Assembly (NCBI GenBank): GCA_000987045.1
Contig: LAKY01000054.1
Span: 14,098-78,097, forward strand
Reading direction: 5' to 3'
DNA: 64,000 nucleotides
Origin: Clostridiales bacterium PH28_bin88
GTDB taxonomy: Bacteria; Bacillota; PH28-bin88
Each line of letters opens with the position of its first letter. Positions within the stretch are counted from its first letter, which is position 1. A program made the translations under genes and the position numbers. The notes below the pieces were generated by a model. The model made no database searches and was not told where the DNA came from. It saw nothing but the letters and a program-made list of their open reading frames with translations. Positions 1-64,000 of the stretch are shown one piece after another.

Positions 1-2
1 GG

Positions 3-854
3 GAAGGAGAGACGATTGGTCTCGTGGGAGAGAGCGGTTGTGGGAAATCTACCCTGGGTAGAACCATTATCAGGTTGCATGAACCTTCCTCAGGTCATAT
101 ATTTTTTGAGGATCAGGATATCAGTATGTATAAGAGCGGAGAATTGATGAAATTCCGGCAGGAGGCCCAGATTATTTTTCAAAACCCTTATTCTTCTTTG
201 AACCCTCGAAAGACAGTTCGAGAAATATTGTCCGTACCACTAGCCAAAAGGGGGGTGCACAACCTTCGGGATCGCGAAGAGGAGATAAAATTCTTGCTGC
301 ACCGGGTGGGACTGGCGGAAAGGCATATTGATCGTTACCCCCACCAGTTTAGTGGGGGTCAACGCCAACGAATTGGTATCGCGAGAGCACTTGCTATGAA
401 GCCGAGGTTCGTGGTTGCGGATGAGCCGGTATCGGCGCTGGACGTGTCTGTGCAGGCTCAAATTATCAACTTGCTGGCAGAGTTGCAGCAGGAATACCAA
501 CTTACTTACCTTTTTGTAGCCCACGACCTGAGTGTTGTTTTTCATGTCAGCGACCGGGTAGCAGTGATGTATTTAGGCAAGATAGTTGAGGTGGCGGAAA
601 CAGCTAAACTTTTCGAACGGCCACTTCACCCGTATACTCAGGCTCTACTTTCAGCAATCCCAGTGGTAGAGCGGGGATCCCGTAAAGAACGGATTATCTT
701 GAGTGGTACAGTCCCCAGCCCCATCGATCCTCCTAAAGGCTGTAGGTTTCATACCCGGTGCTTTATGAAAAAAGGGCAGGTTTGCGAAACCCAAGAACCA
801 TCCTTGGCTGATGCAGGTTCGAGCCACCGGGTGGCCTGCCATCTCTATATGTGA
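3..854 (+). CDS. Oligopeptide/dipeptide ABC transporter ATP-binding subunit (OppF/DppF-like), 5' end outside window
   Basis: Walker A GESGCGKS, signature FSGGQRQR, Walker B VVADEP, C-terminal HPYT...GCRFHTRC...VACH domain. Confidence 0.92.
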   Translation, partial: EGETIGLVGESGCGKSTLGRTIIRLHEPSSGHIFFEDQDISMYKSGELMKFRQEAQIIFQNPYSSLNPRKTVREILSVPLAKRGVHNLRDREEEIKFLLHRVGLAERHIDRYPHQFSGGQRQRIGIARALAMKPRFVVADEPVSALDVSVQAQIINLLAELQQEYQLTYLFVAHDLSVVFHVSDRVAVMYLGKIVEVAETAKLFERPLHPYTQALLSAIPVVERGSRKERIILSGTVPSPIDPPKGCRFHTRCFMKKGQVCETQEPSLADAGSSHRVACHLYM

Positions 855-1046
855 TGTGATTAGTGTAGCGACTTATGAAAAACGTCTCTTTAAACCCAAG
901 TTTCGCATGCCAAAAGCAACTAATTACCAGAAGATGCCTATAAAAGTTTTTGATGACGATGATGAGAAAATTTGAAGACCATAACGGGATGATTTTTGCG
1001 TAATATGTCGAACTTCATTGGTAATCAGTAGAGTTGCATAAACCAA

Positions 1047-2044
1047 GATGACTATCAAGTTGTATCAGGAAATCCTTCCCTCAACCGAACGTATGTGCTA
1101 TAATCGACTTAGAACATACGTTCGAGGAGGATGAGCCCCGTGGCCCAAAGAGAACCTATCAGCTTTATGGAGTTCCAACAGCGTTTCGTTAATGAAGAAG
1201 CCTGTTACCAGTACCTGTTCGACATGCGGTGGCCAGAGGGCTTCTGTTGCCCGCGTTGTGGCCACAAAGGGTATTATTTTGTCTCGAAGCGCCGCATCTA
1301 CCAATGCAAGTCGTGTAGTTATCAGGCTTCTCTCACTGCTGGAACTGTTTTTCACAAGACTCATACCGCACTGCAAAAATGGTTTTGGGCCATATTTCTG
1401 GTGGCAACTGATAAGAGAGGATACTCGGCCCTCGCCTTGATGAAAATCATTGATGTTAGTTATCCCACTGCCTGGCTTATGCTGCAAAAGATTAGGGCTG
1501 CCATGTCTGAGCGCGATCAGATGTATCAGTTATCCGGCCTTATCCAGTTGGACGAAGCTTTTTTCGGCGGTCCAGATGGCAAGCAAGGCCGGGGAACAGA
1601 TAAGATGGCTGCATACGTGGCGGTTTCAACCACCGACGAGGGGAAACCCCTATACGCCAAAATAGAAGTAACTGAGCGCGTCAATAAGGAAACAGCTCTT
1701 GACTTCGTCACTCGTACTGTATCGCCGGGAAGTACTATTACCACCGACGGACTAAATGTATACCCCCAGCTAAAGGCCACAAGTTATGTGCACGACCGGG
1801 TTTTATCCTCTGAAGCAGAAGCTGATGAAAAACTGCGTTGGGTGCATACTCTGGTGTCCAACGCCAAGGCCTTTATAGCCGGTACGTATCATGGGCGTGA
1901 CAAGAAACACTTACAGGCCTATCTGGATGAGTTTTGTTACCGTTTTAACCGCCGGGCATGGCAACCGCAGCTCTTTGGTCGTCTTTTGTCCGCATGCATG
2001 AATGGCCCAATTGTCACTTATGCGGATCTAACTTTATAGTCATC
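1047..2044 (+). mobile_element. IS1595-family insertion sequence
   Basis: Imperfect IRs GATGACTATCAAGTT... / ...AACTTTATAGTCATC; 8-bp direct repeat TAAACCAA at 1039-1046 and 2045-2052. Confidence 0.9.
1140..2039 (+). CDS. IS1595-family transposase
   Basis: Zn ribbon CPRC...CKSC, IQLDEAFFGG, TITTDG, YLDEFCYRFNRR motifs; RBS AGGAGG upstream (start at 1131 or 1140). Confidence 0.92.
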   Translation: MAQREPISFMEFQQRFVNEEACYQYLFDMRWPEGFCCPRCGHKGYYFVSKRRIYQCKSCSYQASLTAGTVFHKTHTALQKWFWAIFLVATDKRGYSALALMKIIDVSYPTAWLMLQKIRAAMSERDQMYQLSGLIQLDEAFFGGPDGKQGRGTDKMAAYVAVSTTDEGKPLYAKIEVTERVNKETALDFVTRTVSPGSTITTDGLNVYPQLKATSYVHDRVLSSEAEADEKLRWVHTLVSNAKAFIAGTYHGRDKKHLQAYLDEFCYRFNRRAWQPQLFGRLLSACMNGPIVTYADLTL

Positions 2045-2181
2045 TAAACCAAAATTCACTTTGTCAACCGCCAAAATGGCTAGAAAACGGTAGAAAAATC
2101 CTGCCATTGCAAGAAAACACCCCTTATAATAGAGACAGAGGGTAGTCCTTGCCCGAATCTCTAAAATAAGGGAGATGAAAA

Positions 2182-3430
2182 ATGCAAGGCAAGGATACCA
2201 CAACATCCACATTTCATCAACTATTTGGACCGGTTTGTAGTGATTTCGGCAGCAAGTCGAACAAATGGGGGTCGATAAATACGCCAAGAAATTGTACGCC
2301 ATGCAACTTATTGAACTTATGGCCCATGCTCAGTTGGAACAGCAGCACGGTTTCCGGGATATCAGCAATAGCCTAAACGACGATCAAGTCAGCCAAGCAA
2401 TCGGCCTTGACTCCATCAGCGCCTCCCAGCTTTCCCGCAGGCTACGGGAACTGCCGTCAGAGTTACTCCAGATGCTGTTCAATGACGTAAAAGCTCAAGC
2501 CGGTAAAGAAATCGGAGTTGATATTGTTAGCCAAGGATTAGGCCGCCTACGCCTGATTGATTCCTCTACCATCACCCTCTGCCTCTCCAAGTACTGTTGG
2601 GTTGAGTTTAGAAAGACCAAAGGCGGCATCAAGATCCACTTGGGCCTGAGATTTTTTGAACAAGGGGTATTGCCTGACGACGTTGTAGTCACCCCTGCCA
2701 GGCCAGCCGACAAAACCCAGATGGACGCTTTAGTAGTTGAGTAAGAAGATGCTTTAAACGTCTTCGACCGGGGGTACGTGGACTACAAGAAGTTTGACGA
2801 GTACTGCCAAAAAGGCATCCGGTTTGTTACCCGGTTAAAGAGTAATGCCGTCATTGAAGTAGTGGCGGACCTTCCCGTAGACCCCCATGGCCCTATTAAG
2901 AAACACCAGATTGTTTACCTGGGCACAAAAGGCGTCAACAAGATGCAGCACCCCTTGCGGCTGGTGGAAACCGAAGATACCCAGGGCAATGCGGTAATCA
3001 TCATCACCAACGACTTTAAACTTTCAGCCGAAGAAATCAGCATCGTCTACCGGTACCGCTGGCAAATCGAACTCTTCTTCAAGTGGATCAAACAACACCT
3101 GGGGGTAAAACACTTTTACGGGACCAGTGAGCAGGCAGTAGAAAACCAGATATTCATAGCGCTCATCACCTACTGTCTGGTCTGTTGATGCTGGTAAAAC
3201 TGAAAGCGGGCTACAAGGGACCTTTACTGACAATCAAAAGACTGATCCATACCTGCCTTAACGAACCGTTCTCCTTCTTCGTCCGGAAGCTGTACCGAAA
3301 ACCCCAACGAAGCTCAAAAGGCCGGCGAAAGATAGACCATGAAGCGATCTATCAAGCAACCGTAAGGCAGGTGATGGTAGGCGAGACAGAGCATTTAAAT
3401 GATCTGTCCTACGACCCGTTAATACTGTAA
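2182..3430 (+). pseudogene. IS4-family transposase pseudogene
   Basis: Fragments 2182-, 2265-2744, 2745-3188, 3185-3430; IDSSTI, FDRGY and YRYRWQIELFFKWIKQ (Y-R-E-K) motifs; two frameshifts plus in-frame TAA at 2742. Confidence 0.9.
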
Positions 3431-3693
3431 TCAATCAGATATGTGGCAAAATGTGGATGAGGACTACCCGTTAAGTGGTCAGTCCCTTTGACATAAGAGC
3501 GAGAAAACCGAGTGGGTGTATACACCATATATGTTGTAATAGTACAGTACTGGGGATTCAGCTCATCTACTAGTAATTGGTAAATTAGTTTTATGCAACG
3601 CTACTGATTGGTAATATACCAATGAGGTGAGACAACCATGAATTTACAAGCAATCCTTGAGAAACTGGATCAGCTTCCACCACTTAGAGAAAA

Positions 3694-5046
3694 ATGATGA
3701 AAGGAGAGATTGCGTTGCAACAAGATGCGATGGAGGAAAAATACCGCCAAAAGTTTCCTCGTTCCAGGGAATTATATGAGGCCGCCAAAAAAATGATACC
3801 TGATGGAATCACCCATGATATTCGTTACTCTGAGCCTTTCCCGGTATACATTACCCATGGCGCCGGGGCTCACAAATGGGACGTGGACGGGAACGAGTAC
3901 ATCGATTACTTCGGGGGCCACGGAGCCCTCCTGTTGGGGCATCAACATCCCCAGGTGGTAGAGGCGGTGGCGGACCAGGCCCGGAAAGGCACGCATTTCG
4001 GAGCCTGTCATCCCCTGGAAGTAGAATGGGCCCGGCTGGTTATAAGCTTGGTTCCCGGAGCCGACCTTGTGCGTTTTACCTCTTCGGGAACCGAGGCCAC
4101 GCTGCTGGCGTTGCGGTTAGCCCGGGCCTTTACTGGAAGGGAAAGGGTAGTTAAGCTGGACGCCCATTTCCATGGATGGCACGATACGGTGGTGCCGGGC
4201 AGTGTTTCTGCGCGTTCTCCGGGTGTTCCCCGGAGTACTCTGGAGTGCGTCAAGCTTTGCCCGCCGAACGATGTTCAGGCCTTAGAGGCTGCCCTGGCTG
4301 AACAGCCTACTGCGGCGATTATTCTGGAGCCCAGCGGGGCCAGCTTCGGTCGGGTGCCCGTAAGGCCGGGCTTTCTGGCGGAAGTCCGTGAACTGGGTAC
4401 AAGATTTGGGGCTGTGCTGATCTTCGACGAGGTGATTACCGGATTCCGGCTTGCTCCCGGTGGAGCCCAGGAATATTACGGTGTTAACGCCGATTTGGTG
4501 ACAATGGGGAAAATTGTGTCGGGCGGTCTGCCGGGGGGAGCGGTGGCCGGCAGGGGAGACATTATGGGGCTGTTGGAGATGAAGCGAGGCCTTGGGAAGG
4601 TCTCTCATCCTGGAACGTTTAATGGAAATCCTTTGTCTGCGGCAGCGGGCGTGGCGGCCCTGCGGATAATCGCGACCGGAGAGCCGATTGCCGCTGCCAA
4701 TGCGAAAACCGCCGCCCTGATCAAAGGGTTTAACCGGGTGATCGCTGCTAAAGGAATTGACTGGTGCGCCTATGGCCATGCTTCCATTTTCCAGATCGCC
4801 ATGAACTGCGATTGCGCAAAGAAGAGCGACTGTGTTAGGACGGTTTGCACCTACGACTGGCAGAAACTCCGGAACCACGATCGGCCGAAGGAGCTAAAGC
4901 TACGGCGGAATATGCTGCTTAACGGTGTCGATTTCGTGGGGAGCGGGGGCTGGGTATCGGCGGTGCATAGTGACCTGGATATCGAGGAAACCATAGCGGC
5001 CTTCGAACGATCGGTGGAACAGATGTATACTAGCGAAGCAAACTAA
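3694..5046 (+). CDS. Class III PLP aminotransferase (GSA-aminomutase-like)
   Basis: SSGTEA, FHGWHD, FDEVITGFR, MGKIVSGG, GTFNGNP motifs. Confidence 0.85.
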   Translation: MMKGEIALQQDAMEEKYRQKFPRSRELYEAAKKMIPDGITHDIRYSEPFPVYITHGAGAHKWDVDGNEYIDYFGGHGALLLGHQHPQVVEAVADQARKGTHFGACHPLEVEWARLVISLVPGADLVRFTSSGTEATLLALRLARAFTGRERVVKLDAHFHGWHDTVVPGSVSARSPGVPRSTLECVKLCPPNDVQALEAALAEQPTAAIILEPSGASFGRVPVRPGFLAEVRELGTRFGAVLIFDEVITGFRLAPGGAQEYYGVNADLVTMGKIVSGGLPGGAVAGRGDIMGLLEMKRGLGKVSHPGTFNGNPLSAAAGVAALRIIATGEPIAAANAKTAALIKGFNRVIAAKGIDWCAYGHASIFQIAMNCDCAKKSDCVRTVCTYDWQKLRNHDRPKELKLRRNMLLNGVDFVGSGGWVSAVHSDLDIEETIAAFERSVEQMYTSEAN

Positions 5047-5179
5047 CTTACATTATCATATAACTGGAAATTGAGTGTCATAAGAGAATCTATCGCTTCA
5101 TTGTAATTGTCCTTTATGTTGTTAATTGATACGCCACGTAATTGCGCCTCATGTGGTATTTTAACTCTTTCAAGGCCTG

Positions 5180-5290
5180 TTGTCGTAAAGCGGCGCCGAT
5201 CCCAGCAAAAGCCGATGCAGAGAAGCAGAAACTATTTATGGATCAAGAATTGAACCCTCGGATCGAGGAGGCAAAGCAGAGGAAACGGCT
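5180..5290 (+). pseudogene. IS630-family transposase remnant
   Basis: RKAAPIPAKADAEKQKLFMDQELNPRIEEAKQRKR resembles the segment just before the first catalytic Asp of IS630 transposases. Confidence 0.55.
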
Positions 5291-5406
5291 ATCTTTGGTG
5301 ATCCCATGCTTACCGCGGCCTTAAGGCAGGACCCGCAGCGTGGTTCCGGGAGAGATTGTATAGAAAATGAGAAACCCGGTTGATAACAACCGGGTTAAAC
5401 TCTGCT

Positions 5407-6204
5407 CTAGTGTTGGGGCTGTTGCCAGTCGGGGTTGTTCCGCGTATGGTCCATGGCCGGACCAGGGCCGGTTTCCCGCGGGCCATGGGGGTCGGGGTCG
5501 GGTCCGTACTGGGGCTGACTGCCATATTGCCGGTGGGGGTCATTTTCATAAACGAAGTCATTTCCCTGGTTCCAGGGGCCACGGGCATTTCCCGCACCCA
5601 CGGACAGATCCATGTACTTCTTGGAGAAGTCCGAGTCGCGGAAGTCTTTCATAACCCCGGTTCCTTCAGGCAGCCAGTTCAGTGCCTGGCTGAAAGAGGT
5701 AGCATGAGATTCCTCCCGGCTCAGCAGGAAACGAATCATATCACGGACTCCCGGGTCATCGGTCTGCTGCAAAAGGCGCTCGTAGACTAATTTGGCCCGC
5801 ATCTCGGCGGCAACGTTGGATCGGAGGTCGGTCCACAGGTCGCCGTTGGAGTTTATATAGCTGGCGTTCCAGGGGATGCCGGCGCTGTCTACCAACATGG
5901 GCCCGCCGCCTTCCACAAACATGCTGAGGGCAGGATAGTCTTTGGGTACACTGGACAGGTTGCCCAGGAGCAGGGCAATGCATTCTCCCACCATTTCAAA
6001 GTGACTGAATTCCTCAGCGGCGATATCCTGCATCAGGTCGCGGATCCTCGGATCATTGCAGGCGAAGCTCTGGATCAGGTACTGCATTCCCGCCTTCAAT
6101 TCCCCATTGGGTCCTCCAAACTGTTGCAGCAGGAGCACCGCGAACCGGGGGTCAGGCTGACTGACGCGCACATGATACTCGGTCTCCTTAATGTGTCTGA
6201 ACAA
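5407..6204 (-). CDS. Manganese catalase family protein
   Basis: GGPNGEL, DIAAEEFSHFE, NVAAEMRA, LLSREESH di-Mn ligand pattern. Confidence 0.9.
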   Translation of the reverse strand: MFRHIKETEYHVRVSQPDPRFAVLLLQQFGGPNGELKAGMQYLIQSFACNDPRIRDLMQDIAAEEFSHFEMVGECIALLLGNLSSVPKDYPALSMFVEGGGPMLVDSAGIPWNASYINSNGDLWTDLRSNVAAEMRAKLVYERLLQQTDDPGVRDMIRFLLSREESHATSFSQALNWLPEGTGVMKDFRDSDFSKKYMDLSVGAGNARGPWNQGNDFVYENDPHRQYGSQPQYGPDPDPHGPRETGPGPAMDHTRNNPDWQQPQH

Positions 6205-6405
6205 GCGTCTTCACTCCTCTAAATGGGATTAACGGAAATAGTTTGTACCAAATCCCTTTGAAGGCATGCAGAAAAATGGATGGTAATATATGCCTGTAGC
6301 CAGATCCCAATCGTCTCTTTAACCAGGCAAGATGCAATAGGTCCAGTAACCGGTCGGAAAGGCTGGTTTTTTCTCCCGTAACCACTATGCTGGTCTTTTG
6401 TGTAC

Positions 6406-6488
6406 CATCAGAAAGTATAATTTCGGTGGCAAGTGCAACTAAGGCTTCCGCCTGCGCCAAAGGCTTGGCGCAAACCAAGTTTTCTTTA
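6406..6488. repeat. Short modular palindromic repeat, same family as 41985-42217
   Basis: ATCAGAAAGTATAA, AAGTGCAACTA, GGCTTCCGC, CCTGCGCCAAAGGCTTG and CAAGTTTTCTTTA modules are shared with the 42 kb cluster. Confidence 0.8.
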
Positions 6489-7698
6489 CCTTTTCTCCGC
6501 TTGTGACCAGTTGCCGTTGATCAATTGACCACCAGGCCGCTGCGGCGGAAAATCCCGCTAACACCGCCCCGGCCGCCAGCATGGGGGTTTTTCCTACGGT
6601 TAAGAGCAGGCTGAAGGATGGTGGCCCCAGGGCTACTCCAAAAAACCGGACACTGCCGTAAAGGGCAGTGATGCCGGCTCGTTCCTCCAACGGGACCGAA
6701 CTGGTGACAAGGGTGTTTACCGCCGGTAAAACCAGCCCGGTCCCCAACCCGATCAGCGAGACTCCTATAAAAAAGATCCAATCGCGAGGGATCACGGACA
6801 CCACTGACATCGCCCCGGCGATAACCAGCAGACCGGTAAGCACGAAGGGCTTCAACAGGTGGTTGCGCCGCTGCAGGAAGCGACCGGAAAGGTATGAGGT
6901 GGCAGACATGGCCAGCACCGGTACAGACAGGGCGAGTCCTTTGGTCACCCCTACCAGGTGGTACCGGGTTTCCAGGACATCAGAAAGGAAGGAAAGGATG
7001 CCGAACAAAATCAGGAGCACTGTGCTTCCGGCCAGGTAACAGCCGGCGAGAGACTTACCCTTGCGCCGGAAAATCCCCCTGATTACCTTCAGGTAATTTG
7101 CCAGGGAGCGGTCCTGAGTTTTCAGCGGGGGTTCTTTGATCAACAACCAGACAGCCAGGGCTACGGGGAGAGCAAGAAAGGCATAGACAAAAAACAATGC
7201 GTACCAGATAATCAGAGCGATTAATGAACCTAAAATAGGACTTATCACCTTACCCATGCCATTTGCCGCTTCAATGATGCCAAGGGCCTTACTCCTTTCC
7301 TGTTGCTGAAAAATGTCGCTGACCAGAGCCATGGCGATAGGGGCGGTACCAGCGGCGCCGATGCCCTGAATGACACGGCCCACCAGGAGTACATAGTAGG
7401 GCGAGGGCAGCAGCCATGCCGCCAGGCCGGAAACCAGCCCTCCCAGGCCGTATGTTATCAGGGCTGGGACGATGATCTTCTTCCGGCCGATTTTGTCGGC
7501 CAGGAACCCCAGGATCGGGATGCTTAGACCGGCGGGTAGGGAGAATAATGTGATGGTGAGTCCTACCTGCAGTTGGGAGACATGAAGCGCTTTCTGCATT
7601 TGCGGGAAGACAGGAATTAGCATGGAGTTGCCCAGTACCATCACCAGAGGGACGCCGCTTAAAGCAACCAGTTTTAACGTGCTGCTTTGTTTCTTCAC
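6439..7698 (-). CDS. MFS transporter (drug:H+ antiporter-like)
   Basis: About 12 hydrophobic segments; motif A GFLADKIGRK; GRVIQGIG. Confidence 0.88.
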   Translation of the reverse strand: MKKQSSTLKLVALSGVPLVMVLGNSMLIPVFPQMQKALHVSQLQVGLTITLFSLPAGLSIPILGFLADKIGRKKIIVPALITYGLGGLVSGLAAWLLPSPYYVLLVGRVIQGIGAAGTAPIAMALVSDIFQQQERSKALGIIEAANGMGKVISPILGSLIALIIWYALFFVYAFLALPVALAVWLLIKEPPLKTQDRSLANYLKVIRGIFRRKGKSLAGCYLAGSTVLLILFGILSFLSDVLETRYHLVGVTKGLALSVPVLAMSATSYLSGRFLQRRNHLLKPFVLTGLLVIAGAMSVVSVIPRDWIFFIGVSLIGLGTGLVLPAVNTLVTSSVPLEERAGITALYGSVRFFGVALGPPSFSLLLTVGKTPMLAAGAVLAGFSAAAAWWSIDQRQLVTSGEKVKKTWFAPSLWRRRKP

Positions 7699-7869
7699 GT
7701 TTAACTCCTTTGATCCTAATTGCCGAGCACCTTTTATTATGCCTGAAGCCGGGGCCAGCTAGCCGGCTGAAATCAAGGGAAAATGCCCCATTTAAATTCC
7801 TAACAAGTTATGTGCTTAACAAAGTTACCGTAACTACCAATTTTGCTTTACAAAAAAAAGAAACTTCCT

Positions 7870-7900
7870 GAAGGAGATCCGGAGTTAACGGCGAATATAT
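7870..7900 (+). promoter_or_regulatory. Putative SigH promoter
   Basis: AGGA(7872)-17 nt-GAAT(7893). Confidence 0.55.
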
Positions 7901-8106
7901 TCTTGCAGGATTTGTTTCACGTGTTAGCATGAAGTGGCAGAAAAATTGTGAATACAGCTGAATCCAAAAGAAAAAATTATCTTTCCGTTGACAGGTGGGT
8001 AACAGTATAAACTGGTATTCCCCGGGTAAGGGAGGTGAAAGGCGGCAGGGAGGGACAGCAGGTCGCGAGCAAAAAGAAATAAAATTTTCAAGGAGGTACG
8101 AAAAAA

Positions 8107-9123
8107 GTGAGTAAAGTTGGTAAGAAGAAACTGATCTGGATTATCGTTGGTGTTTTTCTCATGAGCGTAGCCCTGGCCGGTTGCGGTGGCGGGGGCAAGG
8201 AAGCCGGCGGTCAAAAAGAAGCTCCCAAGAAACTGGAACTTCTCTTCGCCACCGGTGGTACCGCGGGTACTTACTATCCCCTGGGTGGAGCCATAGCTCA
8301 GGTGTGGAACTCGAACTACGACAAGGTGAATGTGACTGTGCAAGCCAGCGGCGCTTCTGTGGAAAATATCCGCTTGCTGGACAGTAAAGATGCCGACCTG
8401 GCCCTGGCCATGAACAACATCGCCGACGACGCATATAAAGGCGTTGGTTCTTTCAAAGAAGGCGCCAAGAAGAACTTTTTAGCCGTGGGTGTGGTTTACC
8501 CTGAGATCATGCAGGGTTTTGTGGCTGCCGACAGTGACATACAAACCATCGCCGATCTGAAAGGAAAGAAAGTGGCAGTGGGTCCAACCGGCAGCGGTAC
8601 CGAGATCACTACCCACGCCATTGTACAGGCTTACGGGTTAGATTTTAAAGAGAAGAAAGACTTCGAACCCATCTATGCCACCTTTGCTGATGCTGTAGAC
8701 CAGTTCAAGGACGGCCATGTTGACGCAGCATGGAACGCACTGGCCGCACCTGCCTCCGCCATCGTAGACGTTACCACCACAAAGGCTATTCGTTTCCTGG
8801 AAATCACCGGGGCTGAACTGGAGAAACTGCAGAAAGACTTCCCCCTGGTAGCCCCGTATACAATCCCAGCCGGGACCTACAAGGGCGTTGATAAGGATGT
8901 TCAAACGGTTGCCCTCCAGGCTGCACTGTATGTCCGCGCTGACATGGACGAGGAAACCGTCTATAACTTGACCAAGATCATGTACGAAAAGAACACGGAC
9001 ATTGCCAAGGGCCATGATATGGGGAAACAGATTGTCATTGAAAGAGCACTGGCGGGAATCACCACCCCCATTCACCCGGGAGCGGCAAAGTACTATAAGG
9101 AAAAAGGCATCCAGCTTCCCTAA
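8107..9123 (+). CDS. TAXI-family TRAP transporter solute-binding lipoprotein
   Basis: Lipobox LAGC; ATGGTAGTYYPLG, SGASVEN, PIHPGA motifs. Confidence 0.93.
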   Translation: MSKVGKKKLIWIIVGVFLMSVALAGCGGGGKEAGGQKEAPKKLELLFATGGTAGTYYPLGGAIAQVWNSNYDKVNVTVQASGASVENIRLLDSKDADLALAMNNIADDAYKGVGSFKEGAKKNFLAVGVVYPEIMQGFVAADSDIQTIADLKGKKVAVGPTGSGTEITTHAIVQAYGLDFKEKKDFEPIYATFADAVDQFKDGHVDAAWNALAAPASAIVDVTTTKAIRFLEITGAELEKLQKDFPLVAPYTIPAGTYKGVDKDVQTVALQAALYVRADMDEETVYNLTKIMYEKNTDIAKGHDMGKQIVIERALAGITTPIHPGAAKYYKEKGIQLP

Positions 9124-9174
9124 TAATTAAGGGGTATCAAGGCCGGGTCTAAACAACCCGGCCTTACTAAAGTC

Positions 9175-9690
9175 ATGAAGAAGACACTATTGCTGTCATT
9201 GTTGGCTCTCGTAATATTGGCCAGTGCTTACCCCCTGACAGTGTTGGAGGTGGCGCGGGGACGTACCGGAGAGGTTCTTTACCAGTACCCGGTCCGGGTG
9301 GGTGAAGAGTTTAAGCTTATCTTTATTCATTCTGTGACTTTGCGGCCGGTTGAGGAGACCTACCGGGTCACTCCCGACCGGAAACTTGCCATCGTGGAAA
9401 TGGTTTTTGACGATAATGGGCCCAACCTGCCTGCTTACCCTGAAGGTGCTACCCGGTGGATCATTGAAGAAAACCGGTGGCGGGTGGTGGATTATGATAT
9501 TTTGTTGCAGGAAATTCCTTTACTGGTAGCCAAATATGTAGCCAACCACACACTGGTGATTAATGGTCACAAGGTCTCCCTGGTCAAGGTGGCCGGGCCG
9601 GGCCAAGACGTCAAGATTCGGGCTACCCGTATTTCACTGATAGAGTATGTTTGGAGAGGGTGTTCCACATGGCTAAACCGGAACAGATGA
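9175..9690 (+). CDS. DUF1850-like TAXI accessory protein
   Basis: FIHSV...VEETY motif; located between the TAXI SBP and the fused permease. Confidence 0.75.
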   Translation: MKKTLLLSLLALVILASAYPLTVLEVARGRTGEVLYQYPVRVGEEFKLIFIHSVTLRPVEETYRVTPDRKLAIVEMVFDDNGPNLPAYPEGATRWIIEENRWRVVDYDILLQEIPLLVAKYVANHTLVINGHKVSLVKVAGPGQDVKIRATRISLIEYVWRGCSTWLNRNR

Positions 9691-11627
9691 TTGACGCACA
9701 AAAACAAGCAGAGTTGATGGCAAAGTACGACAGGGAGTATTCTTACCGGCGGTTGCAAGGCCCCATGGCACGGGTTGTATCGGTGCTTGCGATTGTTTGG
9801 GCTCTGTTCCAGCTTAGAACAGCTGCTCTGGGAGTATTTCCGCCCACGATCCAGCGGGCGACGCACCTGGGATTTGCCCTGGTTCTGGTCTACCTGCTGT
9901 ACCCCTTACGGCGTGGTGACCGTAGAAATACTATTCCATGGTACGATTACCTTTTGGCGGCCTTGTCGGCGGTAGCCACCGGCTATCATCTGGTTTTTTA
10001 CGAGGACCTCATCAGAAGGGCTGGGGCTTATACCACCATTGATACCGTTATAGCAGGTATGGGTATCCTGCTGGTGCTGGAGGCCGCCCGCCGGGTAGTG
10101 GGACCGGTATTGGTAACGATAGCTTCGTTATTCCTGCTCTACGGGTATTTTGGGCCGGTAATGCCGGGCTTCCTGGGGCACCGCGGCTACACAGTAACCA
10201 GGATCATTACCCACAGCTTCATCTCCACCGAAGGGATTCTCGGGGTGCCCATTGCCGTCTCTTCCACATTTATTTTTCTGTTTCTGATATTTGCTACTTT
10301 CCTGCGAAAAACCGGTATAGGTGACTGGCTGACCAATCTGGCTGTTTCCGTTACCGGACACGCTGTTGGGGGGCCCGCCAAGGCGGCGGTGGTGGCAAGT
10401 GCCTGCCAGGGGACGGTTTCCGGCAGTTCTGTGGCCAATGTAGTAGGGACTGGCTCAGTGACCATTCCCTTGATGAAGAGTATAGGTTATCGCAAGGAGT
10501 TCGCCGGTGCGGTAGAGGCGGCAGCTTCTACCGGGGGACAGTTGATGCCCCCCATCATGGGCGCGGCGGCCTTTATCATGACGGAGTTTACCGGGCTACC
10601 CTACATTAAAATTGCGGCAGCAGCGGCTATCCCCGCTATCCTGTACTTTACCGGCATTTTCGTGATGGTACACCTGGAGGCTAAGCGCACCGGCCTGCAA
10701 GGGATGCCTAAGAGCCAGCTGCCTCGCACCTCCAAACTGTTGAAGGAAAAGTGGTACTTGCTGCTCCCCATTGTGGGAATTGTTTACTTCCTGGTGGCGG
10801 GGTTCACCGCCATGAAGGCTGCGTACTATGGCATCCTGCTTACGATCCTGGTGAGCTTTATTAGCAAGGATACGCGGCTTACCTTTAAACAGATTATCCA
10901 GGCATTGGATGAGGGTGCGCGCGGGGCAGTCCCGGTGGCGGCGGCCTGCGCGACAGCAGGCGTATTGGTGGGGATTATCACTCTTACGGGCCTTGGGCTC
11001 AAGATGGCCAACGGCATCGTCGACCTGTCCCACGGCAGCATTTACCTCACCATGCTGTTTACCATGGTTGCCTCCATCATCCTGGGAATGGGGGTGCCTA
11101 CCACAGCCAACTACATCATCCAGGCTACCATCGCCGCACCGGCGCTGGTGGCGGTGGGGGTACCGGTGATCGCGGCGCACCTGTTCGTCTTCTACTTCGG
11201 GATAGTGGCGGATATTACGCCGCCGGTGGCACTGGCAGCCTTTGCCGCTTCGGGTATATCCGGGTCTGAGCCCTTGAAAACCGGTTTCAACGCCTCCAAG
11301 CTGGCCTTTGCGGCTTTCCTGGTTCCGTTTATTTTCGCCACTTCACCGGTACTGGTGCTGGTTAATGTGACAGGGGTAGAGATTGTTAAAGCCTTGATCA
11401 CCGCCTTCATCGGTATGGTGGGGATTGGCGGCGGGTTAACCGGGTTTTTGGTGGACAAAGCCAGGTGGTGGGAGCGGATTGTGCTGGTAGTCGGAGGGGT
11501 GATGCTGGTTGATCCGCAAACCCTGACCGATATTATCGGGGTGGTACTCGTAGTACTGGTTTACTTGTTCCAGTGGCAGCGGGCGTCCCGGGCGGATCAT
11601 CAAACAAAACGCAGAATAGAGCAATAG
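9669..11627 (+). CDS. TRAP transporter fused 4TM/12TM permease
   Basis: GGPAKAAV, SGSSVANV, ASTGGQLMPPIMGAAAF, GMGVPTTANY, ITPPVALAAF. Confidence 0.93.
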   Translation: MAKPEQMIDAQKQAELMAKYDREYSYRRLQGPMARVVSVLAIVWALFQLRTAALGVFPPTIQRATHLGFALVLVYLLYPLRRGDRRNTIPWYDYLLAALSAVATGYHLVFYEDLIRRAGAYTTIDTVIAGMGILLVLEAARRVVGPVLVTIASLFLLYGYFGPVMPGFLGHRGYTVTRIITHSFISTEGILGVPIAVSSTFIFLFLIFATFLRKTGIGDWLTNLAVSVTGHAVGGPAKAAVVASACQGTVSGSSVANVVGTGSVTIPLMKSIGYRKEFAGAVEAAASTGGQLMPPIMGAAAFIMTEFTGLPYIKIAAAAAIPAILYFTGIFVMVHLEAKRTGLQGMPKSQLPRTSKLLKEKWYLLLPIVGIVYFLVAGFTAMKAAYYGILLTILVSFISKDTRLTFKQIIQALDEGARGAVPVAAACATAGVLVGIITLTGLGLKMANGIVDLSHGSIYLTMLFTMVASIILGMGVPTTANYIIQATIAAPALVAVGVPVIAAHLFVFYFGIVADITPPVALAAFAASGISGSEPLKTGFNASKLAFAAFLVPFIFATSPVLVLVNVTGVEIVKALITAFIGMVGIGGGLTGFLVDKARWWERIVLVVGGVMLVDPQTLTDIIGVVLVVLVYLFQWQRASRADHQTKRRIEQ

Positions 11628-11689
11628 AAAGTAATTGCTTCATCAACCGCGGCAACGCGGTTTTTTTCCGTAAAAAAGTCCATTGGGCA

Positions 11690-11720
11690 GAAGGAATAAT
11701 GTGCGGGATGGCGAATACTT
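11690..11720 (+). promoter_or_regulatory. Putative SigH promoter
   Basis: AGGA(11692)-17 nt-GAAT(11713). Confidence 0.6.
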
Positions 11721-11797
11721 TTCATTTAGATGCAAGAAATCATGCACCAGAATCATAACAAGATGCATATCCTGCATATGAAGGGAGTGGGAGAATA

Positions 11798-13132
11798 GTG
11801 TCCGACAATGTTTTCTACCGGAGCGTCCGCAAAAAGTATCACGTGGTGGAACGGGGCGATGGCATCTACCTGTACGACCAGGCCGGAAAGCGGTATATCG
11901 ACGCGTGTTCCGGCTCGGCGGTATCCAACATCGGTCATGGAAATCCCAAGGTGATTGCGGCGTTGACCGCCCAGGCGCAAAAGGTAGCCTTTACCCACCT
12001 TTCCCGCTGGACTTCGGAACCCCTGCAGAAACTGGCGGACATGGTGGCGGAGATGGCTCCGGGCAGCCTGAATAAACTTTACCTGGTTTCCGGTGGCTCA
12101 GAGGCAACCGAATCCGCACTGAAGATGGCCCGGCAGTACTACCTGGAACGGGACGGAGCCAGCAACAAGTACAAGGTTATTTCCCGCTGGAAAACATTCC
12201 ACGGCAATACCATCGGCGCATTGTCCATGACGGGGGACAACCGGCGGAAAAAATACACTCCGCTGCTTTTGGATTTTCCCAAGATCTCACCTCCTTACTG
12301 CTATCGCTGCGCTTACGGAAATGAGCCGTCTTCCTGCGGCATGGACTGCGCATGGGAATTGGAGCGGGTTCTCAATCTGGTTGGGGCGGAGAGCGTGGCA
12401 GCCTTTATCGCTGAGCCGGTGATCGGAGCCGCCTCCGGCGCAGTGGTGCCGCCTGACGGGTATTTTAAGGTAATCCGCGAGATCTGCGATCGTCATGATA
12501 TCCTGTTTATTGCCGACGAAGTAATGACCGGTTTTGGGCGTACCGGGTCCATGTTTGCCATGGAGCAATTTGGAGTGGTACCTGACTTGATCACTGTAGC
12601 CAAAGGGATGAGCGCGGGTTACGTTCCCCTGGGCGGAGTGGTTGTCAAAGACGAGATCTACGAGACCTTTAAAAAAGGTTCCGGCGTGTTCGTTCACGGT
12701 CATACCTACGGTGGTAATCCCCTCGCGGCTGCTGTGGCGGTGGCGGTGCTGGAAGTCCTCCAGGAAGAAAACCTGGTGGAAAACTCCCGGGTGATGGGAC
12801 AGTACTTGTTGGAGCAACTGGGGGAAAAACTCTCCGGTTCTCCCTTTATCGGTGACATCCGTGGGCGTGGCTTGATGCAGGGCGTGGAACTGGTTCGGGA
12901 CAAGGCAACCAAAGCCCCTTTCGACCCGAAATTGAATGTAGCGGAAAAGGCCACCAATGTTTTGATGGAACACGGAGTAGTGGTATATCCCGGCACCGGT
13001 GCGGCGGACGGGGTTGCGGGCGATCACTTTTTACTGGCCCCGCCGCTAATCATCACCAGGGAACAAGTGGACGATCTGGTCCAGAGGATGGTGTCGGCGT
13101 TTGGTGAACTGGATCAAAGCCTGGCCAATTAG
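11798..13132 (+). CDS. Class III PLP aminotransferase (omega/beta-amino acid type)
   Basis: SGGSEA, FHGNT, IADEVMTGFGRTG, VAKG, HGHTYGGNP. Confidence 0.9.
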   Translation: MSDNVFYRSVRKKYHVVERGDGIYLYDQAGKRYIDACSGSAVSNIGHGNPKVIAALTAQAQKVAFTHLSRWTSEPLQKLADMVAEMAPGSLNKLYLVSGGSEATESALKMARQYYLERDGASNKYKVISRWKTFHGNTIGALSMTGDNRRKKYTPLLLDFPKISPPYCYRCAYGNEPSSCGMDCAWELERVLNLVGAESVAAFIAEPVIGAASGAVVPPDGYFKVIREICDRHDILFIADEVMTGFGRTGSMFAMEQFGVVPDLITVAKGMSAGYVPLGGVVVKDEIYETFKKGSGVFVHGHTYGGNPLAAAVAVAVLEVLQEENLVENSRVMGQYLLEQLGEKLSGSPFIGDIRGRGLMQGVELVRDKATKAPFDPKLNVAEKATNVLMEHGVVVYPGTGAADGVAGDHFLLAPPLIITREQVDDLVQRMVSAFGELDQSLAN

Positions 13133-13154
13133 GTTAGTTGGTTGCCAGGAAACT

Positions 13155-13229
13155 CGGTCGTCAGGAAGCAGGCGGCAGGAGATGGTTCTCGTTTACGGTT
13201 TTCTCCCGGTTCCTGCTGCCTGACGACTG
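13155..13229. repeat. Heptamer-periodic inverted repeat (long hairpin)
   Basis: GGTCGTCAGGAAGCAGGCGGCAGGAGA pairs with TCTCCCGGTTCCTGCTGCCTGACGACTG. Confidence 0.65.
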
Positions 13230-13325
13230 CCGGCTGAATTATGCTCGCTTCCAACAACGCTTCACTCAATAGGCAAAAACTAACATAAGGACTTCAGTCC
13301 CTGCTTACGGAAAGGGAGAACATAC

Positions 13326-14141
13326 ATGGATAACTTGATCATCACTATCGCGCCTACCGGGAATGTACCGACCCGGGAAATGACCCCCCACGTACCTGTT
13401 ACCCCGGAAGAGATCGTCAGGGATATTGTAGATTGCTACAACGCCGGTGCCGCGGTAGCTCACATCCATGCCCGGGATGAAGAACAGCACCCCACCCCCC
13501 GGGCTGAGGTTTTTGCAGAGATCTTGGAACGCTTGGAGGCTACCGGTTGCCCCATCATCCGCCAGCTGTCTACCGGCGGCCGTCACGGCAAGACCTTGGA
13601 GGAGCGGTCGCAGAACCTGACTCTCAACCCGGAGATGGCCAGTCTCAGCACAGGTTCCACCAACTTTCCGAACATGGCGTATGTAAATGCGCCAGACCTG
13701 ATCGAATACCTGGCCGGAATGATGAAGGAGCGGAACATCAAGCCCGAGATCGAGGTATTTGATACAGCCATGATCAATAACGCCGTTTTACTGGCCCAAA
13801 AAGGCATGATCCGTGAGCCCTTGCAGTTCAACTTTGTAATGGGTATCAGAGGCGCCCTGCCTGCCACACCCAAAAACCTGTTTCACCTGGTGGAGAGCAT
13901 TCCAGCCGGCTCTCCCTGGACGGTATCTGTCATCGGACCGCAGCATGTTCCCCTGTCGACCATTGCCCTGGCCATGGGCGGGCATGTGCGGGTGGGCATC
14001 GAAGACAATATCTATTATGCCAAGGGTGATCTGACTACCAACGTGCGCCTGGTGGAGAGGATTGTCCGGATTGCCCGGGAGGTAGGCCGGGAGATCGCCA
14101 CTCCTGATGAAGCGAGAGAAATGCTAGGCTTGAAGAGATAG
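13326..14141 (+). CDS. Beta-keto acid cleavage enzyme (Kce/BKACE, DUF849)
   Basis: IAPTG, AHIHAR metal ligands, LSTGG, KPEIEVFD, HVRVGIEDN. Confidence 0.92.
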   Translation: MDNLIITIAPTGNVPTREMTPHVPVTPEEIVRDIVDCYNAGAAVAHIHARDEEQHPTPRAEVFAEILERLEATGCPIIRQLSTGGRHGKTLEERSQNLTLNPEMASLSTGSTNFPNMAYVNAPDLIEYLAGMMKERNIKPEIEVFDTAMINNAVLLAQKGMIREPLQFNFVMGIRGALPATPKNLFHLVESIPAGSPWTVSVIGPQHVPLSTIALAMGGHVRVGIEDNIYYAKGDLTTNVRLVERIVRIAREVGREIATPDEAREMLGLKR

Positions 14142-14310
14142 ACCCCGAAGGCACCCTCAGGGGTGTCTACGGCTTTATGCAGTAAATATGGGGTTGCGAT
14201 AAGTTTTTTCGTAAAAAGTCTACAAAGGATTTGACGTTAGCCGGCCGAAATTAATCATTATTATTTGAAACCCGTCGAGGATAATTACTTATAGAACATG
14301 GGAGGGTTTT

Positions 14311-14970
14311 ATGAACAAATCGGAGACAGTACAGCAAGCAGTATCCTGCATCCGGGACGGGATGACCATCATGGTGGGGGGATTCATGGCCGCAGGTACA
14401 CCTGATACCTTGATCGATGCGCTGGTGGAAAAAGGTGTACGAGGCCTGACTCTGGTTTCCAACGATACGGCTTTTCCGGGCAAGGGGGTAGGCAAACTGA
14501 TCGATGCCGGCCTGGTTAAGAAGGTGATTGCCTCCCATATTGGGACTAACCCTGTTACGGGCAAATTGATGAACGCGGGGGAAATCGAGGTTCAACTGGT
14601 TCCCCAGGGAACGCTGGTTGAGCGGATCAGGAGCGGTGGGGCCGGCCTGGGGGGGGTCCTGACCCCTACCGGGATCGGTACTGTGGTGGAAGAAGGCAAA
14701 GAAAAGATCGTGGTGGGAGGCAAAGAGTTTCTGTTAGAACTGCCCCTCCGGGCGGACGTGGCCCTGGTCAAGGCGTTCCGGGCGGACCTGTCCGGCAACC
14801 TCGCTTTCCGGCGGGCGGCCCGCAACTTCAATCCCGTGATGGCAACAGCTGCCGACCTGGTGATCGCTGAGACGGAGCAACTGGTTGACATAGGGGAAAT
14901 GGACCCCGACGCCGTAATGTTGCCGGGGATCTTCGTGGACGTGGTGGTATGCCGGGAGGAGGAAAAGTAA
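14311..14970 (+). CDS. atoD: Acetoacetate/3-oxoacid CoA-transferase subunit A
   Basis: MVGGF, SHIGTN, PQGTLVERIRSGGAG, ARNFNP. Confidence 0.88.
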   Translation: MNKSETVQQAVSCIRDGMTIMVGGFMAAGTPDTLIDALVEKGVRGLTLVSNDTAFPGKGVGKLIDAGLVKKVIASHIGTNPVTGKLMNAGEIEVQLVPQGTLVERIRSGGAGLGGVLTPTGIGTVVEEGKEKIVVGGKEFLLELPLRADVALVKAFRADLSGNLAFRRAARNFNPVMATAADLVIAETEQLVDIGEMDPDAVMLPGIFVDVVVCREEEK

Positions 14971-14971
14971 A

Positions 14972-15637
14972 ATGGAAAAACTGGACAAGCGGGTGGTCAT
15001 CGCCAAGCGGGTGGCCCAGGAATTTAAGGCCGGTCAGGTAGTAAACCTGGGGATCGGCTTGCCTACCATGGTAGCCAACTATCTTCCCCCGGGAGTCAAC
15101 CTGATTCTTCATTCGGAAAACGGTTTTCTGGGCATTGGGCCGGTACCGGATGAAGCGAACCGGGACAGGGACGTGGTTAACGCCGGTGGGCAGCCCAGTT
15201 CTATCCTGCCGGGAGGAGCCTGTTTCGACAGCGCCCTTTCCTTTACCATCGTCCGTGGGGGACACCTGGACGCCACCGTGCTGGGGGCGCTAGAGGTGGA
15301 TTGCCGGGGCAACCTGGCTAACTGGATGATTCCAGGGAAGATGGTTCCCGGTATGGGAGGGGCCATGGACCTGGTGGTTGGGGCCAAACGGGTGATCGTG
15401 GCCATGGAGCATGTGACCAAGGACGGTAGTCCGAAGATCCTGAACAAATGCACCTTACCCCTAACCGCCAAGGAAGAAGTGGACCTGATTGTTACTGACA
15501 TGGGGGTAATCCGGGTAACCCCTGAAGGGCTGGTTCTTGCCGAGGTTGCCCCCGGGGTGAGTATAGACGGCGTAATATCCGCTACCGAGGCACCGCTTGC
15601 TGTCCACCCGCAATTGAAAGTGATGCCTTTCTTTTAG
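14972..15637 (+). CDS. atoA: Acetoacetate/3-oxoacid CoA-transferase subunit B
   Basis: VNLGIGLPT, catalytic SENG, GMGGAMDL. Confidence 0.88.
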   Translation: MEKLDKRVVIAKRVAQEFKAGQVVNLGIGLPTMVANYLPPGVNLILHSENGFLGIGPVPDEANRDRDVVNAGGQPSSILPGGACFDSALSFTIVRGGHLDATVLGALEVDCRGNLANWMIPGKMVPGMGGAMDLVVGAKRVIVAMEHVTKDGSPKILNKCTLPLTAKEEVDLIVTDMGVIRVTPEGLVLAEVAPGVSIDGVISATEAPLAVHPQLKVMPFF

Positions 15638-16488
15638 TCTTCGGTATAGTAAATATTAAACGTCTTCCAGATTTCCTCCAGTTGTCTGAGAGCCTCTTCG
15701 GTCTTGTGGCTTTCTTTGGAACCGACGGCGATGATGAGGGCGTTAATGACACTCAAGGGGGCCACGAAAGAATCAATAAATGAAGCCATGTCGCTGTGAG
15801 CTACGAGGGCTACCTTGGCGAACTTGGCCAGGGGAGAAATGACGCTATCGGTAATTGCCAGGGTAGTGGCCCCTTTCTCCTGGGCATACTTAAGCCCTTC
15901 TACCGTCTGGCGGCTGTACCGGGGAAAGGATATGCCGATGACCAGGTCGCCTTTCTCCACGGCTGTTAACTGCTCGAAAAGCGTTCCTGCTCCGCTGATG
16001 ATCCGGCAGTTTTTCAACAGCAGGTGCAGGTAGAAGTTCAGGAACTGTCCTAGGGCAGTGGCGCTGCGTAGACTGATGATATAAATGTTTTTGGCGGCCA
16101 GGATCATGGAGACGGCCTCGGTGAAGTCTTCCCGGGAGCTCTCTTCCAGGGTAAGGCGAATATTGGTTATATCGTTTCTCAGTACCTTGTCCAAAACGTG
16201 GTCTTGCTTATCATGCACAGACATCTGCAGCCGGTCTACAGTCGTCAGTCTTTTTTTAACAATATCCTGGAGTGCCTTCTGCATTTGGGGAAACCCGTCG
16301 TAGCCCAGCGCATAGGCAAAGCGGACCACGGTGGATTCGCTGACTCCGACGGCGGCTCCCAGCTTGGCGGCAGTCATAAAGGCGGCCTTGTCATAATGGG
16401 CCAGCAGGTATTCGGCGATCAGTTTCTGTCTGGTGCTGAAAACAGGTGAATTGGCCTGTACCCGTGTAAAAAACTGGGATTTATTCAG
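15634..16488 (-). CDS. MurR/RpiR-family transcriptional regulator (HTH+SIS), probable CTG start
   Basis: GVSESTVVRFAYALGYDGF HTH and ISFPRYS SIS motif; frame stays open upstream of the tracked ATG (16377) to a CTG at 16488 with RBS AAGGGGGGAG. Confidence 0.85.
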   Translation of the reverse strand: MNKSQFFTRVQANSPVFSTRQKLIAEYLLAHYDKAAFMTAAKLGAAVGVSESTVVRFAYALGYDGFPQMQKALQDIVKKRLTTVDRLQMSVHDKQDHVLDKVLRNDITNIRLTLEESSREDFTEAVSMILAAKNIYIISLRSATALGQFLNFYLHLLLKNCRIISGAGTLFEQLTAVEKGDLVIGISFPRYSRQTVEGLKYAQEKGATTLAITDSVISPLAKFAKVALVAHSDMASFIDSFVAPLSVINALIIAVGSKESHKTEEALRQLEEIWKTFNIYYTED

Positions 16489-16588
16489 GGATATCTCCCC
16501 CCTTGTTACAACGTCTATATTCTTTTGTTTTTTCTACAGTTATCTGCAAATTCCTTTCTCGTACGACCTCAGGAATAAAAAACCTGTA

Positions 16589-17218
16589 TTATTTGGGGGA
16601 GGCTTTCAGGTGTTTGCCGATTAAGACTACTGCTCCCAGGATAACCGCCCCTACAAGGTACCATTCGCCATAGTCCCTCAAGCTGCCTATAACCAGGAGC
16701 CACCTGCCCGCCAGGTATTGCCCGCCGAAAACCAGTACCGCACACCACGGTGCGATCCCCAAAAAGGTGTAGAAAACAAACCGGGGCAGGTCCATTCTCC
16801 CCATCCCGGCCAAGTAAGAGATGTATGTGCCAAAAAAGAAGGGGCGTACCAGGCAGACTATCTTGGCCCCGTAGCGGGTAAACCATTCCTCCATTTGTTG
16901 CATACGCTCTACCGGTACACGTACCAGTTGCCCGTACCTTAAGAGTAGCTTGCGTCCCCCTGTCCGGCCGATGAAATAAGGCCCCAGGGATCCCAATGTG
17001 TAGCCACTGGCAGAGAGGAAAACCGTGATCCAGGGCATAATACCCCGGTGGTTGGCCATTAAGCCATACAGCCCTACGATGATGGCGCCTGGAAACGGCA
17101 CAGATAGCCCTTCCAACAGCATGGCAACAAAGGTTCCTGCAGTACCCCACTCACTGAACAGGATAACCAAATGCTCCACCCATTTTGCGTACATCAGCCC
17201 ATTCCTTTCAAATAGCAT
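16589..17218 (-). CDS. DedA family membrane protein
   Basis: LEGLSVPFPG, YFIGRTGGR, WFTRYG, ISYLAG. Confidence 0.85.
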   Translation of the reverse strand: MLFERNGLMYAKWVEHLVILFSEWGTAGTFVAMLLEGLSVPFPGAIIVGLYGLMANHRGIMPWITVFLSASGYTLGSLGPYFIGRTGGRKLLLRYGQLVRVPVERMQQMEEWFTRYGAKIVCLVRPFFFGTYISYLAGMGRMDLPRFVFYTFLGIAPWCAVLVFGGQYLAGRWLLVIGSLRDYGEWYLVGAVILGAVVLIGKHLKASPK

Positions 17219-17364
17219 ACCGGTTGATTAGAAACATAGCATCTCTATGTTTAATGACGATACAAGGAACAAAAAAGTTCCAATTATGCAGATAAATCTT
17301 GATTTTTTCTTCCGGGGCAATTACTCTGTTGTGGAAAAATCTGTTGGGAGGAATAAATTGATAT

Positions 17365-17751
17365 ATGATGATAGTCACAGCAGGCATTATAGAAAGGGAA
17401 GGGAAAATTCTAATTGCTCAACGGCCGGCTAACGCCCACCGGGCACTGGAATGGGAGTTCCCCGGAGGGAAGTTGGAACCTGGCGAGCAACCAGAAGAGT
17501 GCCTTAAGCGGGAGTTAAGAGAAGAACTTGGTTTAAACGTGGAAGTGGAGGACATTTACAAGGTAGTGTTGCACCGTTATGAGGACCGGGAAGTGCTTTT
17601 GCTTTGCTACCGGTGCCAGTATGCGGGCGGGGAACCTGAAGCCAAAGAGGGTCAAGACTTTAGATGGGTGACTGTTGAACAGATGGGAGCCTATGATTTC
17701 AGCGCGGCAGATATCCCAGTGTTGGAAAAGCTACACCGGGAAAGGACCTAG
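17365..17751 (+). CDS. mutT: NUDIX 8-oxo-dGTP diphosphatase (MutT-like)
   Basis: WEFPGGKLEPGEQPEECLKRELREELG Nudix box. Confidence 0.85.
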   Translation: MMIVTAGIIEREGKILIAQRPANAHRALEWEFPGGKLEPGEQPEECLKRELREELGLNVEVEDIYKVVLHRYEDREVLLLCYRCQYAGGEPEAKEGQDFRWVTVEQMGAYDFSAADIPVLEKLHRERT

Positions 17752-17800
17752 AAACGGATAAAGCAGGACTGAGCGTCCTGCTTCTTGTTGTGATAATTTC

Positions 17801-19642
17801 TCACCTAATCATTACGCGGTATTCCCTCAGCCAGGTATCTACCTGGGCCAGGTAGGCGAAGAGCTGCGGGAGTCGCATCAGCTGGCCAAACCACGGTATG
17901 TCAAAGTCCGCGGTAGACTGGGTAATAGCTCGCACGTAGGACACGTCGAGCAATGGGAGCAGGGGCGAGGCAGGGTCGTCTAGGATACTTAGTATCCAGT
18001 CGCGGACGGCCGCCAGGTACGCAGGGTTATGCGTCTTCGGGTAGGGGCTTTTTCGCCGGGTTAGCACGTCTTCCGGCAGAACGCCTGCCAGCGCCCGGCG
18101 CAGGATGCCTTTTTCCCTGTGGTCGCAGTTTTTGATCTCCCAGGGGATATTCCATACATACTCCACCAGGCGGTGATCACAGTAAGGCACTCGCACCTCA
18201 AGTCCGGTGGCCATACTCATGCGGTCCTTCCGGTCAAGCAGCGTGGCCAGGAACCACGTGATATTAAGGTAGAACATCTCCCGCATGCGGGCCGCAAAGG
18301 GGTCCTCACCCGGCAAACGGGGTGTCTCCGCGAGAGTTTCCCTGTACCGGTCGGCTGCATATTCCTCCGGGCGGATCCAGTCAACCAGTTCGGGTGACAG
18401 CAAGCGCGTCCGTTCCTGCATTGCCCGGGACCAGGGAAAGGTACCGGCGGCAAGGGCCTCTTCCCGGTGAAACCACGGGTATCCGCCAAACACCTCGTCG
18501 GCGGACTCACCTGACAGCCCGACGGTGGCCTCTTTTTTTATTTCATGGCAGAACAAGTATAAGGAAGAATCCACGTCGGCCATGCCGGGCAAATCGCGGG
18601 CACGAAGAGCCGTGATCAGGGCATCCACAAGTTGGGGTGTGTCAACCGTGACAGTGTGGTGGTGCGTACCCAGGAAGTCCGAGACGCGCCGTACCCACGG
18701 GGTGTCGGAGTTGGTCTCGAAGTCATTCGGATGGAAATAGCGGTCGTTGTCAGTATAGTCTATGGAGTAGGTGTGGATCGGTCCCAGGCCGGCTTCCTTG
18801 AAGGCGCCGGCGGCGAATGCGGTGATGGCGCTTGAGTCGAGACCGCCCGACAGCAGGGTGCAGACGGGCACGTCGGCCACTAGTTGCCGTTCTACAGTAT
18901 CCTGTAAAAGCTCACGAATCTTGTTGGCAGTAGTCTTCAGGTCATCCTCATGAGGGCGGCTTTCCAGTGACCAGTAGCGGCGCATGTGTATACCTTTACG
19001 GTCATATACCAGGTAGTAGCCCGGCCTGATTTCCTTGATGTCGCGGAACACTCCATGTCCCGGCGTACGAGCCGGGCCCAGGGCGAACACCTCCGCGAGA
19101 CCCTCGGCGTCCACCTCCGGCCGGACCGCCGGGTGTGCCAGGATGGACTTCAACTCTGAACCGAACAAGAAAGCGCTACCGCGCTGTGTATAAAAGAGGG
19201 GCTTGACGCCCAGCCGGTCGCGGGCGAGGAAAAGGCTCTGGTCGCCGTCGTTCCAGACACCGAACGCAAAAATCCCGTTGAGTCGCTCTACGCATGCCGT
19301 TCCCCATTCCATAAACGAGGCCAGCAGGACTTCGGTGTCGGAATGGCCCTGGAACGAGTAGCCACGTGCTTCCAATTCCCGCCGTAGTTCGGGCGTGTTG
19401 TACAACTCTCCGTTATAGGTGATCACGTATGTGCTATCCCCCCGCCGGCGGATCATGGGTTGACCGCCGCCCTCGGGATCGACTACCACCAGGCGCCGGT
19501 GGCCGATGGCGGCGCGTTGCGACACCCACGTCCCGGCAGCGTCCGGCCCCCGGTTGGACAGGGTCTCCACCATTGCCGACAGGATTAACTGCCGTTGGGT
19601 CAGGTCCGCTTCCCAGTCTATCCAGCCCGTAATTCCGCACAT
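17801..19642 (-). CDS. asnB: Asparagine synthase (glutamine-hydrolysing)
   Basis: N-terminal MCGITG, RGPD, YNGELYN, LSGGLDSS, SGESADE. Confidence 0.95.
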   Translation of the reverse strand: MCGITGWIDWEADLTQRQLILSAMVETLSNRGPDAAGTWVSQRAAIGHRRLVVVDPEGGGQPMIRRRGDSTYVITYNGELYNTPELRRELEARGYSFQGHSDTEVLLASFMEWGTACVERLNGIFAFGVWNDGDQSLFLARDRLGVKPLFYTQRGSAFLFGSELKSILAHPAVRPEVDAEGLAEVFALGPARTPGHGVFRDIKEIRPGYYLVYDRKGIHMRRYWSLESRPHEDDLKTTANKIRELLQDTVERQLVADVPVCTLLSGGLDSSAITAFAAGAFKEAGLGPIHTYSIDYTDNDRYFHPNDFETNSDTPWVRRVSDFLGTHHHTVTVDTPQLVDALITALRARDLPGMADVDSSLYLFCHEIKKEATVGLSGESADEVFGGYPWFHREEALAAGTFPWSRAMQERTRLLSPELVDWIRPEEYAADRYRETLAETPRLPGEDPFAARMREMFYLNITWFLATLLDRKDRMSMATGLEVRVPYCDHRLVEYVWNIPWEIKNCDHREKGILRRALAGVLPEDVLTRRKSPYPKTHNPAYLAAVRDWILSILDDPASPLLPLLDVSYVRAITQSTADFDIPWFGQLMRLPQLFAYLAQVDTWLREYRVMIR

Positions 19643-19682
19643 ATCTTTCCCCCTCCTTTTTGTAAGCGGCAACGGCAAGGAA

Positions 19683-19763
19683 ATAAAAAACACCCCCAAG
19701 GCCGTTTGTCACCTGCCTTAAGGGGCGCCATTGCCCGTTGCGTGGGTTGCGTCATTGCAACCC
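19683..19763 (-). promoter_or_regulatory. ANTAR dual-hairpin antitermination leader of asnB
   Basis: Minus strand: GGGTTGC-AATGAC-GCAACCC, then GGGC-AATGGC-GCCC overlapping terminator GCGCCCCTTAAGGC...GCCTTGGGGGTGTTTTTT. Confidence 0.82.
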
Positions 19764-19838
19764 GCGGCGATAAGTTATTATTTTCAATCCATACTACGTT
19801 GCGAGGGAAAAAAATGTGAGTAGGCAGCGCGTTTTTTC

Positions 19839-20945
19839 CTAGCCTACCTCTTCCGCATAGGCGAGGATCCTTCGTAGGGTAGCGTCCCGGAGGGCATTGA
19901 TGGCTTCAAAATCCATATTCGGCACGTAGTATTCTTCCATCTCGTCGTGGGTCAGTTTAGCCCGGAGGATTAGGGAGACCGCCCGGTCGATGGCCTCCTG
20001 GTAGCGCCTTTTCGCGATGCCCATATCCTCCGTAAAGGAGGCCAGGGCTGAACTGCTGACGAATCTGGCGGTATGGATGACCGCGTCACTGTCCCTGGCC
20101 GGGTACCTGTGTGGACCCATACTGGAAATAACCGCGATGTCCAGGGAGGGAATGATCAGGTGCTCGATCCGGTCCGGCGCCAGCGCGCAATGGAAGGCTT
20201 CCACGTCATAACCATAGCCTACGGCGGTGTCATAAACCTTTTTAACAATGGTGCTCTTCCCGGTCCCATCGTCACCGGTGATGATGTACCTTTTTTGCAG
20301 GTGGTCGAAGAGGGTCTCGAAGTGGTTAACAAGCCCGCCTGGAGAAATTGCGCTGGCAAAAAGATGCCTCGCTCTAGCCTCCCTGAGTTGGGGGCCGTTG
20401 GAAAATATTTCGCTGACAAGGGTATTGGCCAGTGAATTTAATCCTACTACGTCCAAAGCGCGGCCGTCGATGTAGTAACTTTCTACCTCATCCAGTAATA
20501 TTTTTGCTTGAGCCAGATATCCGTAAGCCCGCCTGAATAGCCGTCCAACTTCCCTGTTTAGTTTCAGTATTTGCTCTTTATTAGCCCGCATCCCGGTTTC
20601 GTCCCAGTAGTCTCCCAGGTGGATTATCTCGTCAACCGCGCCAGGGTTTTTGGGGTCGACGATGTGAGGGGCTGTACCGTCGATCATCGCTACACCGATA
20701 GCGGGAATAACCACCCCATCCAGCGAGCCGTTATCAGAGGAGCAGCAGTGGTGCTCAAGGTCGAAACCCTTCTCCAACATGGCGTCTCCGATCACCCGCA
20801 TCAATGTGGATTTGCCCACTCCGGGACCTCCCTTGATGATCATAATCCTGCGGGCATCGGGCGGGATGATGTGCTCGTAAAAGGAATAGAAACCCACAGA
20901 TGTATTACCGCCGGGGAATACTTTTCTCAACCTTCCATTAGCCAT
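19839..20945 (-). CDS. PRK06851-family P-loop ATPase
   Basis: VFPGGNT, GGPGVGKST, DGTAPH, second Walker A GDDGTGKS. Confidence 0.85.
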   Translation of the reverse strand: MANGRLRKVFPGGNTSVGFYSFYEHIIPPDARRIMIIKGGPGVGKSTLMRVIGDAMLEKGFDLEHHCCSSDNGSLDGVVIPAIGVAMIDGTAPHIVDPKNPGAVDEIIHLGDYWDETGMRANKEQILKLNREVGRLFRRAYGYLAQAKILLDEVESYYIDGRALDVVGLNSLANTLVSEIFSNGPQLREARARHLFASAISPGGLVNHFETLFDHLQKRYIITGDDGTGKSTIVKKVYDTAVGYGYDVEAFHCALAPDRIEHLIIPSLDIAVISSMGPHRYPARDSDAVIHTARFVSSSALASFTEDMGIAKRRYQEAIDRAVSLILRAKLTHDEMEEYYVPNMDFEAINALRDATLRRILAYAEEVG

Positions 20946-21119
20946 TAGACTTCTCCCTCCCTCGTAATCGGTTTCAAGGTTTTTTTACAACACCATACTA
21001 TGCAAAGGGAAAGATAGTGTGAGGGAAACTCCCCTACATTTTTCCGCCCATACATGGTAAAATGTAGAGGAATTGTTGGCCTATCAGCAAAAGAGATTGC
21101 TTGGAAAGGAAGGATACCA

Positions 21120-22310
21120 ATGAACGACCAAGTCTATTCCCCTACCAGGACCCTGATGGGGCCGGGGCCCAGTGACGTGCACCCACGGGTGCTGCAAGCC
21201 ATGGCCAGCCCTGTGATCGGCCACCTGGACCCGGTTTTCCTGCAGATCATGAACGGGACCATGGATATGCTGAGAAAGGTATTTGGCACCGAGAACCAGT
21301 TAACCGTCCCCATGTCTGGAACCGGCAGTTCAGGTATGGAGACCTTGTTCGTCAACCTGATTGAACCTGGCGACAAGGTGGTGATCGGGGTCAACGGCCT
21401 TTTCGGGCAGCGGATGGTGGATGTGGCCGCGCGGGTGGGCGCCGAGGTGATCCAGGTTACAGCCCCGTGGGGGCAACCCTTGGACCCGGCGGAAATAGAG
21501 CAGGCGCTAAAACAGCACGGCCAGGTTAAGGCGGTAGGGGTGGTGCACGCGGAAACCTCCACGGGGGTCAGGCAGCCCCTTGAGCCTATCGGCGAGTTGG
21601 CCCACCGGTACGGGGCCTTGTTCCTGGTGGATGCGGTCACCTCCCTGGGGGGTATCCCGGTGGAAGTGGACCGGGTGGGCATTGACGCGTGCTATAGCGG
21701 TACCCAGAAGTGCCTGAGCGTGCCTCCCGGTCTATCGCCGGTCACCTTTAACCAGGAGGCGGTTAAGGTGCTGGGAGAAAGAAAGGGTATAGTACAGAGC
21801 TGGTACCTGGATCTGACCATGATCCAGAGATACTGGGGAGCAGAGCGCTTCTACCACCACACTGCGCCTATCTCCATGATTTATGCCCTGCGCGAAGGAC
21901 TGGCCCTGATACTGGAAGAAGGGCTGGAGCAGGTTTACGCCCGTCACAGGTTAAACGGGGAGGCTTTGCAGGCCGGCCTGATCGGCATGGGCCTAAAACT
22001 CCTGGTGGATGAGCAGTATCGCCTTCCCGAGCTGACCTCAGTCCTGGTGCCCGAGGAAGTGCAGGACGTCGAAGTTCGGAAGCGCTTGCTCCAGCTATAC
22101 AATATCGAGATTGGCGGTGGACTGGGTGAACTGAAAGGCAAGATCTGGCGGGTTGGCCTGATGGGGCACACCTGCCGCAGGAGGAATGTGCTAACCTTCT
22201 TGAGCGCCCTCGAGGATATCCTGATCCAGTTGGGTTACCGGACAGAAAACGGTTCCGGGATACGAGAGGCTCTCAGGGTGTACCAGGCAGCCGGGGGTGT
22301 AACAATCTAG
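21120..22310 (+). CDS. Alanine-glyoxylate/serine-pyruvate aminotransferase (class V)
   Basis: LMGPGPS, VHAETSTG, VDAVTS, GTQKCL, YHHT, WRVGLMG. Confidence 0.9.
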   Translation: MNDQVYSPTRTLMGPGPSDVHPRVLQAMASPVIGHLDPVFLQIMNGTMDMLRKVFGTENQLTVPMSGTGSSGMETLFVNLIEPGDKVVIGVNGLFGQRMVDVAARVGAEVIQVTAPWGQPLDPAEIEQALKQHGQVKAVGVVHAETSTGVRQPLEPIGELAHRYGALFLVDAVTSLGGIPVEVDRVGIDACYSGTQKCLSVPPGLSPVTFNQEAVKVLGERKGIVQSWYLDLTMIQRYWGAERFYHHTAPISMIYALREGLALILEEGLEQVYARHRLNGEALQAGLIGMGLKLLVDEQYRLPELTSVLVPEEVQDVEVRKRLLQLYNIEIGGGLGELKGKIWRVGLMGHTCRRRNVLTFLSALEDILIQLGYRTENGSGIREALRVYQAAGGVTI

Positions 22311-22335
22311 CGTTTACAGGACGAAGGTGCGGGTA

Positions 22336-22911
22336 ATGTACGGTTTACGGATACTGCTGGCTGACCCTGATCCCCATTCGCGGAAAAATTTAAAAGGCAT
22401 CCTTGGCCGGGCCGGACACCAGGTATTTGCGGAGGCCGGGGACGGGCGGATTGCCGCGCAGTTGGCTTTCAACCGGCAGCCCGACATGGTGATTCTGGAC
22501 GTCAACCTTCCGGTCCGGGATGGGTTGGAGGTGGCCCGGGTGCTGGAGGAACACCGGGTAGCTCCGGTGTTGCTGCTAATCGGTGGAGACTACTGGGAAG
22601 TGCTAGAGCGTGCCAAGGAAGCAGGAGTGTATGGATGCCTGGTTAAGCCTGTCAGCGAGGCAACTATCATCCCGGAGGTGGAAATAGCCTGGACCAACTT
22701 TCAGCGGATTCGCCGCCTGGAGGAGGAGAACCGGGAATTACGCGAGACCCTGGAAACCAGGAAACTGGTGGAGAAAGCCAAAGGTATCCTGATGGAGAAA
22801 AGGGGTATCACCGAGGGAGAGGCCTACCAGTTCATGCGAAAACTCAGTATGGACCGGTGCACCTCCCTGGGAAGGATAGCTAAAGCCGTGCTGAGGGGAG
22901 AGGTGATGTAG
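22336..22911 (+). CDS. ANTAR-domain response regulator 1
   Basis: Receiver (VILD, LVKP) + coiled coil + ANTAR LETRKLVEKAKGILM...AYQFMRKLSMD. Confidence 0.92.
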   Translation: MYGLRILLADPDPHSRKNLKGILGRAGHQVFAEAGDGRIAAQLAFNRQPDMVILDVNLPVRDGLEVARVLEEHRVAPVLLLIGGDYWEVLERAKEAGVYGCLVKPVSEATIIPEVEIAWTNFQRIRRLEEENRELRETLETRKLVEKAKGILMEKRGITEGEAYQFMRKLSMDRCTSLGRIAKAVLRGEVM

Positions 22912-22952
22912 GGGTCTTGGGGAAAGTATACAGTATTCCTTTTTTGCGAGTC

Positions 22953-23073
22953 TTGGATTGAACTGTCCCCTTTGGTATAATCTTAGGCAATAACGGAATA
23001 AGGTGTTAGGGCAATGGCGTCCTCCAACGCAGGTACTTTCTTTTATTACCTGTTTTTGGGGGCGCTTTTCTTT
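22953..23073 (+). promoter_or_regulatory. SigA promoter followed by ANTAR hairpin/terminator leader of GS paralog 1
   Basis: TTGGAT-17-TATAAT with extended TG; AGGGC-AATGGC-GTCCT (23008-23023) overlapping a terminator ending GGGGGCGCTTTTCTTT. Confidence 0.72.
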
Positions 23074-23160
23074 ATGTACAGGGTGCTGTGCGTTGTGGAT
23101 AATTTCCTGTGCGGGGTTTTTACATTCTCCTGGGTCTATCGCTAAAGGAGGAGAAAGATT

Positions 23161-24486
23161 ATGTATACGAAGGAAGATGTCCTGGCCAAGGCCAGGGAAT
23201 TTCACGTAAAGTTTCTCAGGCTGCAGTTTACCGACATCTTTGGCGTGTTAAAGAACATCGCTGTAACGGTAGAGGACCTGGAAAAGGCCCTGGCAGGGGA
23301 AATGATCTTCGACAGTTCGGTGGTGGAGGGCCAGGTACGAAACCGTGAGCGGGATATCGTATTGAAGCCGGACCCGACTACATTTGTTATCTTCCCCTGG
23401 CGCCCGCGGGAGGGGGCGGTGGCACGCCTGATCTGTGATGTAAATAACCCTGATGGGACACCTTATCCAGGTTGCCCGCGGAACGTGCTGAAGCAGGTGC
23501 TGGCGGAAACAGCCGGCATGGGGCTCACGGTGCGGGTGGGGTCGGAAGCCGAGTTTTACCTGTTCCATACCGATGAAAAGGGTAACCCCACCACCGACAC
23601 CCATGACCGGGCGGGTTTCTGTGACTTGACACCGGTGGACCTGGGGGAAAATGCACGGCGGGACATGGTGCTGACCCTGGAGGAGATGGGTTTCGAGATC
23701 GGTTCCAGCCACCATGAGTTGGGGCCCGGCCAGCACGAAATCGTGCTGAAGCACGATCATGCACTGGCTACCGCCGATAAGGTGATCACCTTCAAGTTTG
23801 TGGTACGAACTATCGCGCAACGCCACGGGCTGTATGCTTCCTTCATGCCCAAGCCCATTTGGGGCATGCCCGGCTCAGCCCTCCACTGGCACATCTCATT
23901 ATTTAGAAATGGGACCAACGCCCTGTACCACCCCGAGCGGCCACAGGGGTTGAGCCAAGAGGCTATGAGCTTTATTGCGGGTATACTGAACCATGCCCGG
24001 GCCAATACAGCCATTACCAACCCGATAGTCAACTCCTATAAAAGGCTGGTACCCAGCGACCTGGCGCCGGCCTACGTGGCATGGTCCGAACACAACCGCA
24101 ACTCGGTGATCCGGGTACCTGCCCACCGGGGTCAGGAGACCCGGGTGGAGGTCAGGAACCCCGACCCAACGTGTAACCCCTATTTGGCCCTGGCGGTGAT
24201 GATCAAGTCGGGCCTGGAGGGGATTGTCCAGGGAAGTACCCCGCCGGCCCCTGTAACCGATAATATCTTTCAGATGGACGACGGGCGCCGGGAGGCCCTA
24301 CAGGTGGCCTGCCTGCCGAGGCACTTGCACGAAGCACTGCAAGAACTGGCGGGAGACCACCTGGTTCGATCGACATTGGGCGAGTACATCTACCAGCGTT
24401 TTTCCGAGGCCAAGGAAGAAGAATGGGAGCGGTACCAGAATACGGTACATCCCTGGGAATTGAGAGAGTACTTGAGTACATTCTGA
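23161..24486 (+). CDS. Glutamine synthetase family protein (divergent active site)
   Basis: GSI-alpha fold motifs LQFTDI, EAEF, HHELGPGQHE, FMPKP, EVR; FDSS and PSDLAP substitutions. Confidence 0.88.
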   Translation: MYTKEDVLAKAREFHVKFLRLQFTDIFGVLKNIAVTVEDLEKALAGEMIFDSSVVEGQVRNRERDIVLKPDPTTFVIFPWRPREGAVARLICDVNNPDGTPYPGCPRNVLKQVLAETAGMGLTVRVGSEAEFYLFHTDEKGNPTTDTHDRAGFCDLTPVDLGENARRDMVLTLEEMGFEIGSSHHELGPGQHEIVLKHDHALATADKVITFKFVVRTIAQRHGLYASFMPKPIWGMPGSALHWHISLFRNGTNALYHPERPQGLSQEAMSFIAGILNHARANTAITNPIVNSYKRLVPSDLAPAYVAWSEHNRNSVIRVPAHRGQETRVEVRNPDPTCNPYLALAVMIKSGLEGIVQGSTPPAPVTDNIFQMDDGRREALQVACLPRHLHEALQELAGDHLVRSTLGEYIYQRFSEAKEEEWERYQNTVHPWELREYLSTF

Positions 24487-24566
24487 GTTCTTCAATTACT
24501 TCTTAAGGGAGGTGAGGTAAGCGGGTAGGTTTTAGGTTGCTAGTCACCGGTGAAGTGTAGAGTAGC

Positions 24567-24619
24567 AAAAGAAAAAGAGAGAAAGAAAAAAGAGAGAAAG
24601 AAAAAAGAGAGAAAGAAAA
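24567..24619 (+). repeat. Purine-only 15-bp tandem repeat (about 3 copies)
   Basis: GAGAGAAAGAAAAAA at 24577, 24592 and 24607 (partial). Confidence 0.85.
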
Positions 24620-24652
24620 TTCCCGAGAGGAAAAACAGGAGGATGGTAGAAA

Positions 24653-26230
24653 ATGACTTATAGTGTAGGCATTAACGCCACGGAGGCAACTCTTACCAGG
24701 CACCGCCTGAAGAACGATTTTGCCCCGTACAGCGGCATGTGTGTAACCTGCCTGGATGGCTGCCCCGGCATGTGTGAGGTAGGCAAGTCGGCTGTTCGCG
24801 GCAAAGAGGTTCTCTACCCGCAGCCCTTCGGCAAGACGACCTCTGCTTCCCAGAAGGATTATCCTGTGGACTACTCCCATTTCAACATCATGGGTACCGC
24901 CGTAGGCGCCCACGGCATTGAGGCGGACAGCAACAAGGCCATTTTCCCGGCTGTCAACCTGGAGACCGAGATTGGCGCTACCAATAAAATCAAGGTGCGC
25001 CTGCCTATCGTGATCGCTGCCATGGGTTCCACCAATGTGGCGGCGGATAACTGGGATCACCTGGCGGTTGGCGCCGCCGTTTCCGGTGTGGGTATTGCTA
25101 TCGGGGAAAATGTTTGTGCCATGGATCCTAACTCCGAGATTAAGAACGGTCGGGTGATCAAGTCCCCCAACCTGGAAAAAAGGGTGAAGGTGTTCCAGGA
25201 CTGGTACAACGGCTATGGATTTATTGCCGTGCAGGCCAACGTGGAAGATACCAACCTGGGCGTGCAGGAATACGCCCTGGAGAAGCTGGGTGTGGAAGCG
25301 GTCGAGATCAAGTGGGGCCAGGGCGCCAAGGACATCGGCGGTGAAGTGAAGCTGAATACCCTGGAACGCGCTCTCCAGCTCAAGAGCCGCGGCTATATCG
25401 TGCTGCCCGACCCGGAAGATCCGCGGGTACAGGCTGCCTTTAAAGCGGGGGCTTTCTCCGAGTTTGAACGCCATTCCCGTATCGGCATGGTTACAGAGGA
25501 ATCCTTCCATGCCCGGGTAGCGGAACTCCGTAAGGCCGGGGCCAAGTACGTATTTCTCAAAACCGGTGCTTACCGGCCGGCAGACCTGGCCAGGGCGGTC
25601 AAGTTCGCCTCCGATGCCAAGATTGACCTCCTCACGGTGGACGGCGCGGGCGGCGGTACCGGCATGAGCCCATGGCGCATGATGAACGAGTGGGGTGTGC
25701 CTACTGTCTACATCCAGGGGCTTTTGACCAAGTACCTGGACCGGTTGGCTGCTAAGGGCGCTTTCGTTCCCAGTGTTGCCATTGCCGGCGGTTTTGCCCT
25801 GGAAGACCACATGTTCAAGGGTCTGGCCATGAGCGCGCCGCACGTGAAGCTGATCGGTATGGCGAGGGCTCCCCTGGCGGCTGCCATGGTGGGCAAGGTA
25901 GTAGGTGAGAAATTAAAAGAGGGCGCTGCACCCGCCGAGTACAAGAAGTACGGGGAGAACCTCGAGCAGGTGTTTATCCTGGCGGATGAACTGAAGGGTA
26001 AGTTGGGGGCGGACTTTGACCGCTTACCGGTTGGGGCCATCGGTGTTTATACCTACTTCGAACGGCTGGCCCAGGGACTCAAGCAGTTCATGTGCGGGGC
26101 CCGCAAGTTCAGCCTGGAATACATTACCCGGGATGATCTAGCTGCCCTCACCAAGGAAGCGGCAGACATCACAGGCATTCAGTACATCATGGACGCGGAT
26201 CACGAAGAAGCAGAGAGAATCTTGGGATAG
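24653..26230 (+). CDS. FMN-binding glutamate synthase family protein
   Basis: EIKWGQGAKDIGGE, VDGAGGGTG, IAGG; N-terminal CxxCxxxCxxxC. Confidence 0.88.
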   Translation: MTYSVGINATEATLTRHRLKNDFAPYSGMCVTCLDGCPGMCEVGKSAVRGKEVLYPQPFGKTTSASQKDYPVDYSHFNIMGTAVGAHGIEADSNKAIFPAVNLETEIGATNKIKVRLPIVIAAMGSTNVAADNWDHLAVGAAVSGVGIAIGENVCAMDPNSEIKNGRVIKSPNLEKRVKVFQDWYNGYGFIAVQANVEDTNLGVQEYALEKLGVEAVEIKWGQGAKDIGGEVKLNTLERALQLKSRGYIVLPDPEDPRVQAAFKAGAFSEFERHSRIGMVTEESFHARVAELRKAGAKYVFLKTGAYRPADLARAVKFASDAKIDLLTVDGAGGGTGMSPWRMMNEWGVPTVYIQGLLTKYLDRLAAKGAFVPSVAIAGGFALEDHMFKGLAMSAPHVKLIGMARAPLAAAMVGKVVGEKLKEGAAPAEYKKYGENLEQVFILADELKGKLGADFDRLPVGAIGVYTYFERLAQGLKQFMCGARKFSLEYITRDDLAALTKEAADITGIQYIMDADHEEAERILG

Positions 26231-26233
26231 TCT

Positions 26234-26266
26234 CCTTGGGGTGCCCGGTAACGGGCACCCCAAGTT
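26234..26266 (+). terminator. Stem-loop terminator
   Basis: CTTGGGGTGCCCG-GTAA-CGGGCACCCCAAG. Confidence 0.7.
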
Positions 26267-26390
26267 ATTAAGGCCCATGGTAGTAATTTTTTTTGGCTTA
26301 AAGCGCAAACTTATGCTATAATTACCCTATGCTGAATCGTACAAACTTGTTCTTCTAGCAGTATAGGGGAAGTGAGGGGAATTATCCGGC

Positions 26391-27725
26391 ATGAGCAAGT
26401 TGACCGCGGAAGATGTCCGCATCATGGTGAAGGAACTGGGCGTCAAGTTTATTCGTTTACAGTTTACCGATATCCTGGGTGTACTGAAAAACGTGGCCAT
26501 CACCGTTGACCAACTGGAAAAAGCGCTAAATAACGAATTGATGTTTGACGGCTCCTCTATCGAAGGCTTCGTGCGCATCGAGGAATCCGACATGTACCTG
26601 CGGCCCGACCCCTCAACCTTTGTGGTATTTCCCTGGCGGGCCAAGGAAAATGGCGCGGTGGCGAGGATGATGTGCGACATTTATAATCCCGATGGTACGC
26701 CCTTTGCCGGGTGCCCCCGCTGCAACCTGCAGCGGGTGATGGGCGAGGCGGCACAGTTGGGCTACACCATGAATGTGGGCCCTGAGGCGGAGTTTTTCCT
26801 CTTTCACACTGACGCTGAAGGGAAGGCCACCACGATCACTCATGATCGGGCCGGTTACTTCGACATGACGCCGGTGGACCTTGGGGAAAACGCCAGGCGG
26901 GATATGGTGCTCACCCTTGAAGATATGGGGTTTGAAGTGGAAGCCTCCCACCACGAGGTGGCTCCAGGTCAACACGAGATCGATTTTAAGTATTCCGATG
27001 CTCTGGACATCGCCGATAAAATCGTTACCTTTAAATTTGTGGTACGTACTATCGCTCAACGCCACGGATTGCATGCCACTTTCATGCCCAAGCCCATTTT
27101 CGGTATCCCCGGGTCCGGCATGCACCTCAATCAGTCCTTGGTCAAAAACGGTGAGAACGCCTTTTTTGACCCCGGTAATCCCGAACAGCTCAGCGAAATA
27201 GCCCGTTACTATGTAGGTGGCCTAATGAAGCACGCCCGGGCGCTAACGGCGGTCGTCAACCCAACCGTTAACTCGTATAAGCGGCTGGTGTCCGGATTTG
27301 AGGCTCCCGTGTACATCGCCTGGTCGGCACGGAACCGGAGCCCCCTTATCCGTATACCGGCCAAGCGGGGCCAGTCCACCCGTATAGAGTTCCGCAGCCC
27401 TGACCCATCCTGCAACCCGTATTTCGCCCTGGCAGCCTGCCTGGCGGCAGGTCTGGACGGCATCAAGAACCGGATTGAGCCACCGTCTACCTGTGACCGC
27501 AACATCTATGAGATGACCCCTAAAGAGAGGGAAGAAATAGGTATCGGAACCCTCCCTGAGTCTTTACAGGAGGCGTTGCAGGAACTCTCCCGGGACGAGG
27601 TAGTCAAGGGTGCGCTTGGGGAGCATGCTTACCACCGGTTCATGGAGGCGAAGCAGATCGAGTGGGACCGCTACCGGATGCAGGTGCATGACTGGGAATT
27701 GCAGGAATACCTTACGAAATTCTAG
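26391..27725 (+). CDS. glnA: Type I glutamine synthetase (paralog 2)
   Basis: [44 protein letters not shown]. Confidence 0.93.
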
Positions 27726-27797
27726 CGCTTTAAGTAGAAGCATATCGAAAACAACGTCACCTGCCTTATGTATACAATATTTTGCTAGGAAGTAGTA

Positions 27798-27912
27798 TTG
27801 AGTTTGCATTTCCCCTCTGGTACAATAAGAAATAATTAGCTTGTCAATCCGCATTACCATGTGGGCAACGGCGTCCTCTGGTGCGAGTCCGTACTCGTCG
27901 GGGGGCGCCTTC
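27798..27912 (+). promoter_or_regulatory. SigA promoter and ANTAR hairpin leader of ANTAR regulator 2
   Basis: TTGAGT-17-TACAAT; GGGC-AACGGC-GTCC (27863-27876) overlapping a long hairpin ending GGGGGGCGCCTT. Confidence 0.65.
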
Positions 27913-27990
27913 ACGTTCTGCAGTGGCACAGATGGGCATAATATTGGCGTAGCTGCAGGAATCATACTTGGCATGGTTAGGGGTGGCCTG

Positions 27991-28575
27991 ATGTTAGGCA
28001 CAAAAATATTTGTGGCCAGTGGCGATGAGACCATTCGCCGCACCCTTAAAAGTATTTTGACCAAGGAAGGGTATCACGTAGTGGGCGAAGGAGAAGACGG
28101 GGCCGGTACCCTGCGGGGGGTCCGGTCAGTGATCCCTGACCTCGTGATCCTGGATGCGGACATACCGGGAACTAGCGGTATGGAGGTGGCCAAGATCCTG
28201 GAAGAGGATCGCTTGGCCCCCATTATCCTTTTAACTTCAACCTGGCAAAAAGAACTGGTACAAAAGGCTAAAGAGTTCTGGGTGCTCTCTTTTGTGGTTA
28301 AGCCCATCTCCGATACCATCTTACTCCCGGCGGTAGAGTCCGCCTTGGCCACCTTCCACCGGGTACGTAACCTGGAGAAGGAAGTAGCCAAACTGAAGGA
28401 CACCCTGGAGAGCAGGAAATTGGTGGAGAAAGCAAAAGGGATCCTGATGCAAAATCTCGGTCTTTCCGAGGCCCAGGCCTTCCGGCGCATCCAACAGCAG
28501 AGCATGAACAAGTCCATGACCATGAAGGCGGTGGCAGAGGCCATCATCCTCGCCTTCGAGATGCAGAAAAAATAA
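27991..28575 (+). CDS. ANTAR-domain response regulator 2
   Basis: Receiver (LVILD, LLTS, VVKP) + ANTAR LESRKLVEKAKGILM...AFRRIQQQSM; RBS AGGGGTGG before ATG 27991. Confidence 0.92.
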   Translation: MLGTKIFVASGDETIRRTLKSILTKEGYHVVGEGEDGAGTLRGVRSVIPDLVILDADIPGTSGMEVAKILEEDRLAPIILLTSTWQKELVQKAKEFWVLSFVVKPISDTILLPAVESALATFHRVRNLEKEVAKLKDTLESRKLVEKAKGILMQNLGLSEAQAFRRIQQQSMNKSMTMKAVAEAIILAFEMQKK

Positions 28576-28624
28576 CCCCGAACCTTCCTCCTCGGAAGAG
28601 TTCGGGGTTTTGTTCCTGGGGTGG

Positions 28625-28720
28625 GTACAGCATATTTCCCGGGACGACATCGCCGCCCTTACCCGGGAGGCGGCAGAGGCCAGCGGAATTACCTATGTCA
28701 TGGATATAGAAGGACGGAGG
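28625..28720 (+). pseudogene. 3' remnant of a second FMN-binding glutamate synthase family gene
   Basis: HISRDDIAALTREAAEASGITYVMD aligns with YITRDDLAALTKEAADITGIQYIMD at the C-terminus of 24653-26230. Confidence 0.75.
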
Positions 28721-28885
28721 TTGACCAGATCCTTGGTTGAACAACAATGGCAGGATCAGGCAAGGAAGAATCAAGCATCCTGTATACTTGACGGGATAGC
28801 CTTGCGGCTATTCCGCCCTTGTGTTAAAATTACACTAATATTTTTAAAGGTGAATACCGGCCGGGTACGAAGAAGTACCTGCGTT

Positions 28886-28974
28886 GAGGGCAATGGGGCC
28901 TTCAGAATTTCGGACAACGGCGTCCTACGTTACGGGTGCGGAACACACCTGTAGTGGGGCGTTTTTTGTTTTTT
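28886..28974 (+). promoter_or_regulatory. ANTAR dual-hairpin antitermination leader of glnA paralog 3
   Basis: GAGGGC-AATGGG-GCCTTC (28886-28903) and GGAC-AACGGC-GTCC (28912-28925), the latter overlapping a terminator ending GTGGGGCGTTTTTTG. Confidence 0.85.
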
Positions 28975-29026
28975 CGAAATAATCCTGGGGTACCGGGTCG
29001 GGATTAGCACAAGGGGGTTTTGTAAA

Positions 29027-30358
29027 GTGGCAAGTGTGACCAAGGAAGAAGTGATGGCCAGGGCCAGGGAGATGAACGTCCAGTTTGTCCGCCTGCAGTT
29101 CACCGACATTCTGGGAGTATTGAAGAATGTCGCCATCACGGTGGACCAACTGGAGAAGGCGCTGGATGGGGAATTGATGTTTGACGGTTCCTCCATTGAA
29201 GGGTTTGTCCGCATCGAGGAGTCCGATATGTACCTGCGGCCGGATCCGGATACCTTCACCGTATTCCCGTGGCGGCCCCAGGAGGGAGCGGTGGCCCGGC
29301 TGATCTGTGACGTGTATAATCCGGATGGGACTCCTTTTGCCGGGTGTCCCCGAAATACTTTGAAGCGTGTGCTGGCGGAAGCGGCGGAGATGGGATATAC
29401 CATGAACGTGGGGCCGGAAGCCGAGTTTTTCCTGTTTCATACCGACCCACATGGCCGTCCTACCTTGACTACTCATGACCAGGCCGGGTACTTTGATCTG
29501 ACCCCGGTGGACAGGGGAGAAGACGCACGCCGTGACATGGTCCTTACCCTGCAGAAGATGGGGTTTGAGATCGAGGCTTCCCATCACGAGGTGGCGCCGG
29601 GCCAGCATGAGATCGACTTTAAATATGCCGATGCCCTCACCACTGCCGACAATATCGTGACTTTCAAGTTTGTGGTGCGTACCATCGCCCAGCGCCACGG
29701 GTTGCACGCTACTTTTATGCCAAAACCCGTATTCGGGATCAACGGCTCCGGGATGCACTGCAACCAGTCCCTGTTTAAAGGCGGCACGAATGCCTTTTAC
29801 GATCCAAACGCTCCCCTGGAACTCAGCCAAGTGGCCTATTACTATATCGGTGGACTGATGGACCACGCCAGGGGTATGGCAGCTGTCACCAACCCGACCG
29901 TCAATTCTTATAAACGCCTGGTGCCGGGTTACGAGGCGCCGGTATACATAGCATGGTCGGCGAGGAACAGGAGTCCCTTGATCCGCATTCCGGCCAAACG
30001 GGGTCTCTCAACCCGGATCGAATTGCGGAACCCGGACCCGGCTACCAACCCCTACCTGGCTCTGGCAGTGATGTTGAAGGCTGGTTTGGACGGGATTAAG
30101 CGAAAGATCCAGCCTCCACCGGCTACCGACAGAAATATCTACCACATGGACGCCTCTACCCGGGAGGAACTGGGGATCAAGAGCCTCCCGGGCAGCCTGG
30201 CGGAAGCATTGCATGAGTTGGCTAAGGACCAGGTTATCGCCGGAGCCCTGGGCGATCACGTATACCAGCATTTTGTGGAAGCAAAACGCATCGAATGGGA
30301 TCACTACCGCATGCAGGTGCATAGTTGGGAGATTGAGCAGTACCTTACAAAATTCTAG
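29027..30358 (+). CDS. glnA: Type I glutamine synthetase (canonical, paralog 3)
   Basis: [41 protein letters not shown] all canonical. Confidence 0.95.
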
Positions 30359-30562
30359 TTTAAGAAAACTCTAAGGTTACTATTCAGGCATTCAGAATTC
30401 AGAATGCCCCGACACGATAAACCGTTCTCTCATTCTGACTACTGCCTTCTGACCCCTAAGTAGTTACACTCTAGAATAATTAATTGTTTTTATCAAAGTC
30501 CACGAGGATATAGGTTCCCATTCAATAAAGAAAAGAGACACGATTCAAACAAGGAGGGTTGA

Positions 30563-31708
30563 GTGATGCTGAAGCGTGAAGGAGATGTAAGGATCCCTTC
30601 CGGGTGTGCCATCAGCGGCATCATGAACCGCAAGGGCCGTGTTTTTTCCGGGGAGGACATCATCAAGTCTATCGCTCTCATGCGGGACCGGTCCAACGGC
30701 CTGGGCGGGGGGTTTGCCGCTTACGGCATCTACCCCGAGTTTAAGGACCATTACGCTTTTCACCTGTTTTATGACGACACGAGGGCCAAGGAGGAGACAG
30801 AGCGATTCTTGAACCACCACTTTAACGTGGAGATGGGAGGACAGATTCCCACCCGGAAGGTGGCTTCCGTAACCGATCCCCCCATTATCTGGCGGTACTT
30901 TGTCAAGCCCAAGCTGGAGCAGCTCATTAAGTTGGAGATACCGGACAATGAATATGTGGTCAAGTGCGTGATGAACATCAACAGCAGGATTGACGGGGCC
31001 TACGTCTTCTCCAGCGGGAAAAACATGGGAGCCTTTAAGGGAGTGGGTTATCCGGAGGAACTGGGCGAGTTTTACCGGCTGGACGAGTACCGGGGTTATA
31101 TCTGGACCGCTCACGGCAGGTTTCCGACCAATACCCCCGGCTGGTGGGGCGGAGCACACCCATTTACTCTTTTGGACTGGTCGGTAGTGCATAATGGCGA
31201 GATTTCGTCCTACGGCGCCAACCGGCGGTACCTGGAGATGTTCGGGTATAAATGTACCTTGCAGACGGACACAGAGGCCATCACATACATCTTCGACCTG
31301 CTGCTTCGCAGGCACGGGGTACCGCTGGAGGTGGCAGTGGCGGCGGTAGCCGCGCCTTTCTGGGCCGATATTCGCCGGATGGATCAGGAGAAAAAAGAGC
31401 TGGCCACGGCCATCCGGACGGTTTACAGCAGCCTTCTGGTGAACGGGCCCTTTTCTATCGTTTTGGGGTCCAGCAACGGAATTATTGCCCTAAACGACCG
31501 GATCAAGCTGCGGCCGCTGACAGCGGCAACCAAAGGGGACTTTCTATACGTGGCCAGTGAGGAATCCGCCATCCGGGAAATCTGCTCCCGGCCGGAGCGT
31601 GTCTGGACTCCCAGGGGCGGCGAGCCGGTTATTGGATTACTGGAAAGGGCCGAGGCTGTATACAGGCCATCGGAGGGGCCGCTCATGATGATTGCCGGCC
31701 AGCAGTAA
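30563..31708 (+). CDS. Glutamate synthase glutamine amidotransferase subunit (class II GAT, GltB1-like)
   Basis: SGCAISG, HGRFPTNT, AHPF, HNGEI, TDTE, DRIKLRP. Confidence 0.88.
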   Translation: MMLKREGDVRIPSGCAISGIMNRKGRVFSGEDIIKSIALMRDRSNGLGGGFAAYGIYPEFKDHYAFHLFYDDTRAKEETERFLNHHFNVEMGGQIPTRKVASVTDPPIIWRYFVKPKLEQLIKLEIPDNEYVVKCVMNINSRIDGAYVFSSGKNMGAFKGVGYPEELGEFYRLDEYRGYIWTAHGRFPTNTPGWWGGAHPFTLLDWSVVHNGEISSYGANRRYLEMFGYKCTLQTDTEAITYIFDLLLRRHGVPLEVAVAAVAAPFWADIRRMDQEKKELATAIRTVYSSLLVNGPFSIVLGSSNGIIALNDRIKLRPLTAATKGDFLYVASEESAIREICSRPERVWTPRGGEPVIGLLERAEAVYRPSEGPLMMIAGQQ

Positions 31709-31737
31709 GGCCGGTTTTGGGAAGGGGTAGACAAGCT

Positions 31738-33240
31738 ATGGGTCTAAGCTTAGCCACACCAGCATTTATGGTAGAACGCAACCGCGATCGATGCATAGAC
31801 TGCCAGGTGTGTGTGCGCCAGTGTGCCAACGAGGTTCATTACTACGATATAGAAGAAGAGCGGGTATATTCCGACGAGATGCAGTGTGTCAACTGTCACC
31901 GGTGCGTGGTGATGTGCCCGACCAGGGCGCTGACGGTGCGCCGGTTCCCGCTGGAGTTCCGGGCCAACGCCAACTGGACGGAGGAGGCGATCAAGTCCAT
32001 CTACGTGCAGGCGGAGACCGGCGGGATCCTGTTAACGGGTATGGGCAATGACCGGCCTTATCCCATCTACTGGGACCACATGTTGATTAACGCCAGCCAG
32101 GTAACCAACCCGTCCATCGACCCCCTGCGGGAGCCCATGGAGTTAAAGACCTTCCTGGGCCGTAAGCCCGAGACGCTGCAAGTAAAAGATGGAAAACTCA
32201 TGCAGCAACTACCGCCCCAGTTGGAATTGGAAGTGCCGATCATGTTTTCCGCCATGTCCTTCGGCTCCATTAGCCTCAATGCCATCAAGTCCCTGGCACG
32301 GGCAGCCCGGGAAGAGGGGACTTACTACAATACCGGCGAGGGCGGTTTACACAAAGACCTGTACCAGTACGGCGCTAACACCATCGTGCAGGTGGCATCC
32401 GGCAGGTTCGGGGTGCACCCGGAGTACCTGCGGGCCGGGGCGGCTATTGAGATCAAGATCGGCCAGGGGGCCAAGCCGGGGATCGGCGGTCACCTGCCCG
32501 GCGAAAAGGTGGGGAGAGATGTATCTGAAACCCGCATGATCCCAGAAGGGACGGACGCCCTGTCCCCGGCACCCCACCACGACATCTATTCAATTGAGGA
32601 CCTTCGTCAATTGATTTATTCTCTCAAAGAGGCCACTGACTATGAAAAACCCGTATCCGTGAAGATCGCGGCGGTGCACAACGTGGCAGCCATCGCTTCC
32701 GGCATTGCCCGGGCGGGGGCGGACATCATCGCCATTGACGGGTACCGGGGAGGTACCGGGGCCACGCCGTTACGTACCAGGGATCACGTGGGGATACCCA
32801 TCGAATTTGCCCTGGCGGCGGTGGACACGCGTCTCAGGGAAGAAGGGATCCGGAACCAGGTATCTCTTGTGGTTGCCGGAAGTGTCAGGAACAGCGCCGA
32901 CGTCATTAAGGCCATCGCCTTGGGGGCGGATGCGGTGTACATCGCGAGTTCTGCCCTGATTGCCCTGGGGTGCCACATGTGCCAGAAGTGCTATACCGGG
33001 AAGTGTAACTGGGGAATCGCTACCCAGGACCCGCAACTGGTGAAACGCCTGAACCCTGATATTGGGGCCAGGAGGGCGGCCAACCTGCTCCGGGCATGGA
33101 AGCACGAGATCAAGGAAATGCTTGGCGGGATGGGCATCAACGCCCTGGAGAGCCTGCGGGGCAACCGCCTGATGCTCCGGGGAATTGGCCTGACTGACCG
33201 TGAATTGGAGATCCTGGGCATCCTGCCCGCCGGGGAATAG
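31738..33240 (+). CDS. Glutamate synthase FMN subunit with N-terminal 2x[4Fe-4S] (GltB2-like)
   Basis: Two CxxCxxCxxxC motifs; AMSFGS, NTGEGG, QVASGRFG, KIGQGAKPGIGGHLPG, C-x5-C-x4-C. Confidence 0.93.
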   Translation: MGLSLATPAFMVERNRDRCIDCQVCVRQCANEVHYYDIEEERVYSDEMQCVNCHRCVVMCPTRALTVRRFPLEFRANANWTEEAIKSIYVQAETGGILLTGMGNDRPYPIYWDHMLINASQVTNPSIDPLREPMELKTFLGRKPETLQVKDGKLMQQLPPQLELEVPIMFSAMSFGSISLNAIKSLARAAREEGTYYNTGEGGLHKDLYQYGANTIVQVASGRFGVHPEYLRAGAAIEIKIGQGAKPGIGGHLPGEKVGRDVSETRMIPEGTDALSPAPHHDIYSIEDLRQLIYSLKEATDYEKPVSVKIAAVHNVAAIASGIARAGADIIAIDGYRGGTGATPLRTRDHVGIPIEFALAAVDTRLREEGIRNQVSLVVAGSVRNSADVIKAIALGADAVYIASSALIALGCHMCQKCYTGKCNWGIATQDPQLVKRLNPDIGARRAANLLRAWKHEIKEMLGGMGINALESLRGNRLMLRGIGLTDRELEILGILPAGE

Positions 33241-33251
33241 GGGGAAAGACA

Positions 33252-33716
33252 ATGAAGCGAGTTTACGCCAGGGAGGAGTACTGCGTGGGCTGCAGGCTGT
33301 GCGAGGTGCACTGCGTGGTGGCTCATTCCCGCTACAAAGACATCGTGAAAGCGTTTAAAAAGGACAACCACCGTCCTTTGCCCCGGATTTTTGTCGAAGA
33401 AAACAGGCCTGTATCCTTTGCCCTGCAGTGCCGTCATTGTGAAGAAGCTCATTGTACCAAGGCATGCATCACCGGGGCGATGCAAAAAGACCCTGTTACC
33501 GGTGTGGTCATTTGCGACGAATCCCGGTGTGTCGGGTGCTGGACATGTATCCTGGCCTGTCCTTTCGGGGCCATCGCCCGGGACGAACGGGGTAAAAAGG
33601 TGGCCTCCAAGTGCGACTTGTGTAGCGGGAGCGGTGACATCCCCGCTTGTGTTAAAAACTGTCCCAATGAAGCACTGGTATTCGTGGAATCAAACCCGGA
33701 GCCGAAAGTGGTATAG
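33252..33716 (+). CDS. 4Fe-4S dicluster protein (CooF/DmsB-like)
   Basis: CVGCRLCEVHC, CRHC, CVGCWTCILACP, KCDLC. Confidence 0.9.
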   Translation: MKRVYAREEYCVGCRLCEVHCVVAHSRYKDIVKAFKKDNHRPLPRIFVEENRPVSFALQCRHCEEAHCTKACITGAMQKDPVTGVVICDESRCVGCWTCILACPFGAIARDERGKKVASKCDLCSGSGDIPACVKNCPNEALVFVESNPEPKVV

Positions 33717-33735
33717 GAACGGGGGGAAGCAAGCA

Positions 33736-35001
33736 ATGCGTTATGTAATTATCGGTAATTCAGCGGCAGCAGTCGGGGCGGTGGAGGGGATCCGCCGGGT
33801 GGATGAGGAAAACCCCATCACCCTTATTTCCGACGAACCGTATCACACCTACTCTCGCCCCCTGATTTCTTACTACCTGGCCGGCAAGGTCACAGAGGGG
33901 CAGATGTTGTACCGCCAGCAGGATTTTTATGAAAAGAATAAGGTTGAGGCCATGTTGGGCCGAAGGGCTGCCGGAATTGACGTGGAAGGCAGGGAGGTGC
34001 GGCTGGCTGACGGCTTTTGCGTACCTTATGACCGGTTGTTAATTGCTACCGGGGGTAAACCCTTCGTCCCGCCCCTGGAGGGTCTAGACAAGGAAAATGT
34101 GTTTACCTTCCTCAAACTGGGCGACGTGAAAAAGATTAAGGAGGTTGCTGCCGCGGGTAGCCGGGTGGTGATTATCGGCGCGGGTCTGATCGGCCTGAAG
34201 GCGGCGGAAGCGCTGGCTCTGATGGATGTGGAAATAACGGTCGTGGAACTGGCCAACCGTGTGTTGAGTGCGATCCTGGATGAAGAGGCAGCGGGGATCG
34301 TCCAGGGCCAGATGGAAACCCGGGGCATCAAGTTTGAAATGGAGACTACAGTGGAGAGGGTTTTGGGTGAAGAAAAAGTAACCGGTGCTGTCCTCAAGAA
34401 TGGGAAACAAGTACCGTGTGACTTCCTGGTTGTCGCTATCGGCGTGGTTCCCAACACCGAGGTAGCCCAGGGTACTCCCATTAAAGTAAACCGCGGGATA
34501 GTGGTGGACGAGAGGATGCAAACCAGCGTCACCGGCATCTATGCCGCAGGCGATGTATCAGAGGGGTTTGATACGGTATACGGCGCTCACCGGGTGCTGC
34601 CCATCCTGCCCAATGCCTACCGGCAGGGGGAGACTGCCGGAATGAACATGGCAGGTTCGGCTGCCTCTTATCCAGGGGGATTTGCCATGAACTCCATCGG
34701 TTTTTTTGGCCTGCCCATGACCACAGCGGGAATCATCAAACCGGAAACCCCCGGATTTGAGGTCCTTGTAAATAGCGAGCCGGAAAATCAGTCCTATAAA
34801 AAGGTCGTGCTTAAGGACAACATGGTAGTAGGGTTTATTTCACTGAATAAGATTGACCGGTCCGGTATACTGACCGGCCTGATCCGGGACCGGGTTGATG
34901 TGGAAAGGTTTAAGAACTACCTGGTGGCTGATGACTTCGGGTACCTCCACTTTCCGCCTGAACTGCGTAAGGCCAGGCTGCTGGAAGGGGGGCTTGCCTG
35001 A
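33736..35001 (+). CDS. NAD(P)/FAD-dependent oxidoreductase (NirB/rubredoxin-reductase-like)
   Basis: IIGNSAA, LLIATG, IIGAGLIG, TSVTGIYAAGD. Confidence 0.88.
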   Translation: MRYVIIGNSAAAVGAVEGIRRVDEENPITLISDEPYHTYSRPLISYYLAGKVTEGQMLYRQQDFYEKNKVEAMLGRRAAGIDVEGREVRLADGFCVPYDRLLIATGGKPFVPPLEGLDKENVFTFLKLGDVKKIKEVAAAGSRVVIIGAGLIGLKAAEALALMDVEITVVELANRVLSAILDEEAAGIVQGQMETRGIKFEMETTVERVLGEEKVTGAVLKNGKQVPCDFLVVAIGVVPNTEVAQGTPIKVNRGIVVDERMQTSVTGIYAAGDVSEGFDTVYGAHRVLPILPNAYRQGETAGMNMAGSAASYPGGFAMNSIGFFGLPMTTAGIIKPETPGFEVLVNSEPENQSYKKVVLKDNMVVGFISLNKIDRSGILTGLIRDRVDVERFKNYLVADDFGYLHFPPELRKARLLEGGLA

Positions 35002-35741
35002 TGGTCACTATCGATGCCAGAGGGGTATACTATGCGGACCTGAATAAGCTGGTGAAGCAGGCCCTGGCCGACGGGGCACAGGAGATAATCTTGAAAAATG
35101 TTAACGGCCAGCGGTATATCGGAGATGGCCTGCAGGGTGAACAAAAAATCACCATTGAAGGCGTTCCCGGGAATGACCTGGCGGCATACATGGACGGCCT
35201 GGAACTGGCGGTTAAAGGAAACGCCCAGGACGGTGTGGCCAATACCATGAACAGCGGTACCGTGATCATCCACGGGGATGCCGGAGATACGGCAGGATAT
35301 GCCATGCGCGGCGGCGAAATATTTATTAAAGGTAGTGTCGGGTACCGGGTAGGCATTCACATGAAGGAGTACTTGGATAAAGTTCCGGTGATCGTGGTCG
35401 GTGGTAAGGCTGGCGATTTCTTCGGTGAGTATATGGCTGGAGGAATCCTCATCCTGCTAGGACTGGGCCTGGAGGACGAGCAGGACATCGTAGGCAACTA
35501 CTGCGGCACGGGTATGCACGGCGGTGTCATGTTTATCCGCGGCCAAGTGGCTGAATACCAGTTGGGCAAGGAAGTCAAGGTAGTAGAACTGACGGAGGAA
35601 GACCGTAACCTGGTTGAGGGTTATGTCCGGCGATTCGCGGGTTACTTTAAAATGGACGCCGGTGCGATCTTGGAGGTACCGTTCCGGAAACTCATCCCGT
35701 ACAACAAACGCCCCTACGGTAACCTGTACGCCAAATCCTGA
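35001..35741 (+). CDS. Glutamate synthase GXGXG subunit (GltB3-like)
   Basis: Repeated Gly motifs, GEYMAGG, CGTGMHGG. Confidence 0.9.
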   Translation: MVTIDARGVYYADLNKLVKQALADGAQEIILKNVNGQRYIGDGLQGEQKITIEGVPGNDLAAYMDGLELAVKGNAQDGVANTMNSGTVIIHGDAGDTAGYAMRGGEIFIKGSVGYRVGIHMKEYLDKVPVIVVGGKAGDFFGEYMAGGILILLGLGLEDEQDIVGNYCGTGMHGGVMFIRGQVAEYQLGKEVKVVELTEEDRNLVEGYVRRFAGYFKMDAGAILEVPFRKLIPYNKRPYGNLYAKS

Positions 35742-35894
35742 TAAACGTCTACCATCCTCCTATCACATAAAGATAGGAGTCAAGCCGGGGCCATAGTTGC
35801 CCCGGCCTTTTTTCGGCACTTACAGATTGAAGATTACCTGCTGCAAGTGATAAAATAAATCAGATACGAGAGAAATTAGAAGGGAGAGAGGTTC

Positions 35895-36767
35895 TTGTCA
35901 CCTCATTTTCCGCCTTGGTTAAAAAAACGTTTTCCGGCTTCGGGGGATATTGCCGCCACCAGGGAAATACTAAAAAAAATGGGTCTAAATACCGTCTGCC
36001 AGAGCGCCCTTTGCCCAAACCTGGGTGAGTGTTTTGCCCGAAAAACCGCAACTTTCATGATCCTTGGCAACACCTGCACTCGCAACTGCCGCTTCTGTGC
36101 GGTGGAGGGCGGGGAGACCGTTCCGGTGGACCCGGAGGAACCATCTAGGATAGCCGAAGCGGTAGAAAAACTTGGCTTGCGCCATGCGGTCATCACCTCT
36201 GTAACCAGGGACGACCTGCCGGACGGCGGGGCTGGCCATTTTGTTGCTTCCATCAAGGCGATCAGAACCCGTACCCCGCAGGTAGTGGTGGAGGTGCTCA
36301 CCCCTGACTTTGCGGGAAAACACTCCTCCATCGATTTGGTGATTACCGCTCACCCAGACATCTACAACCACAACGTTGAAACGGTTCCGCGTCTTTACCC
36401 GCGGGTTCGGCCCCAGGCCGGTTACCTCCGCAGCCTCGCGCTACTAGAGCGGGTAAAGGTTAAAGACGAAACAATTTTCACCAAGTCCGGACTAATGGTC
36501 GGCCTGGGCGAATCTTTTGCCGAGGTAAGGGGTGTAATGCAAAACCTGCGGGATGCAGGGTGTGACATCATAACTATCGGACAATACCTGCGGCCTTCAC
36601 CCGCCCACCTGGATGTGGTAGAATACGTGCCTCCGGAGGCTTTTGAAGACTACCGTGCGATGGGAGAGGAAATGGGATTCCTCCATGTGGCGGCAGGGCC
36701 TTTTGTTCGCAGCTCGTTTAACGCCCAGGAATTCTCCGACCAGCATATGAATCACGCATCTGGTTAA
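35895..36767 (+). CDS. lipA: Lipoyl synthase
   Basis: CX4CX5C ([12 protein letters not shown]), radical [12 protein letters not shown]-terminal RSS. Confidence 0.95.
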
Positions 36768-36823
36768 TGGGGCACTTCCGGAAAGCAACCCTCGACCACC
36801 TATTTTTGGCTTTTAACTGTCCC

Positions 36824-36852
36824 TTGACAATTGGACAGCATTAATGCATAAT
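36824..36852 (+). promoter_or_regulatory. SigA promoter of tRNA gene
   Basis: TTGACA-17-CATAAT. Confidence 0.75.
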
Positions 36853-36870
36853 GTAAGTCGACGATAAAAC

Positions 36871-36945
36871 GGGCGCTTAGCTCAGAGGGAGAGCACCTCC
36901 TTGACGCGGAGGGGGTCATAGGTTCAAGTCCTATAGCGCCCACCA
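36871..36945 (+). tRNA. tRNA-Val(GAC)
   Basis: Acceptor GGGCGCT/AGCGCCC, anticodon arm CCTCC-TTGACGC-GGAGG, GGTTCAA T-loop, encoded CCA. Confidence 0.95.
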
Positions 36946-37163
36946 TTTAGAAAACCATGGTAGTGTCAGTCATCGACGACGGCACTACCTTTTATTTTGC
37001 TACGAAGAGATCTACTTACTCCCCAGTAGTGTTCATTAAATTAATATGAAATAATATTGACAGTCTTATCCGGCATATGTCGGAATGGGCTCATTACAAG
37101 TTGACAACGGTTTATAAAACAAGTAAATTTATCTTAACAGTTATGAAAAGAAGGTGAATAACC

Positions 37164-37655
37164 ATGGATACCATCGATTACAAAATTGTCAAGCGAATGA
37201 TGGAGCAGGGAAGGATTACATGGGCCGAGCTTGGGGCTTTCCTTGGACTTTCAGCCCCTGCTGCAGCCGATCGAGTTCGACGGCTTGAAGAGTATGGTGT
37301 GATCAAGGGGTATTCGGCTTTGGTCGATCCTGGTGCTGTCGGTTGTGGGCTTACCGCTTTCATAGCTGTCACTTTGGAGCGGCCGGAACACCGGGGTTCT
37401 TTTTTGCAAAGGATCCAGGAATTGACAGCGGTTCAGGAGTGCCACCACGTCGCTGGAGACGCTGATTATATCCTTAAAGTACGCTGTGCCCACATAAGTA
37501 ATCTTGAAGTGATAGCGAGTGAATACATCAAGGGGCTGCCCGGTGTAATAAAAACACGGACGACAGTTGTGCTTTCCACTGTTAAGGAAACTACCGTTTT
37601 ACCGTTATCGTTGGAAGACTCTTCCCCGCACCGTGGGGGTAGGGAGGATAAGTAG
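37164..37655 (+). CDS. Lrp/AsnC family regulator
   Basis: LGLSAPAAADRVRRLEEYGVIKGY HTH; ECHHVAGDADY. Confidence 0.92.
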   Translation: MDTIDYKIVKRMMEQGRITWAELGAFLGLSAPAAADRVRRLEEYGVIKGYSALVDPGAVGCGLTAFIAVTLERPEHRGSFLQRIQELTAVQECHHVAGDADYILKVRCAHISNLEVIASEYIKGLPGVIKTRTTVVLSTVKETTVLPLSLEDSSPHRGGREDK

Positions 37656-37692
37656 CAAAATCCGTATTGATGAGTGAGGCTTAAGAAAGGAT

Positions 37693-38319
37693 TTGATAGT
37701 TGTGGAAGTCGGCTTCTTATTGCGAGGAATCGCCCTGGGTTTTTTGATCGCAGCGCCTGTCGGACCTGTTGGTATTTTGTGCATACGACGTGCGTTGGTT
37801 GAAGGGCGGTCTTACGGCTTTGTTTCGGGTTTAGGGGCTGCAACGGCCGATGCAGTTTACGGCTGTGTAGCGGGATTGGGACTAACTATTATTTCTAATT
37901 TCATGATTAGCCATCAAATATGGCTCAGGCTGGCCGGAGGTCTCTTTCTCTGTTTTTTAGGCTTTACTACGCTCAAGTCCAGGCCGGCTAAAGAGGCAGC
38001 GCCAGTTAAAGGGAAAGGGCTTTTTGGCGCATATGTCTCAACATTTTTTGTAACCATCACAAACCCAATGACGATCCTTTCTTTTACGGCGATTTTTGCC
38101 GGGATGGGTGTCGCCAGTACGGGAGGTAACTACGCCTCCGCGGGAGCGTTGATTGCTGGTGTGTTTTTGGGTTCTACATCATGGTGGCTTCTTTTGAGTA
38201 GCTTTGTCAGTTTGTTTCAAACTAAGTTCAATCTTCAGGGAATGAAGTGGGTAAATAAGATTTCGGGAATGACCATATTTGTGTTTGGTGTTATCGCGTT
38301 AATGACAGTTCTTAAGTAA
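37693..38319 (+). CDS. LysE family amino acid exporter
   Basis: IAAPVGP, GLGAATADAVY, TITNP. Confidence 0.9.
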   Translation: MIVVEVGFLLRGIALGFLIAAPVGPVGILCIRRALVEGRSYGFVSGLGAATADAVYGCVAGLGLTIISNFMISHQIWLRLAGGLFLCFLGFTTLKSRPAKEAAPVKGKGLFGAYVSTFFVTITNPMTILSFTAIFAGMGVASTGGNYASAGALIAGVFLGSTSWWLLLSSFVSLFQTKFNLQGMKWVNKISGMTIFVFGVIALMTVLK

Positions 38320-38549
38320 TCAAAACTTCTTGGCCTAGACTGAATTATAACTGATGCCCTTCCGCCCATTATGCCGTCAGCAAGTAGCAGGTTGACGAAG
38401 TTTTATTTTGTACCTAGAAGGAAACTGACATAACTTGAAGAAATAACCTTAAGAGTGTAGAAATTTAGGACATTAGACGACCATTGACTGTGCTGAGTAT
38501 AGCTATTGCTACTTTCTAATTTCTCGGGACTTAGCCAGGAGGTACCCAG

Positions 38550-40118
38550 ATGGTGAGAATCAGCAACACGGGAATTGATATTTTGGGCTACATCCCCTGG
38601 GGCACACACATCTGTCACTTTTATCAGGCCAAAGAAGATTTGGTTGATATTTTGGTACCGTATTTCAAGGCGGGACTGGAAAACAATGAATTCTGCTTAT
38701 GGGTTACCTCAGAAGACTTTGGCGAAGAACAAGTTAAATTCTCAATGAAAGAAGCGATTCCTAACCTTGATAGGTATTTAAGAAAAGGACAAATGGAGGT
38801 TGTTCCGCATACCGAATGGTATTTCAAAGATGGTGCTTTTGAACCGGAAAAAACCCTTACTGCGTGGATCAATAAGCTTAATCAAGTTTTGAACAAGGGT
38901 TACAGCGGCATCAGGGTAACTTCCAGCTTGGCATCGATTGGAAGCAATTGGAACAACATCTCCGGCTTTGAAGAAAGAATTAACGATATCATCGGTAAAT
39001 ACCGGATGACCATGGTTTGCACGTATTCCCTTGTTAAATGTGGGGCATTCGAAGTCATCGATGTGGTCCGGAACCATGAGTTTGCTCTTATTAAACGGGG
39101 AAATGAGTGGGAGCTGATAGAAAGCTCAGGGGTCAGGCCGGTAGAGGAAGTAGTTGCGAAGTCACGTGATTTCTACCTTAAATTCTTTGATGAATACTCC
39201 TTTCCGGTCTGGCGCGCCGGTATTGATGGAAAGCCTGATTACGTTAACAAAAGCTGGCTGAGCTTTACAGGAAGTATGGCTGGTCAAGAGATAGGAGATG
39301 ACTGCACAGAGTGGATCCATCCCGAAGACCGGAACCAGTACACGAAAACCTACCTGGATGCGTTTAAGGCTCGCAAGCCCTATGAAACAGAATACCGTCT
39401 TCGCCGTTATGATGGGGAATACCGCTGGATGATGGAGTTTGGAAGGCCGATCAGCGACCTCTACGGACGATTTGCCGGCTACATTGGCACATGTTGTGAT
39501 ATCACCGAGTGCAATACTCGAAATGGGAACGGCGACGATATGGTTACTGTTGAGGTTGGGCCGGATGTGGCCGAACAGAAACAGGTGGAAGACGCGCTGC
39601 ACCAGTTAGAGGAGCGGTTCAGGATCGCAGCTGAAAGTGCCAGCGACTTGATTTATGAATGGGACCTCTCAAGCGATACGTTGGAGTGGTTCGGAAATAT
39701 TGATGAAAGACTGGGATATGCTTCAGGTGAGTTCCCGAGAACGTTAGACGCATGGAAAAAAATAATCCACCCCGCCGACTACAACCGTGTGATGGCTGCG
39801 ATGGAGAGGCACCTCAAGACACAGGAACCGTTTTTTGAGGAGTACCGTGTAAAGCGAAAAGATGGAACCTTTCTTCACTGGAAGGTTCGCGGCACCGCTA
39901 TCAGGGATGAGCAAGGCAACCCTTATAAATGGATAGGGGTTAACACGGACCTCAGTGAACTCAAGTTCGTAGAAGAGGAATTGAAGAAAGAACGAGACTT
40001 CATCTCCGCGATATTTCACACGGCTGGCCCTCTGGTAGTAGTCCGGCCGTCTGTTGGTGAAAAGCCTGCGTCTGCCATACCCGCGAGTAAAAAACTGGTT
40101 ACCGGCTGGAAGAGATAA
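38550..40118 (+). CDS. MEDS + PAS/PAC sensor protein, apparently truncated (no output domain)
   Basis: WGTHICHFY (MEDS); two PAS with IHPED/IHPAD and PAC motifs; frame degrades at the start of a third PAS. Confidence 0.75.
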   Translation: MVRISNTGIDILGYIPWGTHICHFYQAKEDLVDILVPYFKAGLENNEFCLWVTSEDFGEEQVKFSMKEAIPNLDRYLRKGQMEVVPHTEWYFKDGAFEPEKTLTAWINKLNQVLNKGYSGIRVTSSLASIGSNWNNISGFEERINDIIGKYRMTMVCTYSLVKCGAFEVIDVVRNHEFALIKRGNEWELIESSGVRPVEEVVAKSRDFYLKFFDEYSFPVWRAGIDGKPDYVNKSWLSFTGSMAGQEIGDDCTEWIHPEDRNQYTKTYLDAFKARKPYETEYRLRRYDGEYRWMMEFGRPISDLYGRFAGYIGTCCDITECNTRNGNGDDMVTVEVGPDVAEQKQVEDALHQLEERFRIAAESASDLIYEWDLSSDTLEWFGNIDERLGYASGEFPRTLDAWKKIIHPADYNRVMAAMERHLKTQEPFFEEYRVKRKDGTFLHWKVRGTAIRDEQGNPYKWIGVNTDLSELKFVEEELKKERDFISAIFHTAGPLVVVRPSVGEKPASAIPASKKLVTGWKR

Positions 40119-40364
40119 GGAACAGGCCTGTCCGAAAACTGCTTAGCATAAGCTATTATTTTCCTAAAGTTTTATTTTATGATAGCGAAACTTGTTGCAG
40201 GAAAATAGCACCATACTGTAGAAATGTCACATCGCGAAGGGTCAAATGTCCTTTCGCGATAATTGTTGTTTGGGTCAATAGACCCGGAAACCAAGGGGAG
40301 GAGGTGAAGAAAGTTGAGCGAGAGGCCCATGCAACAATACTGCAGTAAAAGGGAGGTTTCTTGT

Positions 40365-41780
40365 ATGCGAAAGATCATGCTGATTGCTGTCATGGCGTTG
40401 GCTTTGACCTTCCTGCTTTCGGGATTGGCCTTTGCCACTGTCAGTATGAGCCCTGATGGCAAGACCTGTACACCCTGCCATACTGACGGGCGTACCGGTG
40501 GTGCTCCTGCCAAGTCTGAACCCGCAAAAACCGCACCAGCAACGAATGTAGAGCCCAAAGCCAGCGCTCCCCAAGTCGCTGCCCCCAAAACTGTTGCCGC
40601 TAAATTAACGGTTACCAATCTTAGTGAGAACACGACCGTTAACGGCTACAAGGCGGGCGAGCAGGTGCTGGCCCCCATCCGGGCGGTAGCCGAGTTCCTG
40701 GGCGGCAAGGTGACAGGTTGGGATAACACCAAGAAGGAAGCCACCGTTACTTATGGCGGTAAAGCAATTACTGTAAAGGCAGTCAAGGTGGCAAATGGCG
40801 CCAGCTATGCCGACGCAACGGAATTGGCCGCCGGCCTGGGTGTCAGTTTTGACGCCGCCAAGGCCACTATCAAGCGCGGTAAGAGCGCTGTTACCCGTCC
40901 CCAGTGGGAAGGCACCGTGCATAATTACGCTAACCTGACGATTGTTGATGACAGCCCGTCCAAGCGGGACAACTGCATTGCCTGTCACGACGGCAATGCC
41001 TTCGCCCTTCAAAAGACCAAGCGGGCAGAACTGCCTGACCCCGCCAAGGTTACCGGCATCGATTGCTCCGCTTGCCACAGCGAACGGGGCAAGGCGATCA
41101 TGAACTCCGGTACTACCCCCGTTTTGGCTAACGGTTACAAGGTGATGGATGCCGGTTACGGCGCCCTGTGCATGACATGCCACAATGGACGCAGAACAGT
41201 TCCGAATTCCCCGAAACCGGATGGTGACTCTGCTCCGCACCGCTCTATGCAGACCGACATGCTGTTTGGCTTTGCTGGGTATGAGTTCGGCCTTGCATTC
41301 CCCACTTCGCCCCATGCCGCCAACCCGGACACCTGCGTGAGCTGTCACATGGCTGAAAAGGACGGCGTCATGAGCCACGAGTTTAAAGTGGAAGACGCCG
41401 AGTCGTCCTGCGGCTCCTGCCACGCCGGCCTAGAAACCGTCAACCGTCCCGCCCTGGGCGACTACGACGGTGACAAGGTTATCGAAGGCATCCAGGACGA
41501 GGTGAAAGGCTTGATCGCCCTGCTGGAACATGCTCTTGAAGAAGCGGTTCCTAATGGCGAGATGCACGAAAGCCACGGCCAGGTTTACTTTGTTGACAAA
41601 GCAGATGAAAACAAAAAAGTAAACGTAGCTCCGGAGATTTACTGGGCTGCCTGGAACCTGATAGCTGTAGAGAACGACGGCAGCCACGGTATCCACAACC
41701 CGGCCTATACGGTTAAACTGCTGCAAGAATCCTATAAAGCGGTTACCGGTAAGCCGGTACCCAACGCCACCCTGCGTTAA
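40365..41780 (+). CDS. Secreted hexaheme c-type cytochrome with copper-amine-oxidase-like N-terminal (stalk) domain
   Basis: Signal peptide (AFA); six CxxCH (CTPCH, CIACH, CSACH, CMTCH, CVSCH, CGSCH); PIRAVAEFLGGKV motif; C-terminal DGSHGIHNP. Confidence 0.85.
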   Translation: MRKIMLIAVMALALTFLLSGLAFATVSMSPDGKTCTPCHTDGRTGGAPAKSEPAKTAPATNVEPKASAPQVAAPKTVAAKLTVTNLSENTTVNGYKAGEQVLAPIRAVAEFLGGKVTGWDNTKKEATVTYGGKAITVKAVKVANGASYADATELAAGLGVSFDAAKATIKRGKSAVTRPQWEGTVHNYANLTIVDDSPSKRDNCIACHDGNAFALQKTKRAELPDPAKVTGIDCSACHSERGKAIMNSGTTPVLANGYKVMDAGYGALCMTCHNGRRTVPNSPKPDGDSAPHRSMQTDMLFGFAGYEFGLAFPTSPHAANPDTCVSCHMAEKDGVMSHEFKVEDAESSCGSCHAGLETVNRPALGDYDGDKVIEGIQDEVKGLIALLEHALEEAVPNGEMHESHGQVYFVDKADENKKVNVAPEIYWAAWNLIAVENDGSHGIHNPAYTVKLLQESYKAVTGKPVPNATLR

Positions 41781-41984
41781 AGGTACACATTAAAACAAAC
41801 GGTAGGGAATAATCCCTGCCGTTTTTTGTTTTCCTGATTGCACGAGGTTTATCATACCGGTATACACCATCTTTCGGTAGCTGGAGCGAACATTTTAGCG
41901 ATGAACCTCTCCGGGGAAAAGTATGCGGTTATGGGCGATTGTCAATACTAGTGCACACAGCGGTAGTGTGCTTTTCTTTTTTGC

Positions 41985-42217
41985 ATCAATCAGAAAGTAT
42001 AACCTTTCTGATTGATATAAGTGCAACTACGGCTTCCGCACCTAGAAATTGGGTATTCCTTTGTGGCGGCATAAGTGCAACTATGACTTCTGCCTTCGCT
42101 AAAGCTCGGCACAAGTCAAGTTTTCTTTACCTGCGCCAAAGGCTTGCACTACAGGCATAAGTGCGACTATGCCCATAAATGGGCAAGTCTTCTATAGCGC
42201 AAGCCAAGTTTTCTTTA
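41985..42217. repeat. Cluster of modular palindromic repeats
   Basis: ATAAGTGC(A/G)ACTA at 42017, 42071, 42157; CAAGTTTTCTTTA at 42117, 42205; ATCAATCAGAAAG...CTTTCTGATTGAT hairpin. Confidence 0.8.
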
Positions 42218-42295
42218 TTTTTGTCCATACCGGATGGCTACTATTGGTAACTGTATACAAAAGAATCGGCGCACATATACTAGTAACAGAAAGAG

Positions 42296-43213
42296 GTGAA
42301 AACGGTGGCTCACCTACTGTCCATTGGGTCAAAAACGCACATTGATTTCATCCGGGACCGTCTGGCCAGGGACTTCAAATCCTTAAAGGTGGAAGGCATA
42401 GACGTCAACTGCCAGGAAGAGCAAAGGGGAGAGTTCGCCTTTATAGACTACCAGAGGACGAACCACGTGGATGATCATGCGCCTGCTAGCTGTGAATGCC
42501 TGATCAAATACCGTGTGGCCCAGACACTGTCTGATATGATTGTGAATCAATGGGAGGAACACTTATTAGACAGGATAATCAAGTGTAGTTATTACTATTT
42601 TACTCAAGACGAAAGGGCAGACATAGGAAAGAGGGCGCGGATCCTCCTAAATGGTTGCGAAAAGAGAAAAGAAAGCAAAACCTTCCAGATGGAGACGCGA
42701 CGGGCTAGCATCTTTAGGTTGCTGATGGAATACCTGGAGCAGGAAGACCATCTTAACCTGGAAGGCTTTATTAACTTTCGGCTTAAAGGATACTGGTCAC
42801 AGCTGGAAGCGGTGGTTGACCAGGCAGTAGATGAATATCTAATGGAAAAAGAACACACTGAGTTTGTTCGTTTACTGAGGTATTTCGTGGAAATACAAGC
42901 CCCCCGCGTGGAAAAAGTCCAAGTTGTATTGCGGCCATCGGGTTTTTTTCAGTTGTTTGACGGCGAAGAAAATGTTATTAATAACGATACCCTTGAGGGT
43001 TTTGTGGTGGATCTCGCGGAGAGCGAGATCAATTATGAAGACCTGCTGGTAAGCGCCTTGATCACTATTGCTCCCCGGCAAATTCTAATGCACCTTCCTG
43101 ACCCTAATAAGGTACGCAATACCATCAGCACTCTGCAAAGCGTCTTCGAGGAACGGCTGTCCATTTGTCCAGGATGTGCCCGGTGCCTTCACTCCAACCA
43201 GAAAAAGTTTTAA
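42296..43213 (+). CDS. ytxC: Putative sporulation protein YtxC
   Basis: LEGFINFRL, AVDEYLMEKE, FVRLLRYFV, LITIAP; located upstream of thrS. Confidence 0.88.
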   Translation: MKTVAHLLSIGSKTHIDFIRDRLARDFKSLKVEGIDVNCQEEQRGEFAFIDYQRTNHVDDHAPASCECLIKYRVAQTLSDMIVNQWEEHLLDRIIKCSYYYFTQDERADIGKRARILLNGCEKRKESKTFQMETRRASIFRLLMEYLEQEDHLNLEGFINFRLKGYWSQLEAVVDQAVDEYLMEKEHTEFVRLLRYFVEIQAPRVEKVQVVLRPSGFFQLFDGEENVINNDTLEGFVVDLAESEINYEDLLVSALITIAPRQILMHLPDPNKVRNTISTLQSVFEERLSICPGCARCLHSNQKKF

Positions 43214-43329
43214 TGTCGCCCCCTCAATCCTGAGGGGTTTTTTATTGGGTTTTACTGCCGCCTTGCATCCAAGGAGGATCTTCTGTTATAGTCTAACCAG
43301 ACTACTATCGATGAAACAGAGGGATTACT

Positions 43330-43929
43330 TTGTGGCCTATCTTATTGGGACCGGTAATCGGTGCCTTTATCGGATGGGTTACCAACTGGTTGGCCATCCA
43401 GATGATATTTCGACCGTACCGGCCTATCCGGATTCCTTTATTACACTATGAGATACAAGGCCTGATCCCCAGGCGGCAGGCGGAGATCGCGAGGACCGTG
43501 GGCGAGGTGATCGAAGCGGAACTCTTTTCCGTCACAGACATGGTAGAACGTCTGAGCTTACCCGAGACAAAGGATAAAGTAGCCCAAGTAATGGCAGCAT
43601 TGGCTAGGGAGCACCTCAGTGAGAGGTTACCGGGTTTTTTCCCGGCTGCGCTACGGGGGTTGATCGGACACGCGATGGAAGACATTCTACGCCGGGAGAC
43701 CCCGGCGGTGATAGCGCGGGTGAGCGGGGAACTAGTTCAAGAAATCGGATCACACATGGACATTTCCGCCATCGTGGAAGAAAAGATCCTCCGCTTGAAC
43801 TTAGAGGGTTTGGAGAAACTGGTACTGAGCGTAGCCGCCAGGGAGTTGAAACATATCGAAGTCCTCGGCGCGCTGTTGGGTTTTATCATAGGGTTGTTTC
43901 AGGTATCATTGTTTTACCTGATTCAATGA
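43330..43929 (+). CDS. DUF445 family membrane protein
   Basis: IGAFIGWVTNWLAIQMIFRP...QGLIP; ELKHIEVLGALLGFIIG. Confidence 0.85.
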   Translation: MWPILLGPVIGAFIGWVTNWLAIQMIFRPYRPIRIPLLHYEIQGLIPRRQAEIARTVGEVIEAELFSVTDMVERLSLPETKDKVAQVMAALAREHLSERLPGFFPAALRGLIGHAMEDILRRETPAVIARVSGELVQEIGSHMDISAIVEEKILRLNLEGLEKLVLSVAARELKHIEVLGALLGFIIGLFQVSLFYLIQ

Positions 43930-43935
43930 AAGTAT

Positions 43936-43964
43936 TTGACAAGGCATGGGGCTAAGCATATAAT
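43936..43964 (+). promoter_or_regulatory. SigA promoter of thrS
   Basis: TTGACA-17-TATAAT. Confidence 0.85.
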
Positions 43965-43998
43965 AGTTTTTAATTCAGGGTCTACTATATGGGCAAAA

Positions 43999-44378
43999 TG
44001 GCGGTGACAGGGAAAGTACGCCTTAAACAGCCTCCAGAGAGAGAGCACCAAAAAGTGTTGTTACAGGAAGCAAGAGAAATGAAGTAGGAGGCAGGAACTG
44101 CAGGAAGGAATTGGCGGGCCAATTCCAACAAAAAATCTTGCATCTTGCATCTTGCTTCTTGCCTCCAGTTTCTTGTGAATCACAGCGCTTTTAGGCTGGA
44201 AGTGCTCTTAGAACATATTAAGGCGGAAGACCACCCTGGAGCAGTGAGGTTGAAGCTAACTAGACCTCAACGCATGCCCCCGTTAACGGGCACTAAAAGA
44301 GGGCACTCGAAACGTGCCCATTAGGGTGGAACCACGGGAACTACTCTCGTCCCTACGCGGGATGAGAGTTTTTTGTTT
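43999..44378 (+). ncRNA. T-box riboswitch (Thr) with about 140-nt insertion in Stem I
   Basis: AGTA and AGAGA bulge, GGCTGGAA distal loop, specifier ACC (44230), T-box AGGGTGGAACCACG (44323), terminator CTCTCGTCCC...GGGATGAGAGTTTTT. Confidence 0.9.
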
Positions 44379-44456
44379 GGTATCGTGAGTAAGTAGTGTT
44401 ATTTACTACAGCAAGGTGAAGTTTATTGCAGCCCTTTAGAAAAGGAGGAGGTTCTG

Positions 44457-46367
44457 TTGGATGTTGTCAAAGTCAAACTGCAGGATGGTTCTGTGAGGGA
44501 GTATCCGCGCGGGATTACGGCGGGCGAACTGGCTGATTTATTGAGTAAGCGCCTGGCCAAGGAGGCACTGGTGGCTAAAATGGGAGGTACGGTAGTGGAT
44601 CTCAACACTCCGGTGACGGAAGATATATCGTTGGAGATCCTTACTTTTGACGTTCCCGAGGGCCAACTAGCGCTCCGGCACAGTACCTCGCATGTCTTGG
44701 CTCAGGCAGTTCAGCACCTGTTTCCGGGCACCAAGCTTGGTATTGGACCCGCTATCGCGGATGGCTTCTATTACGATTTCGATTCCCCTCACACCTTTAC
44801 GCCGTCGGACCTGGAGGCAATTGAGGAAGAAATGCGTCGCATCGTCATAGCAGATTACCCCTTCGAGCGGCGGGAAGTAAGCCGTGAAGAGGCTATTGCC
44901 TTCTTTCAGGAACGGGGGGAGGAGTATAAAGTCGAGTTGGTGCGGGACCTGCCTGAAGATGCCCGGATCAGTATGTACCAGCAAGGGGACTTTGTGGACC
45001 TGTGTGCCGGCCCACACGTCCCGTCCACTGGTCGTATCAAGGCACTCAAGCTTTTAAACCTGGCTGGGGCCTATTGGCGGGGCAGTGAGGATAACAAGAT
45101 GCTGCAGCGTATCTACGGCACCAGCTTTGTAAAGCAATCCCAACTTGACGAGTATGTATACCGCATTGAAGAGGCTAAGAAGCGTGACCACCGGAAACTG
45201 GGTGTCCAGTTAGAATTGTACAGCCTACAGGATGAGGGCCCTGGATTCCCATTCTTTCATCCAAAAGGAATGATCCTTAGAAACGAATTGGAAAACTTCT
45301 GGCGGGAGGAGCACAGGAAACGCGGTTATCTGGAAATCAAGACCCCCATCATTCTTAGCAGGTCACTTTGGGAGCGGTCGGGACACTGGGACCACTACAA
45401 GGAGAACATGTACTTTACCCGGATCGACGAAATGGACTTCGCCATCAAACCCATGAACTGCCCGGGAGCCATGCTGGTTTATCGTACCCAGCAGCACAGC
45501 TACCGTGATTTCCCCCTCCGGATGGGGGAACTGGGGCTGGTGCACCGGCATGAGAAATCAGGGGTGCTGCATGGGCTCATGCGGGTACGGGCTTTTACTC
45601 AGGACGACGCCCATATCTTCATGCTTTCTTCCCAGATCACCCAGGAAATTAAGGGAGTTATCGACCTGGTGGATGATTTTTACAAGATTTTTGGGTTCGA
45701 TTATCACGTTGAGCTGTCCACTAAGCCCGAAAAGGCCATGGGGTCCGACGAGATCTGGGAAGAGGCGACCGGCGCCTTACGGAAAGCCTTGGATGAAAAA
45801 GGTATGGACTATCGTGTTAACGAGGGGGACGGTGCCTTCTACGGGCCGAAGATCGATTTCCACCTGCGGGACTCTCTGGGGCGCACCTGGCAGTGCGGTA
45901 CCATTCAGTTGGACTTCCAGATGCCCGAAAAGTTTGACCTTACCTATATAGGGATGGACGGCGAAAAACACCGGCCGGTGATGATCCACCGGGTAGTATT
46001 TGGCAGCATCGAGCGCTTCATCGGCATTCTCACCGAGCATTACGCCGGGGCTTTCCCGACATGGTTAGCTCCGGTACAGGCAAAGGTTTTGCCCGTTACC
46101 GATCGTTCCAACGATTACGCCTTTAAGGTTAAGGGAATACTGGAAGCGGCGGGGATCCGTGCCGAAGTGGATGCACGGAATGAAAAAATCGGGTATAAAA
46201 TCAGGGAAGGGCAAATGGAAAGGGTTCCCTATATGCTGGTAGTGGGGGATAAGGAAGCTGCAGGGGGAACGGTGGCAGTTCGTAAGCGTGGCCAGGGGGA
46301 ACAAGGGATAGTAACGGTAGCAGAATTTGTCACCGGTATACTCGGCGAGATCGGGCAAAGGGTATAG
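44457..46367 (+). CDS. thrS: Threonine--tRNA ligase
   Basis: TGS domain, RHSTSH, DLCAGPH, RDHRKLG, KPMNCP, FYGPKID. Confidence 0.97.
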   Translation: MDVVKVKLQDGSVREYPRGITAGELADLLSKRLAKEALVAKMGGTVVDLNTPVTEDISLEILTFDVPEGQLALRHSTSHVLAQAVQHLFPGTKLGIGPAIADGFYYDFDSPHTFTPSDLEAIEEEMRRIVIADYPFERREVSREEAIAFFQERGEEYKVELVRDLPEDARISMYQQGDFVDLCAGPHVPSTGRIKALKLLNLAGAYWRGSEDNKMLQRIYGTSFVKQSQLDEYVYRIEEAKKRDHRKLGVQLELYSLQDEGPGFPFFHPKGMILRNELENFWREEHRKRGYLEIKTPIILSRSLWERSGHWDHYKENMYFTRIDEMDFAIKPMNCPGAMLVYRTQQHSYRDFPLRMGELGLVHRHEKSGVLHGLMRVRAFTQDDAHIFMLSSQITQEIKGVIDLVDDFYKIFGFDYHVELSTKPEKAMGSDEIWEEATGALRKALDEKGMDYRVNEGDGAFYGPKIDFHLRDSLGRTWQCGTIQLDFQMPEKFDLTYIGMDGEKHRPVMIHRVVFGSIERFIGILTEHYAGAFPTWLAPVQAKVLPVTDRSNDYAFKVKGILEAAGIRAEVDARNEKIGYKIREGQMERVPYMLVVGDKEAAGGTVAVRKRGQGEQGIVTVAEFVTGILGEIGQRV

Positions 46368-46490
46368 CGCCTGACCCCGCCTCGCCTGACAGTCCGCTTA
46401 TGCTACAACGTGGTTTGGGCAAAATCCTGTTGACTAGGCTCTTACTTTGTGGTATTCTATTTGAGACAACTTAAGAGCCCTTACATTTTT

Positions 46491-46765
46491 AAGTAGAAGC
46501 CATCCGCTTCTCACCTTATAGCGCTCCAGAAAAGTGCTGTCAGAAACGAGCATGGCTATTTCGGTAGTCGGACGTCAGGAGTCGGACATCGGGTAGAATT
46601 AAGACAAAGAAACTCTCACCCGCTACCTGCCCCTCGACGACTGACGACTGAATGGCCAGGCGAAGTTTATCACAGCACTTCTAGGTTGCTGATAAGGTTA
46701 ACTTGGATCAGTAGGCTATGCATTTTGCCGACCAGGAGCGGGTGACTTTTTACCCGCTCTTATTA
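46491..46765 (+). ncRNA. Ribosomal protein L20 leader with about 155-nt insertion
   Basis: AAGTAGAAGCCATCCGCTTCTCACC start; terminator GAGCGGGTGA...TACCCGCTCTT; upstream of infC-rpmI-rplT. Confidence 0.82.
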
Positions 46766-46806
46766 TTTAATTACAAATTAAAAAAGTTGGTTGGAGGTGA
46801 CAGGAT

Positions 46807-47352
46807 ATTAGCAAAGACGGATTAAGGATCAACGAGGAAATCCGAGCCCGGGAAGTCCGCCTGGTCAGTGCCGATGGCGAACAACTGGGGATCATGTCGG
46901 CGCGGGAGGCCTTACGGGTTGCTCAGGAACAGAACCTGGATCTGGTGGAAGTGGCGCCCACGGCCCGTCCGCCTGTTTGCCGGATCATGGACTACGGCAA
47001 ACACCGCTTCGAACAAGGTAAACGTGAGCGGGAGGCCCGTAAAAGGCAGAAGGTCATCAATGTTAAAGAGGTTAAATTGCGCCTTAACATTGAGGAGCAT
47101 GACTTCCAGGTAAAGGCGAGAAACGCCCAGCGTTTCTTAAAGGACGGGGACAAGGTAAAGGTGACCATTATGTTCCGCGGCCGGGAAATCACTCACGCCG
47201 ACCTGGGCCGGAATCTATGTGTAAAACTTGCCAACCAACTTGCCGAAGTGGGTAATGTGGAAAGACCCCCAAAAGTGGAAGGCCGTAATATGATTATGAT
47301 TTTAACGCCGAAACCTGAAGCCAAGCAAGAGCCAAAGCGAGAGGAGGAGTAG
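46807..47352 (+). CDS. infC: Translation initiation factor IF-3 (ATT start)
   Basis: RBS GGAGGTG then ATT-AGC-AAA; [29 protein letters not shown]. Confidence 0.95.
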
Positions 47353-47354
47353 TC

Positions 47355-47552
47355 GTGCCTAAAATGAAGACCCACCGGGGTGCAGCTAAGAGGTTTACGG
47401 TAACCGGTTCTGGAAAAATCAAAAGGGCCAAGGCTTTTAAGAGTCACATCCTGGAAAAAAAGACAGCCAAACGTAAGCGTGGCCTGCGGCAGGCCGATCT
47501 GGTCAGTGATGCGGACTTCAAAAGAATCACGCGATTAATTCCCTATGCGTAA
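47355..47552 (+). CDS. rpmI: 50S ribosomal protein L35
   Basis: [14 protein letters not shown]. Confidence 0.97.
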
Positions 47553-47585
47553 ATGAAACAGTGGTAACGAAAGGAGGAGCACATC

Positions 47586-47945
47586 ATGGCTCGCGTCAAA
47601 GGTGGAACAGTTACGCGTAGACGCCATAAAAAGATACTTAAACTGGCCAAAGGCTACCGGGGAGCCAAGTCCAAACTCTTTCGCCCCGCCAACGAGCAGG
47701 TTTTGAAGTCTTTGGCTTACGCTTATGCTCACCGGAGGAAACGTAAGGGAGACTTCCGTAAGCTTTGGATTGCCCGCATAAACGCTGCCGCTCGGATGAA
47801 TGGGATGTCTTACAGCAGGTTTATTAACGGCCTGAAGCAGGCGGGGGTAAACATCAACCGAAAAATGCTAGCCGAACTGGCTATCAACGATATGCAGGCC
47901 TTCGGTAAACTGGTGGATGTAGCCAGGGGAAGGATGGAAGGCTGA
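47586..47945 (+). CDS. rplT: 50S ribosomal protein L20
   Basis: MARVK...LAKGYRG...[12 protein letters not shown]. Confidence 0.97.
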
Positions 47946-48094
47946 AAACTGGTTAGTCGGAAACCGCCTTGGTCTTGGCCGAAAAGCCCGGGATTAGGCG
48001 GTTATTTTTATGCTAGCAAGCCCTAAAAAATTATTGTGAAGCAGGCAACAGGGAGGGCATAATAACTACCTGGAAAGGGGGCTTAACCGCGCGA

Positions 48095-48745
48095 ATGAAG
48101 GAATTTGCGGTGATCGGTCTTGGCCGGTTTGGTTCCAGCCTGGCACGGACCCTCTGGAAAATGGGTCACTCGGTGCTGGCCATTGATGCGTCCGAGGAGC
48201 GGGTGCAGGCTATGATGGATACTGTTACCAGAGCGGTTCAACTGGATGCTATGGACGAAGAATCTTTGAAGGCCCTGGGAATCCGTAACTTTGACGTGGT
48301 AGTTGTAGGTATTGGGCAGGATGTTCAGGCCAACATCCTGGTAGCCATTACCCTTAAAGAACTCGGGGTTAAGTATGTGGTAGCGAAAGCCGCCAATCAC
48401 CTGCACGGCAAGGTGCTGGAGAAAATCGGAGTGGACAAGGTGGTCTACCCGGAAAGGGACATGGGTATTCGCCTGGCCCACAACCTGGTTTCCGGTAATG
48501 TCTTGGACTACATAGAACTGTCGCCGGAGTACAGCATAGTCGAAATTGTCGCGACAGGCAGGATTGCCGGAAAAACACTGGGCCAGTTGGACTTGCGTGC
48601 CCGCCATAATATCACTGTGATCGCCATAAAAAAACCCGCCGGGCAAATAGTCGCGAGCCCTGGTGCTTTGGATATCATCGAAGAGGGAGACGTAGTAGTG
48701 GCTATTGGCGCCAATAAGGCGCTAGAGCGGTTGGAGGAAAAATGA
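48095..48745 (+). CDS. ktrA: Ktr/Trk potassium uptake RCK subunit
   Basis: VIGLGRFG, PERDMG, C-terminal TrkA_C. Confidence 0.88.
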   Translation: MKEFAVIGLGRFGSSLARTLWKMGHSVLAIDASEERVQAMMDTVTRAVQLDAMDEESLKALGIRNFDVVVVGIGQDVQANILVAITLKELGVKYVVAKAANHLHGKVLEKIGVDKVVYPERDMGIRLAHNLVSGNVLDYIELSPEYSIVEIVATGRIAGKTLGQLDLRARHNITVIAIKKPAGQIVASPGALDIIEEGDVVVAIGANKALERLEEK

Positions 48746-49560
48746 GCAAAGTCGAAGATGAGAAGATCACCTCTGCTGCCAACCGTTTGATAAAACTGTC
48801 CCGCAGTCTACACCGGAGACAGAAAAGGGATGAGACAGGACTCTACCTCGTAGAAGGAATCAGGCCGTTGGAGGAGGCACTAGATGCAGGTGTGACGCTG
48901 AAATTTATTCTTTATGTTCCTCAGGTTACAGGAAAAGTTCGGGGTAGAGACCTGTTGGCAAAGGCCAAAAATGCAGGCATCCCATGCTACCAGGTAACGG
49001 AAAACCTCTTAGTGCAATTGTCTTTCACCGAGACCCCGCAGGGTGTGATCGCTGTTGTCCAAAAGCAGCGGTATGACTTTTCTTTACTGCTCACACGGCC
49101 CGACTCTTTCCTGTTGTTGGTGGATGGGGTGCAGGATCCGGGGAACATGGGTACAATGGTGCGCACCGCAGCGGCCGCCGGGGTTCACGGGGTTATCCTC
49201 ACCAGGGGAGCGGTTGACCTCTACAACGATAAGACGCTGCGGGCTACCATGGGCGCCGTCTTTCAGGTGCCGGTTGTGGAAGACGTCCCAACCGAGGAGG
49301 CGGTTGAATGCCTGCGCGATGCAGGCATCAGGCTGGTAGCCGGCGATGTAAGCGGCAAACTTACCTACTTCGAAGGTTCTTTTACCGGCAGGGTCGCCAT
49401 TGCGGTTGGCAACGAAGGTGCGGGTGTCTCGCGCACCGTCTTAGCAGCGGCGGCTGAGATAGTAAAGATTCCCTTATTAGGTCCCGCCGAATCTCTCAAC
49501 GTCGCTGTAGCTACGGGAATCCTTTTGTATGAAGCAGTTCGGCAGCGATCTTCCCGGTAG
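48742..49560 (+). CDS. TrmH/SpoU family RNA methyltransferase
   Basis: TPQG, QDPGNMGT, GNEGAG, ESLNVAVA. Confidence 0.92.
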   Translation: MSKVEDEKITSAANRLIKLSRSLHRRQKRDETGLYLVEGIRPLEEALDAGVTLKFILYVPQVTGKVRGRDLLAKAKNAGIPCYQVTENLLVQLSFTETPQGVIAVVQKQRYDFSLLLTRPDSFLLLVDGVQDPGNMGTMVRTAAAAGVHGVILTRGAVDLYNDKTLRATMGAVFQVPVVEDVPTEEAVECLRDAGIRLVAGDVSGKLTYFEGSFTGRVAIAVGNEGAGVSRTVLAAAAEIVKIPLLGPAESLNVAVATGILLYEAVRQRSSR

Positions 49561-49642
49561 GGCACTTGCTTGCCAAGGGTAGGGCGTTGTGCTATAATCG
49601 TTTTGAGAAAAAGTTCCCCAAAAAACATCAGGAAAGGTTGTG

Positions 49643-49741
49643 GTGCAAGTGTTCCTACCTGCCGAGATTTTTTGGAGGATTTTCGAAAAGACGGGTTCGA
49701 TCACTGCCTACATCATGTACCGGAGGCTGATCCTGCAATAA
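49643..49741 (+). CDS. YqzL-like small protein (below ORF track cutoff)
   Basis: RBS GGAAAGG; MQVFLPAEIFWRIFEKTGSITAYIMYRRLILQ matches the W-x-x-F-x-x-T-G-x-I-x-x-Y pattern. Confidence 0.7.
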   Translation: MQVFLPAEIFWRIFEKTGSITAYIMYRRLILQ

Positions 49742-49834
49742 TAATTGCAACGTGTCTTAGAACCTGTGGAGCAAAACAAAGGGGGAATAATTCGCTTTTG
49801 GCGATTGAAACTGAATAGATCCCGAAAGGGTTAA

Positions 49835-50156
49835 ATGCATTGATTGGGGAAAGTACCCTGTAGTACGCTTCCAGGGAGACCGTGCCGTGACTGAAAGCCG
49901 GTTAAGCGAAAAGCAGGTGAAGTTCCCCCAGGAGCAGCAGGCTGAAGTTAGTGGTTAGTGTATCAGGGAACCTTTGATCACTGCCCGCTAATCAGTAATG
50001 AGTAGGCTGAGCCGGTTTCTTCCACCGTTAGCGGGAAGGCAGTATCAGGTTTTTCGTACCTCGTACTGATCAAGTGAATCTAAAGTTATTTAGATTAATG
50101 TGGGTGGTACCGCGGAAGTAAGCTTTCGTCCCTAGGAGATGAAGGCTTTTTTGTTT
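49835..50156 (+). ncRNA. T-box riboswitch (Phe)
   Basis: Specifier TTC (49923), GACTGAAA distal loop, T-box GGGTGGTACCGCG (50102), terminator with T-run. Confidence 0.9.
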
Positions 50157-50188
50157 TGGGTAAACCCATACAATTAGGAGGATGTCCG

Positions 50189-51211
50189 ATGCGAGACGTG
50201 CTGGAACAAATTAGGGAGCGAGCCACAGAGGAGATTAAAAAGGCCGGCGGCATGGAGGAACTTAACCAGGTACGCGTTAAGTTCCTGGGAAAAAAGGGTG
50301 ACCTTACCCAGGTACTGAGGGGGATGGGCCAGCTCTCACCCGAAGAACGCCCTGTGGTCGGTCAACTGGCCAACCGGGTGAGAGATCATATAGAGTCACG
50401 GTTGGACCTGAGGCGGGAAGAACTATGCCGGGCGGAACGCAATGCGCGCTTGGCCGCAGAGGTGCTGGACGTAACCTTGCCAGGAAAGCCGGTGATTATG
50501 GGCCGTAACCACCCGCTCACCCAGGTCGTGAACCAGATCAAGGAGATTTTTACAGGTATGGGCTACACCATTGCGGAGGGGCCGGAAATCGAATTGGATT
50601 ATTATAATTTTGAAGCTCTCAACCTGCCCAAAGACCACCCGGCCAGGGACATGCAGGACTCCTTTTATATCACCGACGAGATGCTCCTCAGGACCCATAC
50701 CTCGCCGGTGCAGGTGCGAACCATGGAGAAGATGGTGCCGGAACTGCCCATCCGGATCATCTGCCCGGGCAAGGTGTACCGGCGGGATGACGATGCCACC
50801 CACTCTCCGATGTTCCATCAGGTGGAGGGGTTATTGGTAGATGAGCGCGTCACCCTTGCCGATCTGAAAGGCACGTTGCTGGCCTTTGCCCGGCAGATGT
50901 TTGGCGAGGACCGGCAGATCAGGTTGCGCCCAAGCTACTTCCCTTTTACCGAGCCCAGCGCCGAAGTGGATATTTCGTGTATTATGTGCGGCGGCACCGG
51001 GTGCAGGGTATGCGGTGGGTCCGGTTGGTTGGAAATACTGGGCTGTGGGATGGTTCACCCCAGGGTGTTGGAAAACGTGGGTTATGATCCCCAAAAGGTC
51101 AGCGGGTTTGCCTTCGGCATGGGGGTAGAGCGGATTACCATGCTGAAGTACGGCATAGACGACCTGCGCCTGCTATTCGAAAACGACGTGCGTTTCTTGT
51201 CCCAGTTCTAG
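50189..51211 (+). CDS. pheS: Phenylalanine--tRNA ligase alpha subunit
   Basis: [39 protein letters not shown]. Confidence 0.97.
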
Positions 51212-51471
51212 GAGACTACTGAACAAAGTAGAGCCCATTAGTGCTCCAGGCGGAGCGAATAGGAGCGGAGGGTAACCGGACTCGGCGAGGCCGACGTGTG
51301 AGGGCGGACCGGCGGGTAAGGACGCCCGCCGCCGAGACTTGAGGCAAGGACGCCGAATGGCGAGGGAAGTCCGCCCGAGCCGGAGGCCGAGCCCTAATCC
51401 GGTCCGTACGCGACTTCTGAGCGCAGCCGGAGCGTAATGGGCTGCAACGGACTTTTTCAGCACTTTCCTAG
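51208..51471. mobile_element. MITE-like element between pheS and pheT
   Basis: CTAG at both ends; imperfect TIRs GAGACTACTGAACAAAGT / ACTTTTTCAGCACTTTC; nested GC-rich hairpins; no convincing ORF. Confidence 0.75.
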
Positions 51472-51528
51472 AAGTTGTATCGCTAAGCCGCTAACTTACT
51501 TACAGCATGTAAGAGGGAGGGTACAATT

Positions 51529-53955
51529 GTGCGTGTTGCATATCAATGGCTCAAGGAATACGTGGACGTGAACCTGGCACCCCGGCAGCTGGCGGAGGCC
51601 CTTACCCTGGCTGGTATCGCCGTGGACCGGGTGGAGGACCTGGGTATCAATAACGTTGTTGTAGGGGAAATCCTGGATGTTGCTGGCCACCCCAACTCCG
51701 ACCACCTGCAGGTTTGCCTGGTGAGGGTGGAGGAGGGAAAAGAGCCGCTGTCAATTGTAACCGGTGCCCCCAACGTCCGGGTGGGGCAGCGGGTAGCGGT
51801 TGCCGTCGAGGGGGCGGAATTGCCAGGTGGGCAGACTATCACCACCACCAACTTCCGGGGAGTGGTTTCTCAGGGGATGCTTTGTTCTGCCCAGGAACTG
51901 GGGCTTGACCTGACTGACCTGCCTGATGAGCAACTGCATGGCATCCTGGATCTGCCCCAGGGAAGCCCGGTGGGGGCAAAGGTGGACCAGATATTTGGTA
52001 TTGCGGATCAGGTGCTTGAGTTGGATCTGACCCCCAACCGGGCGGACTGCCTGGCCATGGTCAACGTGGCGCGCGAGGTAGCGGCGGTAACGGGCGGTCA
52101 TTTGCACCTGCCGGAGATCTCCCTTAAACCGGAGGCAAGGAACGCCGCTGACATGACTAGCGTCGATATCGAGGCCACTGACCTGTGCGGGCGGTACGTG
52201 GCCAAGATCATTGAGAACGTTAAAATCGGTCCCTCCCCTCAGTGGATGCAGAAAAGGTTGTTGGCGGCGGGGGTACGCCCCATCAATAATATCGTAGACA
52301 TCACCAACTACGTAATGCTGGAAATGGGACAACCGCTGCATGCCTTCGATTACCACACCCTGGAAGGACGCCGGATAATTGTAAGGCGAGGGCGGCCTGG
52401 CGAAAGCATTGTGAGCCTGGACAAAGTGACCAGGCAATTGGACCCCGAGATGCTGGTGATTGCCGACGCGGTAAGGCCAGTGGCCATCGCGGGAGTGATG
52501 GGAGGGTTGGATACCGAGATTACAGCATCCACCACTACGGTGCTGCTGGAATCCGCCCATTTTGACGGAGCCAGTATCCGCCGCACCTCGCGCCAGTTGG
52601 GCTTACGTTCTGAGGCGTCCATGCGGTTCGAGAAGGGTGTGGATATCAACGGGACGGTAGCCGCGGCGGACCGGGCTGCCCAGCTAATGGCGGACTGGGC
52701 TGGCGGCCGGGTAGCCGCGGGCGAGGTGGACGCTTACGTCCGGCCATGGACACCACCGGTGATCACCCTGCGCATGCGGAGGGTGAATGAGATCTTGGGT
52801 ACCGCCCTGACCATGGAACAAATTTTGGAGGTTCTCCGCCGGCTCCACCTGGAAGTCCGGGTTAAGGAGGAGCACAGCCTGGAGGTAACGGTTCCCAGTT
52901 ACCGGGGTGACCTGACCACCGAAATTGACTTGATCGAAGAAGTGGCGCGCATTCACGGGTATCACCTGATACCTACCACTTTGCCTGGTGGGGCGACCGG
53001 GCGTTCCAAAAAGACGGCCGCCCAGCGGCTGGAGGAAATCTGCCGGGAGGTGCTAGCCTACGCCGGACTAAACGAGGTGATCACTTACAGCTTTGTCAAC
53101 CCGGCAGTCTTCGACCGCTTGACTTTGCCTTCCGGCCACCCGTGGCGGGATACAGTGGCTATCAAGAACCCCCTCAGCGAGGACCAGAGTGTGATGCGCA
53201 CTACCCTGCTTCCGGGCTTATTGGAGGTAGCGGCCCGTAATGTCAACCGGCGGGCTACCAGCCTGGCACTGTTTGAACTGGGCCGCATCTTCCTGCCGCG
53301 GGAAGGCGGTGAAGGGGGGTTACCCAGGGAGCGACTGGTGGCGGCCGGGTTGGCTACCGGTTGGGTGGACCGGGGTTGGCAACAGAAGCCTTTGCTCATG
53401 GACTACTACTATTTGAAGGGGATTGTGGAGGAGCTTTTTGCTCGCCTAGGGCTACAGGGATACCGCTTTATGCCCGTGGGTGATTTTCCCGGACTCCACC
53501 CTGGGAGGACAGCCGAGATCCAGGTGGACGGCGAAAACCTTGGGTTTATCGGTGAACTTCACCCGGAGGTACAGGAAAACTATGACCTACCTGAGCGGAC
53601 CTGCGTTTTTCAACTAGATTTTGAGACGATGCAATCCCTGCTGAAGGGCTTAAAACAATATGTTCCCCTGCCCAAATTCCCTGCGGTTACCCGGGATATG
53701 GCTATCGTGGTGTCGGTGGAGGTTCCGGCGGCCGAGATCGGCCAAACGATTCAAGCTACCGGGGGGGAACTCTTACGTCACTACCGGTTATTCGATGTAT
53801 ACCAGGGAGCGCAAATTTCCGCCGGAAAGAAAAGCCTCGCTTACACCATGGTATACCAATCCGCGGAGCGGACCCTCACCGACGAGGATGTCCATGTTGT
53901 CCACCGGCGTATCCTCCAGGTCTTGGCTGACAGGTATGGGGCAGAACTACGCTAA
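51529..53955 (+). CDS. pheT: Phenylalanine--tRNA ligase beta subunit
   Basis: SQGMLCS, LTPNRADC, GQPLHAFD, DLIEEVARIHGY, C-terminal FDX-ACB. Confidence 0.97.
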   Translation: MRVAYQWLKEYVDVNLAPRQLAEALTLAGIAVDRVEDLGINNVVVGEILDVAGHPNSDHLQVCLVRVEEGKEPLSIVTGAPNVRVGQRVAVAVEGAELPGGQTITTTNFRGVVSQGMLCSAQELGLDLTDLPDEQLHGILDLPQGSPVGAKVDQIFGIADQVLELDLTPNRADCLAMVNVAREVAAVTGGHLHLPEISLKPEARNAADMTSVDIEATDLCGRYVAKIIENVKIGPSPQWMQKRLLAAGVRPINNIVDITNYVMLEMGQPLHAFDYHTLEGRRIIVRRGRPGESIVSLDKVTRQLDPEMLVIADAVRPVAIAGVMGGLDTEITASTTTVLLESAHFDGASIRRTSRQLGLRSEASMRFEKGVDINGTVAAADRAAQLMADWAGGRVAAGEVDAYVRPWTPPVITLRMRRVNEILGTALTMEQILEVLRRLHLEVRVKEEHSLEVTVPSYRGDLTTEIDLIEEVARIHGYHLIPTTLPGGATGRSKKTAAQRLEEICREVLAYAGLNEVITYSFVNPAVFDRLTLPSGHPWRDTVAIKNPLSEDQSVMRTTLLPGLLEVAARNVNRRATSLALFELGRIFLPREGGEGGLPRERLVAAGLATGWVDRGWQQKPLLMDYYYLKGIVEELFARLGLQGYRFMPVGDFPGLHPGRTAEIQVDGENLGFIGELHPEVQENYDLPERTCVFQLDFETMQSLLKGLKQYVPLPKFPAVTRDMAIVVSVEVPAAEIGQTIQATGGELLRHYRLFDVYQGAQISAGKKSLAYTMVYQSAERTLTDEDVHVVHRRILQVLADRYGAELR

Positions 53956-54064
53956 AGGTACAGGAAACATGGCCTATCAATAATTTCCCTGCTGGCAGGA
54001 ATCCTGACATATTTCGCGAAAAAAATTAAGTAAGAAGGATAATTTCTGAAAGCGGGGGCTACCG

Positions 54065-54346
54065 GTGGGCCAGTTGAAAGATGTCAATGACCACAAGTCC
54101 CGAGTGACGGTGAATATTTTCGATCAGGAATACATCATCAAAGGCACAGATCCGCCTCAACATCTGGAACGGCTGGCGGTCTACCTGGACAAGAAGATGA
54201 GGCAGATTGGACAAAAGAATCCTAACCTCACAGCCTTGAAGGTGGCGGTACTGGCTGCCTTGCATATTACCGATGAGTTGAGTAAGCTGCAGGAGGACTA
54301 CGATGCCATCATCAGGCTGATCGAGGAAGAGAAGAAAAAGGGATAG
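54065..54346 (+). CDS. zapA: Cell division protein ZapA
   Basis: VTVNIFDQEY...LDKKM...AVLAALHI; located after pheT. Confidence 0.9.
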   Translation: MGQLKDVNDHKSRVTVNIFDQEYIIKGTDPPQHLERLAVYLDKKMRQIGQKNPNLTALKVAVLAALHITDELSKLQEDYDAIIRLIEEEKKKG

Positions 54347-54417
54347 GATTATTTCAGGCAAAAAAACGCCCTCACGGGCGTTTTTGCCGTGATAGTTCAG
54401 GAAAGATTATAAGGGGG

Positions 54418-56139
54418 GTGATATCCATGACCAACCTGGAGATAGCCTGGGTTTTTCGTGAAATTGCCGACCTGTTGGAACTGGCGGAAGACAATCCGTT
54501 CAAGGTGCGGGCCTACCGCAAGGCGGCCAAGGCAGTCTTTCACCTGAGCCGGGAAGTGGCTGAACTCTGGCGTGAAGGCAGCTTGTTGGAGGTGCCGGGC
54601 ATTGGTAAAAACCTGGCGGCCAAGGTAGAGGAACTGCTCCAGACCGGGCAGTGTTCCTTCCTGGAGCGGTTGAAAGAAACGGTTCCCCCGGGATTGCGCG
54701 ATATATTAACCATCCCTGGTATCGGCGCCAAGTCGGTGAGAACTATCCACCAGGTTCTCGGCATCACCACCCTGAGTGAACTGGAATTGGCGGCCAAGGA
54801 CAAAAAAATCCGTCACCTCCCCGGCATGGGCAGCAAGACCGAGTTGGCCATTCTCCGCGGAATTGACATGCTTAAGAGTCACCAGGGGGCGGCTCTGCTG
54901 GGTATTGCCCTCCCACTGGCAGAACAAGTGGTGGGGGATCTACGGGTATTACCGGAGGTAGAGAGAGCGGAAATTACCGGCAGTGTGAGGCGGAGCAAGG
55001 AGATGGTAGGGGACGTGGACATCCTGGTGGCATCCAGCCAGCCGGCGGTGGTCATGCAGGTCTTCGCGAAACACCCCCAGGTCAAGGAGGTGCTTGCCCA
55101 GGGAACTGACAGGACCAGGGCGATCACCTGGCTGGGCCTGCAATTGGACCTCCTGGTGGTACCACCCGGCAGTTTCGGGTCGGCTTGGCACCACCGGACC
55201 GGGTCGTCCCAGCACAACCGGCGTTTGCAGGAGCGGGCTCAGGGAATGGGGTTGAAGCTGAACGAAAGGGGTCTCTTTAGCAAGGAAGATGGTGAGGGAC
55301 TTCCGGTGGGAGGAGAGGAGGACATCTACCAGCGGTTGGGTCTAGCTTTTGTTCCTCCTGAGCTGAGGGAGGACCGGGGGGAACTGGAGGCAGCCGCTAA
55401 CGGAGAATTACCTCACCTGGTTTCCATGGCTGATATCCGGGGCGACCTGCACATGCATACCAATTGGAGTGACGGGGTCAATACCCTGCCGGAAATGGTT
55501 GAGGCCGCCAGGAGGAGAGGGTACGAATACATAGCTGTTACAGACCATTCCAGGTCCCTATCTATTGCCAACGGCCTCTCCCTGGAACGCCTGGTGGAGC
55601 AGCGGGGGGTTATCAACCGGTTAAACGAAAATATGGAGGATTTTCGTGTCCTGGCAGGGGTGGAGGTGGACATCCTGGCTGATGGTCGCCTGGACTACCC
55701 GGATGAGGTGCTGGAACTGATGGACCTGGTGATCGCGTCCGTTCATACCGGATTTAGGATGGACGGGGAAAGGATGACCGCCAGGGTAGAACAGGCTGTA
55801 AAGAACCCCCATGTAGACATTCTGGCCCATCCAACCGGTCGCATTTTGGGACGGCGTAATGCTTATGAGATTGACCTGGAGCGCATAATGGAGCTGGCTG
55901 CCTCCACAGGAACATGGCTGGAGATCAATGCCTCTCCTGACCGCCTGGATCTTGACGACATGCACGTGCGAACGGCCAAGGACATGGGTATTCCTATCGC
56001 CATCAACACCGATGCCCATGACGTAGTGCGCCTGGCCGAAATGAGGTACGGAGTCCTGACTGGCCGGCGGGGGTGGCTGGAAAAAGGGGACGTGGTCAAC
56101 ACCTGGAGCCTGGAAGAAGTGATGCGACGGATGAGGTAA
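54418..56139 (+). CDS. polX: DNA polymerase/3'-5' exonuclease PolX
   Basis: NPFKVRAY, GSVRR...GDVD, PHP DLHMHT, TDHS, AHPTGR, TDAH. Confidence 0.95.
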   Translation: MISMTNLEIAWVFREIADLLELAEDNPFKVRAYRKAAKAVFHLSREVAELWREGSLLEVPGIGKNLAAKVEELLQTGQCSFLERLKETVPPGLRDILTIPGIGAKSVRTIHQVLGITTLSELELAAKDKKIRHLPGMGSKTELAILRGIDMLKSHQGAALLGIALPLAEQVVGDLRVLPEVERAEITGSVRRSKEMVGDVDILVASSQPAVVMQVFAKHPQVKEVLAQGTDRTRAITWLGLQLDLLVVPPGSFGSAWHHRTGSSQHNRRLQERAQGMGLKLNERGLFSKEDGEGLPVGGEEDIYQRLGLAFVPPELREDRGELEAAANGELPHLVSMADIRGDLHMHTNWSDGVNTLPEMVEAARRRGYEYIAVTDHSRSLSIANGLSLERLVEQRGVINRLNENMEDFRVLAGVEVDILADGRLDYPDEVLELMDLVIASVHTGFRMDGERMTARVEQAVKNPHVDILAHPTGRILGRRNAYEIDLERIMELAASTGTWLEINASPDRLDLDDMHVRTAKDMGIPIAINTDAHDVVRLAEMRYGVLTGRRGWLEKGDVVNTWSLEEVMRRMR

Positions 56140-56279
56140 CAGCTTGCGTACCTGGAATTTTTCTCATATTTCTCTCTGGGCTGATGACGTTATCGGTGGC
56201 ATGGTTTTTCTTCCGGGGCAGGACTAATGCCCCTTTTCTTGAATAATACTATCGTCGAGGATCGAAAGGGGAGGATAAA

Positions 56280-57233
56280 ATGAAACTGGGAGAGATTTAC
56301 GAACTGGCGGTCCGGCTGGGAGTCCAGGCGGATCCCCGGGGAGAAGAAGCAGTAAGGCGGGTGCTGGCCGAGGATCAAAAAAAATACAACGAGATGAAGG
56401 AAAAAGAGCGCCAGGAATTTGACCTCGAACGGTTAGCCAACCCATACAGTGACAGCCGCATCCTCAACGGGGAAAAGGACCGGGAAGTCAACTCCATCCT
56501 GGCGGGAATTGATATTGAGGTGGGAGAGGTGCTGTTGGCCGACCGCCTGCGAGAACGGGGTCAGGCCGTAGACCTGCTGCTGGCGCACCATCCCGAGGGG
56601 AAGGCACTGGCTGCCCTGCATGACGTGATGCACGTGCAGGAGGATATTCTAGCTGAGTTGGGTGTTCCCATCAACGTCGCGGAAGGGATCATGGCGCCGC
56701 GGATTGGAGAGGTGCACCGGGGGTTGATGCCGTTAAACCATGACCGGACGGTAGATGCCGCCCGGCTGTTGGACATTCCTCTGATGTGCATCCACACACC
56801 TGCAGACAACCTGGTTACCGGATACCTGCAGGATTTATTAGAGAAGCGCAACCCTTCCACCGTTGGAGAGTTAATGGACACTCTCAAAGAGATCCCGGAG
56901 TATGCCAGGGCCATGGAAATCAACGCAGGGCCCCAGGTGGTAGTGGGGAGCAAAGATCGGCGGGTAGGCAAGGTATTCGTGGACATGACGGGTGGGACCA
57001 GTGGATCGGAGGACGCCTATGCCAAACTGGTTCAGGCCGGTGTAGGTACCATTGTCACCATGCATATCAGCGACAAGCACCGCAAGGAGGCGGAAAAGAA
57101 CCACATCAATGTGGTGATCGCCGGGCACATCGCCAGCGACTCCCTGGGGATGAACCTCCTGTTGGACCAGATCGCCAAGCAAGGGGTCCAGGTGAAGACT
57201 TGCTCCGGGTTATACCGGGTGAACCGTGAATAA
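56280..57233 (+). CDS. NIF3-like protein
   Basis: LAHHPEG, HTPADN, GHIASDS metal-binding motifs. Confidence 0.75.
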   Translation: MKLGEIYELAVRLGVQADPRGEEAVRRVLAEDQKKYNEMKEKERQEFDLERLANPYSDSRILNGEKDREVNSILAGIDIEVGEVLLADRLRERGQAVDLLLAHHPEGKALAALHDVMHVQEDILAELGVPINVAEGIMAPRIGEVHRGLMPLNHDRTVDAARLLDIPLMCIHTPADNLVTGYLQDLLEKRNPSTVGELMDTLKEIPEYARAMEINAGPQVVVGSKDRRVGKVFVDMTGGTSGSEDAYAKLVQAGVGTIVTMHISDKHRKEAEKNHINVVIAGHIASDSLGMNLLLDQIAKQGVQVKTCSGLYRVNRE

Positions 57234-57259
57234 TACCAATTTAAGAGGGTGGAAGGACC

Positions 57260-59806
57260 TTGGTTGACCGGCCGGAACTACTGGCGCCGGCGGGAAGTGT
57301 GGAGGCGCTGGTAGCTGGGATTAACAGCGGGGCCGACGCGGTGTACCTGGGGGGAAAACTGTTCAGTGCCCGGGCCTACGCCGCCAACTTCGACGAGCGT
57401 GGCATCGAAGAGGCGGTGAACCTGGCCCATCGCCGCGGGGTGAAGGTTTATATTACCGTTAATACCTTGTTGGATAACAGCGAACTGGAACAGGTAGCAG
57501 GTTATCTCCATTTCCTGTACCGCGCAGGGGTAGATGCGGTTATCCTCCAGGACTTGGGCCTTTTGAACCTGGCACGGCAGGTAGTCCCCGGACTGGAGTT
57601 GCATGCCAGTACCCAGATGACTATCCATAACAGCGCCGGGGCCAGGTTCCTTGCTGAAAAGGGGGTCCGGCGGGTAGTACTGGCCAGGGAACTGGACCTG
57701 GAAGACATCGCTGCCATTCAACGGGAATCCCCCGTGGAATTGGAGGTTTTTGTGCACGGAGCCCTCTGTGTGTGCTATTCCGGCCAGTGCCTGATGTCCA
57801 GCCTGATCGGCGGTCGCAGCGGCAACCGCGGCCGGTGTGCGCAGCCGTGCCGCCTGCCCTATACCCTGGTCAACCGGGAAACAGGGGAGGAATTGACGGA
57901 GGGCGGCCTACATCTTTTAAGCACAAAGGACCTCTGCCTGGTGGAAAGGTTGCCGGAACTGGTAAGGGCGGGCATCCACTCCTTCAAGTTTGAGGGGCGA
58001 ATGAAACGGCCGGAGTATGTAGCCACGGTAATCCGTGTTTACCGGCAGGCCCTGGACAGGTACCTGGAGGACCCGGAGCACTACTTCGTCAGCGACGAGG
58101 AACGAAAGGCCCTGTTCCAGATATTTAACCGCGACTTTACCACCGGTTATTTTTTCGGAAATCCAGCGAGAGAACTGATGAGTTATAAAAGGCCCAACAA
58201 CCGGGGCTTACACCTGGGCCGGCTGGTTTCCGTGGATCCTGCCCGCAGGTGGGGACGGATCAGGTTGGATGAGGCTCTCCGTATAGGAGACGGTATTGAG
58301 ATATGGGTGACCCGCGGTGGGCGCAAGGGTGTAACTGTGAGGCAGATAGAGGTGGGGGGCCAACCTGTGGAGGAGGCTAATGCCGGCATGCTGGTGGAGA
58401 TACCTCTGCCGGATGGTGCCCGCCCCGGCGACCGGGTATTCAAGACTCATGATGTTCGCCTGATGTCGCGCGCCCAAGAGGCAATGAGGATGTCCCGGGA
58501 AGAGGAAAAAATCCAGGTAAAAGCTTAGGTGCGGGTATCCGCCGGAGAACCTTTGCGCATCACCCTCATTGACCAGGCAGGGAACAGAGGGGAGGCGGAG
58601 ACAGAATTTCTGGCAGAGCCGGCCTTGAGAAGACCCCTAACCCCGGAGATCTTACGCCAGCAACTGGATCGGTTGGGCAACACCCCCTTTGTCCTGGGTG
58701 AAATGGAAACCCATATCGACGGGGAGTTAATGGTACCGCTCAGCGAGATCAACTCCGCCCGACGGGTGGCGGTAGAGGCGCTGATACAAAAGCGGGGTCA
58801 TGTCGCGGGACGGCCTTCCGTTCCCGCCCAGGAATTTGCTGCCCGGGTAAAGGAAGCGCTTAGACCGTTAAGTCCCCCGCATGGCCCTGGTAGGTCCCGG
58901 AAAAAGCCCCTGTTGTCCGTCGTGGTAGGCGATCTTGCTTCGGTAATGGCGGCAACGGCCGCGGGGGCCGACCGCCTCTACCTCGGCGGTGACCGCCTGA
59001 GAGGAAAGCGGTTCAATACAAGGGAACTGGAACGGTCAGTTGAACTGTGCCATGAAAAGGGTTGCCAGGCCGTGCTGGTTACCCCTCGTGTCTGGCATGA
59101 GGGGCAGCGGGATGAGGTTGAGCGTATTCTGGAACTGGCTGTTCGGTTGAAGGCCTCCGGGGTGATGGCGGCTAACCCGGGCAGCCTTGAGCTAACCAAG
59201 GGAGCAGTAGAGAATATGCCCCTTTACGGTGACTTCCCCCTGAACGCCTTCAACGACCTGACTATTGACCTGCTGCATCAGGAAGGCTTGGCCGGGGTAA
59301 CCTTGTCCCCGGAACTGACTATCAAACAGATTGAAAAACTGGCTGGCCGTTACCGTTATGATGTGGAATGCCTGGTCCATGGTTCTCTCCCCTTGATGGT
59401 AACTGAGCACTGCACGCTGGGGGCGGTACTGGGAGGGCGGACCTCTGAGGCCAAGTGTAACCAGGTATGTATGGCAGGGCGTTATGGCCTTCTGGACCGC
59501 ATGAGGTTTGTCTTTCCTGTCGAGACGGATGCCTATTGTCGCATGTACGTTTATAACCCCAAGGAACTCTGCTTGGTAGAGCACCTGCCCGAATTAGCCG
59601 GGCTAGGCATCAGCAGCGTTAGAATCGAAGCCAGAAAAGAGACTGACAGTTACGTGGCAGGGGTGGTTCGTGTTTACCGGGAGGCGGTCGACCGCACCTG
59701 GGACGAGCGGCCTTGCGGGGAGTATCTGGAGCACGCCCGGGAGCGGTTGGCCCGCTTCAGTCCGGGCGGATTTACCAAGGGACATTATTTTCGAGGAGTG
59801 CTATAA
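57260..59806 (+). CDS. U32 family (RlhA-like, DUF3656) protein interrupted by one in-frame TAG at 58526-58528
   Basis: PELLAPAG, HASTQM, CYSGQC...NRGRCAQPCR, KFEGR; 58529-59806 continues in the same frame to TKGHYFRGV. Confidence 0.85.
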
Positions 59807-59846
59807 TAAAAAGGGATCGTTTAACGATTTTTTCAAGGTGATTAAA

Positions 59847-62222
59847 ATGGTAATTAGTGAGCGAGTGCTCTTAAAATTGGAACTGGATAAGGTGCTGCAG
59901 CGGTTGAAAGAATGCTGCACCTGTGCACTGGGCCAGGAACTGGCGTTGGGACTGCAGCCATGCGCTGAAATTGACGAGGTGCGCCAGTGGCTGCGGGAGA
60001 CCAGCGAGGCGAGAACAATCTGGCGCCTGCATCCGATCATCCCGTTGGGGGGAATCCGGGACATCCGGCATGCCATCGACCGTGCCCATATCGGTGGCAG
60101 GTTGGAACCGGTGGACCTCCTGGCTATTTTGGATACCGCTGCTGCTGCCCGGAGGCTACGGGGTTTTTGTATTGGCCTGGAGGGAGACTATCCCCTGGTC
60201 AAGGGGATGGCGGGAGACCTGGGCCTGTTCCGGAACCTGGAACAAGAGATCAGGCAGGCCATTAACGATGATGGTTCGATAGCGGACCATGCCTCCGCCG
60301 AACTGGCTCACCTTAGAAAACAGGTGCGCACCCTGCAGGAGAGGGTAAAAGTGAAGCTGGAGAGCATTATTCGCTCTCCTGACAACCAGAAAATGTTGCA
60401 AGATGCCCTGGTGACTGTGCGAGGAGACCGGTACGTGGTCCCTGTCAAACTGGAGTACCGATCACAGTTCCCGGGGCTGGTTCATGATCAGTCCGCCAGC
60501 GGCGCAACCGTGTTTATCGAACCCATGGCAGTGGTGGAACTCAACAATGAACTGCGCCGCACCCTGGCTGCCGAACAGCGGGAAGTGGAGCGGATCCTCC
60601 AGCACTTAACGGAGATGGTTTCCAGGGAGGCAGTTTGCTTAAAGGCCACGGTAGAGGCGCTGGGCAAGCTGGATCTGGTTTTTGCCAAAGGCAGGTTTAG
60701 TCAACAGGTGGATGGCGTGGAACCCATCCTCAACGACCAGGGGCGCCTCCGCATCTACCGGGGGCGACACCCCCTTTTAAGCGGTGCGGTGGTGCCCATC
60801 ACCGTAAACCTTGGCCGGGAGTATGATACCCTGGTAATCACCGGCCCCAATACCGGAGGGAAAACGGTTACCCTGAAGACGATAGGTCTCTTTACTCTGA
60901 TGGCTCAGTGCGGGCTTCACGTGCCGGCTGACGTTGGGAGTGAACTGGCGATTTTCTGGCAGGTTTTTGCCGATATTGGGGATGAACAAAGCATCGAACA
61001 GTCCCTGAGTACCTTCTCTTCCCATATGACCAATATCATAGGGGTGGTTGGACGGGTGGATGACCGTTCCCTGGTGCTCCTGGACGAATTGGGGGCGGGG
61101 ACCGACCCCACCGAGGGAGCGGCGTTGGCCACGGCAATTCTGGACCATTTACGACACCGGGGGGCCAAAACGGTGGCAACTACCCACTATGGGCAGTTGA
61201 AGGCCTATGCCTACACTACTCCGGGGGTGGAAAACGCCAGTGTGGAGTTTGATGTGGAGACCCTGCGGCCTACCTACCGTTTGCAGGTAGGCCTGCCCGG
61301 CCGGAGCAACGCCCTTGAAATCGCCGCCCGCCTGGGCCTGCCCGCGGAAATTATCGCGCAAGCCAGGGCTGCACTTTCTTCTGAAGAAGTGGAAGTTGCT
61401 GAGTTGATCCAGCACCTTACTGAGACTCAACGGCAGGCGGAAGCTGACCGACAGGAAGCCGCCCGGTTAAGGCAAGAGGTGGAGCAACTTAAGGGGACAC
61501 TGCAGCAGGAGCGGGCAGACCTCCGGGAACGGGAACGGGAGATTCTACAAAAGGCCAGGGAGGAAGCGGCTGGTATTGTCAGGAAGGCCCGCAGCGAAAG
61601 TGAGCGGGTAGTGGCTGAACTGCGTGCTACCATGGCGAGGGAGGCTCAGCGAGCCCAGGAGGAGGCGACCCGCATCGCCAGGGAAGGGCTCAAACAGTTA
61701 GAGGCGGAAATTGCGGAGGTAGTCCCTTCCCTGGCGGCACCAGGCGGGCCCGTATTAACTTCCGTCCGCCCGGGAGATCTGGTGGAGATCCCGAGACTGA
61801 ACCTCCAGGCAAGTGTCCTCAGCGAACCTAACGCCCAGGGTGAGTTGCTGGTGCAGGCGGGTATTATGAAGGTCAACGTGCGGATGGACGAAATCCGGCT
61901 TGCTACCCGACCGGCCCGCCGGGAAGAAATCCGGGTAGGGAGCGGCCGGTTGGGAGTTGCCAAATCACAACAGGTTGCCGCGGAAATTGACCTGCGGGGG
62001 TTGACAGTAGAAGAGGCGATGCATCAGGTCGATAAGTATCTGGATGACGCTTTCCTTGCGGGATTGGCCCGTGTGTCCCTGATCCACGGAAAGGGTACCG
62101 GTGCGTTAAGGGTAGCAATCAAGGATTACCTGACAAGCCATCCTCAGGTTCAGTCTTTCCGCCTGGGGGTCCACGGGGAAGGCGGCACCGGAGTGACGGT
62201 GGTGGACCTTAGCGCGAGTTAA
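59847..62222 (+). CDS. mutS2: Endonuclease MutS2
   Basis: TGPNTGGKT, SLSTFSSH, DELGAGTDP, Smr domain IHGKGTG. Confidence 0.96.
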   Translation: MVISERVLLKLELDKVLQRLKECCTCALGQELALGLQPCAEIDEVRQWLRETSEARTIWRLHPIIPLGGIRDIRHAIDRAHIGGRLEPVDLLAILDTAAAARRLRGFCIGLEGDYPLVKGMAGDLGLFRNLEQEIRQAINDDGSIADHASAELAHLRKQVRTLQERVKVKLESIIRSPDNQKMLQDALVTVRGDRYVVPVKLEYRSQFPGLVHDQSASGATVFIEPMAVVELNNELRRTLAAEQREVERILQHLTEMVSREAVCLKATVEALGKLDLVFAKGRFSQQVDGVEPILNDQGRLRIYRGRHPLLSGAVVPITVNLGREYDTLVITGPNTGGKTVTLKTIGLFTLMAQCGLHVPADVGSELAIFWQVFADIGDEQSIEQSLSTFSSHMTNIIGVVGRVDDRSLVLLDELGAGTDPTEGAALATAILDHLRHRGAKTVATTHYGQLKAYAYTTPGVENASVEFDVETLRPTYRLQVGLPGRSNALEIAARLGLPAEIIAQARAALSSEEVEVAELIQHLTETQRQAEADRQEAARLRQEVEQLKGTLQQERADLREREREILQKAREEAAGIVRKARSESERVVAELRATMAREAQRAQEEATRIAREGLKQLEAEIAEVVPSLAAPGGPVLTSVRPGDLVEIPRLNLQASVLSEPNAQGELLVQAGIMKVNVRMDEIRLATRPARREEIRVGSGRLGVAKSQQVAAEIDLRGLTVEEAMHQVDKYLDDAFLAGLARVSLIHGKGTGALRVAIKDYLTSHPQVQSFRLGVHGEGGTGVTVVDLSAS

Positions 62223-62236
62223 GTGGATTGACACAT

Positions 62237-62268
62237 AAGACCCAGGAGTGATGCTCCTGGGTCTTTGC
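62237..62268. terminator. Bidirectional terminator between mutS2 and PBP
   Basis: AAGACCCAGGAG-TGATG-CTCCTGGGTCTT. Confidence 0.75.
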
Positions 62269-64000
62269 TTATGGTTTAACGGTTATAGTGATTTCATTGG
62301 AAGGGGTGCTCAGGTTAGCCTTGGAATCTATGGCAAAAATGCGGTAATGGTAAGTTTTATTGGCCTCTACTTTTTCGTCCGCGTAATTACGGGTAGTGGT
62401 TAGCGCCAAGTTGTAGCGAGTAGGATTGCCTTCTACCCAGCGTTCCACCGAGTACACCAGATCACTTCCCGTAGCGGGAATTTCCCAGGCCAGGTTCACC
62501 ACCATTCCGTTGGTAGTCTCTGGGATCCGGCCCAATGAACCGCGCAGCACCGGTGCTGGAGGCGCCTTCAACCCACCGTTCTGCTCTTTCCCACCACCTC
62601 CGTTGTTATTAACCGGAGGCGGGATATCAACCGGGTTTGTCACCGGCTCGTCGCTTTGGCGCTCCGGCAGATCCCCAGGTCCGTGAATGGTGCATACCTG
62701 AGTGGGAACCGCTATTGCCGCGTCATCGGGGGCTTTATCCCCTTCCCAGGCCGGCCGTTTCAGGAGTACCCTCGTCACAACATCAGGGCAGTAAGGCGAC
62801 GGTAGCTGGCCGGTCTCCGCACACACCTGGGTCTGCACCCAGACGTCTGAGACTTCCTGCGGTACTGTATCCTTGGTAAATGCCTCGCTAACTATGAATT
62901 CCGGCGGAGTCAACTCGCTGGGCAACAGGCCGGACTTGACATCCACCGAAGCGTAGACTATACCCTTTGGCTGTGGGAAGGTAGTGACAGGAACACCCTT
63001 CAAGGCTTCGCTCATCACTGCTTTCCAAATCAGCGCCGGGTAGTTGCCACCTGCAACATTGTTGGGAAGGTAATGGTTCTCATCAGTTTTGTCGTAACCC
63101 AAATAGACAGCCCCTACCAGTTCGGGGGTATATCCCAAAAACCAAGCGTTGGTGGTCCCCTTCAGACCTTTTGCGGCCAATTTTGGGGGTAGTTGGGTGG
63201 TACCGGTCTTACCAGCCACCGGCCGATCCAGTTTGGCCCGCCAACCGGTGCCGTCGCCAGCCACCACCGTTTGCAGCATGTCGGTAATCAAAAATGCCGT
63301 CTGCTCGCTCATGACCACTTCCTGGCGAGGTTTAACCTCAACCAGGACTTTCCCGTTATGGTCAGTGATTTTGGTAATGGCGTGGGGCTGTACCAATACT
63401 CCCTGGTTGGCAAAGGCACCGTAAGCTGACGCCATCTCCAACGGGGAAACCCCCTTGGTCAGCCCGCCCAGAGCCATGCTCAGGTTTTTGTCTTCTGCAA
63501 TCAGGGGCAGTCCCAACCTCTTGGCGAACTGGAATCCCTCGTTAACCCCTATCATGTCCAGCATCCTGACCGCGGGGATGTTGACTGACCACTTGATCGC
63601 CTCCCGCATGGTGATCAGCCCCCGGAACTTGCCATCGTAGTTTTTTGGTGCATATGGTGTGCTGCCGGGATTGGGATAGGTCACCGGGGAGTCATCCAGC
63701 ACTGTTGCCGTAGTGAACCCCTTTTCCAGGGCTGGCCCGTAAACGGCGATTGGTTTAATGGAGGACCCAGGTTGCCGGTCGGCCTGTACCGCCCTGTTAA
63801 GGCCTTTCTGGGTTGTGTACTCTCGACCGCCTACCATGCCCCGGATCTCGCCGGTGCGGTGGTCAATGACAATCATGGCGCTTTCCAGCATACGGGTGCT
63901 GCCCGCCGATCCCTTGGGGAAATTCTCGGGGTTGTTGTAAACCTCCAGCATTTTCTGCTGGACCCGCTTATCCATGGTGGTATAGACTTTCAGTCCGCCG
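62269..64000 (-). CDS. Class A penicillin-binding protein (PBP1A-like), 5' end outside window, with C-terminal FN3-like domain
   Basis: SxxK (GSSIK), SVN, AGKTGT motifs. Confidence 0.9.
   Translation of the reverse strand, partial: GGLKVYTTMDKRVQQKMLEVYNNPENFPKGSAGSTRMLESAMIVIDHRTGEIRGMVGGREYTTQKGLNRAVQADRQPGSSIKPIAVYGPALEKGFTTATVLDDSPVTYPNPGSTPYAPKNYDGKFRGLITMREAIKWSVNIPAVRMLDMIGVNEGFQFAKRLGLPLIAEDKNLSMALGGLTKGVSPLEMASAYGAFANQGVLVQPHAITKITDHNGKVLVEVKPRQEVVMSEQTAFLITDMLQTVVAGDGTGWRAKLDRPVAGKTGTTQLPPKLAAKGLKGTTNAWFLGYTPELVGAVYLGYDKTDENHYLPNNVAGGNYPALIWKAVMSEALKGVPVTTFPQPKGIVYASVDVKSGLLPSELTPPEFIVSEAFTKDTVPQEVSDVWVQTQVCAETGQLPSPYCPDVVTRVLLKRPAWEGDKAPDDAAIAVPTQVCTIHGPGDLPERQSDEPVTNPVDIPPPVNNNGGGGKEQNGGLKAPPAPVLRGSLGRIPETTNGMVVNLAWEIPATGSDLVYSVERWVEGNPTRYNLALTTTRNYADEKVEANKTYHYRIFAIDSKANLSTPSNEITITVKP

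Follow-up and report, generated by a model that had tools for sequence, protein, structure and literature searches.

The cluster analysed here very probably contains a nitrogen-assimilation regulon controlled after transcription start by antitermination of the ANTAR type, as judged from sequence, predicted folds and related genomes. The core of this regulon, as originally predicted, is supported by covariation of the leader hairpins, by the same gene classes in relatives, by co-occurrence with ANTAR genes and by the RNA-contact residues of the regulators. The kind of circuit has already been described and is not new; the only new point is possibly the lone hexaloops overlapping terminators, which recur in several families.

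The window, i.e., the whole 64 kb stretch of DNA that was analysed, contains four matches to GGRCAAYGGCGYCC in a search that allowed up to one mismatch, all of them with 0 mismatches, while shuffled windows gave a mean of 0.37 matches and 0/100 shuffles reached four. All four copies lie in intergenic leaders, in the sense orientation to the downstream gene (asnB, GS1, ANTAR regulator 2 and GS3, assigned from ORFs and Pfam), which confirms the hairpin signature claimed to be common to these leaders. At each site the motif forms a hairpin, P2, with a 4-5 bp stem and an A1/G4 hexaloop, and A1 and G4 are present in all loops of the asnB and GS3 hairpins (P1 and P2) and of the GS1 and regulator-2 P2. 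The leaders and their genes are:

17801..19642 (-), asnB, glutamine-hydrolysing asparagine synthase (Pfam Asn_synthase and GATase_7; TIGR01536, 520 bits)
19681..19728 (-), asnB terminator, tail TTTTTTATTT (folds)
19723..19736 (-), asnB P2, GGGC[AATGGC]GCCC, 7-nt linker after P1; GGRCAAYGGCGYCC match at 19723-19736 (-)
19744..19763 (-), asnB P1, GGGTTGC[AATGAC]GCAACCC, 7-bp stem, A1/G4 hexaloop (sequence and fold)
22990..22999 (+), GS1 degenerate P1, AT[AACGGA]AT, 2-bp stem, A1/G4 loop
23008..23023 (+), GS1 P2, AGGGC[AATGGC]GTCCT; GGRCAAYGGCGYCC match at 23009-23022 (+)
23017..23073 (+), GS1 terminator, long hairpin GCGTCCTCCAA -> TTGGGGGCGC, then TTTTCTTT (folds)
23161..24486 (+), GS1, type I glutamine synthetase paralog
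27863..27876 (+), regulator-2 P2, lone hexaloop hairpin GGGC[AACGGC]GTCC; GGRCAAYGGCGYCC match at 27863-27876 (+)
27870..27909 (+), regulator-2 GC-rich hairpin that takes in the P2 3' arm, tail TTCACGTTCT, U-tract absent
28884..28905 (+), GS3 P1, TTGAGGGC[AATGGG]GCCTTCAG (sequence and fold)
28912..28925 (+), GS3 P2, GGAC[AACGGC]GTCC, 6-nt linker after P1; GGRCAAYGGCGYCC match at 28912-28925 (+)
28920..28975 (+), GS3 terminator, tail TTTTTTGTTTTTT (folds)
29027-30358 (+), GS3; together with the split glutamate-synthase genes 29027..35741 (Pfam)
30563-31708 (+), amidotransferase of the split glutamate synthase
31717-33240 (+), FMN/Fe-S subunit of the split glutamate synthase
33252-33716 (+), ferredoxin-like protein
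33391-35001 (+), NAD(P)H-FAD oxidoreductase
35001-35741 (+), GXGXG-like domain

The hairpins had been predicted to overlap a terminator or long hairpin in its 5' arm. All four minimum-energy folds show this overlap, with the 3' arm of P2 doubling as the 5' arm of a hairpin that lies downstream and is more stable; at asnB this arm takes in the final P2 loop bases as well. Forcing P2 costs 4.5 kcal/mol at asnB, 7.4 at GS1, 12.0 at regulator 2 and 8.9 at GS3, and as the P2-enforced folds are thus 4.5-12 kcal/mol worse than the terminator fold, the default state would be OFF. The hairpin is followed by a U-run at asnB, GS1 and GS3, while regulator 2 has TTCACGTTCT in its place.

The asnB and GS3 leaders have the complete dual-hairpin form, P1 and P2 with A1/G4 loops, as had been predicted. 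The covariance model R1, built on four dual hairpins, scores 53.5 bits at asnB (19723-19763) and 50.2 bits at GS3 (28885-28925), and the asnB leaders of two relatives (G003 and G004) show covariation in P1. The asnB gene likely starts with the ATG at 19642 (MCGITGW...), since its relatives at L047 and L052 begin with MCGI too. Asparagine synthase stands as a predicted target in so far as a dual hairpin precedes asnB, but it is not a new one, being already in Table S2 of Ramesh et al. 2012. The split glutamate-synthase genes 3' of GS3 are likely the downstream cargo of the GS3 leader and may form a single operon with GS3; the 204-nt gap between GS3 and the amidotransferase gene (30359-30562) has no ANTAR-type motif. 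Inspection of the sequence upstream of GS2 (26391-27725) revealed no leader of this type, so the control does not cover all GS paralogs. Two more sites, at amtB-glnB and at an ABC transporter, likely lie beyond the window.

The original prediction of two ANTAR regulators within the cluster proved correct, and the 4.98 Mb assembly has no ANTAR-domain match besides these two:

22327..22911 (+), ANTAR regulator 1 (REC+ANTAR), 17 nt 3' of an aminotransferase class V gene (21054-22310)
27991..28575 (+), ANTAR regulator 2 (REC+ANTAR; Pfam)

Both score above the ANTAR and Response_reg cut-offs of Pfam, share 41% identity and belong by sequence match to the EutV/PdtaR class. PdtaR of Mycobacterium tuberculosis (Rv1626, 1s8n) is the best match of solved structure for both and aligns over the full length (E 1.2e-39 for regulator 1 and 3.8e-42 for regulator 2); EutV (6wsh) also aligns from end to end, with E 4e-29 and 2e-32, and the acceptor Asp is kept. 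Both regulators keep the EutV RNA-contact residues R142, K149, E160 and Y164, save that regulator 2, like Rv1626, has F in place of Y. Regulator 2 likely starts with the ATG at 27991, although the ORF list opens at 27841, and is followed by its own terminator-like hairpin (28590-28607). The operon of the aminotransferase and regulator 1 showed no ANTAR-type site ahead of it, and no histidine kinase was found by Pfam and TIGR profiles among the genes adjoining the regulators.

The four sites are of three types: asnB and GS3 are canonical, GS1 has P2 and a near-stemless P1, and regulator 2 has P2 only, with no further A1/G4 hexaloop hairpin of at least 3 bp found 5' of it. Roughly half the sites thus carry a single hairpin in place of the usual two. 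GS1, the most divergent of the three GS in the window (TIGR00653: 466 bits versus 606 and 607), had been left among the single-hairpin sites, which needs correction, as a conserved yet nearly stemless P1 (UAACGGAAUA) precedes its P2 by 10 nt (8 nt when counted to the extended 5-bp stem).

It could be argued that only the dual-hairpin leaders of asnB and GS3 are true ANTAR targets, and that the sites of GS1 and regulator 2 are relics or ordinary attenuators or stability hairpins. The latter two do not fit the published definition, which asks for a pair of hairpins, each with a stem of 3 bp or more, and EutV antiterminates in vitro only as a dimer and only on leaders with both hairpins and a constrained linker, as stated in the available text of PMC8934654. 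The covariance-model scan proposed in the original prediction recovered the dual sites but gave only 19.6 bits over the entire GS1 element and 14.3 bits at the regulator-2 leader, neither significant genome-wide; in the own genome 150 of ~1,100 first-look candidates were scored. The absence of a U-tract after the regulator-2 hairpin also speaks against a true attenuator role for the lone site. We nevertheless hold this explanation to be rather unlikely, since P2 is exact at both sites, loop and closing pair included, and since the GS1-type leaders of three genomes (the window, G002 and G003) retain P2 and an invariant TAACGGAATA, with spacing unchanged, despite changes in the terminator stem; P2 and the hairpin of the regulator leader are likewise retained in three genomes. 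Moreover, 8 of the 17 terminator-type P2 sites described below, from six genomes, have no 3-bp A1/G4 P1 in the adjoining 25 nt; three of these eight are GS1-type with a stemless P1, and all eight precede nitrogen genes or ANTAR regulator genes. One genome with a single ANTAR gene (G014) has lone sites and no dual-hairpin match at E<=0.01, and dual sites occur in another whose ANTAR gene is likewise single (G038). The difference between single and dual sites can therefore be explained without the paralog specificity that had been suggested for it. Single-hairpin sites may give graded control.

The proposed autoregulation of regulator 2 is uncertain here: the 3' arm of its P2 is re-paired by the hairpin, but the hairpin has no U-tract, as in the orthologs of G002 and G003. 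A site in the regulator's own leader is not new. With P2 alone and such a hairpin, the leader would be at most a weak or factor-dependent attenuator. A promoter is predicted at 27798-27826 (TTGAGT-17-TACAAT). The hairpin could instead be an mRNA stability or processing element or a decoy titrating the regulator, with autoregulation different or absent; the missing U-tract in all three genomes is consistent with this, and as the sequence between GS2 and regulator 2 has no terminator, the hairpin may sit within a GS2-regulator transcript. The available text of Walshe et al. 2022 likewise proposes that single hexaloops bind where polymerase timing is irrelevant, e.g., in EutX sequestration. Such a role appears improbable to us, because the 3' arm of P2 is wholly absorbed, with 10/10 bases re-paired and the highest cost of forcing P2, which corresponds to antiterminator logic, and because the regulator's own leader has a full dual hairpin and a U-tract terminator in G023 (L011/L045), G038 (L009) and Desulfofundulus australicus (L090).

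The search of 40 relatives with R1 (E<=0.01) gave matches in nine, eight of which have ANTAR genes. A terminator-like hairpin follows 10 of the 12 matches outside the own genome (the U-tail at L055 is weak), while the remaining two (L050 and L051) are apparently due to chance. The genes after those 10, named from N-terminal sequences without a Pfam scan, are asnB (2), GS (4), GOGAT-type amidotransferase (2), ANTAR regulator (1) and a MerR/GlnR-like gene (1). When 13 dual hairpins were aligned, 98.6% of the cells paired and 9/11 pairs had two-sided changes, although the fitting of this alignment to the model biases it towards the structure; none of 500 shuffles was as high, and the closing C-G is invariant (13/13) in both helices. 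The P2 pattern has 44 matches in 41 genomes versus 17 for the reversed pattern. Terminator-type P2 sites, in which the 3' arm re-pairs downstream ahead of a T-rich tail, number 17, all in ANTAR-positive genomes; the ANTAR-negative genomes have six P2 matches, none terminator-type. That the leaders sense a metabolite (riboswitch), a tRNA (T-box-like) or another RNA-binding protein, the likeness to ANTAR hexaloops being coincidental, is hardly credible given this confinement. No Rfam family matches the region at gathering score or E<=5 except one chance miRNA match, and elements of ~40 nt are too small for a ligand pocket. The sites also cluster near ANTAR genes: across 80 loci with an ANTAR regulator homolog at the centre, all 15 R1 matches are on the regulator strand. 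In D. australicus DSM 11792 three R1 matches, on the strand of the regulator gene, flank this gene and the next GS gene.

The mechanism proposed is the following, in which RNA binding and readthrough are inferences, as are the nitrogen signal, a kinase and the assignment of regulators to leaders. Each target leader would adopt one of two mutually exclusive folds. By default, the terminator or long hairpin would form and transcription would halt ahead of the gene; in the alternative, the short P2, with hexaloop A1 and G4 and a C-G closing pair, would sequester the terminator 5' arm. One or both regulators, once activated, presumably by phosphorylation of the conserved Asp, would bind the hexaloop(s) and hold P2, so that the polymerase could proceed into asnB, into GS1 and a glutamate-synthase-like gene of 525 aa, into regulator 2, and into GS3 and the split glutamate synthase.

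NasR, NasT and AmiR share the ANTAR output domain and a two-hairpin leader logic at nitrogen-source genes, but these proteobacterial systems differ in their inputs (NIT; the partner NasS; the partner AmiC with a pseudo-receiver) and serve nitrate or amide use. PdtaR has the Phe at the G4-stacking position in common with regulator 2, and it partners the kinase PdtaS, whereas a search of the whole assembly for HisKA_2 (PdtaS-type) kinases found none. Actinobacterial ANTAR RNAs, as far as described in bioRxiv 660928, are translational repressors over start sites, while the leaders here overlap terminators. EutV/EutW of Enterococcus faecalis have the same REC, coiled-coil and ANTAR architecture, and the eut leaders, in the portions available of Ramesh et al. 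2012 and Walshe et al. 2022 (NAR), resemble those here in their A1/G4 hexaloops with conserved closing pairs, in the placing of P2 over the terminator and in their linkers of 5-12 nt (6-7 nt here). The cargo there is ethanolamine use and here nitrogen assimilation, with no adjoining kinase or EutX-like decoy seen and with lone-hexaloop leaders present. NitR of Clostridium saccharobutylicum/C. acetobutylicum (Stutz et al. 2007, as cited in PMC6316151 and PMC4676874) is also an ANTAR-family antiterminator from an anaerobic spore-forming Firmicute that induces GS/GOGAT on nitrogen limitation; an antisense RNA layer is described for it in these two sources. The closest systems are in Table S2 of Ramesh et al. 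2012 (PLoS Genet), where ANTAR leaders are predicted before GS, asparagine synthase (Clostridium sp. NC_015737 and Mahella) and ANTAR regulator genes. In Desulforudis the matches precede an ANTAR regulator, GS, and then amidotransferase and glutamate synthase, and Carboxydothermus hydrogenoformans, Desulfotomaculum acetoxidans and D. carboxydivorans have comparable layouts. Hexaloop pairs overlap terminators in these regulons too, and the gene classes (GS, glutamate synthase(-like), amtB-PII and the regulator's own gene) as well as the local order (glutamate-synthase-like gene, regulator, GS, amidotransferase, glutamate synthase) are shared. As two of the four window sites fail the dual-hairpin search definition, that method would miss them. 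The present genome lies outside that survey as represented by the table, and differs from its regulons in a cluster that combines three GS paralogs with two regulators.

The leaders examined here belong to a nitrogen-assimilation cluster at 17.8-35.7 kb of the window, which was delineated from ORFs and profile matches. P2 denotes the hexaloop hairpin that overlaps the 5' arm of a terminator and P1 the hexaloop hairpin upstream of it. In cluster order the features are as follows.

Likely start ATG 19642, minus strand: asnB, the first gene
19723-19736, minus strand: P2 of the asnB leader
After asnB: gene for a P-loop protein
Directly before regulator 1: aminotransferase class V gene
22327-22911, plus strand: REC-ANTAR regulator 1
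23009-23022, plus strand: P2 of the GS1 leader
23161-24486, plus strand: GS1
Between GS1 and GS2: gene for a 525-aa protein with a weak glutamate-synthase match
26391-27725: GS2
27863-27876, plus strand: P2 of the regulator-2 leader
Likely start 27991, end 28575, plus strand: REC-ANTAR regulator 2
28912-28925, plus strand: P2 of the GS3 leader
29027-30358, plus strand: GS3
After GS3, up to 35741: split glutamate synthase genes

A purine-rich tandem repeat (24560-24640, plus strand), with about three copies of units like AAAGAAAAAAGAGAG, occupies the space between GS1 and the gene for the 525-aa glutamate-synthase-like protein. Elsewhere in the window, at 1131-3188 (plus strand), an IS1595-family transposase gene lies 5' of an IS4-family one, whose division into two ORFs (2265-2744 and 2778-3188) suggests a frameshifted copy. 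Rfam model RF00230 identifies a T-box leader (99.8 bits, exceeding the gathering score) at 49831-50136 on the plus strand, just 5' of the ORF 50156-51211; it is a second leader-based control in the window, unrelated to the ANTAR-type leaders.

The original prediction that four leaders share a hexaloop hairpin was borne out at the same coordinates. The sequence GGRCAAYGGCGYCC occurs four times in the window against 0.37 expected, a count reached in none of 100 shuffles, and all copies are intergenic and sense to asnB, GS1, regulator 2 or GS3. Each forms a 4-5 bp stem around the hexaloop AATGGC or AACGGC. The asnB leader carries in addition the upstream P1 GGGTTGC[AATGAC]GCAACCC (loop in brackets), joined to P2 by a 7-nt linker (stems of 7 bp and 4 bp), and the GS3 leader carries TTGAGGGC[AATGGG]GCCTTCAG, joined by a 6-nt linker (8 bp and 4 bp). 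A1 and G4, named for their loop positions, are present in all six loops of these hairpins (AATGAC, AATGGC, AATGGC, AACGGC, AATGGG, AACGGC). A third hexaloop hairpin, GGTAC[GAAGAA]GTACC (28865-28880, plus strand), lies 4 nt 5' of the GS3 P1; it keeps G4 and has G instead of A at position 1.

In the minimum-energy folds of all four leaders, the last loop bases and the P2 3' arm are drawn into a longer downstream hairpin as its 5' arm, and the predicted overlap of P2 with a terminator or long hairpin thus holds throughout. Enforcing P2 costs 4.5 kcal/mol in asnB, 7.4 in GS1, 12.0 in regulator 2 and 8.9 in GS3, and the terminator is therefore the default state. U-runs lie 3' of the downstream hairpin in asnB, GS1 and GS3, where the P2 3' arm overlaps an intrinsic terminator (hairpin and U-tract); the regulator-2 leader has the P2/hairpin overlap without a U-tract, its tail being TTCACGTTCT. 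An Rfam search of the leader region returned no family matching these leaders. GS1 may have a second attenuation point in a further hairpin, followed by GGGGTTTTTA (23075-23125, plus strand), that lies after its leader terminator and before its start codon.

PF03861 (ANTAR) gave two matches over the cut-off in the 4.98-Mb assembly, both in the cluster; the two regulators predicted there are confirmed and are its sole ANTAR matches. They share 41% identity, and each has an N-terminal receiver and a C-terminal ANTAR domain above the curated cut-offs (ANTAR 75.7 and Response_reg 65.2 bits in regulator 1, 76.2 and 63.0 bits in regulator 2). Full-length alignments were obtained for both with Rv1626/PdtaR (1s8n; E 1.2e-39 and 3.8e-42) and EutV (6wsh). 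The acceptor Asp in VILDVNLP of regulator 1 and VILDADIP of regulator 2 aligns with that in VIMDVKMP of Rv1626 and VLMDIQMP of EutV, in which the BeF3 site is Asp54 (Walshe 2022, PMC8934654). The structure paper gives R142, K149, E160 and Y164 as the EutV residues touching the flipped-out G4 (Walshe 2022, PMC8934654). Read by eye from HMMER alignments, with a 2-residue offset allowed between the PDB chain and the numbering of the paper, these contacts are all kept in regulator 1 and in three of four positions in regulator 2, which has Phe for Tyr as in Rv1626. As aligned, the G4 contacts give no pointer to a differing RNA specificity of the two regulators. No histidine kinase adjoins either regulator gene among the cluster genes identified by profile, and no HisKA_2 (PdtaS-type) kinase turned up when the assembly was searched. 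Judged by the similarity of the regulators, the genome has its nearest named relatives in Bacillota MAGs, Desulfotomaculum, Thermincola, Desulfofundulus and Desulforudis.

The asnB and GS3 leaders fit the ANTAR-RNA definition of two hexaloop stem-loops, with stems of 3 bp or more and a short linker of variable length (Ramesh 2012). The GS1 and regulator-2 leaders lack the two such hairpins and would be at most ANTAR-like in their working, not members by the published definition. The same division was obtained with R1, a covariance model built from four dual hairpins, two of the window and two of relatives. The proposed scan of the genome, with 150 of ~1,100 first-look candidates scored, was significant only at asnB (53.5 bits) and GS3 (50.2 bits), in agreement with the full dual-hairpin form with A1/G4 loops predicted for these two; GS1 scored 19.6 bits (E ~1) and regulator 2 14.3 bits. 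Further matches of ~20 bits at C26:153601, C72:14340 and C13:3630 were rejected for want of ANTAR-like context. The first two (C26:153601-153645 and C72:14340-14384) are copies, alike without being identical, of another structured RNA region rich in GC; a pair diverged in this way would be compatible with the 6% contamination estimated for the assembly.

Among 40 relatives, ANTAR exceeded the Pfam cut-off in 25, and R1 matched at E<=0.01 in nine, eight of which carry ANTAR genes; the match in the ninth falls in an apparent coding stretch. A terminator-like hairpin lies 3' of 10 of the 12 matches outside the own genome, with only a weak U-tail at L055. The genes behind these 10, named from N-terminal sequences without a Pfam scan, are asnB (two, in G003 and G004, with MCGI... 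starts), GS (four), GOGAT-type amidotransferase (two), an ANTAR regulator and a MerR/GlnR-like gene. The last of these, at L055 of G010 (1501-1620), is a small gene with a product reading like a MerR/GlnR-type regulator (..LTGLTQRQIRY..) behind a dual-hairpin ANTAR-type leader, a hint that ANTAR proteins may control another nitrogen regulator as well. Two matches in relatives (L050 and L051) had no ANTAR-like context, were judged to be chance and were removed from the sources before the covariation alignment. In the resulting alignment of 13 dual hairpins, whose fitting to the R1 model favours the structure, 98.6% of cells pair and nine of 11 pairs have changes on both sides. None of 500 shuffles reached the observed values, sliding the partners lowers pairing to 33-61%, and all 13 keep the closing C-G in each of the two helices.

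The P2 pattern alone occurs 44 times in the 41 genomes; its reversed form occurs 17 times. At 17 of the 44 matches the 3' arm is re-paired downstream and at least four T follow in the next nine bases, a lenient rule that the regulator-2 tail (four non-contiguous T) passes too. All 17 of these terminator-type sites are in ANTAR-positive genomes, and none of the six matches in ANTAR-negative genomes is of this type.

The GS1 leader, predicted as a bare single hairpin, proved to be more elaborate. The element AT[AACGGA]AT, 10 nt 5' of P2, has a consensus loop on a stem of just 2 bp. The equivalent leaders of two relatives (G002 and G003), which precede an amidotransferase gene, keep TAACGGAATA and the spacing unchanged, and the terminator stems differ among the three leaders. 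We read this element as a P1 that is nearly stemless. The regulator-2 leader is a true lone hexaloop, as no A1/G4 hexaloop hairpin, even of 2 bp, was found 5' of its P2. Two family orthologs of this leader, also in G002 and G003, share the lone hexaloop and the absence of a U-tract, and autoregulation by antitermination is therefore uncertain in the regulator-2 family. The regulator genes of G023, G038 and Desulfofundulus australicus DSM 11792 (L090), a cultured relative sharing the layout, differ in this respect, each being preceded by a full dual hairpin and a proper terminator.

Further members of the regulon probably lie outside the window, as suggested by a stricter descriptor (P2 consensus with at most two substitutions, hairpin kept, arm re-paired, at least four T in nine), which gave seven hits in the whole genome, including all four window sites, and one in the reversed genome. 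Two of the others lie at nitrogen or transport loci.

C80:25040-28030 (L082): fourth GS gene, then amtB and glnB (PII), with a lone GGGC[AAGGGC]GCCC hairpin at C80:26192 in the gap between GS and amtB-glnB, overlapping a downstream hairpin
C89:1300-3957 (L081): GAGGGC[AACGGC]GCTCTC and a U-tract terminator at C89:1367, ~270 nt 5' of a Peripla_BP_6 / branched-chain-type ABC transporter

The choice of these two candidates leaned also, post hoc, on gene context, and since the assembly is rated 6% contaminated, the C80 and C89 contigs are not certain to belong to the same organism. The seventh hit is C43:105946. Looser descriptors were less discriminating. With a 4-bp minimum stem, a re-paired arm and a T-rich tail required, C[ANNGNN]G hit 90 places in the genome and 76 in its reverse and was set aside as background; C[AANGRN]G, with the tail left free, hit 101 in each and was likewise not counted. 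A generic dual ANNGNN descriptor (469 hits, 73 with a T-run) was uninformative. An exact P2 at C39:78777 (L031, 2778-2791) follows a promoter-like box, has no terminator overlap and precedes a 212-aa ORF matching only the first 191 of 485 positions of a YjjI-like glycyl-radical enzyme profile; this gene may be truncated or frameshifted. Another exact P2, at C39:109387, antisense inside an aldehyde:ferredoxin oxidoreductase gene, and the site C80:21953 inside a 911-aa ORF were judged to be chance.

The antitermination logic of ANTAR proteins is established for EutV, NasR and AmiR. By analogy, the default fold of the nascent leader would be the terminator, and an activated regulator dimer would bind the A1/G4 hexaloop or hexaloops and hold P2, so that the polymerase reads through. 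The asnB leader would then control asnB, the GS1 leader GS1 and probably the 525-aa gene, and the GS3 leader GS3 and probably the split glutamate synthase. A homolog of the 525-aa gene in G034 has its own lone-hexaloop leader. We infer RNA binding, the nitrogen signal and the assignment of regulator paralogs to leaders; a search of public sequencing records returned no RNA run for this sequence.

At nine of the 17 terminator-type P2 sites (one weak), a preceding A1/G4 hexaloop hairpin with 3 bp or more lies no further than 25 nt away; the other eight lack one, are spread over six genomes and include three GS1-type leaders with a stemless P1. The genes 3' of the eight encode GS (window GS1 and G014), amidotransferase (G002 and G003), glutamate dehydrogenase (G018), a glutamate-synthase-like protein (G034) and ANTAR regulators (window regulator 2 and G002). 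In some lone-site leaders, those of G034 and G016 and the regulator leaders of G014, G002 and G003, a predicted -10-like box lies only 10-16 nt 5' of P2, which would leave no room for P1; two of them, in G016 and before the G014 regulator, are outside the 17 sites. Specificity of the two regulator paralogs, which the original prediction had offered for the single-hairpin sites, is not needed to account for lone versus dual sites, since G014 has one ANTAR gene and lone sites, with no dual-hairpin match at E<=0.01, and G038 has one ANTAR gene and dual sites.

We tentatively hypothesize, holding the idea plausible and short of probable, that lone hexaloops overlapping a terminator have been conserved in this Bacillota lineage as a functional form of the ANTAR switch, in which a dimer on one P2 suffices, P1 is an optional affinity or timing booster and the sites are tiered. 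A REC-ANTAR dimer clamping a single P2 would then be enough to block the terminator. The tiers would comprise dual hairpins (asnB, GS3), a stemless P1 (GS1) and a lone P2 (the regulator's own leader, possibly amtB-glnB and the ABC transporter), switching on at successively higher regulator activity, so that a hierarchy with a step of positive feedback would be built in. The EutV dimer was shown to hold a single hexaloop at any one time; the same paper, which redefined the minimal binding motif as one hexaloop, reports that in vitro antitermination by EutV needs the dimer and a constrained spacing of two hairpins (Walshe 2022, PMC8934654). If true, the lone-P2 switch would contradict the EutV-based view of two hairpins handed over in succession and would answer the call of that paper for bioinformatic work on single-hexaloop sites (Walshe 2022, PMC8934654), the only source on lone-hexaloop ANTAR sites, together with its preprint, found among open-access papers and bioRxiv. 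The recurrent lone and stemless-P1 leaders overlapping terminators are a good natural test set and ready substrates for the question of single-hexaloop antitermination, left open by the 2022 EutV structure, and they show that dual-hairpin covariance searches undercount ANTAR regulons.

The regulon type itself is ordinary and already described, having been predicted as a class in 2012, to which our data add one more genome. For this uncultured subsurface Bacillota lineage they aid annotation by indicating which of the four GS paralogs, asnB, GOGAT and probably amtB-glnB switch together. In the survey of Ramesh 2012, most ANTAR RNA hits lie before nitrogen genes, and its Table S2 includes hits before an ANTAR regulator gene, GS, amidotransferase and glutamate synthase in Candidatus Desulforudis, amtB-PII hits, and asparagine synthase hits in Clostridium sp. 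NC_015737 and Mahella. The studied functional analogue is NitR of Clostridium saccharobutylicum (as cited in PMC6316151 and PMC4676874).
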